A stretch of DNA of 63,525 nucleotides, filler included, from Folioceros fuciformis (Eukaryota), in the NCBI GenBank assembly GCA_049999805.1. It is 6 parts of 6 records of this genome, joined end to end, with 100 filler letters (N's around TTAATTAATTAA, not from the genome) between each part and the next. Parts side by side here need not be neighbours in the genome. Positions count along the whole stretch, not along the records: positions 15,509 to 26,546 come from JBNGIO010005610.1; 5 more parts are not named here. One strand, given 5' to 3'. The notes beneath the pieces are model-generated. The model was not told the origin of the DNA. It did no database searches and worked only from the letters and a program-made list of their open reading frames with translations. Numbering within the stretch: position 1 is the first letter of the stretch; every line of letters starts with the position of its first letter. This document shows, piece by piece, positions 1 through 63,525 of this stretch. The translations under genes were made by a program, and so were the position numbers.

Positions 1-423
1 AAATTATTATATATAATATTACTGAGAAGTCTATATATCTTTGTGGCCAAATCTTCTAAGTGTACTTTAATTGAGATAGAAGTATGGAATACCGGTATGG
101 ACATATGTTTTCTTTTTTTAGGGTTTAGGGTATGTCGTAGGCGAATATTCTAGTGCATCTTCGATGTACAGAAAAATAGCCGAGGGTGAAGGTGAAAAGG
201 ATCTTGACATTACTTGTATCCACAATATGATAAACCTGGACAAATTACATACATACCTACCCACAACACCCGTGAGTCGACTCTGACAGCAGGCAGACGT
301 CACAATTTTATCTGAAATGCTGACAACGTCGTGTGCGTGTGCTTCAGGCCCCCATGAGTTATGAGTTATGTATACAGAAGAGAACAGAGGGAAGCAGGAA
401 CTGATCATCCAGGTTGTCAAGTC

Positions 424-3400
424 ATGGCAGCTCACTTCCTGCTGCTCTTGCTGGTGCTGCCCTTAGTGTCCGTCTCTGCTGCCGAATTATGCACTCCACA
501 AGATGCTGCCTACCAGACTGCTGCGGGTCCCGTTCCTGGCATGCTCAATGTCCACTTGGTTCCTCACACCCACGACGATGTGGGCTGGCTCAAGACCGTA
601 GACCAGTACTACGTCGGCTCCAATAACAGCATTCAGGTACTGCGCATTTTGCATTGAAACAATTTGCTTCGCATGCTTGCCTCCCTTTCTTGCATGCTGT
701 CTCGGGGTCCATTTTCTCCGTGTCCTCCCTTATTAGTTCGATGGCGGCTGGCAGGTGGCAGCAGTGCAGTACATTTTGGATTCTGTTGTCTCCTCGCTCC
801 TGGAGGACCGGAATCGCAAATTTGTCTATGTCGAACAGGCGTGTGTTCTCACTCACAGATGATTGTATCGGGCGGAAGTTGGAAGCTGGGATTGATAGCC
901 TACTGTAGCTCACTGCACGACCTCGTTTGGACAGGCCTTTTTCCAAAGGTGGTGGCGGGTGCAGTCTAAGGCCAAGCAGGAAATTGTCAGAAAGCTGGTG
1001 GACGATGGGCAGCTGGAGTTCATGTACTTTGCGCTTCCCACCTTTCTGATTCTGGTGCAAAATTTCGGAGATGGATTAGGGCCATCAAGGATCTCATGTG
1101 CTCTGCTGATCTTGTGTCAGCAATGGAGCATGGTGCATGCATGATGAGGCGACGACGCACTACATTGACATGATTGATCAGACTGCTCTTGGCCACCGAT
1201 TCATCAAACAGCAGTTCAACAAGGTGCCAAGGATTGGCTGGCAAATTGATCCATTTGGCCATTCTTCGGTCCAAGCGTATCTGCTGGGAGCCGAGGTGAG
1301 TTTCAGCAAGAGATGTCGCAGATACGCTGAGAAGCTCACGTCAGGCTGGTTGACTGGCGATCCTCTCTTCAAATTCGTTGGTGTGCTCATGAGACCTGAT
1401 TGCAGTAATATGTGGATATGTCGGTTGAAAACATTATCCTGTAAAAAACGATGGATGCAGCTGGGCTTTGACGCGGTTTTCTTCGCTCGAGGAGATTACC
1501 AAGATGTGGCCAAAAGGCGCAGAGATCGGTCCATGGAATTCATTTGGCGTGCTTCCGAGTCTCTGGGGGAATCTTCTGAGGTCTAGTTCTGAGCCACAAA
1601 CCACAAGAGTGCCCATTGTAGTTGACCTTTAATCAGGAATTGCATTCAGATCTTCGGGGGAGTTCTTGCACATCACTATGACCCCCCAAACGAGTTCCGG
1701 TACGACATCCACAATACAGAGCCCCCAATCCAGGTCTGATTTCGCTACAAGTTGGTCTGCATTTTCACAAACCTTCTCTGCTAGGCTTTAACTGTGATGC
1801 ATGATGTTTTTGCAGGATGATCCTCTCCTCTTTGACTACAATGTTCCAGATCGAGTGGATCTTTTTGTGAAATATGCTCAAGATCAGGCAGGTTCTCGCT
1901 CTCATGTATAGTTGCAACTGGGGAATTGGGTATGTCTTTTTCTGTCCTCACGGTCATTCTTGGTCTTGCTTAAATTGTTACCAATATCCGATGCTGTCCA
2001 TCAGGCTGCAGAGTTCCGGACAGAGCACATAATGTGGACGATGGGAGAAGATTTTGCTTATGAAAATGCCAACACTTGGTTCAAGCAAATGGACAAGCTC
2101 ATACATTACGTTAATAAGGCAATTGCTTGCAGGCCAAAACATCGTCGTCTATCCAGCATACTGTCGGACCTCTAGCTCTTAGTAACAAGGGCGACGTATC
2201 TCATTCGTGTTTGCTGTTTGCTGTGATGGCTTACTTCTTGGGCGGGACAGGATGGCCGTGTCAATGCCTTCTACTCAACTCCCTCTGTCTATCTTGATGC
2301 TAAGTATGCAGCCAATGAGACCTGGCCCTTGAAATCTGGTGATTTCTTCCCGTACGTAACTTACTTACCCGTGGGCTGGTTCCAATACTGTCGCTGCTTG
2401 AAATCGTTGCGGCACTTAAACGCTGAACTCTGCAGGTATGCAGACTCTGCAGCCAGCTACTGGACAGGGTACTTCTCAAGTCGGCCTGGATTAAAGGGAT
2501 ATGTCCGCAAACTTAGTGGCTATCTCCTAGTAAGTCGAGTAGATCTTTCTGAATCTGGGAAAGGATTCCTAAAATTTTTCCACTGACCAGTTTCCTGAGA
2601 TAGTTCGTGTTCCCTACTCAATTGCCTGATAGGCAGCCAGGCAACTTGAGTTCTTGTTGGGGAAAAGTGCGGTAAGATCGAGCACAGATTCACTGGAGGA
2701 AGCCCTGGCTATTTTACAACATCACGATGGAGTTAGCGGTACTGAGAAACAGCATGTAGCTGATGATTATGCTGAACGTCTAGCAATTGGTGCCGCTGAG
2801 GTGAGCACACTGTTTCAGTTCGATGGTTTTGTACTGTCTTGCTGGCTCAACGTCATGCATTGCTTTCTTTCATAGAATGTACCTTGAACATGATATAATC
2901 TGGGGATTCCTTCTATCTGCTGTGGGACCTGCCATTCACGTACTTGTAGAAAAGCAGTTCAGTTTTGACGTATCCCAATTTTTTGGAGTGTTAACAGTCT
3001 GCAGATATTATAAGTGCTGCTTTGACCTACTTGCTGCAAGGCAACGCTCCTAGGGCTGCAGTTTCACTGAGGAATGAGGTCTCAGAGGCTTTTTCTTTGC
3101 ACCGTCGTGGTCTGGAAGGAAGTCAAAGACATACCAGTGGTAAATTGAAGCTAGAACAGGTTAGGTCTTCGACCAGAAATTAGTTACGTCTTCGACCAGA
3201 AATTAGTTCCTTTCAAGTAGTGCATTGAACTCTGCCTGTTCTGTGTAGTGTCCTTTTTTGAACGTGAGCTACTGCCCGCCATCTCAGAGAGATTTTGGTG
3301 ATGGAAAAGTTCTGGTAATTCATAACCCTCTCTCCTAAAAAACTATGAACAGCATTCTGGATGCGTTACGACTGTAAACTAGGTGGGCCTTATTACGAAC

Positions 3401-6400
3401 CGTCTGTCTCTGCAGGTCTTGGTAGCCTACAACTCTCTTGCTTGGACCAGAAAGGAGTGGATACGACTGCCTGTAAGACAAGTTGGACGAAAAACAAACA
3501 TATTTCCTGAAGCTTGAACATCGCTGATGCCTGAACGTCCCTGTGAAGGCCTGAAAGCTTACTTGCATGGAACGCAGATGGTGATAGGGGATAGCCTCAC
3601 CCTGTATGTTTGCACTGTCAGGTTACATCAGACCATCTGGAGGTTACTAATGACTTGGGGATCACGATACCCTCACAACTGGTACCGGTGGACCAGTACA
3701 TGGTGAACAAGCTTCAGAAGGTATATGTCAGGGCACAGTTGGGAATTAGCGCAAGCCAGTCTGCTTCATACACATTGGTCTTTCAAGCCTCTGTACCTCC
3801 TCTGGGATATACCACCTTTTTCATCCGCGAAACATCCGCCGCGAGCCTTGGTACGGTCTTGGTTCGCGGATGTGTTTTCTTATGTACACTATCTTTTCAA
3901 GATTCTCTGTCCACGACTAGTCATGTATCTGGTGATTGAATGTGACTATCTGGTCCCGTGAGTTCTCTCTGATCCTTCATCTTGGGTAGGTCGAGCTGAG
4001 CTCTCGACTGTCGAGACAGCAGCTTCGGCGGGTCATGTTGATTTGAATTCTGAAAATCTGGGGTTAAGGTTTTCTACCTCAAGCGGACACCTGCAAGCAG
4101 TTTCACAGGTCAAAACTGGGGTAAGCTCTCCATCTTACGCTCCAAGCCTTTTTGTACAGATCTTGTTGTACTATTCTGCTCGATAATTCAGTGCTAATGC
4201 AAAGATGCAGAGTGTCAAAGGACGGTTTGAAAGCACGATCTTGCTATCGAAGATGTAGGAGTGTCGTTGTTAACCTCAACTTGTTGCCCTTGTAGACTGT
4301 CATTGACCTGGAGCAGTCTTATTGCTGGTACAATGGGAGTGCTGGGAATGCGGATGACCCGTACCATCAGGTTCCACCAACGTCGTTTACTGCTTGTCTT
4401 AAACCCTGGAAAGCAGCGAAAGTGAAAGACCTCTAGTAAATGTCTTTGTGCAGGCATCTGGGGCTTATATTCTGCGTCCCAATTCTTCGACATGCTTTCC
4501 TGTTGGTGAAGCTATTTCAGTGAGTTTAAGACTCTTACGCACAAGGGCAGTCTCAAATCTTCTACGTTGGGGAGGGAACCAGGGGTTGGGTGAGAGGTAG
4601 CCCCATTGAGGGCAAGAACTTCTTTCACATTCGTCACCAAAAGTGTCCATTTTGCAGGCTCCATTAACGGTCGTGAAAGGTGCATTAGTTGAAGAAGTAC
4701 ATCAGCGATTTGCCCCCTGGATCTCTCAGGTTTGTAGTCCTGAAGCTTGGCGTGCCCGAAGGCGATTGTTGCTTATGTACTAACTGCATTATCGCAGTTC
4801 CGCATGACGAGGTATTGTGTGTGTGCAAACATAGTATGAAGTAACTGAACTGAAAGTAGATTGGATGATGGCACTGGTGCATCTTGTCTAGCCAACTCAT
4901 GTTATTTGCCCTCCTTCTTGGACCGTGGACTCAGTTCTTCGACTTTGTGTAAATTGAGCTCTAGCAACCGTTCTTGAAGGACCAAAGTCTTTTTGCAATT
5001 ACTGACCTTGGAGTACTTGGACGTTTGTAGGTTATAAGGTTGTTCAGGAATTCCGAGTTCGCGGAAGTAGAGTTCTCGGTAAGTTATTGGATAGCCCTTT
5101 AAACACTAATGTAGAAATTCAAGGAATGTTGACAGAGAATTATGTTGTCTTCAGTCCTGTGATGGATTGCTTCCATTCATGTCAAACTTTCGGGAGTTTG
5201 AGCAGATAGGTCCCATACCAGTCGATGACAACCTTGGGAAGGAAGTGGTGACCAAGTTCTCCACTAGCATAGCAAGCGAAAAAAAGTTTTTCACAGATTC
5301 CAACGGTCGTGACTTCATTGCACGGGTGAGCTTGCTGCATTTCTCGGACATCCGAGCAGGGTTTCTTCCTGGCTGAAACAACCAGAATGAGAAGGTTGAG
5401 CGTGGAGTGACTTGCTGTGGGCCATTTGATAGGTGAGAGACTACAGGTCCGACTGGGAGTTGAATGTCACACAACCTGTAGCTGGCAACTACTATCCGGT
5501 AAGATATTGCTGAGCTCTCGTCATGAGTTGCAATCGTGATATAACCGGTCTTGATGCTTCGGAGCCGGACTGGGGCTGTCTGCAGCTCAACTTGGGCATG
5601 TACTTGAGGGATGAAGATGCAGACTTCTCCCTGTTAGTCGATCGTGCAGTGGGCGGAGCCAGCCTTGCCGATGGTCAGCTGGAGGTCATGCTTCACAGGT
5701 TTTGCCCTGCTTGCTTAATGGGCAGCACTTAAATATGGCTGTACACCATACGCTAACTCAGTGTGGCTGGTTTTGCCTGCCGTTGCTGATGCTAGCATAT
5801 GGACTGAGCGCACCAATCTCTCAGTATGGTTGTTTGTGCCTGCTGTTGTAGGTGCTAGCATATTTGACTGAATGCACGTTGTTCTCCGACATGCAGGCGC
5901 TTGTTATACGACGATGGAAAGGGGGTTGGTGAGGCCTTAAATGAGACGGTGTGTGTACAAAACACTGGAGTCTGTGAAGGCCTCACGGTACGTGAATTCC
6001 TGAAGCTGCTGCTTCCTTGAGGAAGGTTTGGAGAGGAGAAGAGATTGTTGATGACTAGGTGTGGGTGCCCAGGTGAACGGGGTTGTGCTGTTGGGCATCA
6101 ATGCGGTTAAGGAAGCCCCTAAATGGCGTAGATCCCTGGGACAACGGTTACTTGCTCCTCTCCAACTAACCTTCACAGTACTGGAGGTACGTTGTCTGCG
6201 GTACATGCAAATTCTCATGTGGTGCGTAAGCTTGTGCAACAGAATTCCAATGAATCTTGGTGGTGCAGGACGATGCCGAGAATCGCCTCAATGTACTACA
6301 ATTCTCTGCAGTAGATCCTGGCTATGAGCTCCCACCCAATGTGGCTTTGATCACTCTCCAGGTGTGGAACTACTCAGAACCATCACATGCATGCACGAGG

Positions 6401-6979
6401 ACCTCTGGCACGACTTAGTCCTCTCATGTGTGGGCTGTCTGTTGACAAATTCACTGTAACTTGTGGTACAGGAGATCGAGGACAACGAGATCCTTGTGCG
6501 TCTTGCTCATCTGTACGAGGTGAGCGTTCCAACCCCCGGTATTGTAAGTCGCGGAAGGTGAAGGTGACGGATTTGTGATGTGCCCTGACCGGTTGTTGCA
6601 CAATGTGTACAATGCTAATCCGACAACGAAGGCGGGCGAGGACGATGAGCTTTCCCAAGTGGCATCGGTGCCGCTGCAGCGGTTGGTGCCGGTGGAGGTG
6701 AGTGTGCCGACAAATGCAAGCAATGACGCATGTGGTCCGACCTTTGGTGGTCGTCACCTACCCGCTCCTGCCTCGGTTCTGCAGATCAAGGAGGTGGTAG
6801 AGCTGTCCCTGTCCGGCAATCAGCCGAGATCGGAAATGAAGCGGCTCAAGTGGCGAGCAGCAGAGAGCTTCGAGGATGGAGAGGCGAGCAAGGCTGTCCG
6901 TGGCGGACCCGTCGGTGAAGACCCTTTCGTGGTGGAGCTGGGGCCCATGGAAATCAGGACCTTTAGGGTACGCTTGTAA
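424..6979 (+). CDS. Vacuolar/lysosomal-type alpha-mannosidase (glycoside hydrolase family 38), about 29 exons, apparently intact
   Basis: ATG at 424 with a signal peptide ([20 protein letters not shown]). Exons join to give GH38 motifs [120 protein letters not shown] and LGPMEIRTF. Stop TAA ends at 6979. I traced 28 short introns by hand. Confidence 0.96.
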
Positions 6980-7539
6980 GCCGATGTCGTGCCATCGCCT
7001 TACTGGATGATCAAATGATGATTGGGAGGGAAGATCTCCCATGCTCACTGACGATGGCTTTTTTCCCTCATCGTTCTTACAAGTCATTCGTAGCGAGGAG
7101 CTGAATTATCCAAGGGGACTAGAACAGGCCTCCGATTCCCCATGGGTCTGCCAAACCTCAGTACAGACAGGCGTACAAAGATTGTATGTATATACTATGT
7201 TGGTACTGAAAGAGAAGTATGACAGTGATAATAGCCGTACGATATCATAAGGTACAATTCGGGGTGTGTCACACGAGGAGGCTAGCATGCCCAACTCACA
7301 GGGCCAGACCTCGAGAAATACTTTTAACCCGAGCAATTCTTTTCTTTTTATATTTTAAAATATTTTACATTTTAGTGACGTATCTGATAGATTTTTTTCA
7401 GAATTTCTTTCAGACTATGGTATACCAAACCGGAGAGAGGGGGTTCGGCAGAAAACTTTTTCTAAATAGTGAGTTTGGCGGGTTTGGGCTTGAGCACAAA
7501 TGTTTAGCTTATGAAGAAAAAAATCCAAACCAGCCATTC

Positions 7540-10452
7540 CACTCCAGGGGATATTGCGGCTTTTCGGTCTGTTAGAAATGAGTACTTTCGGAGCGTGAAA
7601 GTTGCCAAGAAGGACCATTGGAAGAAATTTCTGATGGAGGCTAGCAACTCGGATATTTTATCGCTCCACTAAACCCGCTTCCTCGTCTTTCACTCCTCCT
7701 TTACTCTCTGGAGACGAGTCACTTGCTTACTCTCATGCTACCAAGTGTGTTGTCCTCCGTTTTGCTTTATTTCCCTCTTCTTCAGACACCCCTCCTCTTC
7801 CCCCGTCCGCTGCTTCCCTTTTCTCATGGCACACCCCTGCTTTGCACGAGGTGCAGCCGGCTCTCTTTGGTGCGAAGGCCTGGAAAGCGGCAGGCCCGGA
7901 CACTATTGTTGCAGGTTTTCTTCAGAGGGGTTGGGACCTCCTCAAACAATTTTACTTATATATCTTCCAGGACTGCTCCACTTTGGGTTATCATCCTTTG
8001 ACGTGGCGTCACTCGCTCACCATCATTCTCTGCAAACTCAATCGGGCTAATTATTCATTACCCCGCTCATATTGCCCTAATGCTCTTCTTAATTGCTTAG
8101 GCAAGGCCTTGGAGGGTTTTATGGCTTCATGTCTCTCCTTCTTGGTTGAGAACAATCATGGCCTCCTTCCCTCCGGTCATTTGGGGGGTCGGCCGGGTCG
8201 GAGTACAAGCGATGCAGCAGCTCTCCTTGTTTAGGATATCCGTCGGGCTTGGGGTCAACGACATGTTCTCTCCCTGCTCCTCATGGATATCAAAGGTGCA
8301 TATGACTCAGTTAACCATCAGATTCTCTTATCTATCTTGTGCAGGAAGGGCCTTCCAACTCCGCTGATCCATTGGGTCTTCCACTTTTTGTCTCAGCGGG
8401 CGACGACACTTTGCCTGGATGGTCAATATGACACTCTTGCTCCCATCAATTCTGGGTTACCCCAGGGTTCGCCAATCTCGCCTATTCTTTTCCTATTCTT
8501 CACTTCTGATCTCATCACTCAACTTCAAACCATGGGTGGTGGCACTGGCTGGATTGATGACACGGGGGCATATGTCACTGCTCCTTCATGCAAAAAGTCT
8601 ACAAAAAAACTTCAGGCTATGCTTTGTGTGGCATCGGAGTGGGCCTCCACGCACCTCGTGGAGTTTGATTCTAACAAGTTTGAACTTATTCATTTTTCCC
8701 TAAAGCATAAGGAATCAACAAAGGAATATACTCTTTCGTTACCTGATGGTTCCCTTATCACTCCCTCCGAGTGTATTAGATTTTTGGGCTTCTATTTGGA
8801 TTCCAAGTTAACTTGGAACACGCATGTTCATCAGGTTTCGGCTTCCGCAATGCGTACTTTGTCAGCTATAATCTCTCTTGGGAATTCAGTTTGGGGCCTC
8901 AATGCCAAGCTTCTTCGACAATTATACATCAGTGTTGTCCTGCCCAAGCTCAATTACGGCTGCAATGTCTGGTTCAACGGAGGTCGTACACACATTCAAC
9001 ACCTCCAATGGGTCCAACGTCTAGCCTGTAGGGCCATTACTGGTGCGTTTCGAACTACCTCCACTGATGCCCTTGAATTTGAAGCTTTTCTTCTGCCCAC
9101 GGAGTTGCGCCTCCAATGCCATTCTCTCCGTTCTCTCCTCCGCAACGTCTCCTGCCCTCCCTCTCACCCCATCCATCAAGTCTTTCTTCCTACAACTAAC
9201 TACAAAAAACGCTACCACCATGCTATCCGCAGTCGCCTCACACTCCTTTCCCCTAGTACTCTGTACTCCGCTTTAGGACTGCCAACCTCCACTGCCATTG
9301 AGACTATTTTTCCTCGACTCGTGCCTTCCTGGGCCTCTCCTCTTTCTTTACCCACAACCATCATAATTTTACAATCTCCCACTTCTGCTATTGCCTTACT
9401 TTCCCTACATCTTTGGACTCCTGATGCCCTTACCATTTACACTGATGGTTCTCTTCTGGATGGTCATGCCGGGGGCACGGCTGTTTTCTACTTCAATGGG
9501 GATATTGTCCATCAATTATCTTTTGGTTTAGAAACATACTACGGGGTTTATGAGGCAGAACTCCTCTCTGTGGTCAAAGCAATTTCATGCCTGCCCACCC
9601 TCTTTGCTTCCATCCCTAGGATTTCATCAATTACAATTTTCCTTGACAATCAAGCAGCTATCATATCTTTAACGGACACTTTGGCTCGCCCAGCCCAAGC
9701 CATATCTCTCCAAGCTAGGGCATCTCTCCATGCCTTCTCGGTTGCTTATCCGGAGGTTTTCCTTAATCTCCACTGGATTCCGAGCCATCACACAATATAG
9801 CTGGTAATGAGCATGCAAATGTAACCGCCAAGGCTGCCACTCTTCTTCCCATTTCCCGCGAAGACCGGATCCTATCAGTGTCCAGAGCTCGCCAGCAAAG
9901 TCATGCTGCAAGTCTACAAGAGTGGCGTTTACGGTGGGTTCCCTCAACTAAGGCTTCTGCGCTTAAGAGGGTGGTGCTTGCTGGCCCTTCGACCTCGGTG
10001 CTACAACGCCTTGGTCTCCATGACCGTAAGCTCTCATCATTTCTCACCCAGCTTCGGACTGGGCATATGGCTATTAAGGCTTACTTTAGGAGATTCAACA
10101 TTGCAGAGTATCCTTTTTGTCAGAAATGCAGGTCTTCAGAAGAAACTCGTCACCACATCCTTGGCCAGTGTATGGCCACTCGCAACACTTGGATCCAGAT
10201 GTTTCAAGGCTCTTACTACGATATCTGCCAACTTCTTAGTGTTCCCAAACTCAGGGAAAAACTTCTCTCTTACTTCAAGGCGATTGGCGATTACTTAACT
10301 TAGGCTTATTGACATAGCTATCTAGATTTGCTATTTTGTTTGCTCTAATCCTCTTTCTTTTGCGCTTTCCCAAAGTGTCCATTCAATCATGTTTTTGATT
10401 CACGTTCCGGCGTCATAGCCTCACGGCTGCATACGCCTAATGATAAATAAAT
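7540..10452 (+). mobile_element. 5'-truncated, degenerate LINE with RT, RNase H and a C-terminal Cys/His knuckle (Tad1/I-group-like)
   Basis: RT motifs: SYCPNALLNCLGKALE, MDIKGAYDSV, GLPQGSPISPILF, GWIDD, FLGFYLDSKLTW. RNase H motifs: IYTDGS, VYEAEL, IFLDNQAAI, LHWIPSH. Knuckle CQKC..ETRHHILGQC. (AATA)n 3' tail. Target-site duplication AAACCAGCCATTC (7527-7539) / AAACGAGCCATTC (10453-10465). In-frame stop at 8232 and a frameshift near 9800. Confidence 0.93.
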
Positions 10453-10765
10453 AAACGAGCCATTCATACTTTCGGCTGAAATATCGTTCAGAGAATATCA
10501 CAGGATGAGGGGGCTTAGGCAGATGTTGGACGTGCAATGTAGCAAGCATCACACGCAGCGGTGATGCCTGGTGTGTCGAGCTCCTGCAAAAGAATGGTAT
10601 AGTTTCCAAGATGTGTGTTGATCCTGATCATGGTGCCATGCAGCAAGGTTCCCGATGGCAGCACATTTATGCGTTGTAGGATGATTGGTTCCGATTAAAT
10701 TTTGTGTTCTATGTATGTGGAGTTAACCTTGTGATGTTTTGCAGAGCAGTGCCATCTCGGCTGCA

Positions 10766-10862
10766 AACCCTAACCCCTAATTGAATAAACCCTAACCCCT
10801 AAATGAGCAAACCCTAACCCCTAAGTGAGCAAACCCTAACTGCTAAATGAAAAAACCCTAAC
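10766..10862. repeat. Telomere-like 22-bp tandem repeat (AAACCCTAACCCCTAAATGAGC, about 4.5 copies)
   Basis: Directly visible repeat units; a shorter reverse-complement version lies near 11383-11430 in the partner MITE. Confidence 0.85.
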
Positions 10863-11182
10863 CCGTCAAAGCTCCATTAATGAATGTAAATGATGTTGAA
10901 TGTATGAGAATTGTTTCAAAGATAAAACTTTAGAGAGATATGAGTGTCTGGTATGGGAAAAAGTCCGTTTTGGGATGATGCCAAAATCGGACATTCCCTT
11001 AGATACTTGAGGGTACACGCTCCTCTCTATTTGGTTTGGTATGCCATAGGGGCCTAAATCTATTTTGGATTAAAAAATTAGAAATATTTTATCATAGATA
11101 AAGTAAAATAAAACAAAATACTCAAACATTTAAAAAAAGATCTTCAAATTCCATATTTTTTAGTATTCCAAAAGACTTCTTG

Positions 11183-12087
11183 TATGGCATACCAAACCGG
11201 ACATGGGAGAGAGTATAGTATTTTATGATTTTCATCTCGGGTATCTAAGGGAATATAGTATCTAAGGGAATATACCCCAAGATGTGTTTTCAATAGTGTC
11301 TGGTTTGGGCATCATCCCAAAATGGACTTTTTCCCACACTAGACACTCATATCTCTCTATTACATTCATCAATGGGTTTTACGGGTTATGGTTTGCAGAG
11401 GGTTTGCTCATTTAGGGGTAAGGGTTTGCAGCTGGGAAAAGAATGTCATTTTACATTCATCAATAGGGCTTCCACGAATGTTAGGGTTTGCAGCTGGGAT
11501 GGCAGTGGTACTATAGCTTGGCACTGCTTTGCAAAACATCACAATGTTAACTCCAGACACACAAATCAAAATTCAATTGGAACCAATAATCATTGGGTAA
11601 AAGAATTGCAAACCTGCAACGCATAAATGCATTGCCATCATAGCCTCGCTTCATGGCACCATGATCAGCATTAACACGTGTCCTAGAAACGATACCATTC
11701 TTTTGCACGAACTCGCTGCACCAAGCATCGCCACTACGCACAATGCCTGCTGCATCGTGCATCCAGCATCTTACCTAAAATAAAGGGCCTCAGCCCGCGC
11801 GTCTAGAAACGATACCATTCTTGTGCAAGAGCTCGCTGCACCAAGCATCGCCGCTACGCGCGATGCCTGCTGCATCGTGCATCTAGCATCTTACTTAAAA
11901 CAAAGGGCCTCAGCCCCCACGTCCAGCGATATTCTTCGAACGATATTTCAACCAAACATATGAATGGCTAGTTTGGATTTTTTTCTCCATGAGCTAAATA
12001 TTCGTGCTCAAGCCCAAACCGGACATACTAATTCTTTAGAAAAAGTTTTTTTTGCCAGACCTCCTCTCTCCAATTTGGTATGCCATA
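11183..12087. mobile_element. Non-autonomous TIR element (MITE-like copy B), inverted relative to copy A
   Basis: Begins TATGGCATACCAAACCGG and ends CAATTTGGTATGCCATA. Reverse-complement homology to 7416-7539 plus 10466-11048. Contains an internal 120-bp tandem duplication (11683-11916). Confidence 0.7.
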
Positions 12088-12259
12088 CTCTTAAGCCTCA
12101 CTAATTATCAATTTCTTCTTGAAGAAAGCTTTAAAATATTACCATATTTAAAAATTAAAAGTCATCTCATTTGATTAAAGTCTATATCAATATTCTTAAT
12201 TTTTCAATCAAATATCATAAGTACCTAAGACATTTTTCCTCCATATAGTGGGGTACAAT

Positions 12260-12560
12260 ATGAAATACCGATTTGGATACGCCCTTGATTTTTTTTTTTT
12301 TTGCTATATGTATTTTATATGGGAATATGTGGTAAAATCTACCACAGACTCTCGTACTCAACATAGCCACGTCACAGGACCTACCTCTCAACCGTAGAGG
12401 GATTTTTTTCTCATCAATGTAATGAGCATGTGGACCAATACTAACGCATCCTATATTTTTCATGATGCCACACAATGTTTTAAGTTTCACTACACATAGG
12501 AAACATCGCAGGGGTTAGGGTTCGATAGGGTTTCAGAGATACATCGATTCACACCGTCGG
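12260..12560 (-). repeat. Dispersed non-coding repeat, homologous to 35688-36005 on the plus strand
   Basis: Reverse complement GGTCCACATGCTCATTACATTGATGAGAAAAAAATCCCTCTACGG..GTGGCTATGTT..CCAAATCGGTATT matches GGTCCACATGCCCGTTATCTTGATGAGAAAAAAGTGCCTCTACGG..GTGGCTATGTT..CCAAATCGGTATT. Confidence 0.8.
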
Positions 12561-12933
12561 GTTGTGAATGATTAGGGGTGGTTTACGGCCTAGTTCACGA
12601 CGTACACGCCGACACACTTACAACAGCAATTGGGTTCGTTTATACAACTACCCTACAACCCATTCAATTAAGTGTGCAGCCACCTAAAAAACTAGATTCT
12701 ACCTTTCTGAGGAACTAGTCTCATTTGGTTTCTCTTGCAAAACTGCCAACACAAACTTTCTGCTTCATGTGCTTCGCAAAATCCACTTGATACTTTGCCT
12801 TTTAGGTGTGAATGATGCTGGTTGTATGGAGGGAACGTTGAAGGAGTGGACATGTGAGGAGAATGTGCTCTAGGACAAATCCGCTTGCAGTCACTTGTGT
12901 GGCGATCTTTCCACATTTGCCCCTCCATCCAGA

Positions 12934-15408
12934 TCAAGGGCTAAAAAAATATGGGTCAGCATAAGTGAGTAAGGTGGGTAAAGAATCTAAGGCTGATGTA
13001 TCGGGAGTCTGATTTACAGAATTTGGCTGAACCAGAAGTTCTGACCCATCTAATGAGTGCTTAACTCTGTCCTGTATATCATCAGGGCTAGCAGCAACGA
13101 GAGGTTCAACATTGGTAGAGAGCAGCACTGGGAAATCATGGGGGGGAAAACTTGAAACATCATCAAAATTAGATTCTTCAATATGAGTAACAGAAAACTG
13201 ATTATTAGGTAAGGAGTCCAGATATGGCTTGGTTGGAGATAATAACTCCTTAAATGTAATGCTCCAAGCAAAAACTGCTACTTGGGTAAGTGTGTCATAT
13301 AACTTATGTGCTTTCACTTCCTCTCCGTACCCTATAAAAATCATACGTTTAGCTTGGCCTTCCAACTTATGACGTTTGGCAGCTGGTACTTATACATATG
13401 TAGGAGAGCCGAATACTCAAAGATGAAGTAGATTCGGCTTCCTTCGCTACATGACCTCAAAAGGTGTCTTTCCAACAACTGCTTTGGTCAAGAGTCGATT
13501 AAGAAGGTAAGTAGCTATTACCACAGCTTCGCCCCAGAAGGCCTTACTTAACCTTGATCACTCCAGCATGCTCCTGGTCATCCCTAACAAAGTTTGATTT
13601 CTTTGTTCAGATACGCCATTTTGCTGCTGAGTGTAGGGCACAATTAGTTGTCTACCAATTCCATGATTTGTCAGATATAGATTGAAGTGAGAGTTAACAA
13701 ACTATGTCCCATTGTCTGTGCGGAGACATTTCAACGAACTACTAATCTAGCGTTGGACCATGCGCAACCACTCCTTAAAGATGTCAAAAGTGTCAGACTT
13801 GAGGAAAAGAGGGTAAGTCCATGAATATCTACGGTAGTCATCGGTAAGAGTAAGGTAGTATTGGGCACCTCCCAAGCTAGAAATGTGAATTCTACCAGAG
13901 ATATTGGCATGGACTTACTCTAAAACTTGTGATGCACGATGTACTACAGACCTAGGAAACAAAAGTTCCTCCAGCTTAGCGACAACATAGGCGTCACACA
14001 GAGAGAGATCCTTGAAACACTTTGGCAAAGGTTCCCTATGACAAGTAAGGCTAGACATCTGGATTAATTTATCACAATTTGCATGACCTAACCTGGCATG
14101 CCAGAGACTGGCTTCATCAACGTGGGACAAACGAGGAGAGTGAACAACATCACCAGATAAATACAATCATTTGATAGAGATTGTGAACTAATAGGCCATC
14201 AGCTACGTTTGTTCTATCTCCCCCTCTCTTCACCATAGTATAACCAATAGAGGTGAAGAGGAGATCAGACTGATGCAGTGACAAGAGCTGGCTGACAAAT
14301 AACAAATTCTTAGCCATGTGAGGAACATGCAAGACATGATCCAGGTGAAGGATTGAGCCATAAAAACGACGAAAACGACAAGTACCACTCCCCCTAATCC
14401 ACAACTCTGTACGAGTAAGTTCATCTCCTAGCAAGGCATTGTTAGTAGTAACAGAGGGCCTATAGGAACTAAACAAAGACTGATCTTTGTAGATATGAGA
14501 TGTGGAACTAAAGTCAAGGTACCAAACATGTGAGGGGGAAGTAATAGAAGAAACAAGACAAACTGTCATCACTACGAGTTGCTTGCTTGAAGAGGAAGAA
14601 CTATCTTTAGTGGTAGCCACGCGAGCTTCACCCGGTCTGCTAGGTTTCTCAGCTTTGCACGGTTCACCACCTTTCTTCTTCCGATATTCCCTTTCCCAAT
14701 GGCCCTAGATACCACACCAATTGTAGGTACCAATCCATTTTGTTGAGGCAGGCTTGGATGGAGAAGCTCCAAAGGTAGGCCTACTGTTATTGTTCTTTCC
14801 TTGTGTGAAAAGAACCTTGTCAGTTTTAATTCGTCCAGTATGTGGGAAAGAATGTAATCAACTTTGCTACTCTCGTAACAGAGCCCCGACCACATCCGTG
14901 AAATTGATGCGAGGGGTTTTTACCAATTGCCACGACCTTGTCAGCTTCACACTAGGAAGCACCATTGCTAGAAACAAAAGGCTGGTAGCTTAGAGGCAAA
15001 CTAGTGAGAAGTTGGGCAACAACATCCAACTCAGGAAATGAGGAGCCAAGGTGAATTAGTTGAGCATGCAATTGTCGAAAGCGAAGAATAGAAGGTGAGA
15101 CCTTTTCTCCTTCCTTTAAACGTAGAGAGAACAATTCTCCTCTAATAGTGCACATTGTGAGTATGTTTTTGCTTTATAAGTTTGCAGGAGTTGCGTCTAA
15201 ATGTCCTTTGCTTTGGGAATAAAGGCCACATCAAGAAGAAGAGCCTTGTCCAATCCACTAATGAGAACGACACGAGTGACATTATTAAGGTTATCCCACT
15301 CGTTCTTGTCTTCTTCTGTGGTCGTTGCAACGGGCTCAGGAATCATTCCACTAACAACTCCCCATACGTGCTATGCTTGTGGGGCAGCTATAATGCGCAC
15401 TTGCCAAC
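12934..15408 (-). mobile_element. Degenerate Ty1/copia gag-protease-integrase remnant (no RT), cut by a contig end
   Basis: Gag CTIRGELFSLRLKEGEKV, protease WYLDFSSTSH, GAG-pre-integrase LWHARLGH and integrase tail MIFIGYGEEVKAHKLYD, with many stops. Same family as 47216-52889 (shared SSSSKQLVVMTVC, GDELTRT, REPLPKCFKDL). Confidence 0.9.
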
Positions 15409-15508
15409 NNNNNNNNNNNNNNNNNNNNNNNNNNNNNNNNNNNNNNNNNNNNTTAATTAATTAANNNNNNNNNNNNNNNNNNNNNNNNNNNNNNNNNNNN
15501 NNNNNNNN
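15409..15508. other. Artificial assembly linker N44-TTAATTAATTAA-N44
   Basis: Identical 100-bp structure occurs five times; the 12-mer gives stops in all six frames. Confidence 0.97.
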
Positions 15509-15599
15509 CAGCACACTTATCTCTCGTCTTTGCCTTTCAATCTAGCTTGCACCTTACATGTCTGTGCTTCCCAGTCCCCACTACAAGGCAAGAAGAGCT

Positions 15600-18040
15600 T
15601 CCAGCCATCGCTTGCCGGCAGGTTGCGGGGCCTTGGGCCAACGCGTTGCATCCTGCCGCACCTCACGGAAGCTTCAAGTTCAGTATTTGCACTTGAGGAA
15701 TGGTACTGTGGGAGTGAGTGCCCTCGCCAAAGGCTTTTGCGGCAGGGAACCTGGACTTGCGGGAGAATGAAGGTGGGAGTTGCTGCAGCACCTGGCCAGC
15801 ATTCTGGCGTCTGCTCCCGAATTCAAGAATCTGCCACAGCATGACAGCAACATGGATGTGGCCGGAGCGCATGGATTGGGATGCTCTTCCGCTCTGTTCC
15901 ACGCTCCGCAAGTTTAAGCGGTGTTCGAACACGGCGAGCGCCTAGCCGGACAGCATTCCTTGGGAATATTCAAGGATGGATTTGTTGCTACAACTTTGCT
16001 GCATGGAACCTTGAACGACATCCTCGACCACACGCAAATGCAGGGCATTCGTGCTGAATACCTGGTATTATTGATGAAGAGACTAAACTTGTGCTACGAA
16101 GATCATGCCAATCGAAGCCCAGAATTCTTCGTTCCCTTCACCTTGGATGACGCTGAAGGTAAAGCTCTTCAAGGGGAACGACAGCTGGATTGGAAGGGTG
16201 GTGCGGCGTCCAAGTACAATTACGTGGGCAGGCGGCTACAATTCCGAGATGAAACAAAGACATTTCTCGGTCCAGGCTGCTCAAGATTCCAGATACGTTG
16301 CCGTCTGAGCTCTCTTTTGTTAGTCATATAACCTCTCTTGGGTTTTATGACGTGGCCATTGCTGTGTTGTGTTGTGACTCGAGTTCTTGTAGGGCGGAGA
16401 TGTGGAACATGGATGGCAGCCTTCCAACAGAAGGACCCATTCGTCCTATAGCCTGTCTTGCACTGCCACCGCTCCAATCGGAAACCTGAACCCTCTACTG
16501 ACGGCTAATATGAGTTCATGACCGGGGCAATGCCAATGGCATCATATCATGCTCAAATGAGGAAGTGCAGAAGGAATTTCTTCTACGCCCTACCATGTCC
16601 AGCAGACAATCTCAGGACGAAAGGTTCCAAACAGGCTGACGGTGGAGAGGACGAAAGGTTCCAAACAGGTTGAAAGTGGAGAGGACTAGAGCTTATTCAC
16701 ATCAGGACTCTTTCTACCTGGAACATTCGGCGGACGGGGTCCACAAATTGAGGGTTTGTCTTCCGACAATGTGGAGAATGAGACTGTTTTTCCTCTCCTT
16801 GTTTGCTCCTTGTTTGGCACACACTGAATAGCATAAGTGTTCATGCCCCCATATCTGGGGTCACCAAGCTGCAGTTGCGTATCTGGAACAGCGAGGAGCC
16901 AGGCCTGGCCGACGCGCTGGCCGGAATGTTGCGCACCATTGATTGTATCACGGAGCTTAGGATCGGCTGTTTTGTTGTCAAGTTCGGCCTAGACACCTGG
17001 CGCCACAACTCCACCCGCTCTCATCTTATGTTGTGGAACTACGACGGTGACGAGTCGTTAAGTCAACTTTCGATGTCGTTTCTGGAATGCAAATCGGTAC
17101 GCATCCTGAGTTTGGAATGGATAAACTGGCCCTCTTCCCTAACACCGTTGGTGCAGTCTTTGGAGAAAAATACACCTTTGAATGAGCTCCGCTTTGTGTA
17201 TTGCGTGGCACTCGACGATGAGGGACTTTTCTCCCTTGGGCAGGCATGGTATATATTTTCGAGGTACGTACAATCTGGGATTTGAATCAACCCAGACGGG
17301 CAGTCTCATTCAGAGGGAAAAGGTCCAAAGGAAGGGATGACGATGAATGGGCTGGGAGCCTAGCTGAGCTGCGCTGAGCTGAGCAGAACTGAGGTGGTGG
17401 GATCCTACAGTCCATAGACCCACCTTCCATGTGAAGGAAGGCATCTCTCCTGCGTTGGTCTGGAAGGGTGGTACAGCGCTCAAGTACACGTACTTAGGGA
17501 GGCGGCTACTATGCCGAGAGACTGGACGGGTGGTACAGTGCGCAAGTACAACTACTTAGAGAGGTGGCTACAATGCCGAGATAAACGAACACGTTTGTCG
17601 TCCTGGCTTCTTTCCAAGATTCCAGGTACGTTACCTTGTGAGGTCTGTGACATTTCGTTAGTGATATATGCTCTCTTTGGCTTTCATGACATGGCCAATG
17701 GTTGTGCGTTGCAGGTCAAGTTACGACAGATCTTGTTTGATGGACCCTAGGGTATGCACTGTCATCAGTATAGCATTGCACGCAACTTGATCAAATTTAA
17801 CTAGTATGTTATGGACGTATTTTTGGAGAGCAGTGGGGATATTGGGGAGGAGACCGGGGAAATTGGTGATCGTGTTGACATTTTGATGAGGTCACTCAAG
17901 AGCAAAGACAAAACGATCGAATTTCTCCAGCAGAGTTTGGTTGCGGAGCTGAGAGCATTTTGTGCTTCTCCTGAAGGTAGTCCTGGAGTTAAACTAGTAG
18001 AAGGGATCATCAGGACTGAGTGTGTGGAGAACCTCAGAGA
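15600..18040 (+). pseudogene. Scrambled fragments of TORNADO1-like ROCO (LRR-ROC-COR) genes
   Basis: COR-like segment LVLLMKRLNLCYED..FFVPFTLDD..YVGRRLQFRDETKTFLGPG (15921-16300). A paralogous segment reads PGFFPRFQ, intron, VKLRQ (17460-17750), followed by VDILMRS..LRAFCASPEGSPGVKLVEGIIRTECVENL. LRR-like pieces at 15600-15850 and 16803-17240. Stops, frameshifts and local duplications; no ROC GTPase piece seen. Confidence 0.72.
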
Positions 18041-18106
18041 AGGAACCATCGTATCCAAAGTCAGTCACAGGGACCGCCTCTACTGGAGTCAGGGAAGGAA
18101 CCGTCA

Positions 18107-18778
18107 TATCCAAACGAAAGGGAGAAAGCAGGTCACGGGCGAGGTCTTGCAATGATAGTCAGTATAGAAAAAGGCAGAGATGGAGGACAGCTAGACAGAG
18201 GGCGACCCGACGTTCTTCTCCGTGGTCTGCCCTTGAAGTTTGAGATGGCCTGTGTGGTGGACGATCTTAAGGATGCGAAATCAACGTTGGAGCACGTTGT
18301 CAGGCATCCTGACTTCGATAAGGACGATTGCTTTCTGTTTTACGTGAATGCCCATGGTGAGACTGAAGAAGATGGTAGAGAGTATGTTTGCCTAGGTGAA
18401 GCAGACAAGGCGGAGAAGCTTTATGTTGAAGAAGTTAGTTTGAAGCCCATCGCTGAATGCGGGAATTTGGCAAACAATCCTAAGGTGGTTGTCATAAATG
18501 TTTGTCGACGCACTGGCAGTCTTGCCAAAAGCGTGAAAGCGCAGCGTTCAGGCACCGCCAGCCTTGCCACTAGCAGCAAAGCCGTGGGCTCAGACGTTGA
18601 GGAAAGCCAGGGTCCCAGCAAGAGAATTCGACCCCTGTATTATGCGAGCAACTTTGTCACCGTGTACTCCACCAGTCTTGGAGACGAATCTTTGAGAGAT
18701 GTCAAGAAAGGCCCAAACTTCATCATAGCTTTCATGAACTTCATCATAGGTTTTGTTTTTGTATGTTTGCTTAGGTGA
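18107..18778 (+). pseudogene. Caspase-like peptidase C14A domain (p20, linker, most of p10), 3' end rearranged
   Basis: Within ORF 18020-18778: YP..GRGLAMIVS, RDGGQLD, DCFLFYVNAHG (His codon 18353), CGNLANNPKVVVINVCR (Cys codon 18503), a Ser/Ala-rich linker, then SNFVTVYSTSLGDESLRDVKKGPNFIIAF. The 3' end is broken by a copy of 18382-18420 at 18761-18799. Confidence 0.8.
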
Positions 18779-19619
18779 AGCAGACAACGCCGAGAAGCTG
18801 CGGCGGAGTGCGGGAAGCCGCTGCGGGTGGGATCATTCTGTACCTCGTTGCCCGTGGCTGAGGCCACCACGTGATCTCATCGTCACTTGCTTAACAAAAA
18901 GAGATATCAGTGATGGTCACGGAGATCACCCCTCATGAAGTTTGGATGAGGTCTTCAAGAGTTCTGACCGTTAGGAACTCTTTTTTTTTTATCGAACATG
19001 GCCCACTGCTGGAGAAGTGTCGGATCGATCATGGTGCATGCTAGTCCTCGGGACTGGAAATTCAATGCCAGGACTACAACAGAAGGGAATAGTAGGATGA
19101 GGTTGATTGTGCGAAGCCATGATGCAGACCAGATTTTGTCCCCGCGGCCCGGTGACGGAAATGCGTCAGGTGCATTTCAAGCCTGGCGAGCTTGCCAGTG
19201 CCACACAAGTAAGGCAGTGGAAAGCGTGCGCATCTGCCTGGTTTGAAGAACTGCCTGGTGTCGCAGCCCTTGTGTTGCTTGTTCATGGTTTGATCTTTCG
19301 GCTTGCTTTCAGGTAGACCAAGGGCATGTCAGGCAGTGTGGAACAATTTCATTGCGGACAGCACTACTGGCAAGGTATGATGCTCTGGTGGCTGAGGATT
19401 AGCTGTTGAATTCGAGAGCACCCAGGCACGGACTGACTCGCACTTAGTGCACTGCAAAACGAGGAGAGCTGCTTGTTTTGAATTCTGGTCGAATCAGGTG
19501 CAGTGCAGATAAGCTGCCCTCAACCGGTCATTCAGCCAGGGACTCTACCCTCAATCGGAGGAAAGAGTCCAGGGACGGCGGAAAGCTGAAGGAACGCGAG
19601 CGAGCGTTGTAGATGTAAC

Positions 19620-21366
19620 GATGTCCATGGATGCAGTGACCTTTCCAACGATGGACTGGCTGGTGACAGGGAAATTTGTGGCATGGAATGCACTGGTTCC
19701 TGGGAATGCAACGGAGGGGCTCGACTGTTCTGTATGGACGTTTGTTCTGTCTAGACAGAATGGATCAGGAGGGCCTGATTTTGGCGGACTATGGCACTGT
19801 TTGTGTCCCTGCTGCAGGCATGTGCAAGTTTGGGCATACCAGTAAAGGTCACTGGAGAGTAGCTTCATGCGGAGATAAGGGAAAGAGGGTTTGACGGGGA
19901 TCTATTCTTGGGCAATAGTTTAGTCAACATGTATGCAAAGAATGGCAGCTTGAAAGACTTGAAGAGAGTGTTTGACGCATCCGAAAGGAAAGATGTGATG
20001 ATTTGGACCACTCTACTCGCAGGATATTCCCAGCCGGGCATGGGCCAGGAAGCCCTTGCTCTTTACGGAGCAATGGAAGAGGAAGGCATTGTTGCACCTG
20101 ATGCTGTGACATTTGTGTGCCCACTGCACGCATGTGCAAGTATGGGATCCCCAGCTTTGGAGATGGGGAATCAGCTTCATGTGCAAATTACGGAACAAGG
20201 GTACCAAGCTGATGTATCTGTAGCCAACAGTTTGGTGAACATGTATGCAAAGTGCGGCAGTCTGGAGGATGCCCAGGAAGTGTTTGATGGACTTGGTCAC
20301 AAAGATGTGGTGACATGGACTGCTCTGATTTCAGGATACGCACAGGAGGGCATGGGCAAGGAAGCCCTTCAAGTGTACGGTGCCATGGAAGAAGAGGGCA
20401 TAGCTGTGCCAAATTCTGTGACACTGACGTGCCTCCTGCAGGCCTGTGCGTGTGTGGGGGCCTTGGCTTTGGAGATGGGGAAGCAGCTGCACACCCAAGA
20501 ACAAGGGCTTGAAGCTGATGTGAACGTAGCCATCAGTTTGGTGAAGAATGTACTCAAAGTGTGGTAGCCTAGATGATGCGCAGAGGGTGTTTGGCAGATT
20601 AGATCGGAAAGATGTAGTGACGTGGACAGTTCTCATTGCAGGATATTCACGGCAAGGAATGGGCGTCAAGGCCCTTAGCGTTTACCGTGCTATGCAAGAG
20701 GATGGGGTAGCTGTGCCTGATTGTGTCACATTAGTGTGCTTCCTGCAGGCGTGTGCAAATGTGGCAGCTTTGCATCTGGGAAGGCAGCTACCTGTGCGGA
20801 TCAAACAGCAAGGATTTGAAGTTGATGTAATTGTCGCTGGCAGTTTGATTAACATGTATGCAAAGTGGGGAAGCATGGTTGAAGCACGGCAGGTGTTCGA
20901 TTCATTGTCTGACAAAACCATCGTTGCCTGGAACGGACTGATTGCAGATTACAGCCACCAAGGAGATAGTGAAGAGGTTTTGGACTTGCTTCGCAGAATG
21001 GGAGTGGACGGTATACTGCCAGACATCATAACGTTCCTTGGTGTGCTGACAGTCTGTGGTCATACAGGTCAAGTGAACAAGGGGTGGGAGTCCTTCGAAA
21101 GCATGAGCAGCCACAGTGGCATCACCCCAACGGTGGAGCACTACGCATGCATGGTAGGTCTCCTGGGCCGTGCACGCCGACTGGACGAGGCACAAGGCCT
21201 GGTCAGGAGCATACATGTACCACCTGATGCCACAGTTTGGCACACTCTGTTGGGGGCCGCTCAAAAGTGGAGGAACGTGGAGGTTGGACGCCATGCTTTC
21301 AAGCAAGCAGTGAAGCTAGACAAGAAAGATGCAGCAGCCTACGTGTTGATGTCCAACATGCCCTAA
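19620..21366 (+). pseudogene. PLS-class PPR protein with E domain (organellar RNA-editing-factor type), frameshifted and truncated
   Basis: Repeating P-L-S motifs (NSLVNMYAKCGSLEDAQEVFD, VVTWTALISGYAQEG, VTLTCLLQACA), S2 TPTVEHYACMVGLLGRA, E1 VWHTLLGA and E2 AAYVLMSN. Frameshift near 20547, stop at 21364 inside E2, decayed 5' part. Intronless. Confidence 0.92.
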
Positions 21367-23502
21367 ACACCAGAGCCGAAATTCGGAGCAACCACAGGCC
21401 TTGCAGAGGAAGAGGGTGAGAATTAAGGCATGAAGCAGACGGGACAAAGGTGGTGGACAGACATGGACGGCCAGTGGGCTGGTGCACAGTTTTTGTTGTT
21501 GGGGATATTGTTCAAAAAGTGTGAAGTGGGAACCTTGTGATGAAAAGAAGGACAAGGTGGTCACTTCAAATCTTCCAAGATGGAAATGGGGCTTGCATGA
21601 GATTTGAGGGTTGAATGTGAAGTACCAATAATGTACGGATTGTGGTCTTGTACTTTGTGAACAAGTAACTATCGAACCCGGAGAAGAGCGGAGTCACGTC
21701 TCTTCGAACTACTGAGGCCGAATGACTGGGAGGACTAGACCAGACCACATGGACATAATTGTCAGAGATGCTCGCCGGGTCCATCTCTTCAAGGCTGGGT
21801 TTCCTGCTGGGATTGTCCTCAGCAGTCGTACCAATGTCGGTCTTCTCCACATTGTCTGAAGGATTTTAGCACAACTGTGCAGCTGGAGGCTGGAGCCTGA
21901 TTATATCTGAACATGAAGAATCTGGTGGATTTTGCGTTTGGCGAAGATTAAGGAGTTTGTTTATGGAGGGAGCGCAACAGTCTTGAGGAGATTCGGGAGA
22001 CTGGAATTTTGAGAATATTCGGAATGTAGTCTGAATATGTTGTCTAAACCTCTTCCGAGATGCCGTACATGTCTCAAATTCGAATGTGATGCTTAGTAGA
22101 TCGACTCTGTGGCCGCGCTGGTCTCCCGGGCATCTTGGCCACGTCGTGGTGTGAGACGTGATATCACGGTTTGAAACCTGCTCATCCGGTCGTCCATAGC
22201 CCTATACCTGGACGGCCTCCCCCCTCAGTAGCTGCAGCTGCTCGTTGTAGCCGAAATGAGTCCTTCCCGTTGCGTACCCGCCAATCGTCTGCACGGAATC
22301 CGGAATGCGTGTCTGGCTGATTATGAACTCTTTGGCCCGTCTTCTGGTCTTGTTCCTCCCGCCTCTCTTCTCCTGGCCTGGGAGGCGCAGGAGGAGAGAG
22401 GTATGGAACTAGGCACCGCAATGGGATCCTGGCAGCGCAGGCAGCCACTACAACGTAGTGTGAAAAGGCAGTGTTGGTGGAAGCGCGCACCGTGGAAGGC
22501 ATCACGGGATGCTTTAAATTTGTTGTAGCATCGCAACTCCCAATCCCCGTGAAAACTGTCTGAAACATCTCGCTCCAGTAACATTGAATCAAGTTCTATG
22601 GCAGTCCAATAAACAAGCAACACAACACTTGCTGCTTGCAGAATCACAAGGAAGTGATTTAAACTGATACCTGGTGGAATTGGATTCCAACACACAAGCA
22701 AGCCAACCAATGCTTCTTCCAAATCATGGCAAACTGCTGTCTTGTAGTGTCGGATTCCAACAACAGAAGCATGGCTACTCCGTCTTCAAAGGGCACAAGG
22801 AAGAAACTGCGTCCCGGACTGAAATTCACCACACAAGTAGCCACCGACGATTCCAAAGCACAAGGAAGAAACTCATGGCGTTCTCCGGATCCGGGACGTG
22901 GACAGGGTGAACAACGACACCATGGAGACGGGTCATGGAGTTTTGCGAGTATCACGTTACGGCAGCGCTTCGTCGGAAGGACGAACTCAGACAGTGGTTT
23001 CGTATGGAAGCACCAGGGCTTTGGGGCCATCGTTTGTGAAATTGACTTTGGCATAGATGAACCTGTGGTCGACGTGCCTAATCCTTGCCTCCTCCATCAC
23101 CTGCATAGTCCAGTGCCCTTCACAACCTTCTACAGTGCGGGGCTTTTTAATCTTCTTCGCCTCATACACCTAGCTAAGGATGCGCAGCATCACCTATGGA
23201 TAATTTGGCCTAATCATATGGTCGGTGGCAATGGAATCCCATCAGTTGGAATTTCTAAGGGGAGAAACCAATCTATCTTCCCGTCTGCTTGTCAGCCATG
23301 ATCTGCGCATCTGCGTAATTGCCTGGAAGAAGAGGTCATTTGGAGGACCGCAGCCGGTCGTGGCGGCCACCTCCATCATATGGTGTCCGAGTGTGAGTCC
23401 GTCCATTTTTCTTGCAGTGAGTTCTCTGTTTCCTAGCATTCTTGAACAATTGCTTGCTCGAGGGCTGCAATAGCCTGGTGTAAATCTTCCATCTCGGTGT
23501 CC

Positions 23503-23873
23503 ATAATACAGTAAGCTTATTCTTATGTAGAGATGTCTACAATACAGTAAGCTTGATTCTTGATGTAGAGATCTCCACAATACAGTACGCTTGATTCTTG
23601 ATGGAGAGATCTCCACAATACAATAAGCTTGATTCTTGATATAGAGATCTCCACAATACAATAAGCTTGATTCTTGATGTAGAGAAGCTTGATTCTTGAT
23701 GTAGAGATCTTCACAATACTGATTCTTGATATAGAGATCTCCCAATATAATAAGCTTATTCTTGATGTAGAGATCGTCACAATACAATAAGCTTGAAATA
23801 CAGTAAGCTTGATTCCTGATGTAGAGATCTCCACAATACAATAAGCTTGATTCTTGATGTAGAGATCTCCACA
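23503..23873. repeat. 38-bp minisatellite (AAGCTTGATTCTTGATGTAGAGATCTCCACAATACAAT), about 10 degenerate copies
   Basis: Head-to-tail units with internal deletions and no unique spacers. Confidence 0.92.
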
Positions 23874-23936
23874 CCCTCATTATCTTTGAACAATTCAACT
23901 TTGCTTGCCTCCAACAAGTATCAAGAGCTCAAGCTC

Positions 23937-24026
23937 ATATTCAGGTAATATCATCTGCAAGGTACTATATTCAGGTAATATCATCTGCAAGGTACTATAT
24001 TCAGGTAATATCATCTGCAAGGTACT
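23937..24026. repeat. Perfect 30-bp tandem triplication (ATATTCAGGTAATATCATCTGCAAGGTACT)
   Basis: Directly visible; another two-copy tandem of about 43 bp lies at 24452-24533. Confidence 0.95.
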
Positions 24027-24675
24027 AAGTATGCACTGATGCTCAACAGCAGTAATTTATGATTATCCCCAACCCAAACTCCAAACTTTCACATCCTACA
24101 TAGCAGGACAACTCTATCATAGAGAGAGGGGATTGTGGAGATTATTATGTTCACCACAAAAAGTATAAGTTTAAGTAATCTCAAGTTATATACAAATAAA
24201 TCGAGATTGACAAGGTATGAGGTTGTTGGGAAGCCAACCTTTATTTCTTGATTCCTTGATAGCTTTATGAAATGGATGTGTTACTATATATGTATTGGTA
24301 AATTTAAATATGGAGACTTACTATCTTTTAGAAGATTATAAATGTATGCTTAGATTACTAGTTTAATGTATACAAGTGTTCATTGAGACTCCATACGTTG
24401 CCCATAGATCGTAGTTAGTGTGATCTTTTGTGCCTTAAGCTTGCCAACGTCATTGAGGCCAAGCATGACATCATTCCTCTCTTCTAGTCCCCATATTGAG
24501 GCCAAGCATGACATCATTCCTCTCTTCTAGTCCCAGGTGCTCACCTACATGTGTACCATAGCCGAGCTATCTAAGTACAAACTGAAGGCCGACCTTCGTA
24601 TGAACCGCAGTTTAGAAGGACATATAGCCTGTTTCTCATTCCAATACAGAGTCTGACTATTTTTTTTCCTTTGGC

Positions 24676-24870
24676 AGGCATCATATATTTTCGAGTTATG
24701 TACATACAATGTGGGATTTTGAAGCAACCCGGAAGGACAGTCCCATTCAGAGGAAAAATGTCCAAAGGACAGGATGACAATGAATGGGCTAGGAGCCTAG
24801 CTGAGCTGAGCTGGTGGGATTCGACGCTCCACAAACCTAACTTCCATGTGAAGGAAGGCATCTCTCCTGC
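24676..24870 (+). repeat. Diverged direct duplicate of 17241-17452
   Basis: Shared CAGGCAT..ATATTTTCGAG, CATTCAGAGG, TGAATGGGCT.GGAGCCTAGCTGAGCTG and CTTCCATGTGAAGGAAGGCATCTCTCCTGC; both copies end at the same base. Confidence 0.88.
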
Positions 24871-25129
24871 ACCGAGCAGTGTAGCAACAGTTATGTTCTG
24901 TCCTGTTGTGACAAGCGGGGGGAGGGAAGGAAGGCTTGGTGTCTTTTATCCTCCTCTAGTGTGTGCTGTGAGGTTCATGTCCCCTGGCCTGGCCTAGCCT
25001 AGCCTAGCCTTGTCTGGTCTCCCAATCCATTGTGTTGTGTGTGAGCTTTTGCCCTTGCTACAAAGCAAGTCAGGTCAGGTTATGCAGACAAGCCATTCTT
25101 CATGTTTGCTCGTACTGGGAAGCCCAGCC

Positions 25130-25560
25130 CAGCTCTGCATACCACATCACAGCATGGAGGGGCTGGAGGAGCCTGTACCTGCTGGATAGCCCGGATCCCT
25201 TCAGCTTCCTCACCAATTTTGGGGAGCTAGATGCCTCCACCATCGGAACCATGTCCTCATGATCATCATCGGAGCAACCAAAAATGGCGCCAACTTCAAC
25301 CCCTTCTCCAACCTCCACAGAGCTGACAATCTCCGCTCCCGAAGGCTCCAGCTAGTCCTCCAAACTCACCTTGCAGCCATCTGAGCTAAAATCATCCCAA
25401 GGCACCCAATGCACATCACCGCAGGAGCCATTGATGCCATCCCTGACCTTATCCCCATCCGCCAACCTTCTGTTCAAACCACCCGCCGGAAAAGCTGCAA
25501 CAACTGCTGGAAGATCTGGCAGGGCACGGCTTGACCCACCTCCCCGCCTTTCAAGGAAAG
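25130..25560 (+). pseudogene. Possible decayed NLR-type LRR fragment
   Basis: ITAWRGWRSLYLLDSPDPFSFLTNFGELDA resembles LxxLxxLxLxxCxxLxxLPxxFGxL repeats; heavily frameshifted. Confidence 0.35.
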
Positions 25561-25642
25561 GAGTACGGCGATTTCTTCAGAGAGAGAGCTTCAAAGAGCA
25601 CGAATGGCAGGCACTGGCGAGTGCGCAAGCGGGTATTGACAG

Positions 25643-25871
25643 CTATTGACCAGTGCGGATATCTTGCACTCCTGGTTTCCCTTTGTGGGAGGGCTCCGGA
25701 ACAGCCCCGCCATCATCTCGAAAGCCCATGCATCTGGCCAATGTGCTTTTGCCTGCTCCTGACTTGCCAACCATGAGGATGCGCACCGCTCCAAACGCAG
25801 TTTTGGCGTTCTCCACGCAGTCGGCGATGGACAGATACTCTTGCTTCAAGCGTCTTTGGACGTGGGCCATC
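25643..25871 (-). pseudogene. N-terminal fragment of a P-loop (TRAFAC-like) GTPase
   Basis: VRILMVGKSGAGKSTLARC is a hydrophobic strand plus Walker A, followed by SHKGKPGVQDI; no G3/G4 motifs before the stop. Confidence 0.55.
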
Positions 25872-26546
25872 TTGCTTGAATCGTGAGATCTAGAGCTCTG
25901 TCCGATCCTCCCAGCTTCGAAGTTTGGGGCTACTTGTGGAAGAGTCGCTCCCTTCAATAAATTTATTGAAATCCACTTGCGTTGTCAGAGAGTGGGCATT
26001 GGGTGTGAAGTAAGTTTGAAGTCTCGAGCAAGCAAAGCAGTCTCCAGTCTCGTGCAGTTGCAGGCTCCAGTCTCGTGCAGTTGCAGGCTCGTGCCTTGGA
26101 AGGTTCCTGCTCAAAGTGATGGATGTTTAAATAATGAGTCGCTGCCGCTAGTAGCTAGTGGCCTTGTGGTGGCGTAGCTAGTGGCCTAGTGGGCTCGTGG
26201 AACCTTCCAACAACGAGACGGAAGAATCAGTGAAGAAGCATGTTGGACAGTGCATTGTGTGTCAAGCAGACAAAGCGGAACATGACAGACCTCGAGGTTT
26301 GTGAAACAGGACGACGAGTTGGCCCCTTGCGTCCATCAGTTAGAAGGTCACCTGGCAACGAAGCTGCCCTAGCCGACAGGAACTCGGCAGCGGGAACCTC
26401 ACCAAGTTCAGACGCCTTTGAAGAACGAAGTATAGTTTATCCATATCTATCGGAATTAAGCAAGGATAAATAGGTATAATGAATAAGTAAGACGGGGTGA
26501 AGTACAAAACCGAATCTTAACACTAAGACTAACCATCCTTAGGCTA

Positions 26547-26646
26547 NNNNNNNNNNNNNNNNNNNNNNNNNNNNNNNNNNNNNNNNNNNNTTAATTAATT
26601 AANNNNNNNNNNNNNNNNNNNNNNNNNNNNNNNNNNNNNNNNNNNN
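26547..26646. other. Artificial assembly linker
   Basis: N44-TTAATTAATTAA-N44. Confidence 0.97.
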
Positions 26647-27945
26647 CCGGGTACCTGGGCTTTGCAAAGTCTTGACGACCTTTGTGTATCTACCTCGACA
26701 AACTTGAAGAACCTTCTGCAGTCTGCCTGACAAGCGAATGCGTCTTGCAAGTGCACCACGTCGATGGTGCTATTTGCCAGGCATGAGTACACACAAATTC
26801 CTGCAGAATTCCTTTATTGGAACAGGCCACAAAACTGGGGGATGTAATGCCTATGGAATACCAAACAGGAAAGAGAGTATCTGTGTTCTTTCAACACAAT
26901 GCTGAGAGTCGGGAGTCCGCTGTGGTCCCCAAACTACAGGTCTGTAGTCTATGGAAGTTATGCGCCTGCCAAGCCTGCGAGCCCCTCCAGCACCGGAGTC
27001 CAGGGGAATTGCTGCATAAAGCCTATTGATCGGCACAGTGATCTTCAGCTTCTTCACGTGCACAAGACCAGATGTCACAGCGACCCTTTGCCTTCGAAAT
27101 GGCCCTTGTGCCCCCACAGCGTGATTGCGGCGGAGCGTGTCATGGGAATGTTCCCGATTGCAGCCCTCAAGGTGTCCTCTGGCGGTGGCCGCGGTTGCAC
27201 TTGAGGAGGTGGTGTGCAAAGCCGTTGCTGGATGCGGTCGTCCACTACAGCAGGCAAATGTGTGCCGGTGTCACGTGTGCGGTAACTCTGGGGCCGAACC
27301 CGGTTTACTGTGCTTACTGCCGGCACGTGGACCTTGGTCGCCCCGTCCGCCGTGCTACACACCGTGCTGTGCACAGACGCTGTCGGCGTTACCTGGGCAT
27401 CGGGATGGGGAAGCAATGGCCGCGGTGGCGGTGGGGGTGTCTGGAAGGCATTTCGGTCTGCCTCCTCCTCAGATCTCCAGTCTCAGAGGATGGCATCTCC
27501 TCTGTCGTGGACCACATTGAGTCGTCTGCGACGGTCGGGCCAGTCTTCTTCGACCATGCTGCTTGGCCTCAAGGGACCTTAAACTCTGTAAGCGGATCTT
27601 GACGCTTCTTGTTTAGGGATTGCTATTGGACTGTGTGTGGATTACTCAGCATATGTCTGTCAAACACAAAGACTTTTTTATATCTTGTCGCATGTACATA
27701 CAGTAAATCTTCACAACCTTAAGCCTTCCATAGCATCTCTTGCTGTTTCTCGTGTTAGGGGGTGGCGTTGCAACTTCTTCATCTTTCATCATTGTTTGCA
27801 GGCTCTTCACCTTGAGGGAATATTATATTGCATACTTCATCTTCGATGGGGACAAATATTTTCTCTACATAGTCTTCTTGCTTTAAGTTGATGTGCTCTT
27901 CAGCACTCATGGTTGGATATCCAACATTGGATGATGCTATATCAT

Positions 27946-30900
27946 TAACGTAGTTATCGCGTGACCAGAATCACCGTGGGCAGCACCATGATCAAGAGCA
28001 GAGCAGGAAGAAGCTAAGGTGTGCCATGGCGTAAGTGATAATTACATTGAGGTTCAAAAAAGCTTGAAACAGAGAGCTAGTTGTAACCGTTTTAACCTAA
28101 CTTAAATACGAACCGTTATTGGCTTAGTGTCTGAATAGGTAATTGCCAATCCTACACGCCCCCTCAGGCCTAATGCCAATCTAATCACATCAGCGAAAAC
28201 TTGAGGCGAAGCGCAAATTCTGGTCTCCACACAGCTAGTTTTGGTGACGCGAACGCACTCCAAATTCGCGCCCCCTTGCTATGGCTTGTGCATGCTGGCT
28301 AACCGCTCTCCTATGTCCCATGCTCACCGCAAGGTGATTGAGAGGTAGAGCAGTACCCGAGCATCAACCATGTGTGAAGATCCACTGCAAGCTGGGCTGA
28401 TAAAAGCTACAATAGGCGCGTGCCTCTTCCCATCATAGTAACTCATGCCTGCAGCATTGGTATGGCAATAAAACTAAGAGGTTCGTGAGTCCTGATTCGT
28501 TTACCTTGATGCTTCATCCAGGACTGATTCATGTGTGTGTAGGTGATGCAGGATTGGCTCCAGTGACTGAGCTGTGCGTAACACACAGGGGATGTGTTCT
28601 CTGTGGAAGCCAAAATGCTGCATCAGAATCTTAGGCTGCTGTTGCTGTGGCATGTTGCTTGTTTTCAAGATAAGTTGTTGTTCCCGTTAAGCCCAATGTG
28701 GTGCGATGTTGTGCATGTGTTGCCTTAGGAAGGCCCTTAGTTAACAGGTCAGCAACATTCTCTGTTGTGTGCACATATTGAAGCTAGACCATGCCTGTTT
28801 CAACTGCTTGACGAATAAAATGGATCTGTATCTCAATGTGTTTCGACCGAGCATGGAGAATAGGATTAGCTGTGAGAGCAATAGCGGATTGATTGTCACA
28901 TGCTAATATTGTGGGTGCCGGTTGCTTCCAGTGAATGCCCTCCAGGAATTGACGGACCCATATGATCTCACGTGCTGCATGTGATAGGGCTCTGTATTCC
29001 GCCTCAGTTGATGAAAGGCTCACTGTTGTAAGTTTCTTAGACTGCCAACTAATGGCAGATCCACATAACAGCAGAGAATATGCAGCAATGAATCTCCTTG
29101 AATCCACATCGCCAGCCCAGTGTGCATCTGCATAAGAAGTAAGTATTCCGTTTTCAGCAGCTGTATATTTCATAGAAAAATCCTGTGTACCTTTCAAATA
29201 ACGTAGGATTCTTTTGACGGCTGTCCAGTGCTTCTGACCTGGGTTGGAGAGGAAACGAGACACTACACCTACAGCCTGTGAGATGTTCGGACGAGTCCAA
29301 CCTTCTCTGTAAGGTACTTTTGCCATTTCTGCAACGTCTGTTGGTGTGGTAGGACAGTCCTCTATGGATAACTTTTCTCCAGATGCTATAGGGGTGGTAA
29401 CGGGATGTAATGCAGAGAGGTTGAATTTGGACAGCAACTGTCTTATGAAGTGTGCCTGGTGGATGGTGATGCAGGTCCTATCAGGGCTAAAGCTAAATTG
29501 AATGCCTAAGGCGAACTTCAAGGGACCTACATCTGTCATGTCCCATTCTTGTGACAGGGCTTCTTTCATTTCTGCCAAAATGTGGGTGTCACTAGCGAAA
29601 AGAAAGTTATCATCAACATACAATGCAATGATACAAAACTGGTTGGTCCTCTTCATTACATATACACTGCAGTCAGCAGTGAGAGGTACGAAACCAAGCT
29701 TGCGTAGCTTCTTGTCCGCTCTTGCATTCCACAATCTTGCAGACTGTTTCAATCCGTATAGAGATTTGAGTAGGTGACATACCTTAGTCGAATCTGTAAT
29801 GTAGCCTTCCGGTTCATTCATATAGATGGTCTCCTTTAATTCTCCGTTTAGAAAGGCCGTCTTAACGTCCATTTGGTGGACAAGGAGCTTGTGTTTTACG
29901 GCATAACACAGAAGGATCCGCATAGATGTCGGCTTCACCACTGGACTGAAAGTTTCTGTATAGTCCAAACCCTGAACCTGGGTATAGCCCCGGGCAACGA
30001 GGCGAGCTTTAAAACGAGCAACCGTACCATCTGGATTTAGCTTCAATTTAAACACCCATTTGGATGTAATGGGGCGTATATCCGGAGGTAAAGTCACCAG
30101 CTCCCAAGTGTGATTTGTGATCAAGCTATTGTATTCTGAATCAATGGCCTTTTGCCATTCAGCTTTGTAGGGGCTTGAAAGGGCTTCCTGGTATGTGACA
30201 GGTGTATTTGGAGGATCAAGTATTGAAGCAGCTGCATTTGTAGCTAGAGCTGCTAGGGATGTCCTAGGCGGAACATAAACAAAGGTGTCACCTGGTTCAT
30301 AAGGTGTCTTAATCCATTCTGACCTAGGGCGATGAATCCTAGCTGATCTACGAAGTAAAGGTACCTCCTATTCATCTACTGCCAATTGTTCATGTTCTTC
30401 TGGTTGAGGATCTTCATCTAACTCTGTAGGGTCATTGGTTTGATCTACCTCTGCAGCAAGTTCTTGTGCTGGGGGTTCAATCTCTGGAGGATTATCCAAA
30501 ACATCTGAAGGGTCTAGTAGAGGAGGTGCTGCTAGCAAAGGCTGCTGTTGGTGTACAAGCCCTAATGGTGCTTTGGGAGCAGCTGAGTTGTCAAGGAACT
30601 CTAAAGGAAAAACAAAAATATCTTTGTTTACTTTGTCCTCTTCTAAGTGTTGTTGTGGAGTATGACCATAGATTGAAGGTTCTGATAAGGGCTTGAGGCT
30701 TGTAACAGACTGAAGATGAGAGGCAAGGATAAAGCTCTCGTTGAAACTCACACTTCTAGCTAGGGTAAGTTGCCTTTTATGTGGGCAATACAGCTTATAA
30801 CCCTTTGTCTGTTCAGAGTACCCAACAAAAATATGTTTTGTAGCTTGATTGTCCATCTTACCACGCTTCTCCGTTGGTGTGTATGCATAGGCTGCTGCGC

Positions 30901-33900
30901 CAAAGATGCGTAGATGGTTGATCCTGGGCCTGTGCCCCGTCCATCGCTCAATGGGTGTGTAGCTGAAAAGTGGCTTTTATAGGCAGCCTATTCTGAATAT
31001 ACTTAACAGCAACTATACCTTCGGCCCAGTATCCTCTTGTAAGTCTTGCTGATGAAAAAGTAGCTCTACAACGTTCTTGCAAAGTGCGATTGTATCTCTC
31101 AGCATATGAGTTTTGTGCAGGATGGTAGGGTACCGTGAGTTGGTGAAGAATACCCTTCTGTCGACAATATGATTGGAAATCCTCGCTGAGGTATTCTTTC
31201 GCATTGTCACTTCTTAGCTTCTTAAGAATGCAGCCAGTTTGAGTCTCTGCTAGTTGTACGTAGTCGAGAAACTTATCATATGTCTGACTACGATTATGCA
31301 GAAAGTAAATGTGGCTGTAATGGCTCCATTCATCAAGGAACAGCAAAAAATAAATTGCCCCACCAAACGATGCCGTTGACATCGGGCCACAAATGTCAGT
31401 ACGCACCACATCTAACAGCCTAGTAGCCTTGGTAGGTTCAGGATCATTGTATGGCTTTTGTGCCATCTTCCCAACTTGGCAGTCTTCACAAAAAAGGTGA
31501 TCATTCAGTTTAAAAGAAATTGGATCCTTGTACAATTCTGGTTTGCTAACAACTTGATGTATGTATGTTATGCTAGGGTGGCAGAGACAATGATGCCAAA
31601 GAGAAGTCTTGTCCACATCACTCTTGGCATCAGTCACTAGCCCATACACATAATTGGCTGTACTCTCAAAATGATAAAGGTCATTGTAAGTGATTCCTTC
31701 TCCCAGTACGATTGAATGATCATGTATAGAGGTTACTAAACAACCATTTGGCGTGAAACATACTTGCAGGTCATGATCTGTTACAAGTTTCCTGACTGAC
31801 AGTAAATTTTTCTTCATGCTAGGTACATGTAAAACACCCAACAATGTGATATGTGGCCCACCTTTCATAGGAAATGAGACATCACCATATCCAGCAATTG
31901 TGAGTCCGCTGTCGTCTCCAAGTAGCACAAACTGACTAGTTGGTGCTGGCTTGTATCTGATAAATCTGTCTTGAGAGATACAGATATGGTGTGTGGCACC
32001 GGAGTCCAAAAACCACATACTTGTATCAGCTTGTGTAAGAGATAAACATATAGCAAGGATGGTTGGTGGCTTGGAGGCAGTCTGTGAAGAGCTGCTCTGC
32101 CCATGAGTCACCATATTCGTCTCGGCACCAGGTATTGTTTCATGGCGAGGCTCTCCAGCCCGCTTCTTTCTACATTCACTTTCGAAATGACCTGGAATTC
32201 TGCACCAGTGACAGGTGCCCTTCTTTTTATGTCCAGGTGTATAAGAGATTGGTGCAGCATAGGGTGTTTCCCTTCCTCGACCACGTCCTCTCCCACGTCC
32301 ACGCTGGGTGTAGAGGATATGTGAACTATGTTGCTGCTGACCTCGTCCAGTAGCAACCCTGCTGGATTCCTCCTCCAGCAGTGCACCGACCACTTGTGCA
32401 AAAGTGATGTTAGCACATGCCTGGTTAACAAAATTGGTTTGTGTAGTAACAAAAGCTCTGTAGCTGTGTGGCAAGGATGTGAGAAGGACTATTATAGCCT
32501 TCGTTTCGGTCAATACATCACCGCCGGAAGCAATCTTAGCACGTAAGCTACGAAATCTATGTAAGTGGTGCTCCACACTATCACTTTCCTTCATACGTAG
32601 GCCATAGAATTGTCTGGTTGCGTTTATAAGTGTAGCCCTGTCCTTTGCGGCAAACATGTCTTTAAATAAACTCCAGACTACTGCAGACGTCGTCTGCCCT
32701 TGAGTATGTTGTATCATGTTCCTATCAAGAGCTGATAGGATTATACTCCGTGCTCTTTTAACCTGCTTTTCCCAAGCCTTTATTTCTGCATCTGTGCCTT
32801 TAGGATTTGCTAATGCTGGATTTGTACTCTTTCCAATGACAACATCCATGAGGTCGTGCTCTTCGAAGATTGCTTCCATTCGAAGCTCCCAGATTGGGTA
32901 ATCTGAGCCATTAAACCGGTCCTTATCTTTCATATCCAACCTGAAAGTGGTGTTGTTAATGGTTGTGTTGGTACCCATGATTGGAGGTTGAGGTGGAGGA
33001 GGTGTTAATGTAAAATGAGGTGCTTTTGGCCTAGGATACCTATGTGGTGGTGACCACATGCAGCTACTGTACTGACACTACGTAACCTATCTAAAAATTT
33101 CTAGAGAATTGAGGATTCTGAATCCTGACCGAACATTGTGGCCAAGGACCCTAATATGTGATCTGTTGGCTCAGGTACTATCTTCAAACCAATTGATGGA
33201 TCACAACAAGAGATGTCAGGCTTTAGAGAAGAAGGAACAGTGGATCTGTCAAGCATCTTTGAAATCAGATAGTTGTGTGCAAGACGATCAGATTGCATGG
33301 TAACTTGTGACAACTTCTTGATCAAAATACCTATTTGCTGGTGTAGCTCAATCTGATCTTTCCAATATTTCTGCTAGGCTATGTGTGCTTGGTGCTTAAG
33401 GATGCCTACCGTAGTGTTCAACTGCCTAATCGCAATGTTGTTAGGTTGTGATGTGAGGTGTTGTGTGGACGCAGGACGGCGGGATACTTGCCGATCTTCT
33501 ACATGCAATTCACAGCAACAATTATAGCGGCTGCAAGTGCGATATTGTCTAGGAGAAGGTGAATCATAATCTCTTGAGAACCTATCTCTATTCCTGTTCC
33601 TTGTCATGGTGCAGCATCAGTTATGCTGCGCACGTTTCTGATCACACTCCCACTTGCTCAAATCCTGCCAGAATTGCTTGCGTGAGGTGAAATAAAGCTG
33701 TTTTTCTTCCTCCTTCCAAGGGATACTCATAGGTGGTGCTGTCCAGACTCGACGTGGCGTAGCGGCATATTCCATGCGGCTAATGTAATTGAAAAATGCG
33801 TCTAATTGCATATGGGATCCGTACTCGGTCCATAATGGCTCTGATACCATAACGTAGTTATCGCGTGACCAGAATCACCGTGGGCAGCACCATGATCAAG

Positions 33901-34052
33901 AGCATGAAGAAGCTAAGGCGTTGGCATAAGTGATTATTACATTGAGGTTTTAAAAAAGCCTAAAACAGAGAGCTAGTTGTAACCGTTTTAACCTAACTTA
34001 AATACGAACCGTTATTGGCTTAGTGTCTGAATAGGTAATTGCCAATCCTACA
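27946..34052 (-). mobile_element. Full-length but degenerate Ty1/copia LTR retrotransposon
   Basis: Direct LTRs at 27946-28156 and 33850-34052. PBS TGGTATCAGAGC (tRNA-iMet) at 33838-33849 and PPT TGAGGGGGCG at 28157-28166, both on the minus strand. Gag (RFNGSDYPIW, CHWCRIPGHFESEC), protease WFLDSGATHH, integrase (LRSDNAKEY, QNSYAER), RT (HQMDVKTAFLNG, LYVDD) and RNase H (YADAHWA, SSTEAEY). Split by stops and frameshifts. Confidence 0.96.
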
Positions 34053-34054
34053 AA

Positions 34055-35160
34055 ATGAAGCCTGGCGAAGGAGAGGACAGCTACGTGAAGAACTCGTCAA
34101 TGCAGTCGCACTTTATTCAGGTGGTGGAAGCTCAGCTGTGGCACGGGATTCGATCTGCTTCCCGCGTTCCAGAGATGGGCAATTCCTGGAACGCCCTATG
34201 CGTAGCAGACCTAGGATGTGCCACGGGTAACAACACCATCAGAACCGTGGACAAGCTCCTGGAAAGTCTGGCAGCGCTGTGGCAGTCCAAGAGTGGCCGG
34301 CTGGACCTGCACCTGCAGCGGCGGCCCTTCCCCAAGGACGTTCAGGTTTTCTTCACCGACCTACCGTCCAACGATTTCAACACTCGCTTCTGCAGCTTGT
34401 CCCGTCACCAAGCTGGATCCAGGCGCTATTTCGCAGTCGGTGTCCCTGGATCCTTCTATGGCCCGCTGTTTCCCGCCACAAGCATCCACACTTTCACCTG
34501 CTTCACCGCGCTGCATTGGCTGTCCCGAGTACCTCCCGAGGTCCTGGACGAGAATTCCCCTACATTCAACTTTGACAGGGTGCACGTCCGTGGCGCCAAT
34601 CCCGCCATGGAGCGGGCCTTTGCTGGCCAGAGCCACAACGACCTGACGGAATTCTTCACCAACCGAGCCAATGAGCTGGTACCTAGAGGGTTCGCTGCCC
34701 TGGCCATACTTGCCAAGCCAGACGAGCAGCCGCACCGAGCAGCACTCTTGGACATGTTATTCGACACCTTCCACGAGCTATCTGTCCAGGGTGTTATCCC
34801 ACGGGATCTCATCGAGACCTTTAACATCCCCCTCTACATCCCGAGTATCGCACAAGTGAGGCGGGCTGTGGAGCGGGCAGGCCTCTTCGACATCCACTTC
34901 CTGCAATCCTGCGGTGACATCTCCTACTACCCTGCAGCCAAATGTGCGGAATACTGAGCGGATGTCAAAAGTTTTGCGAGGGAAAGTGCTTTGATGTGGA
35001 AGGGCGTCTTCCTCACAATCATACTGGAGCACTTCGGTCAGGAGTTGAACAACGTGCTGTTCAACCAGTTCGAGCATCATGTGCAGACACTTCATCTTCA
35101 GTCTAGCGATCCAAATGTGGACGATTACTTCACCATCAATCTCTTCTGACCAGGAAGTAG
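34055..35160 (+). pseudogene. Intronless SABATH-family SAM-dependent carboxyl methyltransferase with a premature stop
   Basis: MKPGEGEDSYVKNS, VADLGCATGNNT, FFTDLPSNDFNT, GVPGSFYGPLFP, ALHWLSRVP, ELVPRG, FNIPLYIPS. In-frame TGA at 34955; homology continues (IILEHFGQE..LFNQF) to a shifted LTRK-stop ending at 35160. Confidence 0.9.
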
Positions 35161-35372
35161 ACTAAACTGTTAAGAATGTTGGGAAGTAACTTGGAGTGAA
35201 ATATCGTTATCTTTAATAGTCGTAGTACTTTTTGTTTTAGTAAGGACAAGAGGACTTATATCACAACTTTTATATCACAATACGGTTAGGCTGGTTTTCA
35301 CACAAACTTTACCGTGGTATATATGGTCCAAACATTTTGGACGTAACAGATGTGCCCGCTTCGGTTATAGGG

Positions 35373-35410
35373 CACAAAGTAGGTGTCCCGATCGGGACAC
35401 CTACTTTGTG
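35373..35410. repeat. Perfect 38-bp palindrome
   Basis: CACAAAGTAGGTGTCCCGA|TCGGGACACCTACTTTGTG equals its own reverse complement. Confidence 0.97.
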
Positions 35411-35687
35411 AAAATATTTTATCCCTCACGTTCAGATCCTGGGGATGCTGATAATATCCTTGGGACCTGTGGAATGGTGCAGAGCAAGATGGTCAGCGGG
35501 GTGGTGATGCAGATCGAAGTTCCGGGTCCAGCATCCCGCCAATGAGGAGGGTGCCGAAGTGGCGATGCAAGCTCTCCTACTCTGAGGTGTGCTCCTATAG
35601 AGAGGAGGAGGATGACACACCTATGCGTCCACGGCAAGGTGCAACCCATGGCAGACAACCGTCTCTTGCTCGCCGTGAGGGTCTCAC

Positions 35688-36005
35688 GGCGGTGTCAATT
35701 GGTGAATCTCTGAAACACTACCAAATGCTAACCTATGCGAACCCCCGACATATTTCATCCTTATATTTTATGATGAGGGTGCATGAACTCAAATAAAAAA
35801 CATAGTACGTGTCTGTATCGGTCCACATGCCCGTTATCTTGATGAGAAAAAAGTGCCTCTACGGTGTACAGGTAGGTCTCGTGATGTGGCTATGTTTAGT
35901 ATGGGAATCTGCGGTAGATCCTATTGTATATTCCTGTATAGAATACATATTTAACAAAAACATTAGTGTCTAGGCCGTGTCCAAATCGGTATTCCATACG
36001 ATTGA
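35688..36005 (+). repeat. Dispersed non-coding repeat, second copy of 12260-12560
   Basis: Blocks of homology in reverse complement to 12260-12560. Confidence 0.8.
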
Positions 36006-36318
36006 ACCTAATGATTATTACTAAAGGTTCAGTGTTCTTAGACCTCCATTCTCATCCAAATTTCAATCTACATAATCTACATCGTACCCACATCTCCTGG
36101 TGCGAAGGGCGCCGGCGCCGAAGATGGGCAGCGGGGCTTGCTAGGGAGCAGCGCCGTAGCAGGCAAGTGGCCGGGCTCACAAGGGGGCCAGGCTCGCCGC
36201 TCGGGAACTCTTTCTTTAAAATGTAGTACTAGTATTGTACATCCCGTTGCGGATCGTGCTCCGGAGACCAAGCGAGTGCCAAAGTTGTGTGGGGACATGG
36301 CGGCACAGCTTGCTAAGT

Positions 36319-36573
36319 GCTTTGGACCTAGCAGAGCCACCGGGATAAGACTCGCAAGCTTGAACTAATGATAAATAGTGCTAATAATGATTAAAGGGTT
36401 TGTGCTTTGGACATAGCAGAGCCACCGAGATAAGACTCGTAAGCTTGAACTAATGATAAATAGTGTTGATAAAGATTAAAGGGTTTGTGCTTTGGACCTA
36501 ATAGAGCTACCGGGATAAGACTTGCAAGCTTGAACTAATGATAAATAGTGCTGATAATGATTAAAGGGTTTGT
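36319..36573. repeat. 85-bp tandem repeat, three copies
   Basis: GCTTTGGACCTAGCAGAGCCACCGGGATAAGACTCGCAAGCTTGAACTAATGATAAATAGTG.. starts at 36319, 36404 and 36489. Confidence 0.93.
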
Positions 36574-36788
36574 GTTGGTAAGATAAGATATGTTGGGTTA
36601 TGGTTAGAATATTTAAGTGACGTTTCATAGAGTCACAACTTAAGTGAACAGCTATAACATTTCAGTCAGTTAAAGTTGTGTTTTGTGTTTATAAACTAAG
36701 ACCCTTTCTTTTGAACTTATAATGAAAATCTTAATAATTTTTTTTTTTTTTTTGCATTTACTTCTATAATTTGTCATGGTATCAGAGT
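36573..36788 (+). mobile_element. Probable decayed LTR followed by a tRNA-iMet primer-binding site
   Basis: ..TTGTCA (36776) directly followed by TGGTATCAGAG; TGTTGG is a candidate start. No partner LTR found. Confidence 0.45.
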
Positions 36789-37879
36789 CATGTTTGTTGT
36801 TGGTTGTATTCAGATGAATGCACAATAAAATTGTGCATCAGAAAATGTGTACAATTTTATATTCTTTTTTTTTCTTGTTTTAAAATTAATTGAATTTCAA
36901 GAAACATAATCTTTAAAAGAATGTTTTCATTCTTGTTTAATTTAATGAATGCATATAGATTCTACATATCAAGTATATAATCTAGTGCACTTCCATCTGA
37001 ATTGATACTTAGATTAATTCAATGGAGGCCCACTAGAGTAGCTGCTTTAAAATTTAAGAAATTTGCTGGTAGCCATGGCTAATAATTATGGCCACCAGCG
37101 TAGGAATGGATGTCCTATAGAAAGGATCCTTATCTATGATAGAGCTAGAACTCTTGATGGATTGTCAGTTGCATCCCAACTTCATAAAAGAGTCCTGTAG
37201 TGGAGCCAAAGAAATCAGTTACAATTAGTTTTGATTACTGATTTACAAATAGCTTTTAATATTTTAATTGCAGCACTTTACCCACTAGAGCCAAATCTCT
37301 TGTTTGCTCTTCCTTCACAAGGCTTATCAAATTTATTAGGAGGATGTGTACAGAAAGGCAATGTAGAACATAATCTTTATGATTCTTCTTTGGCCGAGTC
37401 TGTCACACATATAGGTGTTAACACAATAATTCAACGCCTTGAGACAAACAACAAGATTTTTAGACAGACTATGCAATCAAATATGAGAACATTTATCTAC
37501 AACAAGCGTGGACTTACAATATCTGAAGGAACAAATCTCTTACTTGGACTACAAGCTTGTCATGCTGTTGAGATCCAAGAAAATTGATGATTCAGCCTTC
37601 AAAAATATAGCTTGTAAGCACGCAAGTAAGGCAGAACGTGTACAAATGTTTGCCTTACCTAATTTATGTTCCTCGTGCTCCACAAATATTTATAACAAAG
37701 TTAATTTCGGAAACTCCAAGCATGCAACTCGAAGAGGTGTGGGGGCGGATTCTGCAGTGCCAAAAATATGCACTATGAGTAGAAGTGTATGGCCGAATCA
37801 AACAGTGATAAGGAAATAAACTTTGATATAAACAGAGCAGAACCTAGCAGAACCTATTTTTACATCATCTAGACCCAAC

Positions 37880-39079
37880 ATGGGTGACACTGTTTCATCA
37901 TCATCTATCCTTAGCACAGAAACTTTTAAAGACAAGGATAAATTTATAGGTAGCTCTGAAGAGGAGGTCCCCGTCAGCAGGAAACGGAAGGCAGGAGGAA
38001 GCAAGAAAACTCCTACGAAGAGGAAGAAGGCGGATGCGCGCGTCACAAGGTCTACAGCAAACCTGGGGCTGCAGGAGAAGGCCAAGAAAATAGAAACCAT
38101 GCAACAAGCCACCCCATCCGCGGAACCCAATGAAGAGGCACCGACGGCAGAGGAGGGGTCTGCTGATGTGGCTCCAAGAGTTTCGGAGAAATTAGGGCTG
38201 ACCCCGGCAGTGGAACTCTTGCCAGGATGGGACGAAGTTTTTAAGGGCACCCCTCTTGCGGCAAATGTGCAAACGAAAGACCTAGCTAGAGTGCGCACCC
38301 TGCTAGAGAAGGGAATATTGGACAGAGGGATGGCTATTGGTGGAACCCCTCAGCAAGTGGATTTACCAGGGTTGATAGCGGCCATGGTCCAAGCACAGGC
38401 GGACATGCTGGATCAGGCCGCACTAGCGCTCACTTTGCTGAGCATGTAGGGATAGCGAGATGAGGAGGCATAGGCCAAGCTGGCTGAAGCGGAGGCAGGG
38501 CGGAAACAGCTGGAGGAAGCCCAACAGGCCCTGGATGAAGTCAGAGCTCAAGTACAGGAAGAATTACATAGGGCTCGGGAAGAAGTGCGGGCCATGAAGA
38601 ACCAGCAAGACTTGCTCCTGACCCAAGTCAAGGAAGTGGATGAAGCAAATCTGGAAATGTAGCAGGAATTGCTGCGGGCACATGAGCAAGAGATAGCCAC
38701 TATGGAGAAGGTCCAAAATCTAGTAGACCGTTACAAACGAGAATTGGATGAGGACCAGAGCTAGGTCAAGAGGAAAGGGAAAGTCAAACGAAGCAGCAGG
38801 TCCACGACCGAGGTAGCGGAAGTTGCTACTGGTAGGGGAGAAACGATGCCAGTAGAGGGAAGCCCTACCACAGTCGAGGGAAGCCCTACCGAAGCAGCGA
38901 TAGTCATGGAACCAGCAACCGGGGTTGCTGAAACCCCTACCCGCACTAGGAGGACGAGATTGGAGATAGCTTCCGGCAGAGCGACAGGAGACTCCAACAT
39001 CCTTGGTGGACAGAGAGCAGACAATGAGGGGTAGCCCACGAGAGGAGGGGTAAACACCTCATCTGCAGTAGGAGGCTAG
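37880..39079 (+). pseudogene. Decayed coiled-coil ORF of about 400 codons, unknown function, probably a TE accessory gene
   Basis: One frame is kept throughout, with a basic NLS-like stretch (SRKRKAGGSKKTPTKRKK), an E/Q/A/L-rich coiled coil and six internal TAG stops. Confidence 0.5.
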
Positions 39080-40809
39080 ATTGTATTAAAGCACATGGAT
39101 GAGGAGTCTTATATTCCTAGTCTCTATGTAAATGGAGATCATGTACTTAACCTTACTATTCATGTGCATGTGGGAATAGGAGGGACCACGGCCTACCTTC
39201 TACAAGTGAGGACCCTCAATGGATGCTTCTCCTATTGTGTCTGGGTGTGGGGGTTAACCCCGTGTTATTCGGAGGCAGTCTTGAAGGAGCTCACGGAGGA
39301 AGAGGCACAGGCCTAGGTGGAGAAGGAACCTGTGATAGTCCTTAACAATAGGCGACCAGTGGGGGAAGAAAAGACTCCAAGGCAAACCCCACCTATGCCT
39401 AGCTAGGAGAGGTTAGTCAGTAATGGGAGCGAGGTGAAGATTTTATGGAAAGACCAGCCTGACCAATAGTAAGGAAGAAGAGCCCGGGGGTTTGGCGGCA
39501 GAGGGCCAGAAGGACGGATAGGAGGAGAGTGCAGCGCTAAAGTAGGCCAGAAGTTATTGCATCTTAAAAATAGAATTTAGATGAGATTTGATAAAGATGC
39601 TATCTTGGACCTGATGCCGCCTGTAATTAAGGCCACCCTGCAAGTTGACCGTTTTTAGACCAGACTTTATGGCAGGCTGTGGCTCCCACTCTAATAAATT
39701 TTTACAAAGAGGCATGTTGGTGCCTCTCTAATCAGACAATGTTGGAGACAACCACCCGGTTAAGATCCCCACGCTGCCAAGGTGGGTAGTGTGTGCAAGA
39801 AGCTTCTAGGAGTAGTCGAGAGCGTTGCTCCGTGGCTGGTGGTGAGGGGGACGAATCCGCAAGTTCTGCTGGCACGAGATAGGTTTTCCCCTCCCTTATT
39901 CCCTAAACTAATTGCCGTATTTCAAAATTTTGAGTGTGAAAGCGTGTGTGCGAAGATGATGGCTGAAGGAGTGAGTGAAGAGAATGTGTGTAAGGGATTG
40001 AGTTGAGAAGAGAAGAAGAGAAGGAGAGAAGAGTGGCCAAGTACTGAACGCGATGCGAGATGTGTCATGACTTAGAAAGTTTGTTAGAGTTTGGCATCTG
40101 TGTGAACTTGCTGTGTAGATCGTGGTTATGCAAGCTGTTTACTCAAGATAGATAAGTTTAAGGAAAGGATAAATTTCTTGCATTTGGACCAAAGACACAG
40201 TTGACGTGTGAAAATTTTGCACGAAGGAACAGTTGGACAGTGCGTGTTTTGGTGGTTAACTTTGTGTACGGTTGATAACGGTTTGGGAATGACCATCTAG
40301 GTGGTTGGTAACGGAATGTTGTGGGTATACAGCGAACGGGAGGGAATGATCAGACATTCTTTTGATAGTTTGCTTAGAAAGCTTGGTATAAGGATAATGC
40401 ACAAAGTGTCATACAAGCATCCAATTTAAAAGCTTATGGCGGACTGAACAATTGAATCAAAGGTTTGGCGTTACAACTTTGCGTTTGCATGAATTACTGC
40501 CTAGGAGAATGATGCAATGACGTGACGCAAAGCATAGTCAACTTGACATCTTAAAACTTGTTACTATCAAAAGAATTGAGTTCTTGAACATCAGAAGCTG
40601 AGCATGTGTAGGAATTTCTCATGTTTCAGGAGAAAAGTGTTTTGTTTGTGAAAGGGTTAGCTAGGTGAGAGTGTTGCGGCGCTGCTGCAAAGTGTTGTTT
40701 AGTTTCAGTTTATATGATCGAATGAGTAGTCATATTGAAGTTTGAAGGGTGCTTGGAAGGTTTGTAAACGTGGTTGTGGTGAAGGGCTAGGCATTGAGCA
40801 GACTAGAGG

Positions 40810-43016
40810 TGTAGGGTTATTAAAGCCCAATGTGCTTAGACTAATGTGTTTAGTCTAAGATTAGTGTCTAGTTAAGTACTATTAGTTTAGATTAGCATAA
40901 GCTAATATGTAGGAAGCTTCTTGCGCAGCTTCATGTGCGCTTCTTGTGAAGCTTCCTAGGGAGCTCTTCTAGAGGGTATGAATACCCCCTTGAGCTCCCT
41001 TGCATATAGAGACTCTATGTGAGAGTGTGACCTCTTTTTCTCCTCCTCCTTGCCTCTCCTCCTCTCCTCCTTCACCATGTAGCTCCTTCTAACGATCCTA
41101 CAAGTGGTATCAAAGCGCAGGTTGTGGAGCTTGGATTGTGGAGCAAGGATGATGGCTCTCGTTGTTACGGACAAAGTGCACAAAGCAACTTTGGAGTGAG
41201 CCCGGGGTGCAAGGGTCTCAACGCGGAGCGGGAGCCGAAGCCAGGGACCCGGACACAAACGCGGTGGGCACAAGGGCACCAGCCCCGCGCGGGCGTAGGC
41301 GCCAGGCCCGGCCGCAGGGTGCGGCCAGGTCGTGCAAGCCGTGCTCTGAACGCAAGGGATGATCACGCCCCGACCGCGGGGTGAGCAGGCCCCGACCACG
41401 GGGTGAGCAGGCCCGGGTGCGGGGTGAGGGCAGGCAACCTTCCCTCGGCCTCCGAGGCCGCAGGAAACGGCCAGCCCGCCGGGGCGGCGGCCTTGGTCAG
41501 GGCTCGGCCAACCCAGCCGAGCGACACACCCACAAGGGGAGCCTGACCCCGTGGGGCGCCGGGGCTCTAGCCCGGCCTGCGAGGGTCGCCTAACCCCAGG
41601 GGCCAAGGCCAGGCCCAGCTCGCAGGGGCCGCCTGACCTGAGTGCCCCGCTGCAGGGGCGCCAGGCACGCGAGGTGCGGGCACGCGGGCGGCTAGCCCCC
41701 CACGTGCGGAGGGCCTCAGGCCCCTCCCATTTGAACGTGGGGACGTCGGCCCAACCGCCAGTTCCAGAGCCGGATGGCGTGGCACCAGTCCTGGCCAGCA
41801 AAGGCAGCGGTGCCAATTGCGGCCGGCGCAAGCCATTCCCGCAGACGGGCGAGGCTACGAAGCTGAATTGCGGGCAATCGTCGCATGTGGGAGTCGCTAA
41901 TGCCTGGCACTGGATTGCAAGTGCCGGAGCACCGACGTTGAGGGCGAAGATGGGAGCTAGTTGGGATCCCGGCCACAAGGTGGAATCGGAGCTCAACGGA
42001 GGATTTAGGCTTGACGTGTCATCCTAAATTGTGGACATACGAATCGGAATGAGGGTAACAAAATCTACATGACATTTCAACAATTTCTAACTAGCATTTT
42101 GCTTGATTTGCATCGATTTTGAAACATGGCGTCCTCAGAAAATGTCATGTTCAATATCGAGAAGTTAGATGGTACTAACTTTCCGTTCCGGAAAGAACAA
42201 GTGTATAATATTCTAGTACAGAAGAAGCAGATCAAGCCGATAAAGTTGCTAGGAGTGAAACCCGTGAGCATGACTCAGGATGAGTGGCAGGACCTAAATG
42301 AGCTTGCTAGGTCTACCATCATGGTAACATTATCGAAGTCGGTCTACTTCAACGTGAAAGACAAGACCACAAGCTACGAGCTATGGAAGAAGTTGTGTGA
42401 CCTATACGAGAAGCAAAGTGTGGCTTCTCAGGTGTATTGGTTAAAACAGCTGGTGGACTTGAAGATGAAGGAAGGGACGAGGATGTCCGATCATCTGAAT
42501 GAGTTCAATACCATTTTCAGCCAGCTCTCATCTCAAGGTATCTCGTTCCCAGATTCCGTGAGAGCTATGTTTCTGTTGGTCACATTACCAGAGAACTGGG
42601 ACACCTTTCGTACAGCTTTGAGTAATTCCACTCCTGCCAATGGTCTTACCGTTGTAAATGTAGAAGGTAACCTGTTAACAGAGGAGGTAAACAAGAAGAT
42701 TATGGAACCTTCGAAAGGTTCCAATGCCCTCATGGTGAGAGGAAGGTCCACTTCAAAGGGGAAGTACAAGGAGCGAAGTCGTTCCCGTAGTAAGTCTCGT
42801 AGTCGTAACAATGTTGAGTGTTACCATTGTCACAAGAAGGGTCACATCAGAAGGGACTGCGAGAAGTTCAAGAAGGACAAAGGCAAGGAGAAGAAGTAGA
42901 GCGACAACAAGGAAAGTCCGACTGTCAAGCGTGACGAGGTGAACTCTATTGATGATGGAGATGTTCTTACCTCTTCTTCCTTCGATTCTGCACAACTGAC
43001 AGCCGTGGAGAGTCAC
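40810..43016 (+). mobile_element. 5' part of a Ty1/copia element (LTR, PBS, GC-rich leader, gag), interrupted by a gypsy LTR
   Basis: LTR TGTAGG..CCTACA (about 40810-41102), PBS TGGTATCAAAGC at 41105, gag ORF 42126-42899 (IEKLDGTNF, LWKKLCDLYEK, LKMKEG, CYHCHKKGHIRRDC), Tnt1-like. Confidence 0.9.
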
Positions 43017-43459
43017 TGTGGAGTGGAACTTGCACCCAAGAACCACCAAGGGCCACACTTCCCCCTTATTATCGTCGTAGTACTAGGATTCGCTCCCAAG
43101 GGAGTGAACTAGTGTCAAGGTCCCCCACAATCTCGCCCACACTGCCCAGATCTAATCCTATCTATCAGCCGGCTCATAGACCTAACCACCCTACAGCAAA
43201 AAGACCAGAACCTTGTCTTCAACACCAACCACAACCCTGGTTCAATGAGGACTCAGCATCATCTTCACCTCCCACTTCTTGCTCCGGGTTTTAGCCGCCT
43301 CAGCAGTTGGGAGGAGGCCCTAGCCCTGGCCTCGACCTCCACTCTCAGCCCTAAGTGCCAGCCACCTCAACAATTGATTGAGAACTTTAGCACCTAAGCT
43401 CCTCACCTCAGCGCACCCACTCCAAACTCCAGCGCCTCAAGTCTCTACTCCAGCACTTG
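43017..43459 (-). mobile_element. Partial gypsy LTR, same family as 56493-56938
   Basis: TGTGGAGT..CACCCAAGAACCACCAAGGG(G)CCACACTTCCCC..GATTCGCTCCCAAGGGAGTGAACTA is shared by both. Confidence 0.85.
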
Positions 43460-43559
43460 NNNNNNNNNNNNNNNNNNNNNNNNNNNNNNNNNNNNNNNNN
43501 NNNTTAATTAATTAANNNNNNNNNNNNNNNNNNNNNNNNNNNNNNNNNNNNNNNNNNNN
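43460..43559. other. Artificial assembly linker
   Basis: N44-TTAATTAATTAA-N44. Confidence 0.97.
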
Positions 43560-43949
43560 CTCCCTTCCTCCCTTCTCCCACAATCCTCTTCCCGGCCTGT
43601 TTTCCCCCTTCCTTCTTAATCTCTTTGTCCCATCCCTCCCTTGGATGCAAGTTGTAGGCAAAAGGATCCATCCCCGTGAGTTGGGATTGAATGTGCTGCA
43701 AGAGTGGTCTGAGCCGGGAAGTAGGGAGTGGCACACCGTCCAGGGGAGCAGGCCGCAGACTTGAAGGGATCCACTCACCGCCATGATGTAGGAAGGCAAC
43801 CGCTGCAGGATTTGGCTAGGCTGATGGGATTGGGGTGCGCACCACGGATTTCAGTAGCCCAAGCTGTTGATGAGCTGGACGCGTTGTAGGCTGTAGGCTA
43901 GGGGAAGTGCGCCGCAGAGATCTTTAGGCCGGATTATAGAAGATCGGGA

Positions 43950-46900
43950 TGTCCTGCCCTAGCGATTCCAGCCTCCTGTCTGCCCGCCGACATCGTCTCC
44001 ATCCCCACTGCTGTCCCGCTCCCCGCTACCACATCCCCGCTGCCATTCCGCCCTACTCTCGGTTGTTGTCCTGCTTTCATGTCGCCGACCACCCAACCGT
44101 AGTTGCCTCTTTGTGCAACTATTGTGGCAGTCTTGAACATGAGTCCAAGTTGCAAATGCCCCCCGGAGGGCTTATACTGTACACATTGCAAGAAGAACGG
44201 GCATGCAATTATAGTATGTTCTCAGAATCACCCGGAGAGGAGGTATCGCAAAAGTGTAGGTAATGGGATAGGAACTACAACAATCGAGGTAGGGAGTATC
44301 GTTGTTACAGAAGCTGGTGCCAGCGCAGGGGTTTCACGCAGTCGTCAGCAAAGGGACAAAGCCAAAGCTAAGGCTGCATTTAATGTAGATAAGGTGACTT
44401 CGCTGGAAGCCACTGTTGCAACATTGTCTTCACAACTGGGCGCTCTTACAACTAGTCTCAGCAATGGAGCAAACTCACCCAAGCCGGCCAGTCTTGTTGA
44501 ATTGGTCAAAGATGAGGGGAGGATTACGACTGGCTCACCACATTAGGTCTGCATTGTCAACCGGATGGAGGTTAAGGTCATGGCAACTACAGAGCTTCCA
44601 CAGACTTGGGTAGGACAACAGCTGTCCACTCTAGTGCTGGAGACAACAGTGGGACCAATCACTCAGCAGAGAGGTGCTAGGGCAGTCATGGCCCAATCGT
44701 TTGCACCATTGTTGCCAGGGAGTGCCATTCCAGTCCAAGGGGAGGAGCACTCCACCTTGGCAGGAGGGCCACAGCCAATGGAAAGGCCTTCACTGCAGCC
44801 ACGGGTGGCAGCTAGTGGGCCTATCTACTTGATGCCTAGGGCTTTCACTGCGGAACATCTGTCCGAGAGGTTAGCGAGCATTCCGCTGTTCTCATTGCAA
44901 GATGTAGGGTTGGGACCCGAGCATCTGCCCCAGGCATTGCAACCAATGCTGGCAACTACATTGTCTCTAGTGTTGTCTCATTAGCCACTAGCTTAGGAAG
45001 AGTGGGTGGTGCCTGGTAGCACCTCACATTGCACCAAGGGAACAATACCAGCAGACATGCTTGATGTTGCAGTAGCTAGAGGATAGCCTATTCGACCCAT
45101 GAGCTCTCCAAGGATGCAGCCTACTAGCCGCTTGGCAATCAGAGTCGGCAATGCACTTGTTGTTAATGATGCGGGGCACATCACGATGAATGGGTATGCT
45201 CCGAGAGTGGTACTGCTGGACACTGGTGCCCAACTAGTGATTATTGGCAAAGCCTTAGCAGTTAGGCTCAAGCTCAGTGGATCAGCGCTCAAGAGCTCTC
45301 CTTGGAACATAAGGACGGCATCAAGAGCCATCAAACTAGTCTCTTGAGAGATTGTCCACCTATGGACATCATGCTCAAGCTTGGCACTCCAGATGCAATG
45401 ATACTGAGCCTTCCATGCTTGGTGACAACAGCCACAAATTATGACGTGCTGTTGGGTCAAGAATTTTTGTTTCCACCGAGCTTGAGTGTGGACAACTGGA
45501 CGAAGCAAGCGTACTATCGGCCAGACTGGAAGCAAGGTGGAAGGAGGGTGCACACTTACCCTTACGGCTGTATGGCATGGTTGAGGCTGACACCGCCACA
45601 CTTCCGGAATGGCAAGTATGTGCTGTAGGCCTAGTTAGCGAAGCAATTCTGCTGGCCAGCGACCATATGCATGATGACGATCACGTGGAGTTTGAGCAAG
45701 AGGAGCAGCACTATGACAACTATTCTAGCGACACCACAGTCACCTGCAGGCTGGCGGAGCTGATCAAGGCTGCCGATCACCCTACACAGGTTCAGAGCGT
45801 GCTGCAGGATGCTCATGAGTAGGTGCAAGCTATGTTACAGCGAGGGCTCAAGGATCCCACACAGGAGCATATTGTTAGTGCTCAAGTGATTGCCTGGCCC
45901 ATCCCAAGTGCAGGCCTCTTTCTAGTCGAACTGTTTGGAGGTATTTGCACTGGCCTGGAGGCCCTGCTCAAATCAGGCCTCCCCATTTGGCATTATGTAT
46001 AGTACGATAGCAGAGGGGAAGCACAGCAGATGGTTGCTCATCATTTACAGGAGTGCAGCAAGTTTCCCACACAACTGCCAGAGTCAACATTGGCTGCCAC
46101 ATTCATAGCATTGCCTCCAAAGGTCATGTACATCCAACAAGGCCATATCCAGGCTTTGGGACCCATCGACATGCTGATGGTTGGTTGGGAATGCCAAGGG
46201 TTCTTGCAAGCAGGCACGGGAGCCGGGTTGGAGGACCAGCGCATTGGGCTATTTGAGACTTGCACCAAATCTTGGCATGGGTGCAGCAGGAGAACCCACG
46301 GTGTTGCTACCTTCTCGAGAACACCCCAGCGCAGCTTGACAAAAAGGACTCTGTCCGTTGTGCAGCACCATGTTGGTGTTCCCTTTCTTATGGATGCTGC
46401 CCAAGTGGGCAGCAATGCGCATAGGCTGTGCAACTATTGGACCAACCTCATCCCTAGTTCAGTCTTGGAGGTTGCTTTTTGCAACACGAAGCGAGATCCC
46501 ACCTTGCAGCTACAAGATGTATTGGATGCAGACGATGAGCCCAAACACGTGGTTGCTATTGAGTGACCACGTTGGCATCCCACCAATACACCAAGACCTT
46601 GCCCACCCTGGTGAGCTTTCCAGGCTCCTTTGCCTATCGCGGCAACGGATTTCTATACAACACCAGCACCAAGCAATGGGAAGAGCCCTGCATTGAGGAG
46701 CACGAGCAGATCATGGGCTTTCCAGCTCATGCCACAGCAGCACCCAAGGCCACAGTCTCACAACGCTGTGCTGCTGTTGGTCGAGGTATGGACCTACATG
46801 CCATCACCTGCCTGGTTAGCCTGTGTTTGGCGTTTCAACTACTGACCAGAGGCACTGTCGCTGGTTTTGTTGCTATGGCCTATTCAGAAGATGTCGTGCA

Positions 46901-47215
46901 CCTGCCATTCCCTGGCTTCACTTGCCTACATTTCAAGCTCGATGTAGGGGGGGGGGGAAGTATGTCGCTTGGCACCATTCTACTTTTTTTGCCTCGACTT
47001 CCAAGGTACACTTGAGCCAGGAGTCATCAGCCAAGGTGCCAGTCACTACTGGAACATTCAACTGGCGCATGGGGCCATAGCTTACATATGAGCAGTAAAG
47101 GCAGATCCGAGCGCTGATCTTCAAATACAGCAACTGCTTTGCGTTCTCCATGAAGGAGCTCGAGCGATGCAACGTCACAACCTTCAAGAACAACCTTACC
47201 AGCTCAAAACCCATA
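43950..47215 (+). mobile_element. Degenerate relative of the DNMT-carrying Ty3/gypsy element (gag knuckles, protease, methyltransferase, pre-RT region)
   Basis: CNYCGSLEH and CTHCKKNGHAIIVC knuckles, GYAPRVVLLDTGAQ, LVELFGGICTGLEAL, MVGWECQGF, AHRLCNYWTNL, TLVSFPGSFAYRG, VGRGMDLHAI, CFAFSMKELERCNVTTF. Collinear with 58014-63518; many stops; cut by a copia LTR at 47216. Confidence 0.92.
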
Positions 47216-50200
47216 TGTTAGATTTCCTAGAGCTGAGAGCGAGAGAGAAGTTGTATATTCAGCAAAAGATAAATTGACTAAGTGACTGTTCATATTAGGG
47301 CTAGTTGAATTGATAAATATATAAGCCGTAGTGACGTGGTTACCTATACCTAGGTGGGTATCTCAACACACCCCCTTAACCACGACACGGTAACTACGAC
47401 CACTTGAAAAATGACAAGCTCGTTTCACTTGGCGCTCTCCATCTGTGCACTCAGAATCGCCATGTTCCTCCTCACAAAGCATGTGCAGAAGGAACTGCAG
47501 AGATGGACCCGCAAACTGCAGGCAAGGAAAACGACCGACGCCCACTGGAGAAACTACGACACAAAGAAAGAGGTCACTCTGGCTGGATGAAAAGTCCAGC
47601 TCGCGCTGTCCTTAACCATCAGCCCACTAGCAAAAATTGCAGCGCTGGCAAGGGCGAAGAGAAGATGAGCCCAGCTGGCGGACATATTGGCAACAGTAGC
47701 AAGAGTCCCGTTACCAGAGTAGCAGCAGGAATCGCGATTAGAAGCTGAAGGTGATGGTTCATCCGTGAGTACTTGTTGCGCATAATTGCAGCAAAACCTG
47801 AGATGCCTAGCGCTATGATGGAAGAATGCTAAGATAGTATGTGAGTCCCATTTCCTCAAGGAAGAAGCTGTGCTTAGATTTGGGCAGCGCCTTGGTAAGC
47901 AGATTAGCTAGGTTCAGATCTGTGGGTATGTACTCTATCTTGACAATCTTCCTTTCTACTGAATGACGCACAAAGTGGTGCTGGATTTCTATGTGTTTCG
48001 TGCGTGCGTGGAAACGAGGGTTGCCCACCAGAGCTATTGTGGATTGATTGTCGCAAAAGACTGTGGTAGGATTGGCCTATGGAAACATAAGGCATGCCAA
48101 GAAACTCCGTGCCCACTCTGCCTCCTTGGCAGAGTCTATGTGTGCCTTGTATTCGGCCTCAGTTGAAGAGAGGGCCACGGATACCTGCTTCATAGTGCTC
48201 AAGTTCACGACTGCACCAGAAAGAGAGAAGCAATAAGCAGACAGGCTTCGACGTGTCTCAGGGTCCGATGCCCAATCTGCATCGGCATACCCTTGTAGGA
48301 TAAAGTCTGTATCAGGTGAGGCATCATGATAGCAAAGTCCATAAGTAGATGTACCCTTTAGATATCGTAGCACTCGCTTAACTGCTCCCCAGTGATCTTT
48401 GCCAGGCTTCTCGAGAAATTGGGAAACGTGGCTCACAGCATGCTGGATATCTGGTCTAGTCTAGCAGGCTATATAATTTAGGCAGCCCACGGCGTGCCAA
48501 TATGGAATATCAGCCATGTCTTAAAGCTCTTCATCAGTCTGTGGGGACTGCTGCGAGGTAAGCCTAGAACCCACATACGTAAGTCTATGGCCTCATATGG
48601 CCTTTGATGCCATTCATCCCTAGGGTTTCTAGTTCTGCTAGGATATCTACTCTCCTCAGGAGCAGGGACAGGTGGCTCTTCAACCAATGCCGTTGGTGCA
48701 ACAGGATCAGGAGCCTCCTGTTCATCGTCATCATCGGAAGATGCAGCTATGTCAAGAATATCATGTAAGTCTTTAGCTACGGGAAAATGCTCTAAACCAT
48801 CAGCATCGACGTGCTCATCATGTGCTGCAAGAGGTTCAAGCTCATCATCTGACAGCGTATCTATCTGGTCTTGCAAAATAGGCTGTGTAGGTTGGACAGC
48901 AGTTATAGACTGTTGAGCAGCAGGAACAAGCTAGGATGCAAATGATGGGAATCCACCCCTTGAACCACTTGCGGCTAGAGAAGCACCCCTTGAAGACGGA
49001 AACATGAAGATATCTTGAGGATACTTCGAGACAGCAGTGTCAAAATCATCTTCAGGAAACTCAGGAATAGCAGAAGCAGCAGCAAAATGTGAATCTGCTG
49101 GTTGAGTGAGCTCTTTGAAAGTGACGTTGTGAGCAAATATGCAAGACCGAGAGGTAGGGTCATACAATTTATAAGCCTTGGTCTCTTCGCCATAGCCAAT
49201 GAAAATGAGGGGCTTGGCCTGAGCGTCTGACTTCTTGCGTTGTTCTGCAGGGATATAGGTTGGTATAGATATACATAGGTTGGCGAGCCAAAAACACGCA
49301 AATGAAGAAGACTTGGACGTCGCTGCCAGACAACCTCGAAAGGAGTCCGCCCCTCGACAGAACTGGTGCGAAGGTGATTGAGAATATAGGTGGCAGTGAC
49401 AACTGCCTCAGCCCAGTAAGCCTTGTGCAAACCGGACCATTGAAGAATGCTGCGAGTCATCCCTAACAAAGTTTGATTCCTTCTCTCAGCAACACCATTT
49501 TGCTGCTGGGTGTAGGGAACAGCAAGTTGGCGCAAGATATCGTGATCTGCTAGATACTGGTCGAAAGCATGGTTGATGAACTCCGTACTGTTGTCAGATC
49601 TCAAACAGCGAAGAAGTCGACCAGTCTGCCGTTGCACAATGGTAAGCCACTCTTGAAAGACTGGAAAGGTATCTGATTTCGTCCTTATAGGGTAGGTCCA
49701 ACAATACCTACTATAGTCATCGATGAGAGTAAGATAATAGTTGGACCTGCCAAGAGAAGAAACATGGATCTTACCAGATATATCTGTATGCACTAGATCG
49801 TGAACATTCGATGTTCTGTGGGCAACAACAGACGGGAAAGGAAGCTCTTTTTGTTTGGCAAGGACGCAAGAATCACATAAGGGAAGATCTTTAAAGCACT
49901 TGGGCAAAGGCTCTCTGTAACATTTCGTGCTGGACATCTTAATAAGCTTATTCTTATTAGCATGTCCCAAACAAGCGTGCCAAAGCTATGCTAGTGCTGA
50001 CTGTGTTTTGGCAGCCACAAAAGCACTCTGAGCAGATTTGCAACATAAGTCCAATTGATATAAGTCATCGACCAAGAGCCCTCAAGCAACAGGATCACGG
50101 GCACCCTTATATTTGAGAGTGCAACCCTCAGCTGCAAATAGAAGATCAAATTGTCGAAGTTTCATCAACTGACTAACCAAGAGAAGATGCTTGGCCATCG

Positions 50201-52889
50201 TTGGTACGTAGAGAACATGATCCAAGTGAAGCGTTGAGCCATCTTTGAGTCAGAAAGTGCAGGATCCTGTGCCGAAGATCTTTAAACCTGTACGGGTAAG
50301 CTCATCTCCCAACCGAACTTTCTCATGAGTACGTGCTGGAGTAAAATTGCTAAGCAGGTTTCTGTTGTGACATAAATGAGAAGTGGCGCCCGAATCTAAA
50401 TACCAAGAGTCTGGCTCACAAACAGAGGTAGAATGGCAGACGGTCATCACTACAAGCTGCTTGCTGGAAGAAGAGGCCTGTGAGGACTTGTCCTTGGAAA
50501 CTGAGTGTGCCTCAACCGCCTTCTGGGTCTTCTCGGCCTTTTTCGGTTCTCCATTTTTCTTCTTCTTGCACTCGCGTTCCCAATGTCCTTGAATCCCACA
50601 CCAATTGCAGGACCCGGTTCTCTTGCTTGGCACTGGCTTGGAAGCTCCAACACCAGGTGAGTTTTTAGCTTTCCCTTGTTGTTTATTTTTATTTGAGTAC
50701 ATGACCTTATCAGCTTTTGTTCGTCCATGCGTGTGTGAGCCTCAACTTTGCTCTTCTTGCAGTAAGGCTCCAACTACCTCTGTAAAGGAAATAGTGCGTG
50801 CATGTCCTAGAGCTCCAGCCTGCAAAGCAGCACTGAGAGCAACACCATAGCTGGAAACAAAAGGCTGGTAACTCAGGGGAAGACTGGTGAGAAGTTGTGC
50901 TACGGAATCAACCTCGTCCAATTGTGAGCCTAGTGAGATCAGTTGTGATCTTAAATGCCTGAATTTGGCCACAAAGGTACCGACCTTCTCTCCTTCTTTC
51001 ATCCATAACGAAAAGAGTTCTCCTCGTACTGTAAAGATTGTCAAGATAGAGTACATACCCACAGATCTGAACCTAGCTGATATGCTTACCAAGGCGCTGC
51101 CCAAATCTAAGCACAGCTTCTTCCTTGAGGAAATGGGACTCACATACTATCTTAGCATTCTTCCATCATAGCGCTAGGCATCTCAGGGTATGCTGCAATT
51201 ATGCGCAACAGGTACTCACGGATGAACCATCACCTTCAGCTTCTAATCGCGATTCCTGCTGCTACTCTGGTAATGGGACTCTTGCTGATGTTGCCAATCT
51301 GTCCGCCACCTGGGCTCGTCTTCTCTTCGTACTGTACAGAGTGTGATGATATTTCTCACATCATACGTCTGTGATAATTGTCTCCAGATGTCCTCCGCCT
51401 TAAGTCGGTACGCCACATCAGGAACAAGCACCTCATCTAACCCACTGATGAGAAGGGCACGAGCAACATTATTGATGTTGGCCCACCTGTCCTTGTCATC
51501 CTGTGTGGCGTTGATGGGAGGTTCGGGTATCTGTCCAGTAACAACCATCCAAACGTGTCTGGCCTCAAGTGCTGCACGCATCCGGACACTCCAAACCGGG
51601 TATTTGGTTCCGTTAAACCTATCACGTTCTTTGAATTCTATAGTGTACGCAGGTTGATAAATGTGTGCTGGTGCAGCTTGAGCTCCAGGAACAAGTGGAT
51701 TCTATGGTTGTACGGGGGGGAGGGTTTGGAGGTGGGTTTGGAGGTGGGTTAGGTGGAGCTGGTGGTGGATTAGGTGGTGGATTAGGTGGTTGAGTAGGTG
51801 GTGTTGGTGGGTATCCGCCAAGGCCACCTAAACCACCGTAGCCTCCACCGAGACCAGCGTACCAGTTCACTCCTCTGAGAGCTCCTAGACCAGGATAAAA
51901 TCCCGCATAGGGATTAGGAAAGACTCCACCACTTCCAGCATAGGGATTTGGATTGGGGAAGACTCCTCCAGTTGCAGCAGCTCTGCTAGGAGTGGTATTT
52001 GCCGTTGCCTGACCTGCAGCCGCTCTCCTTGGGATAGAAGAGCCTGTAGTCTGGGTTGCGACCCCAGTAGCCTGAGATGCGGTGCCTGTTGCCAGAGGAC
52101 TGCTATTGCTCGTGATCGGTGCAGAGCTCCCGTTACCTCCTGCACTCGTTGCAAAGGAATCGGAGCCATTTGCATCACCCGAGTCGTCCCCAGTCCCGGA
52201 GCCGAACAGGAAGCCGCCAGAGCTCATGGCGCCAGATGGATCGTTGACTTAGTGGGAAGATCAGAGGCGACGGAAGTTGGTCATGCCGTTAGAGGTGAGT
52301 GGGGGCAGATGAAATTGTGAAGCGTCGCAGGAATTCAACGGCCACAGGAAACGGCAGTTAGGGGTATGAGATGTTCCGGCCCCTAGCTAATTCACCGATT
52401 CAGCCTTGCTTGGAAAATGCCTTCCACATTGTAACCTGCCAGAGAGGCGTGAGCAATGAATCGCACCTCTTCACATCTCTCCTTTTTGCAGCTTGCACTC
52501 CAGCGATGATGGTTGCTGGATGTCACAACCAGGCGTGCGCTTCGAAGCAGAGATTGATGAAGAATTGATCCAAGGTCATGGGCTCGACGTTGAATCCTGA
52601 GATTATTCCCCGGAAGAAGACGCTCCAAAATTGAGATGAGTCTTTCGTTTCGGTTGATAAGGTTCCGCACTTGAATTTGCAGAGTTCTGATGTCGGCTGG
52701 TTGCAGAGTGACTTCTCCACAGATGGCTGAGAAGAAATCGTCGGTGCAGGAAAAAACAAGGTGGCTGGTCTCCTGTCAGTTGGACTCCTGTCGACGAGAT
52801 CTCTCAGGCTATCGAGGTGACTCATAGTTACGATTCTGATGTTGTTGGTTCCTTGCACGATGAAGATTTCGAGAACTAATAAAAGGTGT
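47216..52889 (-). mobile_element. Degenerate Ty1/copia element with most of RT deleted
   Basis: 3' LTR 47216-47368 (TGTTAGA..TCTCAACA on plus) with an adjacent PPT. RNase H GYADADWA, SSTEAEY, HARTKHIEIQHHFVR; integrase 48975-49970 (LRSDNSTEF, QQNGVAERRN); protease WYLDSGATSH; knuckle CNWCGIQGHWEREC; Gly/Pro-rich gag N-terminus from 52227. Confidence 0.93.
51034..51329 (+). repeat. Inverted copy of the element's own RNase H/3'UTR segment (about 47655-47950) inserted into gag
   Basis: Encodes the same KIVKIEYIPTDLNLA..YYLSILPS on the opposite strand; flanked by duplicated TCGTACTGTA (51024-51033, 51327-51336). Confidence 0.9.
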
Positions 52890-52989
52890 NNNNNNNNNNN
52901 NNNNNNNNNNNNNNNNNNNNNNNNNNNNNNNNNTTAATTAATTAANNNNNNNNNNNNNNNNNNNNNNNNNNNNNNNNNNNNNNNNNNNN
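52890..52989. other. Artificial assembly linker
   Basis: N44-TTAATTAATTAA-N44. Confidence 0.97.
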
Positions 52990-55900
52990 CAAACCTCCAT
53001 CTCTATCTATTAGGGTTAGCCTCAGTCAACCACCCAGAAATCTCTCTCTAACCTAAGCCACCCCTAATTCTGACCTAAACCTAACTCTGACCTAACCCTA
53101 ACTTTGACCCAAACCTAGTTCTGACCTAATAGGGGTTGTGTCCCATGGACACCACTGGGTGCCCTTACCAAAATTGACCAACCTCTCAAGACTACCAAAA
53201 TGGTCAGTGCCTCTCAACACTCTCCCTCCTCTCTCAAATCATTCCATCCCTTCTCTCAGATCATTCCAGCAACCCTTCAAAGACGCGTCTCGCCTCACCA
53301 TTAATCTAGCTACTAATCTAATCTAATCTTTTAACCATTTCACCACAGGGTTCACTTAGAGATTCCCAAAATGAGAAATCCTACCATTTTCCAAGGACCT
53401 ATTCAGCGTGTGGAGTCCACATACTCCCCTTCTCATTTGTTGGCGTCCTCGCCAACTACTGATAATATTTCTTCACCCGCCAGCCATTAACCCTAGTTGG
53501 CAAGTTAGGGCCGTTGAGGTGCTGCAGTTGAATGGACCCATTCTCATACACTTCCAGCACCCTGTAAGGTCCCATCCATCTCAAGTGCAGCTTACCTGGA
53601 AAGTGCATGTACCTATTGTCATATATCAAGGCTAAATCTCCAGGCACAACATACTCTTGTTTACGCAACTTCTGGTCGTGCCACTTCTTCCTCCTCTCCT
53701 GAACATCAAGGAAAACAGCCAAGGCCCGTTCCCTATCCTCATCATGCTGCACAAAACTTGTTAGCCTCTCCAGCTGGCTCTCCTCCACGGGCAATCGATT
53801 GCTCTCCTGCATTCTGAAGGTAGGTACCTCAAATTCGATGGGCATGATCGGTGAGTGTCCATAGGTGAGGTAATAAGGGGTCTGCTGGGTAGTAACCTTC
53901 TAAGCAGTCAGTCCTATACGCCCACAATGCTGAATGGAGCTTCCTATCCCAATCATGAGCATAGGTGACGGTGAGCTTGCCGAGAATCTTGTACAACAGC
54001 CCATTAGCCTTCTCCGTGAGTCCATTGGCCTTAGGGTTGTAGGGAGTGGTCTTCCTATGACTGATATTGAAATATTCAGTCATGTGCTTGACTACTTCAT
54101 TGATGAAGTGAGTCCCCCTATCACTCACCAGCTCCAACGGGCACCCATACCTTGTGATGATTTGCTCAAACAAAAATCGGGCCACCACATTTGCTATGGC
54201 CACGGGCAAAGCTTGGGCCTCCACCATGCGTGTGCAGTAGTCAGTTGCCACCAGGATGTATTGGTTCTGCCTTCCCTTAGACTTGGGCTGAATTGGTCCT
54301 ACAAAATCAATCCCCCACTTCTCAAATGGTGCTAGGGCTAGGATGGGGACCAATGGCCATTGTGTGGTCCTAGTAGGCTTCCCCACCCTTTGGCATGCAT
54401 CACACCTCTTGATGAATTCTCCAGCATCAGCATGCATTGTTGGCCACCAATACCCTGCTGCCAAAATTTTTCTACAGGTCACATAGGGGAACTGTGGCCC
54501 CTTGGTGGTTCTTGGGTGCAAGTTTCACTCCACAGTCTCCTCGCTCCCTGCCAGTGGAAGCAGGATCACAGGATGGTGTTGCTGCTGGTGGAAGGGGACT
54601 CTGAAGAGTATCTTTGTCCAATATCCATTTGATGCAGAATCTCTGTGAGGTGTTCCACGTCATGGCCGATCCTTGCAATCTTTGTGTCGATGCAGATTTG
54701 CATGCGAGCAACGCCGTCTCGTAGAATGTGTTGATTTCTTTCAATCTTGCCAAGAGCAGACTCCAAATGATCTTCAACAATTTTTCTTTCTTCCAGGCAC
54801 CTGATTGTGCAGTCGTAGATTGGATGGTCCTTCAGGCCAAGGACTGACTGCAAATGGTTATCTGCTTCAGGAGCAAAGACAGGTGTCTTGGCAGAATTTG
54901 TGAAGAGCGAATGCACAGGGATGTTGCGGGTAGGTGGCTGATAGCACAATCCAGGGTTCTGATTTCTAGCGTAGCACCTAGCACGATACAAGGAGTCTAC
55001 TTGAGAATTTCTCTGTTGTAACCTTGCAACACGTGCTCGTGCACTAGGGGGTCCTGAATTCCTACCAACAAATTGCCTAAGGCACAATTCAGGGTAGTTT
55101 GCCTCATAGAGATCTAGAACTTCGTCAGCAGGAGTAGGCCTGTAAAATCTGGGTGGGTGTGTCACAGCCACTCGTCGGCCACTTCTGTTTTGGCGATGAT
55201 CTCCACAGGATCTACCCTGTCCTGGCATTATGAATTAAGGAGTCTAAGCATTTGCTTAGCTCTGATACCATGTGTAATTTACGCAAAGAGCTAGCGTGTT
55301 TGCCTCAACTATGTTTTTCTCTACATTAAAAAATAATGAAATACAAAATGTCACTTCAAGTGTTTATTTTCATGCACCTCTTCAACTATGCAACCCTTCA
55401 CATATTTAGCCCTAATATGAATAACCAGCAACTAAGCGAGTAACCCTAACGATATACCCTGTATGTAAGGGCCTTAACTCGTCACACTCCTCATAATTGA
55501 GGGCTGCCCTTATAGCCCTGTCCACATCTTTTTCTGCGAACAATTTCACATGGCCCCCCATCCTCGATCCTAAGCCTCCAGCGAACCACCTAATGGCTTG
55601 TAAGTCTGAATGAGGTCCACAGCGATCCTGCAGGCTGTGGAACCTCTCCACATAGGCCTCCAAGGTCTCCTTCCTCCTCCTCCTCAAGGCCTCCAGCTTG
55701 GACAGCACATAGCCCTCTACGTCTATCCCCCTGAACCATTCACAAAAGGCCCTCTTCAACACATCAAAAGTTGCTGGAAATGTGCCAACCTTGAGGTACT
55801 CTCTCCTGTACCACTTGGCAGGCCCTCCACGTAGTACACCATAGAACAATTGGATGCGCTGTGCATCCGCTGATTCTTGGTTAGCAAGGGTCAGCTGCTC

Positions 55901-56938
55901 AAACCTCTCCACAAATTCATCCGGGTCCTCATACCCCTTCTTCTCCCCATACAAGGGGTACAATTGCTTGGTGGACATTGCAACAGCTGGGGCCGCCATG
56001 GTGCCTGCACTCACCACTGCAGTTGCGGATCCAGCAGCTCCAACAACTGGAGTTGGGCTGATGTTGCTGAATCCTTCAGCCCCTGCACTCCTAATCACAT
56101 GCACCCGTCTAGGATGAAGACCAAGGAGCTGACTTGGATTAGGTTGCCTTGGATTAGGCCTCCCCCCAATAGCTGAAAGTTGAGGGTCTTGTTCCAACGT
56201 GATTGATTCCCCCAAGATCTGCTGGTTGCTTGCCCCTCTCCTCCTCCTCTCTAGTGTATGCCCTGGCTGTGCCCTCCTTAGCTCCCTCTCCACTGCTCTT
56301 TGCTCACGCTCCAATACTTGCTGCTGCCTCCTTACTTGAGCTTGAGCTCCCCCTTCAAAGCTAGAGTTCAAATCTTCAGCTCCTATGCGGGGCATCCATC
56401 AACCCTGCCACATTCCCTTGTACAGTCCCCTATCTAGGTCAGTCCTCTCCAAACCTTGACAGCAATGTCACTCCCCGGCAACGGCGCCAAAATGTGGAGT
56501 GATTTCTTGCACACCCAAGAACCACCAAGGGGCCACACTTCCCCTTATTATCGTTGCAGTCTTATGATTCGCTCCCAAGGGAGTGAACTAATGTCAAGGT
56601 TACCTACATCCCCCTAATCTCACCCTATCTATCAGCATATACCAAGTGCCACAGCAATAGATCAGAATTCTCGGTCCTGTCTTCGGCTCCTACCACAACA
56701 CCAACCCCAGCCTCAACAAAATGAGAACTCCAGCATTATCTTCAACCCTCGTTTCCAGCTCCAAGTATCAATAACTTCAGTGCTGAGAGGAGGCTCCAGC
56801 CCCAAGTCTGGCCTCCAACTCTCAACACCTAGTGCTAGCTACCTCCGCAGTTGAACGAGAACCTCAACTTCAGCTAGCTCCTCACTCCAGGTTCAACACT
56901 TCATTCCACCACTTCAGCACTTCACCCCAGCATTTCAG
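52990..56938 (-). mobile_element. Athila-like Ty3/gypsy element, internally deleted (gag and integrase; no protease, RT or RNase H)
   Basis: PBS TGGCGCCGTTGCCGGGGA at 56472-56489 beside an LTR end at 56493. Retrotransposon gag 55487-56395. Integrase 53456-54480 (GYWWPTM, CDACQR, PFEKWGIDFVGP, SDRGTHF, KLHLRWMGPY, RVNGWRVKKY). PPT GGGGAGTA next to the LTR edge at 53421. Confidence 0.9.
54480..55486 (-). mobile_element. Nested 5' fragment of another LTR element (216-bp LTR, iMet PBS, unknown leader ORF)
   Basis: LTR TGTGAC..TACACA at 55486-55271 on minus interrupts the Athila-like gag; PBS TGGTATCAGAGC at 55259-55270; ORF 54566-55228 has no motif I recognise. Confidence 0.7.
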
Positions 56939-57038
56939 NNNNNNNNNNNNNNNNNNNNNNNNNNNNNNNNNNNNNNNNNNNNTTAATTAATTAANNNNNN
57001 NNNNNNNNNNNNNNNNNNNNNNNNNNNNNNNNNNNNNN
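56939..57038. other. Artificial assembly linker
   Basis: N44-TTAATTAATTAA-N44. Confidence 0.97.
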
Positions 57039-57217
57039 CTACTTCGCATTTTCCACGGTCACGAGTTAGCTAGACCGCTATCTTCTATCATCCTATCTTA
57101 TCTAGCCCTCTCTAACATAGTCCTAATTATCTCTCCAAGGAATTCTATCAAAATTCCAAAAAAAAAAAACAAATACTACCCATTTCTAAGACACCTATCT
57201 ACCATGTGGTCTCCACA
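57039..57217 (-). mobile_element. LTR terminus related to 52990-53421
   Basis: CTACCATTTCTAAGACACCTATCTACCATGTGGTCTCCACA resembles CTACCATTTTCCAAGGACCTATTCAGCGTGTGGAGTCCACA. Confidence 0.6.
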
Positions 57218-57890
57218 CCGCCTTAGCATGCTTACTAGTCACCACCAAATCCATGAAACTTCTCAGATAAAACTTGTAAGCATCTCCACACAACAAGTTC
57301 CCTAGCAAAGTAAATTCATATCTAGGATCTAATTCAATGTCCTCACCTCCACACTCTTGCAACTTAATCATATAAAACATGCACATTAACTGATTAATAG
57401 ACACCGATGACTTGGGATGCCCTGAATCTTCTCACTTTCCACAGGTAATACCACTCCACCTCCGCCCTTCCTTTCCAATCCAAAAGTTTTCTCGGTCGAC
57501 AAGCTCAACATTTGGCTTTTTAGTCTTCTCATCAACTTTCCCACGTCATTTATTTCTCCTGGCTGTCCTTACACTTCCATAGGCTCCACGGTCCGGTTTT
57601 GTGCATCCATAACAAATTCTTTATCTTTGATCACAAACCCTCTTTCCTTGCATAAATGCCTCCACTCCTCTTCAGACAGTTGTAGTCTCCTTTCTCTTGG
57701 TTCTACTCCTTCATATGTTTTATGCCTCTTATTTGTATCCCCATCGAGATTTGTATTTCCAACTTCTCCCTCCATCTCTGTACCCAAAACACTCGCCCTA
57801 TGCGAATTTCCTCCTTCCCCATCCAATGCATTGCCTGAGATGTAACTCCCCCCTGTCGTGCTCCCGGTATCAGCTGTTGTGAGCACTTCA
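57218..57890 (-). pseudogene. Possible decayed gag-like fragment
   Basis: Acidic/basic low-complexity N-terminus, then FTLLGNLLCGDAYKFY, similar to the gag LxGxAxxW/F helix. Confidence 0.35.
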
Positions 57891-58013
57891 ATTCAGTCCA
57901 TCAGCTGCAAGGCTAATGTCTTGTGCACTCAGAAAAAGAGAACAAAAAGATTGTCCATGCCTTCCCCCCCCAGCTGATGGACGGGCTGAAAGCATGAAAG
58001 AGCACGACAAGAG

Positions 58014-61000
58014 CTACACTCCTAGGCTGGTCACACCTGCTGTGTCCGGTTGGCACTTGGGACAATACCAAAGTTGCTCCGGTACATGGGTAAGTGGTGG
58101 CTGTAAGCAGAAAAGGTGGAAACCCCCATTGCAGCCATCACAAAGTAACATGAGGTCAGCATCATCTGTGCGTTGACAAACCTGACAAGGATAGTCCGTT
58201 GGTGGAATCCAATCTGCTGTGACAATAGAAGGATCAAGATTGGGCAAGTGGCAAGGTGCGCAATTCTTGGTGTGGTCAGTGGTGATCCGACCATCTGAGC
58301 CTTGCAATACCAGGATGCCATTAGGCTTGACCTCCTGAATCCGCAACACATGCCGACTGCTGGAAGTGTCCAGGGTATCTGAGGTCTGCCTCTGCAGGTA
58401 AACAAAGTCTCCTACCTGGAACTTCCTGAGCTTGGGCCTAAAACTGCCTCCCCTAGTGTGTGCATAACGAAGGGTATCCCTATGCTGGGCAATGTGCAAG
58501 TTAGCCATTGCCATGGGCATGGCCTGTTTGAACAAGGCTGCCCTGTTACCTATCACACGTGCCCATGTAGCTGCATCATCCAGCTTGACAACTTCTAGCA
58601 TTTGTTTGGCTATAGAACTAGGTGGAATTGGTTCTCTGCCAAACAAGAGGAAGTAAGGGGAAAAATGGGCAAGGGCAGCATGCTTGCTCATGCGGTAACC
58701 CATTGCAATATATGGAAGCAAGAGATCCCAATCTGTTTTGGGTTCTCGGAGACACAGCTTGCGAAGCCCCTTCTTCATAGTCTGGACCATGCGCTCGGCT
58801 AAGCCATCAGCCTGCGGGTGGTCCCGGCTAGTTCTCCTGTGGTCAATAAGGGCTGCATCCATTAGATCCTGGAATTCTCCTCGAAACTCAGAACCCTGAT
58901 CTGTGAGACACTCTGCGCAGCCACCAAACCTACTGAGCACACATTGTAGGAAGGCTTGTGAGGTACTCCTAGAGGTCTTGTCTGGCAGGGCCACTACCTC
59001 CACCCACTTGCTGAAGTGTTCCATCATGATCATCGCATACAGGTTGCCTCGTGGAGACTGCGGGAGCTCACCCATCAGGTCGCATGACCATCTAAAGAAT
59101 AAACCCATGATGGGCAAAGGGTGCAGCTCTGGGTGCTGCATGGTGAAGGAAGCCTTGACACGGTCGCATTGCTCGCAACAGGCTACTCGTTCCTTCACTT
59201 GTTCATGCATTCGATTCCAGTAGAAATAGGGAGTCAACAGGCTGTAGGTGCGTTTGACCCCAAAATGACCCATGTCATCATGCACCCTTTTGATGAGGGC
59301 AGCACGATCTGCTGGTGGGGGTACCAATCGCTCCACTCCTTGAGCCTGTTGACGGATGAGATGTCCGTCCCGCCAACAATACTTGGTAGCCCGTTGGTGA
59401 ACTCGTTCCCTTGTGGCCGTGGTCCAAGTGGGGTCCTCTCTACCTGTCTGCACATACTGAAGGGTAGCTGGATCCTCCCAAATATCCTTGGAGGATTGCT
59501 GAGCTGCACCTACAGGCACCTGTCCCAAGCAAGTCATGGCCACCAGAGCCGATACGGCAAGCATTGTGCTGTACTCTTCATCTTGGCGAGCTCCAGTGGT
59601 ATCCACACAACTGCTGTCAGGATTTCGTGACAAGGTATCAGCATTCTGGTGCTTCACTCCTGGCCGATGTTCAACCTGGAATTCGTAATCTTGAAGGATC
59701 ATGGCCCAACGTGCGAGTTTGCCACTGAGCTTGGTGTTGGTCATCAGCCACTTGAGTGGTTGATGGTCTGTCACGAGTGTGAACTTCTGACCATATAAAT
59801 ATGGTCTGAAGTGGCACACTGCCCACACAGCAGCGAGGCATTCACCCTCGTAGCTGCTATAGTTGGCTTCAGCTCGATTGTTGCTACGCGAGGCGTAAGC
59901 AACCACACGCTCACAACCTGCTTCATCCTGTTGAGCCAACACAGCCCCTAGCCCTAGACTACTCCAATCTGTGTGAACTACAAAGGGCTTGTTAAAATTG
60001 GGTCTGGCCAACATTGGTGCAACTGTTAGCTCCAGCTTTAAGGTGTCAAAAGCTTGTTGTGCCTGCTCTGCCCATGTCCACTCTACATCCTTGCGCAGCA
60101 GATCATTAAGAGGCTTGGCAATCCTGCTGAAATTGGGTATGTATACTCGATAGTAATTGCATAACCCTAGAAATGAACGCAGGGCTGATACGGTGGTCGG
60201 TTCCTTAACCTGCATAATTGCCTGAACCTTGGCAGCATGTGGGGTGACACCATTGGGGACAATTCTGTGACCCAAATACGCCACAGTGCTCATGCCAAAC
60301 TCACACTTGGCTGGGTGGCACGTGAGTTGTGCCTTCCGTAATCTTATAAACAGGTCTTCCAGGTGTACCAAATGATCCTTGAAGTCCATGCTGTGGACTA
60401 GCACATCATCAATGTAGCACATGAGATAGCCGGCTCCAGCTAGTACTATGTCCATGATGCGCTGAAAGGTCACTGGCGCATTCTTGAATCCAAAGGGCAT
60501 CACTAGCCATTCCCATAGCTGTTGAGAACCATGGAAGGCTGTCTTCTTGATATCTTCAGCTGCCACTGGGACCTGGTTAAACCCTTGTCGCAGGTCCAGC
60601 GTGGAGAAGAACATAGACTGTCCAAGACGGCCAAAGATCTCCTCTGGTGTTGGCATTGGGTACCGATCTTGGGCAGTTACTGCATTGATGGGCCTATAGT
60701 CGCCACACATCCTCTTCTCAGTCCACAAACCCTGACTGTCCTTTTTGGGTGGCATCACGGTGGCAGCAGCGTAGTCACTGTTAGAGGGACGTATTAGGTT
60801 CGCCTCATACAGCTCCTTGCATCTTGCATCCACCATGTCCCATTCCGTCTTGCTCAGCCTATACCGTCGCCTGTATACAGGCTCTTGGGTGGTAAGGTTG
60901 ATGCGAAAGGTTGTGACATTGCACCTCTTGAGCTCATGCATGGAAAAGGCAAAACAGTCCCTGTACCTAAGCAGCAAGTTATGAATGCGGTCCTGTTGCT

Positions 61001-63518
61001 TCAGACTGAGTTCTGAGCCCATTTTCCACGGGAAATTAACAGCAGACAGCTTGGGTGTAGCTCCTGGATCCTCCTTTTCTGCCTTGGCTTGATCAGATGC
61101 TGAGTAAACAGTACGTGATGCCAATACTGCGTACTCCCCCCCCCCAGCATCTAGCCAAAAAGGCAGCTGTGTGTATCCTGGGAATGGGAGGTGAACAGCA
61201 TCTCCAGGGCAGATGCTAGCAAACAAGCCTGGGAGTAGCATGGGAGTGACCTGAGTGTGCAGCTGAAAGGCAAGGCACAAACTCACCAACCATGTGATGG
61301 CATGGAGGTCCATGGCTCGTCCTAGAGTGCCCTTGCGCTGCCGATTGGTGACAGTGGGGGCCGCTGTACTATGGGTTTGAAAACCCATGAGTCGCTCTCG
61401 CTCCTCAACTGTTGGTTCTTCCCACCGTTGCGTTTCAGTATTCAATAATAAGCCAGGTCCTTCTCCTCTGTAAGCAAATGAACCCGGAAAGCTGACCAGC
61501 GTGGGCAACGTCTGCCTTGGCTGACCTGGAATGTTGGTCTTGAACCAAGGGGCTTTCTCACTGGCCACCACAGGTCGTGGCTGGTGGTAGTTCTCCAATA
61601 CAGTACAAAGTTGCAGCCCTGGATCCCTGCTAGTGTTCCAGAGAGCCAAGTCCAACACGGAGACAGGGACCAAATTGGTCCAGTAGTTACGAAGCCTGTG
61701 GGCATAGCTACCCACCTGCACAGCATCCATGAGGAATGGTGGCCCTGCAAAATGTCGCACAATGGCCATATCCTGCTGCACCTGTGGCCGGGTATCAAAC
61801 TGGGCTGGTGTGTTCTCGAGCAGGTATGCACATTGAGAGTTACTATCTTGTGCCCATGCCAAGATTTGTTGGAGATCTCTAAACAGACCAGAACGTGGAT
61901 CTGTCAACCCTGCACCTACCCCAGCTTGAGAGAATCCTTGGCATTCCCAGCCAGCTATGACCATGTCGATGGGGCCCAAGGCTTGGATGTGGCCCTGCTG
62001 TATATACTGGACGTCCTGAGGTAAGGACGTGAATGTATTAGCCAAAGCCTCAGCTGACAATTGCTGTGGGAAACGATGTTGTAGACCCTGCAGCCGAAAT
62101 GCAGCAATTTGCCTGGCAACGGGGTCTTTGTCACAGTAAAGGTACCTTTGAATGCTCAAACCTGTCAAGAGCAAAGCTTCTAACCCGGTACAAATACCAC
62201 CAAACAGTTCAACGACTGTAAGGGCTAGCGCAGCCGGTGCCCATATGATGACAGTATTGTCCACATAAGATGTGGGACAAGATGATAGGGTCCCGGCCTC
62301 TAGCAATTGTTGCACCTTGCTGACCTGCTCTTGTGCCTTGGTCAGCAATGCCTCTGCCTGCTTTGGACAGTCAGGCTGAACTAGAGCTTGCTGCAAACTA
62401 GTACACCTCACTTGGGCCTCTGCAACATTGGTCTCTAGATGCTTGTCCACTTGGTATGTGTCTTGGACAAGCTCCACCACATTGCTACTTTTGATACCAA
62501 CTACAGCCGGGCTTTTCACCAAAGTGGCTACATCAACCTCCACCTGGCCATGCAAATCTAATGGCAGATGTGCAATGCGACAACCTCCTTGCTTCCAGTC
62601 AGGCCTATAGAAGGCTTGCTCAGTCCAGTTATCCACACCAACTCCTGGTGGAAAGAGGAACTCTTGCCCCAACAGCAAATCATAGTTGGTGGCTGTGGTT
62701 ACCAGGCAGGGCAAGGACAATGTCATGGCATCTGGCGTGCCCGAGTTCAAGGTGATGTCCAGGGGTTGGACTGTCTCACCACAGACTGGTTCAATAGCCC
62801 CGGATGCCGTCCTGATGTTCCAAGGCGAGGTATGCAATGCATCACCCTGAAGATGCAACCTTGCAGCTAGAATCTTCCCAACGAGTACTGGTTGGGCTCC
62901 CGTGTCTAGCAACACCACTCTGGGTGCATACCCATTGATTGTGACGTGCCCACAACGATTGTCAACAACTGCATTGCTGACACGAGCTTGCAGTCGATTG
63001 GTGGACTGCACTCGCGGTTGGCTGTCAACTCCCTCAGCTAGCTGTACAGTGTAAGAGCCATTGCAGTGACTTGGTGCTGTCTGCCCACCTGTAGAGTGTG
63101 ACATCGCTATTGGCAGCACCCATTGTGAAGTGTACGTTGTACCCAGGCTAGGGTCAGCAGATGCAGCCGTGGCTTCAGCAGTTTGAAGAACTTCCTTCAG
63201 CCTGCTGGTCGTGATGCCCATGTCCTGCAGTGTGAAAACTGGCACCTGAGTTAGCTTGGCAGCCAGTTGTGTGACTGTGGTGGTTTGGGGTAAGAGATAC
63301 ACATGCTTTGGTGTTGGCATGCTATGGCCAGGTGTTCTACTCGTGGGCAGCTGTTCCACACGCAGCGTTGAGTGCTCCTGGCCTCGTACCGGAATTGCAG
63401 ACCCCGGTGGCAGCGGGGCAAAGGACTTTGGCATGGTAGCCCTAGGCCCTCGATTCCTGGTGATGGGCCCTAAGGCAGGTGCTGTTGTTCCCATGACCAC
63501 CTGTAAATTCTGCCCCAC
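58014..63518 (-). CDS. Uninterrupted Ty3/gypsy polyprotein: aspartic protease, C5 cytosine DNA methyltransferase, RT, RNase H, integrase, PHD finger (5' end probably beyond the window)
   Basis: 1834 codons with no stop. Protease VLLDTGAQ (about 62900). DNMT at about 61270-62225. RT: KRMCGDYRPIN, TLDLRQGFNQV, MPFGFKNAP, CYIDDVLV. RNase H: HTDWSSLGLGAVL, EGECLAAVWA, TDHQPL, NADTLSR. Integrase: HDDMGHFG..CEQC, WSCDLMG, TDQGSEF, GLAERMV. PHD: CQVC..LLCDGCNGGFHLFCLQPPL..WYCPKC (58053-58186). Confidence 0.97.
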   Translation of the reverse strand: MGQNLQVVMGTTAPALGPITRNRGPRATMPKSFAPLPPGSAIPVRGQEHSTLRVEQLPTSRTPGHSMPTPKHVYLLPQTTTVTQLAAKLTQVPVFTLQDMGITTSRLKEVLQTAEATAASADPSLGTTYTSQWVLPIAMSHSTGGQTAPSHCNGSYTVQLAEGVDSQPRVQSTNRLQARVSNAVVDNRCGHVTINGYAPRVVLLDTGAQPVLVGKILAARLHLQGDALHTSPWNIRTASGAIEPVCGETVQPLDITLNSGTPDAMTLSLPCLVTTATNYDLLLGQEFLFPPGVGVDNWTEQAFYRPDWKQGGCRIAHLPLDLHGQVEVDVATLVKSPAVVGIKSSNVVELVQDTYQVDKHLETNVAEAQVRCTSLQQALVQPDCPKQAEALLTKAQEQVSKVQQLLEAGTLSSCPTSYVDNTVIIWAPAALALTVVELFGGICTGLEALLLTGLSIQRYLYCDKDPVARQIAAFRLQGLQHRFPQQLSAEALANTFTSLPQDVQYIQQGHIQALGPIDMVIAGWECQGFSQAGVGAGLTDPRSGLFRDLQQILAWAQDSNSQCAYLLENTPAQFDTRPQVQQDMAIVRHFAGPPFLMDAVQVGSYAHRLRNYWTNLVPVSVLDLALWNTSRDPGLQLCTVLENYHQPRPVVASEKAPWFKTNIPGQPRQTLPTLVSFPGSFAYRGEGPGLLLNTETQRWEEPTVEERERLMGFQTHSTAAPTVTNRQRKGTLGRAMDLHAITWLVSLCLAFQLHTQVTPMLLPGLFASICPGDAVHLPFPGYTQLPFWLDAGGGEYAVLASRTVYSASDQAKAEKEDPGATPKLSAVNFPWKMGSELSLKQQDRIHNLLLRYRDCFAFSMHELKRCNVTTFRINLTTQEPVYRRRYRLSKTEWDMVDARCKELYEANLIRPSNSDYAAATVMPPKKDSQGLWTEKRMCGDYRPINAVTAQDRYPMPTPEEIFGRLGQSMFFSTLDLRQGFNQVPVAAEDIKKTAFHGSQQLWEWLVMPFGFKNAPVTFQRIMDIVLAGAGYLMCYIDDVLVHSMDFKDHLVHLEDLFIRLRKAQLTCHPAKCEFGMSTVAYLGHRIVPNGVTPHAAKVQAIMQVKEPTTVSALRSFLGLCNYYRVYIPNFSRIAKPLNDLLRKDVEWTWAEQAQQAFDTLKLELTVAPMLARPNFNKPFVVHTDWSSLGLGAVLAQQDEAGCERVVAYASRSNNRAEANYSSYEGECLAAVWAVCHFRPYLYGQKFTLVTDHQPLKWLMTNTKLSGKLARWAMILQDYEFQVEHRPGVKHQNADTLSRNPDSSCVDTTGARQDEEYSTMLAVSALVAMTCLGQVPVGAAQQSSKDIWEDPATLQYVQTGREDPTWTTATRERVHQRATKYCWRDGHLIRQQAQGVERLVPPPADRAALIKRVHDDMGHFGVKRTYSLLTPYFYWNRMHEQVKERVACCEQCDRVKASFTMQHPELHPLPIMGLFFRWSCDLMGELPQSPRGNLYAMIMMEHFSKWVEVVALPDKTSRSTSQAFLQCVLSRFGGCAECLTDQGSEFRGEFQDLMDAALIDHRRTSRDHPQADGLAERMVQTMKKGLRKLCLREPKTDWDLLLPYIAMGYRMSKHAALAHFSPYFLLFGREPIPPSSIAKQMLEVVKLDDAATWARVIGNRAALFKQAMPMAMANLHIAQHRDTLRYAHTRGGSFRPKLRKFQVGDFVYLQRQTSDTLDTSSSRHVLRIQEVKPNGILVLQGSDGRITTDHTKNCAPCHLPNLDPSIVTADWIPPTDYPCQVCQRTDDADLMLLCDGCNGGFHLFCLQPPLTHVPEQLWYCPKCQPDTAGVTSLGV

Positions 63519-63525
63519 CCATGTG

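Follow-up and report, generated by a model that had tools for sequence, protein, structure and literature searches.

The window, by which we mean the whole stretch of 63,525 nucleotides from Folioceros fuciformis (assembly GCA_049999805.1) that was analysed, carries a caspase-type protease domain on its contig piece 15509-26546 (JBNGIO010005610.1). The domain is preceded on the same strand by several rearranged upstream pieces and followed by the remnant of a PPR gene. The features are compiled in Table 1.

Table 1. Features of the locus, ordered along the window
Feature	Position	Strand	Evidence or remark
137-aa frame, COR-A-like end followed by probable COR-B start (..WKGGAASKYNYVGRRLQFRDETKTFLGPGCSRFQ)	15918..16331	+	Pfam COR-A
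167-aa open frame, earlier called LRR-like	16782..17285	+	misplaced between two COR pieces
Dispersed repeat sharing 77% identity with 24661-24870 of the same contig	17227..17453	.	blastn
Tandem duplication of the WKGG..KY.Y.GRRL stretch	17460..17581	+	two copies of 60 nt with 87% identity, period 62 nt
Duplicate of the COR-B 5' exon, end ..HVCRPGFFPRFQ, donor CAG/GT	17520..17625	+	blastn, translation
89-nt GT..AG intron	17626..17714	+	GT and AG verified; missing in two X3 contigs
Exon homologous to the P0003 N-terminus, probable COR-B end	17715..18035	+	tblastn, BLASTP, translation
Junction bearing a direct duplication of ~55 nt (its 21-mers at 18039 and 18094)	18039..18114	+	frame 0 to frame 2
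Caspase-type Peptidase_C14 domain, C-terminal end cut	18092..18757	+	Pfam; family HMM positions 3-206
Arg codon of the R.G...D motif	18176-18178	+	alignment
Catalytic His codon	18353-18355	+	NAHG motif, aligned column
Catalytic Cys codon	18503-18505	+	NVCRR motif, aligned column
Arg codon of the S.R motif	18695-18697	+	alignment
39-nt repeat of 18382-18420 (inside the caspase), 92% identical	18761..18799	+	repeat search
PLS-class PPR gene remnant (PPR, PPR_2, E motif), two frames	19863..21366	+	Pfam

The caspase-type domain and the upstream pieces

The caspase-type domain is real and has retained its His/Cys dyad. It lies in a frame of 252 aa from stop to stop (18020-18778, plus strand), to which Pfam Peptidase_C14 aligns over profile positions 1-188 of 233 with an E-value of 9.8e-12 and 45.5 bits, where the cut-off is 21.4. 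A family HMM made from 13 relatives, which does not include the window row, recognizes the same frame at E 8.3e-41, whereas every other frame of the window stays at E 1 or above. Across the 14 rows of the family alignment C138 never varies and H88 hardly does; the window domain keeps all eight of the eight invariant columns and, in addition, H88, N136, R139, T194 and R202. Its R.G...D, HG, CR and S.R....G..F motifs align with those of the animal DED-caspase P0014, and its best match among PDB sequences is the large subunit of caspase-6 (E 0.036). The arginines of R.G...D and S.R are presumably the S1-pocket residues typical of caspases. The hallmarks of the window domain are those of a caspase and not of a metacaspase.

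The domain is incomplete, as the C-terminal helix and the last strand (the p10-like part) are missing. Like the Pfam match, the family HMM match stops early, at position 206 of a model of at least 247 positions, and no C-terminal remainder turned up elsewhere in the window. A candidate for this tail at 15684-15839 (tblastn E 0.039) was dropped, since the family HMM did not support it. The 39-nt repeat behind the domain is out of frame, and the TGA stop at 18776-18778 arises from it. The same join in a paralogous contig, seen in run X3 only, leads from 18747 to 18364, 384 nt back and with an in-frame offset.

Upstream of the caspase domain, the exon 17715-18035 contains the peptide ..GVKLVEGIIRTECVENL (17985-18035, frame of 17805) and is interrupted by an in-frame TAG stop at 17748-17750 and a second one at 17802-17804. 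At position 17804 most paralogous contigs have C, which turns the second stop into TAC for Tyr (7 X1 contigs, 249 of 309 in depth). The only detectable relative of this exon is the N-terminus of P0003, a protein discussed below. The exon on the 5' side of the 89-nt intron duplicates the tail of the 137-aa frame with the COR-A match (16188-16361 recurs at 17520-17700 with 75% identity in blastn). In the 137-aa frame the splice donor is lost (CAG/AT). The 62-nt tandem duplication shifts the frame and creates a stop, so that the translation reads LVWKGGTALKYTYLGRRLLCRETGRVVQCASTTT, stop, RGGYNAEINEHVCRPGFFPRFQ. Two contigs of run X3 join the COR-B-like exon and the P0003-like exon exactly at the GT..AG borders and read ..RFQ/VKLRQ.. 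across the gap. The intron-less joints, 17624 to 17715 and 16281 to 17712, occur in X3 only (depths 212 and 146) and may represent spliced RNA or intron-less genomic copies; that X3 is an RNA run is our guess.

The upstream module is probably the C-terminal end of a COR domain, from a ROCO or TORNADO1-like protein. The initial annotation had named a TRN1-like COR end, and this could not be substantiated beyond a single weak match, that of COR-A (PF16095) to the 137-aa frame (E 0.0069; 16.7 bits, below the cut-off of 35.3; profile positions 94-140 of 143). About 75 frames were compared with Pfam, and at that number an E-value of 0.007 for COR-A is not decisive. No COR-B, Roc or LRR match was obtained at E ≤ 10 for any piece or for P0003, and this includes COR-B on 17805-18040 and on the N-terminus of P0003. 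A PDB profile search with a two-row profile of the COR end returned no ROCO protein, and for the COR piece PDB sequences gave matches at chance level only (for instance a haemagglutinin at E 0.08), while the feature search of the ESM Atlas was without result. The P0003-like module is predicted by AF2 with low confidence (pLDDT 26-73) and has neither a Pfam nor a PDB match. The similarity of the pieces to TORNADO1 is a lead only.

The further parts of the proposed LRR-ROC-COR-caspase chain fared differently. The order of COR end and caspase stood, while the locus is broken, the LRR remained unconfirmed and no Roc domain was found in any of the 70 ORFs of at least 70 aa in the contig piece. Since the contig starts only 400 bp 5' of the COR-A-like piece, the ROC may lie outside of it. 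A P-loop frame at 25643-25984 (minus strand) was considered as a ROC remnant and rejected, as it gave only generic P-loop matches. The LRR-like piece is a real open frame, but it matched nothing in Pfam or among the PDB sequences at E ≤ 10, its AF2/AlphaFold model is unusable (mean pLDDT 34) and no periodicity of 20-33 residues was significant. It contains five LRR core motifs in its 167 aa versus 2.1 in shuffles (P=0.04).

The junction itself was described correctly in the initial annotation. The COR-end match stops at 18026-18035 and the caspase matches begin at 18092-18107, which leaves a gap of 57-80 bp where about 70 bp had been given, and the two frames differ as stated (17805 mod 3 = 0, 18020 mod 3 = 2). 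The short duplication was recovered as a 21-mer at 18039-18059 that returns at 18094-18114 with two mismatches, where none was expected in 100 shuffles; the similarity reaches 26 nt, of which 23 are identical.

At least five lesions disable the window copy. It shows the 62-bp duplication, the two stops, the 55-bp junction duplication with its change of frame, the cut caspase domain and the scrambled order of the pieces, and it has no ROC domain. In the family tree its terminal branch has a length of 3.11 versus a median of 1.26. The locus is a decayed, rearranged and non-functional pseudogene copy.

Relatives, copies and the origin of the module order

An exhaustive phmmer search gave 17 matches. 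Among them is P0003, an independent database protein of 450 aa whose single open frame leads from a COR-end-like module into a complete caspase domain (Peptidase_C14 positions 1-233 of 233, E 8e-34). In tblastn, its residues 29-100 match window positions 17808-18026 (E 2e-5) and its residues 176-373 match 18107-18736 (E 5e-18). The first module, compared by BLASTP, is identical at 21 of 58 positions (E 2e-8), and identity lies at 30-36% in both modules. The first residue of P0003 coincides with the start of the window exon, just past the 89-nt intron. The AF2 model of P0003 reaches a pLDDT of 85-98 over the caspase domain, and the best PDB matches listed by Foldseek are all caspases-3, -6, -7, -8 or -9 or insect caspase-1 (E 1e-20 to 6e-18, TMt 0.77-0.87, 22-26% identity). 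In the ESM Atlas it meets caspase clusters only (scores 0.87-0.89), which we regard as leads.

The same two modules stand in the same order in the single open frame of P0003, which indicates that the order was inherited and is not due to chance. Moreover, an identity of only 30-36% together with a preserved order and an open frame of 450 aa points to long-term selection on the fusion. A second genomic copy from the same organism, a contig of 200 nt over 18002-18201, differs from the window at 11 positions without any gap, so that the junction is colinear. The chance juxtaposition that the initial annotation had left open is therefore contradicted by both P0003 and this copy.

In the family tree, which took in no metacaspase row, the window belongs to a clade of 13 rows beside a group of four that holds the two animal-type rows including the DED caspase. 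Contrary to the refuting case named in the initial annotation, linkage to a COR-end module does occur among the relatives, namely in P0003, the only one of the 13 of the clade and of the 17 phmmer matches to have it. An alpha/beta-hydrolase-like N-terminal region is present in three of the 13 (P0005, P0008 and P0010), with Abhydrolase_6 in P0005 at 25.7 bits, just under the Pfam cut-off of 26.3. The other nine have no recognised N-terminal domain, and some of them are fragments. Word-index searches with the caspase frame, the COR end and P0003 found no longer protein that joins the modules, which is weak evidence. A metagenome scan confirmed 8 of 172 candidate stretches, and at all eight loci there is a frame with Peptidase_C14 (22-32% identity). 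No COR or Roc was found there in the 32 of 40 frames of at least 80 aa that were scanned, the eight left out being frames that overlap the caspase frames and are mostly antisense. The contigs in question are eukaryotic, distant and of low GC, and little about plants can be read from them.

The public runs of F. fuciformis contain at least 8-11 variants of these segments, which shows that the family is multi-copy and rearranged. An alternative base at 18392 and 18478 is found in 8-11 distinct contigs in X1 and in X2 and in 7-9 in X3, and the summed contig depth over 16010-19516 amounts to 93-510 in X1 versus 12.4 for an exact single-copy contig. Elsewhere in the genome, a copy has the first half of the dispersed repeat fused to the middle of the caspase (joint 17344 to 18352); the 22 bridging letters are homologous to 18330-18351, and X1, X2 and X3 each contain a single contig with this joint. 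The caspase-type domain lies 1.1 kb from PPR genes on a plant contig. The PPR remnant is a neighbour outside the fusion and ties the contig to a plant nuclear genome. Within 14000-21000 no terminal inverted repeats surround the block; besides the assembly linker, a single inverted pair occurs there, of 26 nt at 77%. Copia, gypsy and LINE elements abound on the remaining contigs of the window.

The reading that we favour, and hold to be reasonably probable, sees in the locus a rearranged copy without function, belonging to a multi-copy land-plant family that derives from a gene with a COR-like end, a linker and a caspase. That the locus is a working gene, its frame mended by splicing, is highly improbable. 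Just one GT..AG pair of plausible length would restore the frame (the 71-nt interval 18022-18092, for example), and the caspase frame is indeed open over 252 codons with its catalytic residues kept. However, the donor of this interval is poor, its removal deletes the conserved R..C motif, and no such joint is among the joints listed. Both in-frame stops lie within sequence colinear with P0003 and hence are not intronic, while the upstream exon is broken by the 62-nt duplication and the last ~45 Pfam positions of the caspase domain are absent. It is also conceivable, though we consider it quite unlikely, that ROCO-like and caspase-like fragments were joined by rearrangement and then multiplied through segmental duplication or a mobile element, that no functional fusion ever existed in the lineage and that P0003 is the translation of a similar mosaic elsewhere. 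This would fit the multi-copy state of every segment in 16010-19516, whether coding or not, the dispersed repeat that abuts the pieces and joins the caspase middle in the other copy, the short duplications at every junction between scrambled pieces, and the retroelements on the other contigs. The frame-broken junction is shared with the second copy as well, and since it is gapless there, the amplified unit may never have worked as a gene in this organism. Against a mosaic stand the absence of flanking terminal inverted repeats and P0003, in which module order, long open frame and complete caspase have outlasted considerable divergence.

The favoured derivation from a COR-like end has a competitor in a family-specific pro-domain, the nearby COR-A-like piece then being a chance Pfam hit or an unrelated fragment. 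We find this rather doubtful. It would agree with the COR-A score under the cut-off, with the failure to match COR-B, Roc or LRR, with the lack of ROCO proteins among the PDB profile and sequence matches and the empty Atlas search, and with the different, alpha/beta-hydrolase-like N-terminal regions of P0005, P0008 and P0010. Yet the COR-A match spans precisely the final 47 positions of the profile, the same frame continues into the stretch whose duplicate splices to the P0003-like exon, and COR-A and COR-B would follow each other in the expected order; the resemblance to TORNADO1 noted in the first reading adds a lead only.

Under the derivation from a COR-like end, the ancestral gene would have encoded the C-terminal end of a COR-like module, a linker and a caspase-type cysteine protease domain. 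The upstream module would be a genuine COR, and intact family members may bear LRR and ROC farther upstream. COR-mediated dimerisation might then pair two caspase domains and activate them, by analogy with the proximity-induced initiator caspases, and the activated pair could cause a cell-death or immune output.

Comparison with known systems and meaning

According to PMC4104024, plant Tornado proteins consist of N-terminal RI-like LRRs and ROC-COR, and no protease domain is described for them. The locus would resemble TORNADO1 and other plant ROCO proteins in its COR-A-like end, its COR-B-like stretch and a repeat piece of RI-type appearance, but here a caspase follows the COR end, and the contig piece offers no ROC and an unconfirmed LRR only.

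DAPK1, which carries a death domain, and the ROC-COR proteins of Trichoplax offer a parallel in that they couple ROC-COR to cell-death signalling modules. For Trichoplax, CARD and TIR are among the domains (PMC4104024, Figure 1). In these proteins adaptor domains recruit caspases or other effectors, whereas the protease of the window would be part of the chain. The animal caspases (MEROPS C14A; caspase-3/7/8/9) share with the window domain the His/Cys dyad, R.G...D, ACR and S.R....G..F. In contrast to them, the window domain is only about 25% identical, has N in place of the Q of QACRG, lacks a CARD or DED pro-domain as well as the C-terminal strand and helix, and is found in a plant context with PPR neighbours. 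With the plant metacaspases (C14B) it has the Pfam family Peptidase_C14 and the fold of the clan in common. However, no metacaspase is among the 17 phmmer matches scanned or the top structural matches, caspases being closest, and the presumed S1-pocket arginines typical of caspases are present.

Bacterial NTPase-linked conflict systems likewise combine an NTPase or sensor module with an effector of the caspase superfamily and swap partner domains; according to Kaur et al. 2020 (PMC7159879), they occur in prokaryotes, frequently comprise several genes and in many cases have an inactive caspase domain. In the window, on the other hand, an animal-type caspase domain would form part of a single eukaryotic chain. 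P0005, P0008 and P0010, with a hydrolase-like region and a caspase-type domain, recall the hydrolase-NLRs of non-flowering plants, atypical immune receptors that use hydrolase modules (Chia et al. 2024, PMC11218826), but have no NB-ARC in their arrangement.

The locus itself is dead, and its value is that of a pointer to a family of caspase fusions. Probably, this is a COR-caspase fusion family of which the window copy is a pseudogene relic. The relic is a good lead, but a full LRR-ROC-COR-caspase receptor is unproven. More generally, some land plants might possess genuine caspase-type proteases, animal-like in fold, dyad and S1 arginines, within sensor chains, at the C-terminus of ROCO (LRR-ROC-COR) proteins or behind an alpha/beta-hydrolase, as cell-death or immune executioners gated by a GTPase or sensor; we regard this as an unlikely, if wider, possibility. 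In that case the window would represent a decayed copy from a receptor family that has expanded and turns over fast, comparable to NLR clusters.

The plant cell-death field has long sought the enzymes behind 'caspase-like' activities. In the open-access papers and preprints searched, no description of a plant COR-caspase architecture was found; one paper that came up uses 'caspase' solely within the term CARD. According to reviews, caspases are restricted to animals and plants have metacaspases only (PMC5756287, PMC10896300, PMC13272413), no other relatives of caspases being generally accepted there (PMC5756287, PMC10896300). If intact members of the family exist, they would provide a directly testable candidate enzyme for plant caspase-like activity and, with switch and protease in one chain, a receptor architecture that is undescribed in plants.

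Genomic setting and type of the protease domain

Since the window is made up of six concatenated contigs, features of different pieces are physically unlinked. The COR-caspase locus lies within the contig piece 15509-26546, in which 1.1 kb separate the caspase-like frame from plant genes on the same molecule. The PPR gene of this piece is split across two frames near 20545-20564, and its repeats occur in extremely many copies in the sequencing runs of the organism (summed depth up to ~10,000 at 20185-20351). The other pieces contain many remains of copia, gypsy and LINE elements, which together with the PPR remnant, the GH38 exons and the SABATH methyltransferase identify the DNA as nuclear DNA of a land plant. 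A single unbroken frame of 1836 aa at 58017-63524 (-), continuing past the window end, is a gypsy-type polyprotein with aspartyl protease, RVT_1, RNase H and integrase as well as a PHD finger (E 9e-12). There is a further, weak match to a C-5 cytosine DNA methylase (aa 504-556, E 4.3e-5), and this element may be a retrotransposon with a methyltransferase-like segment aboard.

Coordinates of annotated features in the window
Feature	Position	Strand	Remarks
Linkers, N44-TTAATTAATTAA-N44 (n=5)	15409-15508, 26547-26646, 43460-43559, 52890-52989, 56939-57038		
GH38 alpha-mannosidase exons	358-3936	+	ordinary plant gene, another contig piece
Dispersed repeat, ~230 nt	17227-17453 and 24661-24870		77% identical between both places; perhaps a mobile element or an intron remnant
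Upstream exon	before the 89-nt GT..AG interval		ends ..HVCRPGFFPRFQ
GT..AG interval, 89 nt	directly before exon 17715-18035		
Exon resembling the P0003 N-terminus	17715-18035	+	peptide ..GVKLVEGIIRTECVENL at its end 18035, frame other than that of the caspase
PLS-class PPR gene remnant	19863-21366	+	PPR, PPR_2 and E-motif matches; same piece as caspase-like frame
SABATH-type carboxyl methyltransferase frame	34031-34954	+	Methyltransf_7, E 1.7e-61; ordinary plant gene, another piece

At 18020-18778 (+), a stop-to-stop frame gives a match to Pfam Peptidase_C14 (E 9.8e-12, 45.5 bits with a cut-off of 21.4, profile positions 1-188/233) that lies downstream of the COR-like end in a differing frame, as the initial annotation had stated. 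An exhaustive phmmer search among 1.84 billion representatives (cut-off E<=1e-3) returned only 17 proteins, the best being 40% identical, and Peptidase_C14 is present in all of them. A 17-row tree places the window on a very long branch (3.11 vs. a median of 1.26) in one cluster with 12 proteins of this set (support 91/89), and this group of 13 rows is separate from a group of four that contains an animal DED-caspase. An HMM of 13 relatives, built with the window omitted, matches the caspase frame with E 8.3e-41 and nothing else below E 1 anywhere in the window.

In the alignment, the window keeps all invariant columns of the family, including the Cys, and also the nearly invariant His. Its motifs R.G...D, HG, CR and S.R....G..F line up with those of the animal caspase, and the two arginines are presumably the residues of the Asp-binding S1 pocket. 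The best PDB sequence match is the caspase-6 large subunit, with a weak E of 0.036. The AlphaFold model of P0003, a relative from the phmmer search, is confident across the caspase domain, and the best Foldseek matches listed for it are all caspases-3/6/7/8/9 or insect caspase-1 (TMt 0.77-0.87), with no metacaspase among them. The domain is therefore of the caspase rather than the metacaspase type.

Order of the modules and the ROCO-like upstream part

The initial annotation had considered a chance juxtaposition of the COR and caspase parts in a scrambled region, and the order of the pieces is indeed disturbed (COR-A end, 'LRR-like' frame, dispersed repeat, COR-B start again). Against chance speaks P0003, in which the two modules likewise follow one another within a single open frame of 450 aa, the COR-end-like part first, and the caspase domain is complete (Pfam 1-233/233). 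Its residues 29-100 match window positions 17808-18026 (E 2e-5; 21/58 identities and E 2e-8 for this module in pairwise BLASTP) and its residues 176-373 match 18107-18736 (E 5e-18). Given this shared order, the arrangement in the window is not due to chance, and an identity of only 30-36% shows it to be old. Since the start of P0003, MQVALLKHAI.., aligns with the start of the exon at 17715, VKLRQILF.., P0003 is perhaps a gene model cut at its N-terminus.

The exon upstream of the 89-nt interval duplicates the tail of the frame 15918-16331 (75% identical). The earlier part of that frame gave the sole ROCO-type match, to Pfam COR-A (positions 94-140/143, E 0.0069, below the cut-off); COR-B had no match in Pfam or PDB, and the COR pieces may resemble TORNADO1 proper, as the initial annotation proposed. 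In the public run X3, which is perhaps RNA, two contigs fuse both exons exactly at the intron borders (..RFQ|VKLRQ..), so that in other copies the exons belong to one transcription unit or to an intron-less copy. COR-A end, COR-B start, intron, P0003-like module and caspase would be the order expected if a caspase were fused to the tail of a ROCO protein.

Of the LRR-ROC-COR-caspase chain proposed initially, the order of a COR-like end and a caspase is supported. Roc had no match in 70 frames of the piece 15509-26546, and in the 'LRR-like' open frame 16782-17285, which does exist, leucine-rich repeats were unconfirmed by Pfam, PDB, AlphaFold and a periodicity test. On the opposite strand of the same contig (25643-25984, -), a frame of 113 aa contains a Walker-A motif (..ILMVGKSGAGKSTL..); its matches are only generic P-loop/GTPase ones, which give no support for a ROC remnant. 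A 34-nt tandem duplication (16614-16681, 91% identical) lies in the stretch that separates the COR-A-like piece from the LRR-like frame.

The COR-end-like module is found upstream in only one of the 17 relatives. P0005 (807 aa), P0008 and P0010, also from the phmmer search, have one or two alpha/beta-hydrolase-like modules ahead of the caspase (Abhydrolase_6 in P0005: 25.7 bits, E 2.1e-5, slightly below the cut-off), a region that may be a second sensor-like partner of the same protease domain. The remaining relatives have no recognised N-terminal domain, save the DED of the animal protein.

A broken copy of an amplified family

At least five lesions disable the window copy, and we are confident that the locus is a dead pseudogene. 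The 5' exon of COR-B carries a tandem duplication with a period of 62 nt that shifts the frame and creates a stop. In-frame TAG stops are present at 17748 and 17802, inside the stretch colinear with P0003; most paralogous contigs have C at 17804, giving a Tyr codon. At the junction the reading frame passes from 0 to 2, and the short duplication noticed initially was confirmed there: a 21-mer at 18039 recurs at 18094 with two mismatches (none expected by chance), within a direct duplication of ~55 nt. Where P0003 has a linker of 76 aa, only ~60 nt remain. The caspase domain ends at Pfam position 188/233; behind it, out of frame, stands a 39-nt repeat of a stretch from inside the domain, whose lost C-terminal part is absent elsewhere in the window. 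Finally, the pieces stand out of order, as described above, and Roc had no match in the frames of the contig piece. If a 71-nt GT..AG interval (18022-18092) were removed, the frame at the junction could be restored; the other lesions would stay unmended.

Contigs from three sequencing runs of this organism (X1, X2 and X3) were aligned to 15509-20500 at >=88% likeness. In X1, the exact single-copy contig has a depth of 12.4 vs. summed depths of 93-510 over 16010-19516. At 18392 and 18478, the alternative base occurs in 8-11 distinct contigs for X1 and X2, and in 7-9 for X3. Since a 200-nt contig over 18002-18201 shows 11 differences and no gaps, another copy has the same frame-broken junction. 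In another copy the dispersed repeat (17344) is joined straight to the caspase middle (~18330), and in another the caspase interior is repeated with an in-frame offset of 384 nt. Contig depth, variant counts and altered joints therefore demonstrate that the family is amplified and much rearranged in the F. fuciformis genome.

Possible function of intact relatives

COR dimerises, and dimerisation activates initiator caspases. The window copy, being a pseudogene, has no mechanism of its own. For intact relatives, the best-supported model is a caspase-type protease that lies C-terminal to a sensor or switch module and would be activated through induced proximity. According to PMC4104024, ROC-COR always occurs within multidomain proteins; plant Tornado proteins combine LRR with ROC-COR, and certain animal ROC-COR proteins bear CARD or TIR. 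Reviews describe caspases as restricted to animals (PMC5756287, PMC10896300, PMC13272413). Searches of open-access papers and preprints on a COR-caspase architecture, on plant caspases and on atypical plant NLR domains gave no description of such a protein. Our confidence in the ROCO-caspase family as read here is moderate; both a caspase effector in a ROCO-type chain and the presence of a caspase-type domain in a plant would be new.

What the first reader, a model, noticed from the sequence alone, without database searches (positions are those of the whole stretch)
18107..18778. Animal-type (C14A) caspase domain with both S1 arginines embedded in plant DNA
Seen: the motifs occur in caspase order and spacing. 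YP..RGLAMIVS matches YxMxxxPRGxALII. RDGGQLD matches RxGxxxD, the caspase-1 Arg179 position (codon 18176). DCFLFYVNAHG matches DCFVCxILSHG (His, 18353). CGNLANNPKVVVINVCR matches CPSLAGKPKxFxIQACR (Cys, 18503, 50 residues after the His). A low-complexity linker containing VGSD follows. NFVTVYSTSLGDESLRDVKKGPNFI matches the p10 DFLxxYSTxPGxxSWRxxxxGSWFI, with the Arg341 position at 18695. Established: land plants are considered to lack true caspases and to have only Arg/Lys-specific metacaspases, which have an acidic S1 pocket and a D[AS]CHS motif. Inference: two S1 arginines predict cleavage after Asp, so this may be a genuine caspase family in a non-seed plant, perhaps horizontally acquired. 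The QACR Gln is Asn here. This copy has a rearranged 3' end and may be dead. It shares a contig with a plant PPR gene, which argues against simple contamination.
Basis: partly seen in the sequence, partly recalled or inferred. Interest (0 to 1): 0.93.

Follow-up and report, generated by a model that had tools for sequence, protein, structure and literature searches.

The report
Dead caspase-type gene copy in plant DNA
A plant genome stretch carries a broken copy of a protease domain that looks like the animal cell-death enzymes called caspases, and it points to a small, apparently undescribed gene family of that type.

Summary
An exhaustive search found only 19 relatives in 1.84 billion proteins. 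Fifteen form one family with the window copy (13-row clade, 95/95). A profile of that family hits caspase-6 and caspase-3 at E about 6e-39 over p20 and p10. The model's fold ranks caspases (Z 15-18) above MALT1 (14.4) and metacaspases (9-12). So the domain is caspase-type, not a metacaspase.

The flanks are plant nuclear DNA: PLS/E-class PPR, SABATH methyltransferase, GH38 mannosidase, copia/gypsy/LINE.

This copy is dead. About 50 C-terminal residues, including the predicted dimer strand, are missing from the whole window. About 100 residues are deleted at 18036, with a frame change. The upstream DNA is a patchwork of duplicated fragments. Public reads of the same coded organism reproduce both junctions and show several paralogs.

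Asp specificity, transfer origin and the relatives' taxa remain untested.

The parts
18020..18775 (+). Open frame of 252 codons holding the caspase-type domain: p20-like part about 18107-18514, low-complexity linker about 18515-18643, partial p10-like part about 18644-18751. In-frame Met only at residues 45, 76 and 239.
   Evidence: Pfam E 9.8e-12; pLDDT 78-90 for residues 31-160, under 50 for 176-208, about 83 for 211-240; Met positions.
18176..18178 (+). Arg53, aligned with the first S1 arginine of caspases (residue 64 of caspase-6 chain 4fxo_A).
   Evidence: Family alignments (10 of 11 other rows have R) and the profile alignment to caspase-6.
18353..18355 (+). His112, the catalytic histidine (NAHGE here, SHGE in caspase-6).
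18497..18505 (+). Asn160-Val-Cys162: the catalytic cysteine, with Asn where caspases have Gln. The next residues are Arg-Arg, where the family has Arg-Gly.
   Evidence: (family 'inaCrG' against caspase-6 IQACRG).
18695..18697 (+). Arg226, aligned with the p10 S1 arginine (residue 220 of 4fxo_A).
   Evidence: 10 of 11 other rows have R.
17805..18035 (+). Upstream module in a different reading frame, homologous to the region that precedes the caspase domain in relatives P0011, P0004 and P0015. Its domain identity is unresolved (possibly the end of a COR domain).
   Evidence: E 7e-16; E 6e-8.
18036..18037 (.). Breakpoint of an internal deletion of about 100 codons, with a change of frame. Other genomic copies run on differently from here.
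   Evidence: Relatives have about 100 residues between the two modules and the window about 25. Loose ends behind 18036 appear in X1, X2 and X3, and X1 contig record 5 bridges the window's own junction.
18716..18799 (+). Broken 3' end: a 13-nt direct repeat (18716-18728, 18737-18749), the stop at 18776-18778, and a 39-nt copy of 18382-18420 at 18761-18799.
   Evidence: The junction is bridged by X3 contig record 20 (18702-18978, 6 mismatches, no gaps) and X2 record 13.
15918..16328 (+). Upstream ORF with a weak, sub-threshold COR-A match. It may be a remnant of a Roc-COR protein.
   Evidence: PF16095, E 0.0069, 16.7 bits against a 35.3-bit cut-off. PDB phmmer gave only chance hits.
16190..17581 (+). 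Patchwork of duplicated gene fragments. A 60-nt piece occurs at 16190, 17460 and 17522. 16188-16358 resembles 17520-17697. 17281-17453 recurs at 24718-24870.
19863..21363 (+). Neighbouring PLS-class PPR gene with an E motif, in two frames that overlap at about 20545-20564. It anchors the locus in plant nuclear DNA.

Best explanation
Positions 17805-18799 hold a pseudogene. It is a decayed copy of a member of a multi-copy plant gene family whose product ends in a caspase-type (MEROPS C14A-like) cysteine protease domain placed after a COR-like module.

Shown: the domain is caspase-type by sequence and by predicted fold. It keeps the His-Cys dyad and both arginines that line the S1 pocket in caspases. 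It lies in plant nuclear DNA. The copy has lost about 50 C-terminal residues, has an internal deletion with a frame change, and has no suitable start codon of its own.

Inferred: intact family members are proteases that cut after an acidic residue, most likely Asp. They become active when two domains pair through the last beta-strand, as animal caspases do. In the fused forms (COR-like module, or one to three alpha/beta-hydrolase modules, in front) the N-terminal part would bring domains together in response to a signal. That would make the caspase domain the executioner end of a one-polypeptide sensor/switch, by analogy with Roc-COR and NLR proteins that carry variable effector domains. The window copy itself can do none of this.
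For: Domain identity:
- Pfam Peptidase_C14, E 9.8e-12.
- A family profile (A2: 11 relatives plus the window, no animal sequences) hits caspase-6 at E 6.2e-39 and caspase-3 at 5e-38, aligned from the first strand to the C-terminal K-K-L-y-W/F motif. All 60 rows shown are chains named caspase, procaspase or apopain.
- In that alignment the family's conserved R, H, N, C and R fall on residues 64, 121, 161, 163 and 220 of chain 4fxo_A. I recall these as caspase-6's S1 Arg, catalytic His, Gln, catalytic Cys and S1 Arg.
- Fold: all 39 Foldseek rows listed are caspase entries, best E 1.7e-9. VIA-align gives caspase-9 Z 17.8 (rmsd 3.4, 182 aligned), 4jj7 17.4 and 4pry 17.1, against MALT1 14.4, AtMC4 12.2, AtMC9 11.6, Yca1 10.7 and TbMCA2 9.2.

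Family:
- 19 of 1,835,955,588 representatives reach E 1e-3.
- The window sits in a 13-row clade with 95/95 support.
- Nine relatives scanned show a complete Peptidase_C14 or nearly so; the fragment P0015 matches only profile positions 1-94. Two of the three hydrolase-fused forms also match alpha/beta-hydrolase families.
- The window keeps 29 of 44 columns that are at least 9/11 conserved, including every catalytic and pocket residue.

Plant context: PPR with E motif; Methyltransf_7, GH38, copia and LINE. GC and CpG of the ORF match its flanks.

Dead copy:
- Pfam coverage stops at 188 of 233 and family-HMM coverage at 220 of 294. No ORF of 12 residues or more anywhere in the window supplies the rest.
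- The upstream module is in another frame, and about 100 residues are missing between the two modules.
- The terminal branch is 2.45 against a median of 1.07.
- The upstream DNA is a mosaic of repeats.

Junctions and copy number: contigs from a second study of the same coded organism bridge the 3' junction. At 18392, nine distinct contigs in each of X1, X2 and X3 carry another base. Loose ends show copies that keep the deleted part.

Dimer: two copies of the intact relative P0007 score 0.69 against a best control of 0.01. That mark was reached by 21 of 30 proteins solved as pairs and 0 of 23 solved as single chains. The runs agree in at least 60% of contacts and the partner's pLDDT is at least 74. 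The interface uses residues 224-238 and 250-258, the part the window lacks. Caspase dimers are already solved, so this pass may come from memory and shows likeness only.
Against: - No enzymatic data exist, and the Gln of the caspase S1 pocket is Asn in the family. P1 preference is therefore a guess.
The annotated collection returned only two unnamed members, so 'plant family' rests on this one window plus reads of one coded organism.
- The AF2 alignment (A1) included two animal-type sequences, which may pull the model toward the caspase fold.
- The COR identity of the upstream module is weak: E 0.0069, below the cut-off. The module folded alone gave mean pLDDT 46, and the Atlas gave nothing. 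No Roc GTPase domain was found in the window.
- A GT..AG splice of 71 nt (18022-18092) would give an uninterrupted 298-codon frame from the ATG at 17811 to the stop at 18776-18778. Some truncated product is therefore not excluded.
- All laid runs are short contigs. None links the caspase domain to the PPR gene independently of the assembly.
Confidence: 0.78

Rival explanations
1. The locus is a live gene. A short spliced transcript (ATG 17811, 71-nt intron 18022-18092, stop 18776) would encode a 298-residue protein with a catalytic p20 and a truncated p10. It could act as a decoy or regulator of intact paralogs, much as catalytically impaired caspase-like proteins regulate caspases in animals.
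For: The hypothetical splice has GT..AG ends and gives an open frame of 298 codons with no internal stop. All catalytic and pocket residues are retained, and 29 of 44 conserved columns are kept.
Against: The putative intron is only 46% A+T, and no read evidence for the splice was seen. About 100 residues present in the relatives are missing. The predicted dimer helix and strand are absent. The terminal branch is long. The surrounding DNA is duplicated scrap.
Confidence: 0.1
2. The multi-copy signal arises because a transposable element captured a fragment of a caspase-family gene and spread it (Pack-MULE or Helitron style). On this view the window shows a TE passenger, not a decayed resident gene.
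For: Summed contig depth is raised across about 15.9-19.5 kb, non-coding flanks included, relative to 15509-15908. The tool warns that this depth is not a copy number. The locus is a mosaic of gene pieces, and one piece recurs 7.4 kb away. The window is rich in TEs.
Against: No terminal inverted repeats, LTRs or other TE ends were found around the locus: one weak 26-nt inverted pair only. No transposase-like ORF lies next to it on the + strand.
Confidence: 0.12
3. The caspase stretch is not plant DNA. It would be contamination or a chimeric join from an animal or protist in the sample.
For: The nearest sequences outside the family are animal-type caspases. Caspases are stated to be restricted to animals (abstract of 10.1101/2023.04.28.538660, seen in the listing).
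Against: Plant genes and plant-type TEs lie on both sides in the same window. GC and CpG of the ORF match the flanks. Two studies of the same coded organism, dated 2017 and 2025, both hold the stretch and several variants of it, and they bridge its junctions. Identity to any animal caspase is only about 15-24%, so this is not recent animal DNA.
Confidence: 0.03
4. The domain is a divergent metacaspase, paracaspase or orthocaspase, the C14 members expected outside animals. The caspase-like motifs would be convergent.
For: Pfam has a single model for all C14 members. MALT1 still scores Z 14.4 and a bacterial homologue (3bij) 12.5. NCBIfam gives a weak sub-threshold hit to a bacterial caspase model, E 5.5e-4 and 19.5 bits against a 140-bit cut-off.
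Against: The family profile aligns end to end with caspase-6 and caspase-3 at E about 1e-38 to 1e-39. No metacaspase or MALT1 chain appears among the window's 7 PDB hits or among the 60 profile rows shown. Metacaspases score Z 9.2-12.2 at 9-12% identity, caspases 15-18 at 17-23%. The motifs are AHG, NACRG and S-x-R, not the D[AS]CHSG motif I recall for metacaspases.
Confidence: 0.03

Closest known systems
Animal effector and initiator caspases (MEROPS C14A; caspase-3, -6, -8, -9, CED-3, Dronc)
   Same: Same order of elements: p20, linker, p10. His-Cys dyad. Both S1 arginines aligned. A p10 motif S-T-x-x-G-x-x-S-x-R-x-x-x-x-G-x-x-F. A C-terminal K-x-L-Y-W/F strand in intact relatives. Best sequence matches (E about 6e-39) and best fold matches (Z 15-18). 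A predicted symmetric dimer through the last strand.
   Different: Asn replaces the pocket Gln (NACRG rather than QACRG). The histidine motif is AHG, not SHG. No CARD, DED or death-fold prodomain was found in the relatives scanned. Instead some carry a COR-like module or up to three alpha/beta-hydrolase modules. Identity to animal caspases is only about 15-24%. The context is a plant genome. The window copy lacks the last helix and strand.
Plant, fungal and protist metacaspases (C14B; AtMC4, AtMC9, Yca1, TbMCA2)
   Same: Same clan CD caspase-hemoglobinase fold and the same Pfam family. They are the C14 members expected in plants.
   Different: Lower fold scores (Z 9.2-12.2, 9-12% identity). 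Absent from the PDB sequence rows shown. As I recall, metacaspases have an acidic S1 pocket and a D[AS]CHSG motif, whereas this family has two arginines and NACRG.
Paracaspase MALT1
   Same: Caspase-like fold, Z 14.4 with 175 residues aligned. Like this family, it is fused to non-death-fold modules.
   Different: Ranks below eight caspase-family entries. Arg-specific, as I recall. Not among the sequence rows shown.
Roc-COR (ROCO / AP-GTPase) proteins with variable C-terminal effector domains
   Same: The window has a weak COR-A-like ORF upstream, and the caspase domain follows a conserved module shared with relatives. Passages of PMC8195603 describe LRR-Roc-COR proteins whose C-terminal position holds a kinase in animal DAPK and at least 24 different effector domains in bacteria.
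   Different: No Roc GTPase or LRR domain was detected in the window. The COR match is below the cut-off, and the module could not be identified by fold or by Atlas. This is a lead, not a membership.
Bryophyte hydrolase-NLRs (Hyd-NLR)
   Same: Relatives P0005 and P0020 combine alpha/beta-hydrolase modules with a predicted executioner domain. Passages in 10.1101/2022.10.19.512840 and PMC12512272 describe alpha/beta-hydrolase N-terminal domains in NLRs of non-flowering plants.
   Different: No NB-ARC or LRR was found in these relatives. Homology between their hydrolase modules and those of Hyd-NLRs was not tested. Those papers' main texts mention no caspase domain in plant NLRs, and their supplements could not be read.

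Membership tests
Caspase (MEROPS C14A) | Catalytic His-Cys dyad in caspase order, within SHG and QACxG-type motifs (motif labels recalled) | tested here: met
   His112 (NAHGE) and Cys162 (NVCRR) align with the His and Cys of caspase-6 and of 10 of 11 family rows. The motifs are variants: AHG and N-x-C-R.
Caspase (MEROPS C14A) | Basic S1 pocket: two arginines (caspase-1 Arg179 and Arg341 positions, numbering recalled) | tested here: met
   Arg53 and Arg226 align with residues 64 and 220 of caspase-6 chain 4fxo_A through the family profile.
Caspase (MEROPS C14A) | Gln two residues before the catalytic Cys (third S1 residue) | tested here: not met
   Asn in the window and in 9 of 11 other family rows. 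The profile's 'n' aligns with the Gln of IQACRG. Asn also occurs in the uncharacterised caspase-like sequences P0019, L001, L002 and L003.
Caspase (MEROPS C14A) | Complete p10 with the last helix and beta-strand that form the dimer interface | tested here: not met
   The window covers Pfam positions 1-188 of 233 and family-HMM positions 5-220 of 294, and the rest is nowhere in the window. Intact relatives do have it.
Caspase (MEROPS C14A) | Closer to solved caspases than to other clan CD members, by sequence | tested here: met
   Family profile: caspase-6 E 6.2e-39, and all 60 rows shown are caspase chains. Window alone: 6 of 7 hits at E up to 10 are caspases and none is a metacaspase or MALT1. 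Only the best 60 of 241 rows are visible.
Caspase (MEROPS C14A) | Closer to solved caspases than to other clan CD members, by fold | tested here: met
   Caspases Z 15.0-17.8 and cFLIP 14.5, against MALT1 14.4, legumain 12.6 and metacaspases 9.2-12.2. All 39 Foldseek rows listed are caspase entries. Caveat: the model's alignment held two animal-type rows.
Caspase (MEROPS C14A) | Cleavage after Asp | not testable with these tools
   Needs enzyme assays on an intact paralog.
Metacaspase (C14B) | Acidic S1 pocket and D[AS]CHSG-type Cys motif (recalled) | tested here: not met
   The window has Arg53 and Arg226 and the motif NVCRR. The family consensus is INACRG.
Paracaspase (MALT1-like) | Best structural and sequence match to MALT1-type domains | tested here: not met
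   MALT1 ranks ninth (Z 14.4), below eight caspase-family entries at Z 14.5-17.8. It is not among the sequence rows shown. Rows within 1 Z unit count as tied, so its placing against cFLIP is not decisive.
ROCO (Roc-COR) proteins | Roc GTPase followed by a COR domain | tested here: inconclusive
   Only a sub-threshold COR-A hit: E 0.0069, 16.7 bits against a 35.3-bit cut-off. No Roc hit in the five upstream ORFs among the ten scanned. PDB phmmer gave chance hits. The shared upstream module folded at pLDDT 46. Upstream of 15509 lie a masked stretch and a minus-strand ORF whose translation resembles a retrotransposon (not scanned).

The most novel reading that the evidence does not exclude
A land-plant lineage carries an expanded, so far unreported family of true caspases: C14A-type, dimer-activated and cutting after Asp. 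They are fused to COR-like or alpha/beta-hydrolase modules and act as the executioner end of cell-death or immune switches. If so, 'caspases are restricted to animals' is wrong, and some long-sought 'caspase-like activities' of plants could have a genetic basis in such lineages.
Probability: 0.35. Interest if true: 0.92.

Novelty: new variant of a known kind. Interest (0 to 1): 0.72.

Why it matters
Plant cell-death research has worked for more than twenty years on the premise that plants have metacaspases but no caspases. The abstracts of PMC2064784 and 10.1101/2023.04.28.538660, seen in the listings, state this.

A caspase-type domain with both S1 arginines, sitting in plant nuclear DNA and belonging to a family with intact, differently fused members, makes that premise testable. 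One can clone an intact paralog and ask whether it cuts after Asp.

The fusions to a COR-like module and to alpha/beta-hydrolase modules also suggest a new executioner domain for plant sensor/switch proteins.

The window copy itself is only a fossil. Its value is as a pointer to the family.

Tried and rejected
- **Whole genome:** none is held for this window, so no genome-wide paralog search was possible.
- **Cluster look-up for taxa and names of relatives:** switched off.
- **Word-index homolog searches:** none at near length with the ORF. The family profile found only P0003 and P0006, both unnamed. The 'longer' search found only a millipede gene model, P0021.
- **Translating long frames with stops for Pfam:** I used single ORFs instead.
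- **Sequencing runs:** no RNA holder is listed, so expression is untested. All laid runs are short contigs, so no piece spans from the caspase ORF to the PPR gene.
- **ESM Atlas:** the nearest clusters to P0004 are arthropod and chordate caspases at 0.87-0.89, under the 0.9 mark, so a lead only. Nothing was found for the N-terminal module of P0011.
- **N-terminal module folded alone (A3, four rows):** mean pLDDT 46. That is too poor for a fold search, so none was run.
- **PDB phmmer of the COR-A-like ORF:** chance-level hits only.
- **Donor scans:** viral contigs, 167 pattern matches and none a relative. Prokaryote genome contigs: the first try failed for lack of a conserved stretch, and a tighter alignment gave 152 pattern matches, none a relative. 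These patterns find close relatives only. The metagenome scan gave 3 loci of low GC (28-38%) that look like animal-type caspases at 24-27% identity, not members of the clade.
- **TE ends around the locus:** none found.
- **Possible fragment of a caspase C-terminal motif in frame 0 at about 18057-18092 (R-L-Y-W):** BLASTP E 0.75, and not detected by the family HMM at E up to 50. Rejected as unsupported.
- **Literature:** None listed a paper describing a caspase-type family in land plants. Subscription journals and supplements were not visible.
Full report
**1. The observation**

It lies in a stop-to-stop frame of 252 codons, 18020-18775. Counting from 18020 places Arg53 at 18176, His112 at 18353, Cys162 at 18503 and Arg226 at 18695, exactly as reported. 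Pfam Peptidase_C14 matches at E 9.8e-12 (45.5 bits, cut-off 21.4) over profile positions 1-188 of 233. That is far beyond chance.

The odd 3' end is also real. A 13-nt direct repeat lies at 18716-18728 and 18737-18749. A 39-nt copy of 18382-18420 follows at 18761-18799.

**2. Which kind of C14 domain**

Pfam has one model for caspases, metacaspases, paracaspases and orthocaspases, so I needed further tests.

- **Window alone against PDB sequences.** It gives seven hits at E up to 10. Five are caspase-6 chains (best E 0.0096), one is the insect caspase Dronc/Nc and one is noise. None is a metacaspase or MALT1.
- **Exhaustive phmmer.** Over 1,835,955,588 representatives it found 19 proteins at E 1e-3 or better, the best at 40% identity. 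Seventeen share a distinctive set of motifs: S-M-E, R-x-G-G-x-x-D-R, D-C-F-V-C-F-V-x-A-H-G, K-P-K-V-F-F-I-N-A-C-R-G, V-F-S-T-x-x-G-x-x-S-x-R-x-x-x-x-G-T-x-F, and a terminal K-L-Y-W. Of the other two, P0018 is a DED-plus-caspase protein. P0019 looks like an animal-type caspase by my reading.
- **Family profile against PDB.** The profile (A2) holds 11 relatives plus the window and no animal sequence. It hits caspase-6 at E 6.2e-39 (137 bits) and caspase-3 at 5e-38, aligned from the first strand to the last. All 60 rows shown, of 241 matched, are chains named caspase, procaspase or apopain.
- **Aligned residues.** In the printed alignment the family's conserved R, H, N, C and R fall on residues 64, 121, 161, 163 and 220 of chain 4fxo_A. 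I recall these as the S1 Arg, catalytic His, pocket Gln, catalytic Cys and second S1 Arg of caspase-6.

**3. Fold**

An AlphaFold2 model of the window ORF was made with alignment A1 (17 rows, two of them animal-type). Its mean pLDDT is 71.4. The core is confident (blocks 78-90 for residues 31-160, about 83 for 211-240) and the linker is disordered.

Foldseek against the PDB lists only caspase entries in all 39 rows shown, best E 1.7e-9. The independent VIA-align scan of 48,161 chains gives this ranking:

| Chain | Z |
|---|---|
| Caspase-9 (rmsd 3.4, 182 aligned) | 17.8 |
| 4jj7 | 17.4 |
| 4pry | 17.1 |
| Sf-caspase-1 | 16.2 |
| Dronc | 15.9 |
| Caspase-4 | 15.5 |
| CED-3 | 15.0 |
| cFLIP | 14.5 |
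| MALT1 | 14.4 |
| Legumain | 12.6 |
| AtMC4 (9% identity) | 12.2 |
| AtMC9 | 11.6 |
| Yca1 | 10.7 |
| TbMCA2 | 9.2 |

Sequence, motifs and fold agree: the domain is caspase-type. One defining residue differs. The Gln before the Cys is Asn, in the window and in 9 of 11 other family rows.

**4. The family**

Pfam scans of nine family relatives give a complete or nearly complete Peptidase_C14 in eight; the fragment P0015 matches only positions 1-94. The tenth protein scanned was the animal-type P0018. P0020 (1113 aa) and P0005 (807 aa) also match alpha/beta-hydrolase families, and P0020 has three such modules by the alignment. P0004, P0011 and P0015 carry an N-terminal module of no known family. 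P0002, P0007, P0008 and P0016 are short stand-alone forms.

I built an IQ-TREE tree (LG+C20, 20 rows, 276 columns). I left out the fragments P0009, P0014 and P0015, the p20-only locus L002 and the first domain of P0018. The tree puts the window in a 13-row clade with 95/95 support, together with all three architectural groups. P0006 and P0013 fall outside it, and the five animal-type rows served as outgroup. The tree has no metacaspase outgroup, because I had no way to obtain such sequences.

The family is rare in public data. The annotated collection returned only two unnamed members, and the Atlas holds no cluster of 50 or more members for it.

**5. Context**

The window is plant nuclear DNA.

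- A PLS-class PPR gene with an E motif lies 1.1 kb downstream.
- The window also has a SABATH-type Methyltransf_7 ORF (E 1.7e-61), GH38 alpha-mannosidase exons, and copia, gypsy and LINE elements.
- The caspase ORF's GC (0.491) and CpG ratio (0.72) match its flanks (0.51-0.53 and 0.66-0.70).

Three runs from two studies of one coded organism hold 34-40% of the sampled words of 17400-19400. When laid, all 30 bins of 15509-21500 have cover in X1-X3. A 277-nt contig of the second study spans 18702-18978 with 6 mismatches and no gap, so the broken 3' end is not an assembly artefact.

At single sites inside the ORF many distinct contigs carry another base: 9 contigs in each of X1, X2 and X3 at 18392, and 7-10 at 18478. 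The genome therefore holds several related copies.

**6. This copy is dead**

- **Truncated 3' end.** The domain stops at Pfam position 188 of 233 and family-HMM position 220 of 294. An hmmsearch with filters off, over every six-frame ORF of 12 residues or more in the window, finds no piece for the missing end. tblastn with all relatives hits only 17808-18757.
- **Frame break and internal deletion.** The module that precedes the caspase domain in P0011 and P0004 is present at 17805-18035 (E 7e-16 and 6e-8), but in another frame. The roughly 100 residues that separate the two modules in relatives are reduced to about 25. Contigs of all three runs have loose ends that leave the window sequence right behind 18036. 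Their consensus, by my own reading, translates to something like the part retained in P0011. One contig bridges the window's own junction.
- **No usable start.** The caspase frame has no Met before residue 45.
- **Patchwork upstream.** The DNA at 16190-17700 is a patchwork of repeated gene pieces, one of which recurs at 24718-24870.
- **Long branch.** The window's terminal branch is 2.45 against a median of 1.07.

Even so, 29 of 44 strongly conserved columns and every catalytic and pocket residue survive, so the decay is probably recent. A 71-nt GT..AG splice (18022-18092) would give an open 298-codon frame from the ATG at 17811. It is unsupported by any read and would still lack the C-terminal part.

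**7. How intact members probably work (inference)**

Two copies of the intact relative P0007 are predicted to pair. The score is 0.69 against a best control of 0.01. That mark was reached by 21 of 30 proteins solved as pairs and by 0 of 23 solved as single chains. The runs agree in at least 60% of contacts, and the partner's pLDDT is at least 74. The closest contact is residue 252 with residue 252, and the interface uses residues 224-238 and 250-258. This is the helix and last strand, as in caspase dimers, and it is exactly the part lost in the window. Caspase dimers are solved, so this pass shows likeness and may come from memory.

With two arginines in the S1 positions, cleavage after an acidic residue is the natural prediction. 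The Asn-for-Gln change leaves the exact preference open.

The fusions suggest that the caspase domain is the output of a larger switch. A weak COR-A match lies upstream in the window (E 0.0069, below the cut-off). Passages of PMC8195603 describe LRR-Roc-COR proteins whose C-terminal slot holds many different effector domains. I could not confirm a COR identity, and no Roc domain was seen.

**8. Origin**

Narrow pattern scans found no close relative in viral contigs or in one genome per prokaryote species. Three metagenome loci are low-GC, animal-like caspases at 24-27% identity. Nothing here points to a recent donor. Ancient transfer, or vertical descent with wide loss, cannot be told apart with these data.

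**9. Novelty**

None listed a report of a caspase-type family in land plants. Listing abstracts still state that caspases are restricted to animals (10.1101/2023.04.28.538660; PMC7889975).

Term searches in two surveys of NLR diversity in non-flowering plants and ferns found no caspase domain in the main text. Their supplements were closed.

The kind of protein is known. The setting (plant), the pocket variant and the fusion partners are new as far as I could see. The window's own copy is a fossil, and the finding's worth is the family it reveals.

Noticed in passing
window 20495-20546: The PPR gene changes frame near 20545-20564 in the window. A 288-nt contig found in each of X1, X2 and X3 (20301-20583, 4 other letters) lacks one base at 20546 and has 6 extra bases behind 20495. 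Removing that base would put the two PPR ORFs in one frame. The window's frameshift may therefore be an assembly error, or the contig may be a paralog or allele.
   Followed up: partly
window 34031-34954 (+): A 308-codon open frame matches SAM-dependent carboxyl methyltransferase (Methyltransf_7, E 1.7e-61), a SABATH-type gene.
   Followed up: partly
window 1110-2583 (+): Exons of a GH38 alpha-mannosidase: Glyco_hydro_38N at E 7e-27 and a weak middle-domain hit.
   Followed up: partly
window 23503-24027: A tandem array of a 38-nt unit (at least 8 copies, 23518-23888), followed by three exact copies of a 30-31-nt unit (23937-24027). A 40-nt exact pair lies at 24452-24534. Their nature is unknown.
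   Followed up: no
window 15409-15508, 26547-26646, 43460-43559, 52890-52989, 56939-57038: Five pairs of 44-nt N runs, each pair separated by 12 bases. They are masked stretches. The first lies just upstream of the caspase-family fragments and hides what joins them to the minus-strand retrotransposon-like ORF beside them (resemblance is my reading, not scanned).
   Followed up: no
window 58017-63524 (-): An open frame of 1836 codons runs off the window's end. It is probably a retrotransposon polyprotein. It was not scanned.
   Followed up: no
window 18039-18114 (+): Two 21-nt near-copies (GAAGGAACC.TC.TATCCAAA) lie 55 nt apart, just upstream of the caspase domain (read). Each encodes K-E-P-S-Y-P, but in different frames. 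This suggests a small duplication at the deletion junction.
   Followed up: partly
L001 959-1606, L002 467-1015, L003 1451-2260: Metagenome contigs of low GC (28-38%) encode caspase-like domains. They carry Asn instead of Gln before the catalytic Cys (NACQG, NMCRG, NACRG) and GSWY/GTWF p10 motifs. The Asn variant is therefore not unique to the window's family.
   Followed up: partly
P0013 residues about 260-433: This relative, which falls outside the 13-row clade, has a C-terminal extension with two Cys-rich repeats after its caspase domain. No Pfam family matched them.
   Followed up: no

Follow-up and report, generated by a model that had tools for sequence, protein, structure and literature searches.

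A Ty3/gypsy element of a land plant with a DNMT3-like methyltransferase domain between protease and reverse transcriptase

RESULTS

An open pol frame with a methyltransferase domain and a C-terminal PHD finger

The window (the whole 63,525-nt stretch of DNA that was analysed) carries at its far end an open pol frame, probably gag-pol, at 58014–63524 on the minus strand. No stop interrupts its 1836 codons as far as the edge of the window (1834 amino acids when counted from a GTG), and its stop codon is at 58014–58016. The feature lies on the minus strand, the plus-strand translation of 61270–62225 being stop-rich. Pfam coordinates give the order PR-MT-RT-RNase H-INT-PHD on this one frame, all domains on the minus strand. 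A retropepsin-type aspartyl protease (62655–62945, aa 194–290; PF13650/PF13975) with the motif LLDTGA at aa 205–210 is followed by a DNMT3-like C5-cytosine methyltransferase (MTase) domain at 61239–62222, with a folded core at aa 435–762 and motifs I–X at aa 437–739. The reverse transcriptase (60261–60749, aa 926–1088; PF00078, 1.6e-27) has YIDD at aa 1037–1040 and precedes an RNase H (59685–60074, aa 1151–1280; PF17917/PF17919). The integrase (58818–59321) consists of an H2C2 zinc-binding part (aa 1402–1458, PF17921) and a catalytic core (aa 1478–1569, PF00665), and the frame terminates in a PHD finger (58053–58187, aa 1780–1824; PF00628, 9e-12) which in the PDB is most like the PHD fingers of KDM5/Lid, WSTF, CHD4, UHRF1 and BAZ2B (1e-15 to 1e-13). 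The original prediction of an open Ty3/gypsy polyprotein with an MTase in frame between protease and reverse transcriptase is thus borne out by the Pfam coordinates.

Four nucleotides past the stop codon lies a candidate 3′ LTR of 156 nt (57854–58009, minus strand), detected as an inverted repeat. On the element strand it runs from TG to CA and its termini form perfect inverted repeats of 10 nt, and contigs of three other data sets (runs X1, X2 and X3) end their match at 57853/57854. The purine richness of the sequence directly upstream of the candidate LTR is not clear, and depth bins over 57907–58340 are noisy, so that a copy-number step at the LTR is unreadable from them. The window covers the 3′ part of the element; because the open frame runs past the window edge, gag and the 5′ end are out of view and lie beyond that edge together with the 5′ LTR and PBS. 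A gag ORF at 55412–56398 was considered as a neighbour or partner of the element and rejected, because a spacer separates their two pieces.

The methyltransferase domain is nearest to DNMT3

All eight motif strings quoted in the original prediction are present on the minus-strand frame in canonical order, far beyond chance expectation: I, VVELFGGICTG (aa 437–447; 62184–62216); II, YCDKD (aa 463–467); III, QDVQ (aa 503–506); IV, IAGWECQGFSQAG (aa 523–535; 61920–61958), where EC replaces PC; VI, YLLENT (aa 567–572), read as ENT; VIII, AHRLRNYWTNL (aa 608–618); IX, ERERLMGF (aa 708–715); and X, LGRAMD (aa 734–739; 61308–61325). The domain is complete, and the motif order is linear and unrearranged, unlike that of DRM enzymes. 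The cytosine methyltransferase profile PF00145 also recognised the domain, narrowly and over a matched stretch of ~53 residues: the polyprotein scored 23.5 bits and the domain taken by itself 26.8 bits, the cut-off being 22. The searches described next gave far stronger matches.

A phmmer search of the PDB with the MTase returned 29 matches at E ≤ 0.01, every one of them DNMT3A, 3B or 3C (best 8e-11), and its alignment displays the DNMT3A strings with which motifs VIII–X had been compared, in agreement with the proposed likeness. A profile built from the family matched 57 PDB sequences at E ≤ 1: 29 of DNMT3, from 4e-26 (DNMT3A) to 2e-20; 6 of DRM, from 9e-15 to 9e-11 (57 bits versus 95 bits for DNMT3); 13 of the M.HhaI/HaeIII type (M.HhaI 6e-10) and 5 other bacterial ones; and 4 weak DNMT2-type matches (E 3.5e-5 to 0.017). 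No sequence named DNMT1 occurred among these matches at E ≤ 1. An AlphaFold2 model of the domain (pLDDT 90.9) has a SAM-dependent methyltransferase fold with a target-recognition insert. When the model was compared by Foldseek, all rows listed were DNMT3A/B/C; the catalytic domains of DNMT3B, 3A and 3C were matched at E 1e-18 with TM scores of 0.80–0.83, normalised to target length. Judged by sequence, profile and predicted fold, the MTase is nearest to DNMT3A/B/C, next to DRM and then to bacterial enzymes. An ESM Atlas look-up of the domain gave generic DNA_methylase clusters, one from a streptophyte and two from phages.

The methyltransferase is conserved in a large family

The find does not stand alone: matches at E ≤ 1e-30 number at least 254 clusters (50% identity). 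Among the named sources are Marchantia polymorpha and Calypogeia fissa, both liverworts; Closterium and several chlorophytes are represented too. We compared the window protein with 53 homologues that have both MT and RT domains. Median identities were 39% for MT, 40% for RT, 51% for RNase H and 47% for integrase; the MTase is conserved as well as the reverse transcriptase.

Across 94 family members the residues expected of an active enzyme are nearly always kept: the motif IV Cys and the motif VI Glu in 92/94 each, the motif III Asp in 90/94, the two motif VIII Arg in 88/94 and 89/94, and the second Gly of motif I in 88/94. The residue preceding the catalytic Cys is divided, with EC in 63/94 (as in the window element) and PC in 25/94.

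The position of the MTase within pol also takes two forms, PR-MT-RT in 9 of the 53 homologues and between RNase H and integrase in 44. The deepest split of the MT tree separates 29 from 65 rows (SH-aLRT 99), with architecture known for 11/11 and 48/48; that of the RT-RNase H tree separates 9 from 43 rows (SH-aLRT 99.7), and the split is common to both trees. We take the MTase to be under selection and to belong to the element as an integral part, rather than riding along as a passenger. The element family is numerous, old and reaches land plants.

Near-identical copies and CpG content

The element was found in runs from three studies that carry one organism label, with 0.96, 0.81 and 0.11 of sampled words. 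In run X2, 213 contigs match it, 61 of them at ≥99% identity; in run X3, 269 contigs match, 95 at ≥99% identity. Run X1 gave one contig of 9251 nt with 6 differences across 5673 nt; this contig continues for 3285 nt past the window edge. Altogether 106 differences were counted, of which 40 were listed; the 27 in-frame ones among the latter comprise 15 synonymous and 12 nonsynonymous changes, none of them inside the MTase domain, so the resulting pN/pS of ~0.24 is a value for the whole frame. The abundance of copies at ≥99% identity in other data sets and the bias towards synonymous differences agree with the recent activity that had been proposed from the open frame.

A decayed second relative lies on another piece of the window, at 44604–47215 on the plus strand. 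Its tblastn matches extend from the N-terminal region through protease and methyltransferase to the pre-RT linker (aa 1–883), in HSPs of 39–76% amino acid identity, spread over three frames and with in-frame stops. ORFs upstream of it (43940–44981) had no Pfam match.

The CpG observed/expected ratio of the element is 0.37, compared with 0.44 for a Copia element in the window and 0.32 for another gypsy piece. CpG depletion was considered as a sign of self-methylation and rejected: because it is shared, to the same degree, by other transposons of the window, it cannot separate self-methylation from methylation by the host.

Host and novelty

Among the genes on other pieces of the window are an E-motif PPR gene and a SABATH gene; all relatives of the latter that carry a name come from seed plants, at no more than 39% identity. 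On these two genes, the host is a land plant. The element is the sole occupant of its own piece and therefore has no physical linkage to any host gene; its nearest named relative is from the leafy liverwort Calypogeia fissa.

The original prediction held that a characterised land-plant family of this sort might be lacking. For the literature searched this stands, because no paper on such a land-plant family was found there; as a kind of element, though, Gypsy-DNMT3 was already described by de Mendoza et al. (2018; PMC5890265, in its available text) from Klebsormidium nitens, a streptophyte alga, and the portion of a 2026 preprint available to us cites ‘streptophytes (Gypsy-DNMT3)’. Nor does the high degree of novelty originally claimed survive, since homologous elements of Marchantia polymorpha and Calypogeia fissa are already public as ‘hypothetical protein’. 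The element, from a seed-free land plant, extends the host range of a known Gypsy-DNMT3 kind and is not a new kind of system.

DISCUSSION

Proposed function and its alternatives

Our preferred reading, which we hold to be probable, is that the locus is a recently active copy of a Gypsy-DNMT3 element, with a captured MTase between protease and reverse transcriptase and a PHD-tipped integrase, and that the MTase serves to methylate the element itself or its insertion. We infer how the domain is processed and packaged, what substrate and sequence context it uses, and how the element gains from it. The MTase domain would be translated inside Gag-Pol and packaged with reverse transcriptase and integrase, and it may be freed by the protease or left joined to a neighbouring domain. 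Using SAM, it would carry out de novo methylation of the double-stranded cDNA of the element, or of the newly inserted copy and the DNA around it. The PHD-tipped integrase would read histone H3 tails and so influence the choice of target chromatin.

It is unlikely that the domain is conserved yet non-methylating, a DNA- or chromatin-binding or regulatory module resembling DNMT3L that might, for example, recruit or titrate the host methylation machinery. Such a role would fit the replacement of the canonical Pro of the PC dipeptide by Glu in the window element and in 63/94 relatives. It would also fit what is, going by the available text of PMC5890265, the sole published activity test of a Gypsy-DNMT3 domain, in which the Klebsormidium nitens domain gave no methylation in yeast; its authors, however, called this result inconclusive because human DNMT3B failed as well. 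Moreover, 88–92 of 94 members retain the residues that serve nothing but catalysis and SAM binding, and EC and PC forms occur within one family, the other catalytic residues being near-invariant in either form. The MTase might instead act in trans on host DNA at or beyond the insertion and not on its own cDNA, so that local chromatin is reshaped or the family silences itself. A PHD finger on the integrase does suggest work at chromatin, and the ideas of chromatin reshaping and self-limitation were both raised by de Mendoza et al. (PMC5890265, available text). Self-silencing is nevertheless hard to square with many near-identical copies, and we judge action on host DNA to be rather improbable.

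That the substrate is RNA, either the genomic RNA of the element or its primer tRNA, seems to us very improbable. Methylation of RNA has been proposed in print for a LINE-borne DNMT of dinoflagellates (PMC5890265, in the text available), and DNMT2-type tRNA enzymes share the fold and gave the weak profile matches described above; yet DNMT3 (4e-26) is a much better match to the MTase than DNMT2 is, and the structures that the MTase resembles most are DNMT3 catalytic domains bound to DNA. The feature could also be an artefact, either a chimera of the assembly or a contig of an alga that lives on the plant: the window is made of six spacer-joined pieces, the element stands alone on one of them, and many of its relatives are algal. 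We consider this explanation scarcely credible, given that the PR-MT-RT order recurs in 9 independent homologues, Marchantia and Closterium included, that the element is present in runs of three studies that share an organism label, that a decayed second copy lies on another piece, and that a leafy liverwort is the source of the nearest named relative.

Beyond the reading of a recently active Gypsy-DNMT3 copy, a wider one is conceivable, which we put forward tentatively and rather doubt. The element could be a live member of an ancient Ty3/gypsy lineage common to green algae and land plants, which combines a DNMT3-like writer, mostly of the EC form, with a PHD reader of the unmodified-H3K4 type. 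The writer would have moved once within pol, between PR-MT-RT in streptophytes and RH-MT-INT in chlorophytes, in either direction, and would be active and pre-mark its own cDNA. If this is true, compact de novo methyltransferases could be drawn from this lineage as a natural and so far unused source, and the lineage may have been a donor or a recipient as plant DNMT3 evolved.

Hosts rely chiefly on cytosine methylation to fight transposons, which makes a transposon with its own de novo methyltransferase a paradox. To date, the paradox has been known from two algal lineages, with activity shown for the dinoflagellate DIRS elements alone. The land-plant copies are young (open frame, many near-identical copies), and their functional study in a plant may be feasible, as methylomes, mobilome sequencing and transformation may be workable in such a host. 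They also pose a specific question for biochemistry: does the EC form of motif IV support catalysis?

Comparison with known systems

By description, not by sequence comparison, the closest published counterpart is KnitGypsy-Dnmt3 of Klebsormidium nitens, whose Ty3/gypsy pol frame carries an unrearranged domain that is related to DNMT3, lacks introns and keeps its key residues, and whose host is a streptophyte (PMC5890265, available text). Purifying selection is indicated in both, with Ka/Ks < 0.2 reported for KnitGypsy-Dnmt3 in the same text and whole-frame pN/pS of ~0.24 for the window element. The host of the former, however, is an alga and that of the latter a land plant; KnitGypsy-Dnmt3 is described there with a DIRS-like repeat structure, whereas the window element has a candidate 156-nt LTR with TG..CA ends; and ‘PHD’ is absent from the main text on KnitGypsy-Dnmt3 as available to us, while the window element has a PHD finger. 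No match named Klebsormidium was returned by our homologue searches, which scored just the 8000 candidates sharing most words and are not evidence of absence.

The elements of Marchantia polymorpha (Mp_8g17980, MARPO_0091s0058, MARPO_0008s0049), Calypogeia fissa and Closterium spp. have the PR-MT-RT(-RH-INT) order of the window element and fall with it on one side of both trees. They are labelled hypothetical or unnamed in public protein sets, and the Marchantia gene identifiers were not mentioned in the literature searched. Over 500 aa, identity between the Calypogeia protein and the window protein is 44%; to the nearest tree neighbours of the window protein, the Calypogeia protein shows 69% identity. 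Even so, MTase-domain identity between the liverwort or Closterium elements and the window element is just 33–54%, and the Marchantia copies have PC in motif IV, in contrast to EC. Chlorophyte-type relatives (Haematococcus, Chlamydomonas eustigma, Monoraphidium, Tetrabaena and many metagenome proteins) have the MTase family in common with the window element at 37–44% identity, and most of them also end in a PHD finger; their MTase, however, lies between RNase H and integrase. Our literature search found no paper on PHD-bearing gypsy elements in algae.

Cellular DNMT3A/3B/3C share the catalytic fold and the linear motif order I–X with the window MTase. The latter differs in being only ~20–23% identical to them, lacking PWWP and ADD, being embedded in a polyprotein and having EC in motif IV. 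In plant DRM2, unlike in the window MTase, the motifs are circularly permuted. In chromoviruses, which also belong to Ty3/gypsy, the integrase ends in a histone-reader domain; theirs is a chromodomain, at the position where the window element has its PHD finger, and no chromodomain was matched by Pfam in the window polyprotein. SymbioDIRS-Dnmt3 of dinoflagellates is, as here, a retroelement with a captured DNMT3 domain, but its DIRS backbone is different; according to the available text of the same report (PMC5890265), its isolated domain carried out de novo CG methylation in yeast.

Domain order of the pol frame

The element is the sole occupant of the last piece of the window (57039-63525). 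Its pol frame (58014..63524, minus strand) runs for 1836 codons without a stop and continues past the window end, bearing out the long open frame that had been predicted. Within this frame, Pfam identifies an aspartyl protease (aa 194-290), RT (aa 926-1088), RNase H (aa 1151-1280), integrase zinc and core domains (aa 1402-1569), and a PHD finger (aa 1780-1824). All C5-cytosine methyltransferase (MT) motif strings quoted in the original prediction were found, in canonical order I-X, at aa 437-739 (61308-62216, minus strand). These coordinates therefore place the MT domain between protease and RT, as proposed. The feature predicted at 61270-62225 is real, but its coding strand is the minus strand; the plus-strand translation of that interval is riddled with stops.

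The MT domain is DNMT3-like

The expected match to the Pfam DNA_methylase profile was obtained by a small margin (23.5 and 26.8 bits, with the cut-off at 22; about 53 residues matched), and three stronger tests are in line with it. In a PDB sequence search, all 29 matches at E ≤ 0.01 were DNMT3A, 3B or 3C (best 8e-11), and the suggested likeness of motifs VIII-X to DNMT3 is visible in the alignment. A family profile built from 24 members retrieved 57 PDB sequences at E ≤ 1: 29 DNMT3 (4e-26 to 2e-20), 6 DRM (9e-15 to 9e-11), 13 M.HhaI/HaeIII, 4 DNMT2-type, and 5 other bacterial enzymes, with no sequence named DNMT1 among them. The AlphaFold2 model of the domain was confident (pLDDT 90.9, pTM 0.89), and all Foldseek matches listed for it were DNMT3A/B/C catalytic domains (E ~1e-18, TM 0.80-0.83 by target length, identity 20-23%). 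We conclude that the MT observation is confirmed and that its identification as DNMT3-like is sound.

Residue conservation was counted over 94 aligned MT domains. The catalytic Cys of motif IV and the Glu of motif VI are each retained in 92. Of the motif VIII arginines, one is kept in 88 and the other in 89; motif I retains its second glycine in 88 domains, and the Asp of motif III is present in 90. Immediately before the catalytic Cys, the window domain has Glu, as do 63 of 94 relatives; Pro occupies this position in only 25. To our knowledge, Pro at this position is near-universal in this enzyme class; the alignment thus points to EC in place of canonical PC as an unusual feature of the family.

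Two architectures within a wider family

Judged by homology searches, the MT domain is not unique to the window element. A word-indexed search, scoring the 8000 candidates that share most words, gave 70 near-length and 63 shorter relatives. When 1.84 billion representatives were scanned exhaustively with HMMER, 1994 proteins matched at E ≤ 0.001; of these, 723 reach E ≤ 1e-10 and 254 reach E ≤ 1e-30. Named members come from liverworts (Marchantia polymorpha, Calypogeia fissa), several Closterium strains, and chlorophytes (Haematococcus, Chlamydomonas eustigma, Monoraphidium, Tetrabaena), all labelled hypothetical or unnamed. The closest identity of any relative to the window MT domain is 54-56%. 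Its tree neighbours, the homologous proteins P0002 and P0072, share 69% identity with the Calypogeia protein; between the latter and the window protein, identity is 44% over 500 aa.

Among 53 homologues carrying both MT and RT, MT precedes RT, as in the window, in 9 (Marchantia and Closterium among them), and lies between RNase H and integrase in 44, including the named chlorophytes and the proteins P0008, P0093 and P0095; most also have the C-terminal PHD finger. In quick tree searches, run without mixture models or an outgroup, one branch, the deepest, separates the two architectures in both the MT tree (94 rows, split 29 vs 65, SH-aLRT 99; where the architecture of a row is known, it falls on the side expected in 11/11 and 48/48 cases) and the RT-RNase H tree (52 rows, split 9 vs 43, SH-aLRT 99.7). 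The single branch in both trees therefore indicates that MT has long travelled with the element backbone and either changed position a single time or underwent one exchange between close relatives.

Another piece carries a second, decayed member of this element type at 44604-47215 (plus strand). Its coverage extends over the N-terminal region, protease, MT and pre-RT linker, with aa identity of 39-76%, in three frames with stops and frameshifts; motifs I, IV (EC), VI, VIII, IX and X are still recognisable.

Conservation and young copies

Median identity of the window protein to the 53 homologues is 39% for MT, 40% for RT, 51% for RNase H, 47% for integrase, and 52% for PHD; by this measure, MT is conserved to the same degree as RT. 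Recent activity was predicted, and young copies are indeed present in other data sets under the same organism label: 61 of the 213 X2 contigs matching the piece do so at ≥99% (68 at 95-99%, 84 at 90-95%), and the single X1 contig, 9251 nt long and extending 3285 nt beyond the window end, has 6 differences over 5673 nt. X3 contributed 269 matching contigs. As for selection across copies, 27 in-frame differences among the 40 listed of 106 (15 synonymous, 12 nonsynonymous) give a pN/pS of 0.24 for the whole frame, but none of the 27 lies inside the MT domain, and the value is therefore not MT-specific. Contigs of low depth from X2 and X3 lack 47 nt within the candidate LTR (57953-58001) and 100 nt in the MT region (61359-61460); they are probably deleted, decaying copies.

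Element ends and surroundings

A 156-nt unit 3′ of the stop codon (57854-58009) starts with TG and ends with CA on the element strand and has perfect 10-nt terminal inverted repeats; contigs of X1-X3 cease matching the window exactly at 57853/57854. We regard it as a candidate short 3′ LTR, unconfirmed because the 5′ LTR lies beyond the window and the sequence immediately upstream shows no clear purine enrichment. Past 57853/57854, the onward sequence is alike among some contigs and diverse among others, which would fit 5′-LTR-to-leader and 3′-LTR-to-flank reads, respectively. The similar continuation opens with an inverted copy of the candidate LTR's last 8 nt, making a 16-nt palindrome at the junction.

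The window's six pieces are joined by five 100-nt spacers (15409-15508, 26547-26646, 43460-43559, 52890-52989, 56939-57038; each a 12-nt linker carrying stops in every frame, flanked by 44 N on either side), so adjacency across them carries no meaning. ORFs across the spacer, such as gag at 55412-56398 (minus strand), are therefore not linked to the element. This gag belongs to another Ty3/gypsy fragment on its own piece (53829-56398, minus strand), whose integrase ORF (53829-54524, minus strand) is 30% identical to that of the studied element. Copia-type parts at 28784-33077 (minus), 42123-42899 (plus) and 48975-49985 (minus) comprise one nearly complete gag-INT-RT broken into three ORFs, and isolated gag and integrase fragments. 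Plus-strand ORFs include RVT_1 reverse transcriptase (8235-9800), a metacaspase-like fragment (18020-18778), and a PPR gene with E motif (19863-21366) in two overlapping ORFs (19863-20567, 20545-21366), which suggests a frameshift or sequencing error. A plus-strand SABATH-type carboxyl methyltransferase ORF (34031-34957) has 172 relatives; among the 120 listed, every named one is from a seed plant (29-39% identity). This suggests that the host is a land plant only distantly related to seed plants. A repeat of ~400 nt, 69% identical, lies at the ends of two different pieces (56493-56885, 43017-43406).

Possible role of the MT domain

The nearest solved relatives of the PHD finger are those of KDM5/Lid, WSTF, CHD4, UHRF1 and BAZ2B (1e-15 to 1e-13), several of which read unmodified H3K4; by analogy, such reading by the element's finger is a lead. 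The in-frame DNMT3-like fold, the kept catalytic residues, RT-level conservation, co-phylogeny with RT and the young copies are shown by the data. In a plausible mechanism, MT would be translated inside Gag-Pol, packaged together with RT and integrase, and de novo methylate double-stranded cDNA or the new insertion, with the PHD finger guiding the choice of target.

Less likely readings give MT a non-catalytic role or RNA as its substrate, have it act in trans on host DNA, or take the element for an artefact or contaminant; the presence of the element in runs of three studies under one organism label (0.96, 0.81 and 0.11 of sampled words) counts against the last. The element frame is strongly CpG-depleted (o/e 0.37; TpG+CpA 1.5), but depletion reaches the same level in other transposons of the window (0.44 and 0.32), so it does not tell self-methylation from host methylation.

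Comparison with known elements

In the literature searched, to which most subscription journals did not belong, we found neither a description of Gypsy-DNMT3-type elements in land plants nor Marchantia gene identifiers of family members. The predicted novelty holds to that extent, but the kind is known from the streptophyte alga Klebsormidium nitens. What may be new is that the family extends across liverworts and green algae and shows two architectures in agreement with the RT tree, that a PHD finger stands where a chromodomain would be, and that the EC motif predominates. No Klebsormidium-named protein occurred among the word-indexed matches, each search having scored just the 8000 candidates sharing most words.

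The self-methylation idea originates with De Mendoza et al. 2018 (PMC5890265). In that paper, KnitGypsy-Dnmt3 of the charophyte Klebsormidium nitens has an unrearranged intronless DNMT3 domain in its gypsy pol frame, Ka/Ks<0.2, and repeats arranged in a DIRS-like manner; in a yeast assay, domains of the dinoflagellate SymbioDIRS-Dnmt3 gave de novo CG methylation, and the KnitGypsy domain gave none, a result its authors call inconclusive. A 2026 preprint mentions 'streptophytes (Gypsy-DNMT3)' (10.64898/2026.05.21.726589). Set side by side by description, the window element and KnitGypsy-Dnmt3 both carry a DNMT3-type domain in gypsy pol; the window element is thus a further member of a kind known from a streptophyte alga, and extends its host range to land plants.
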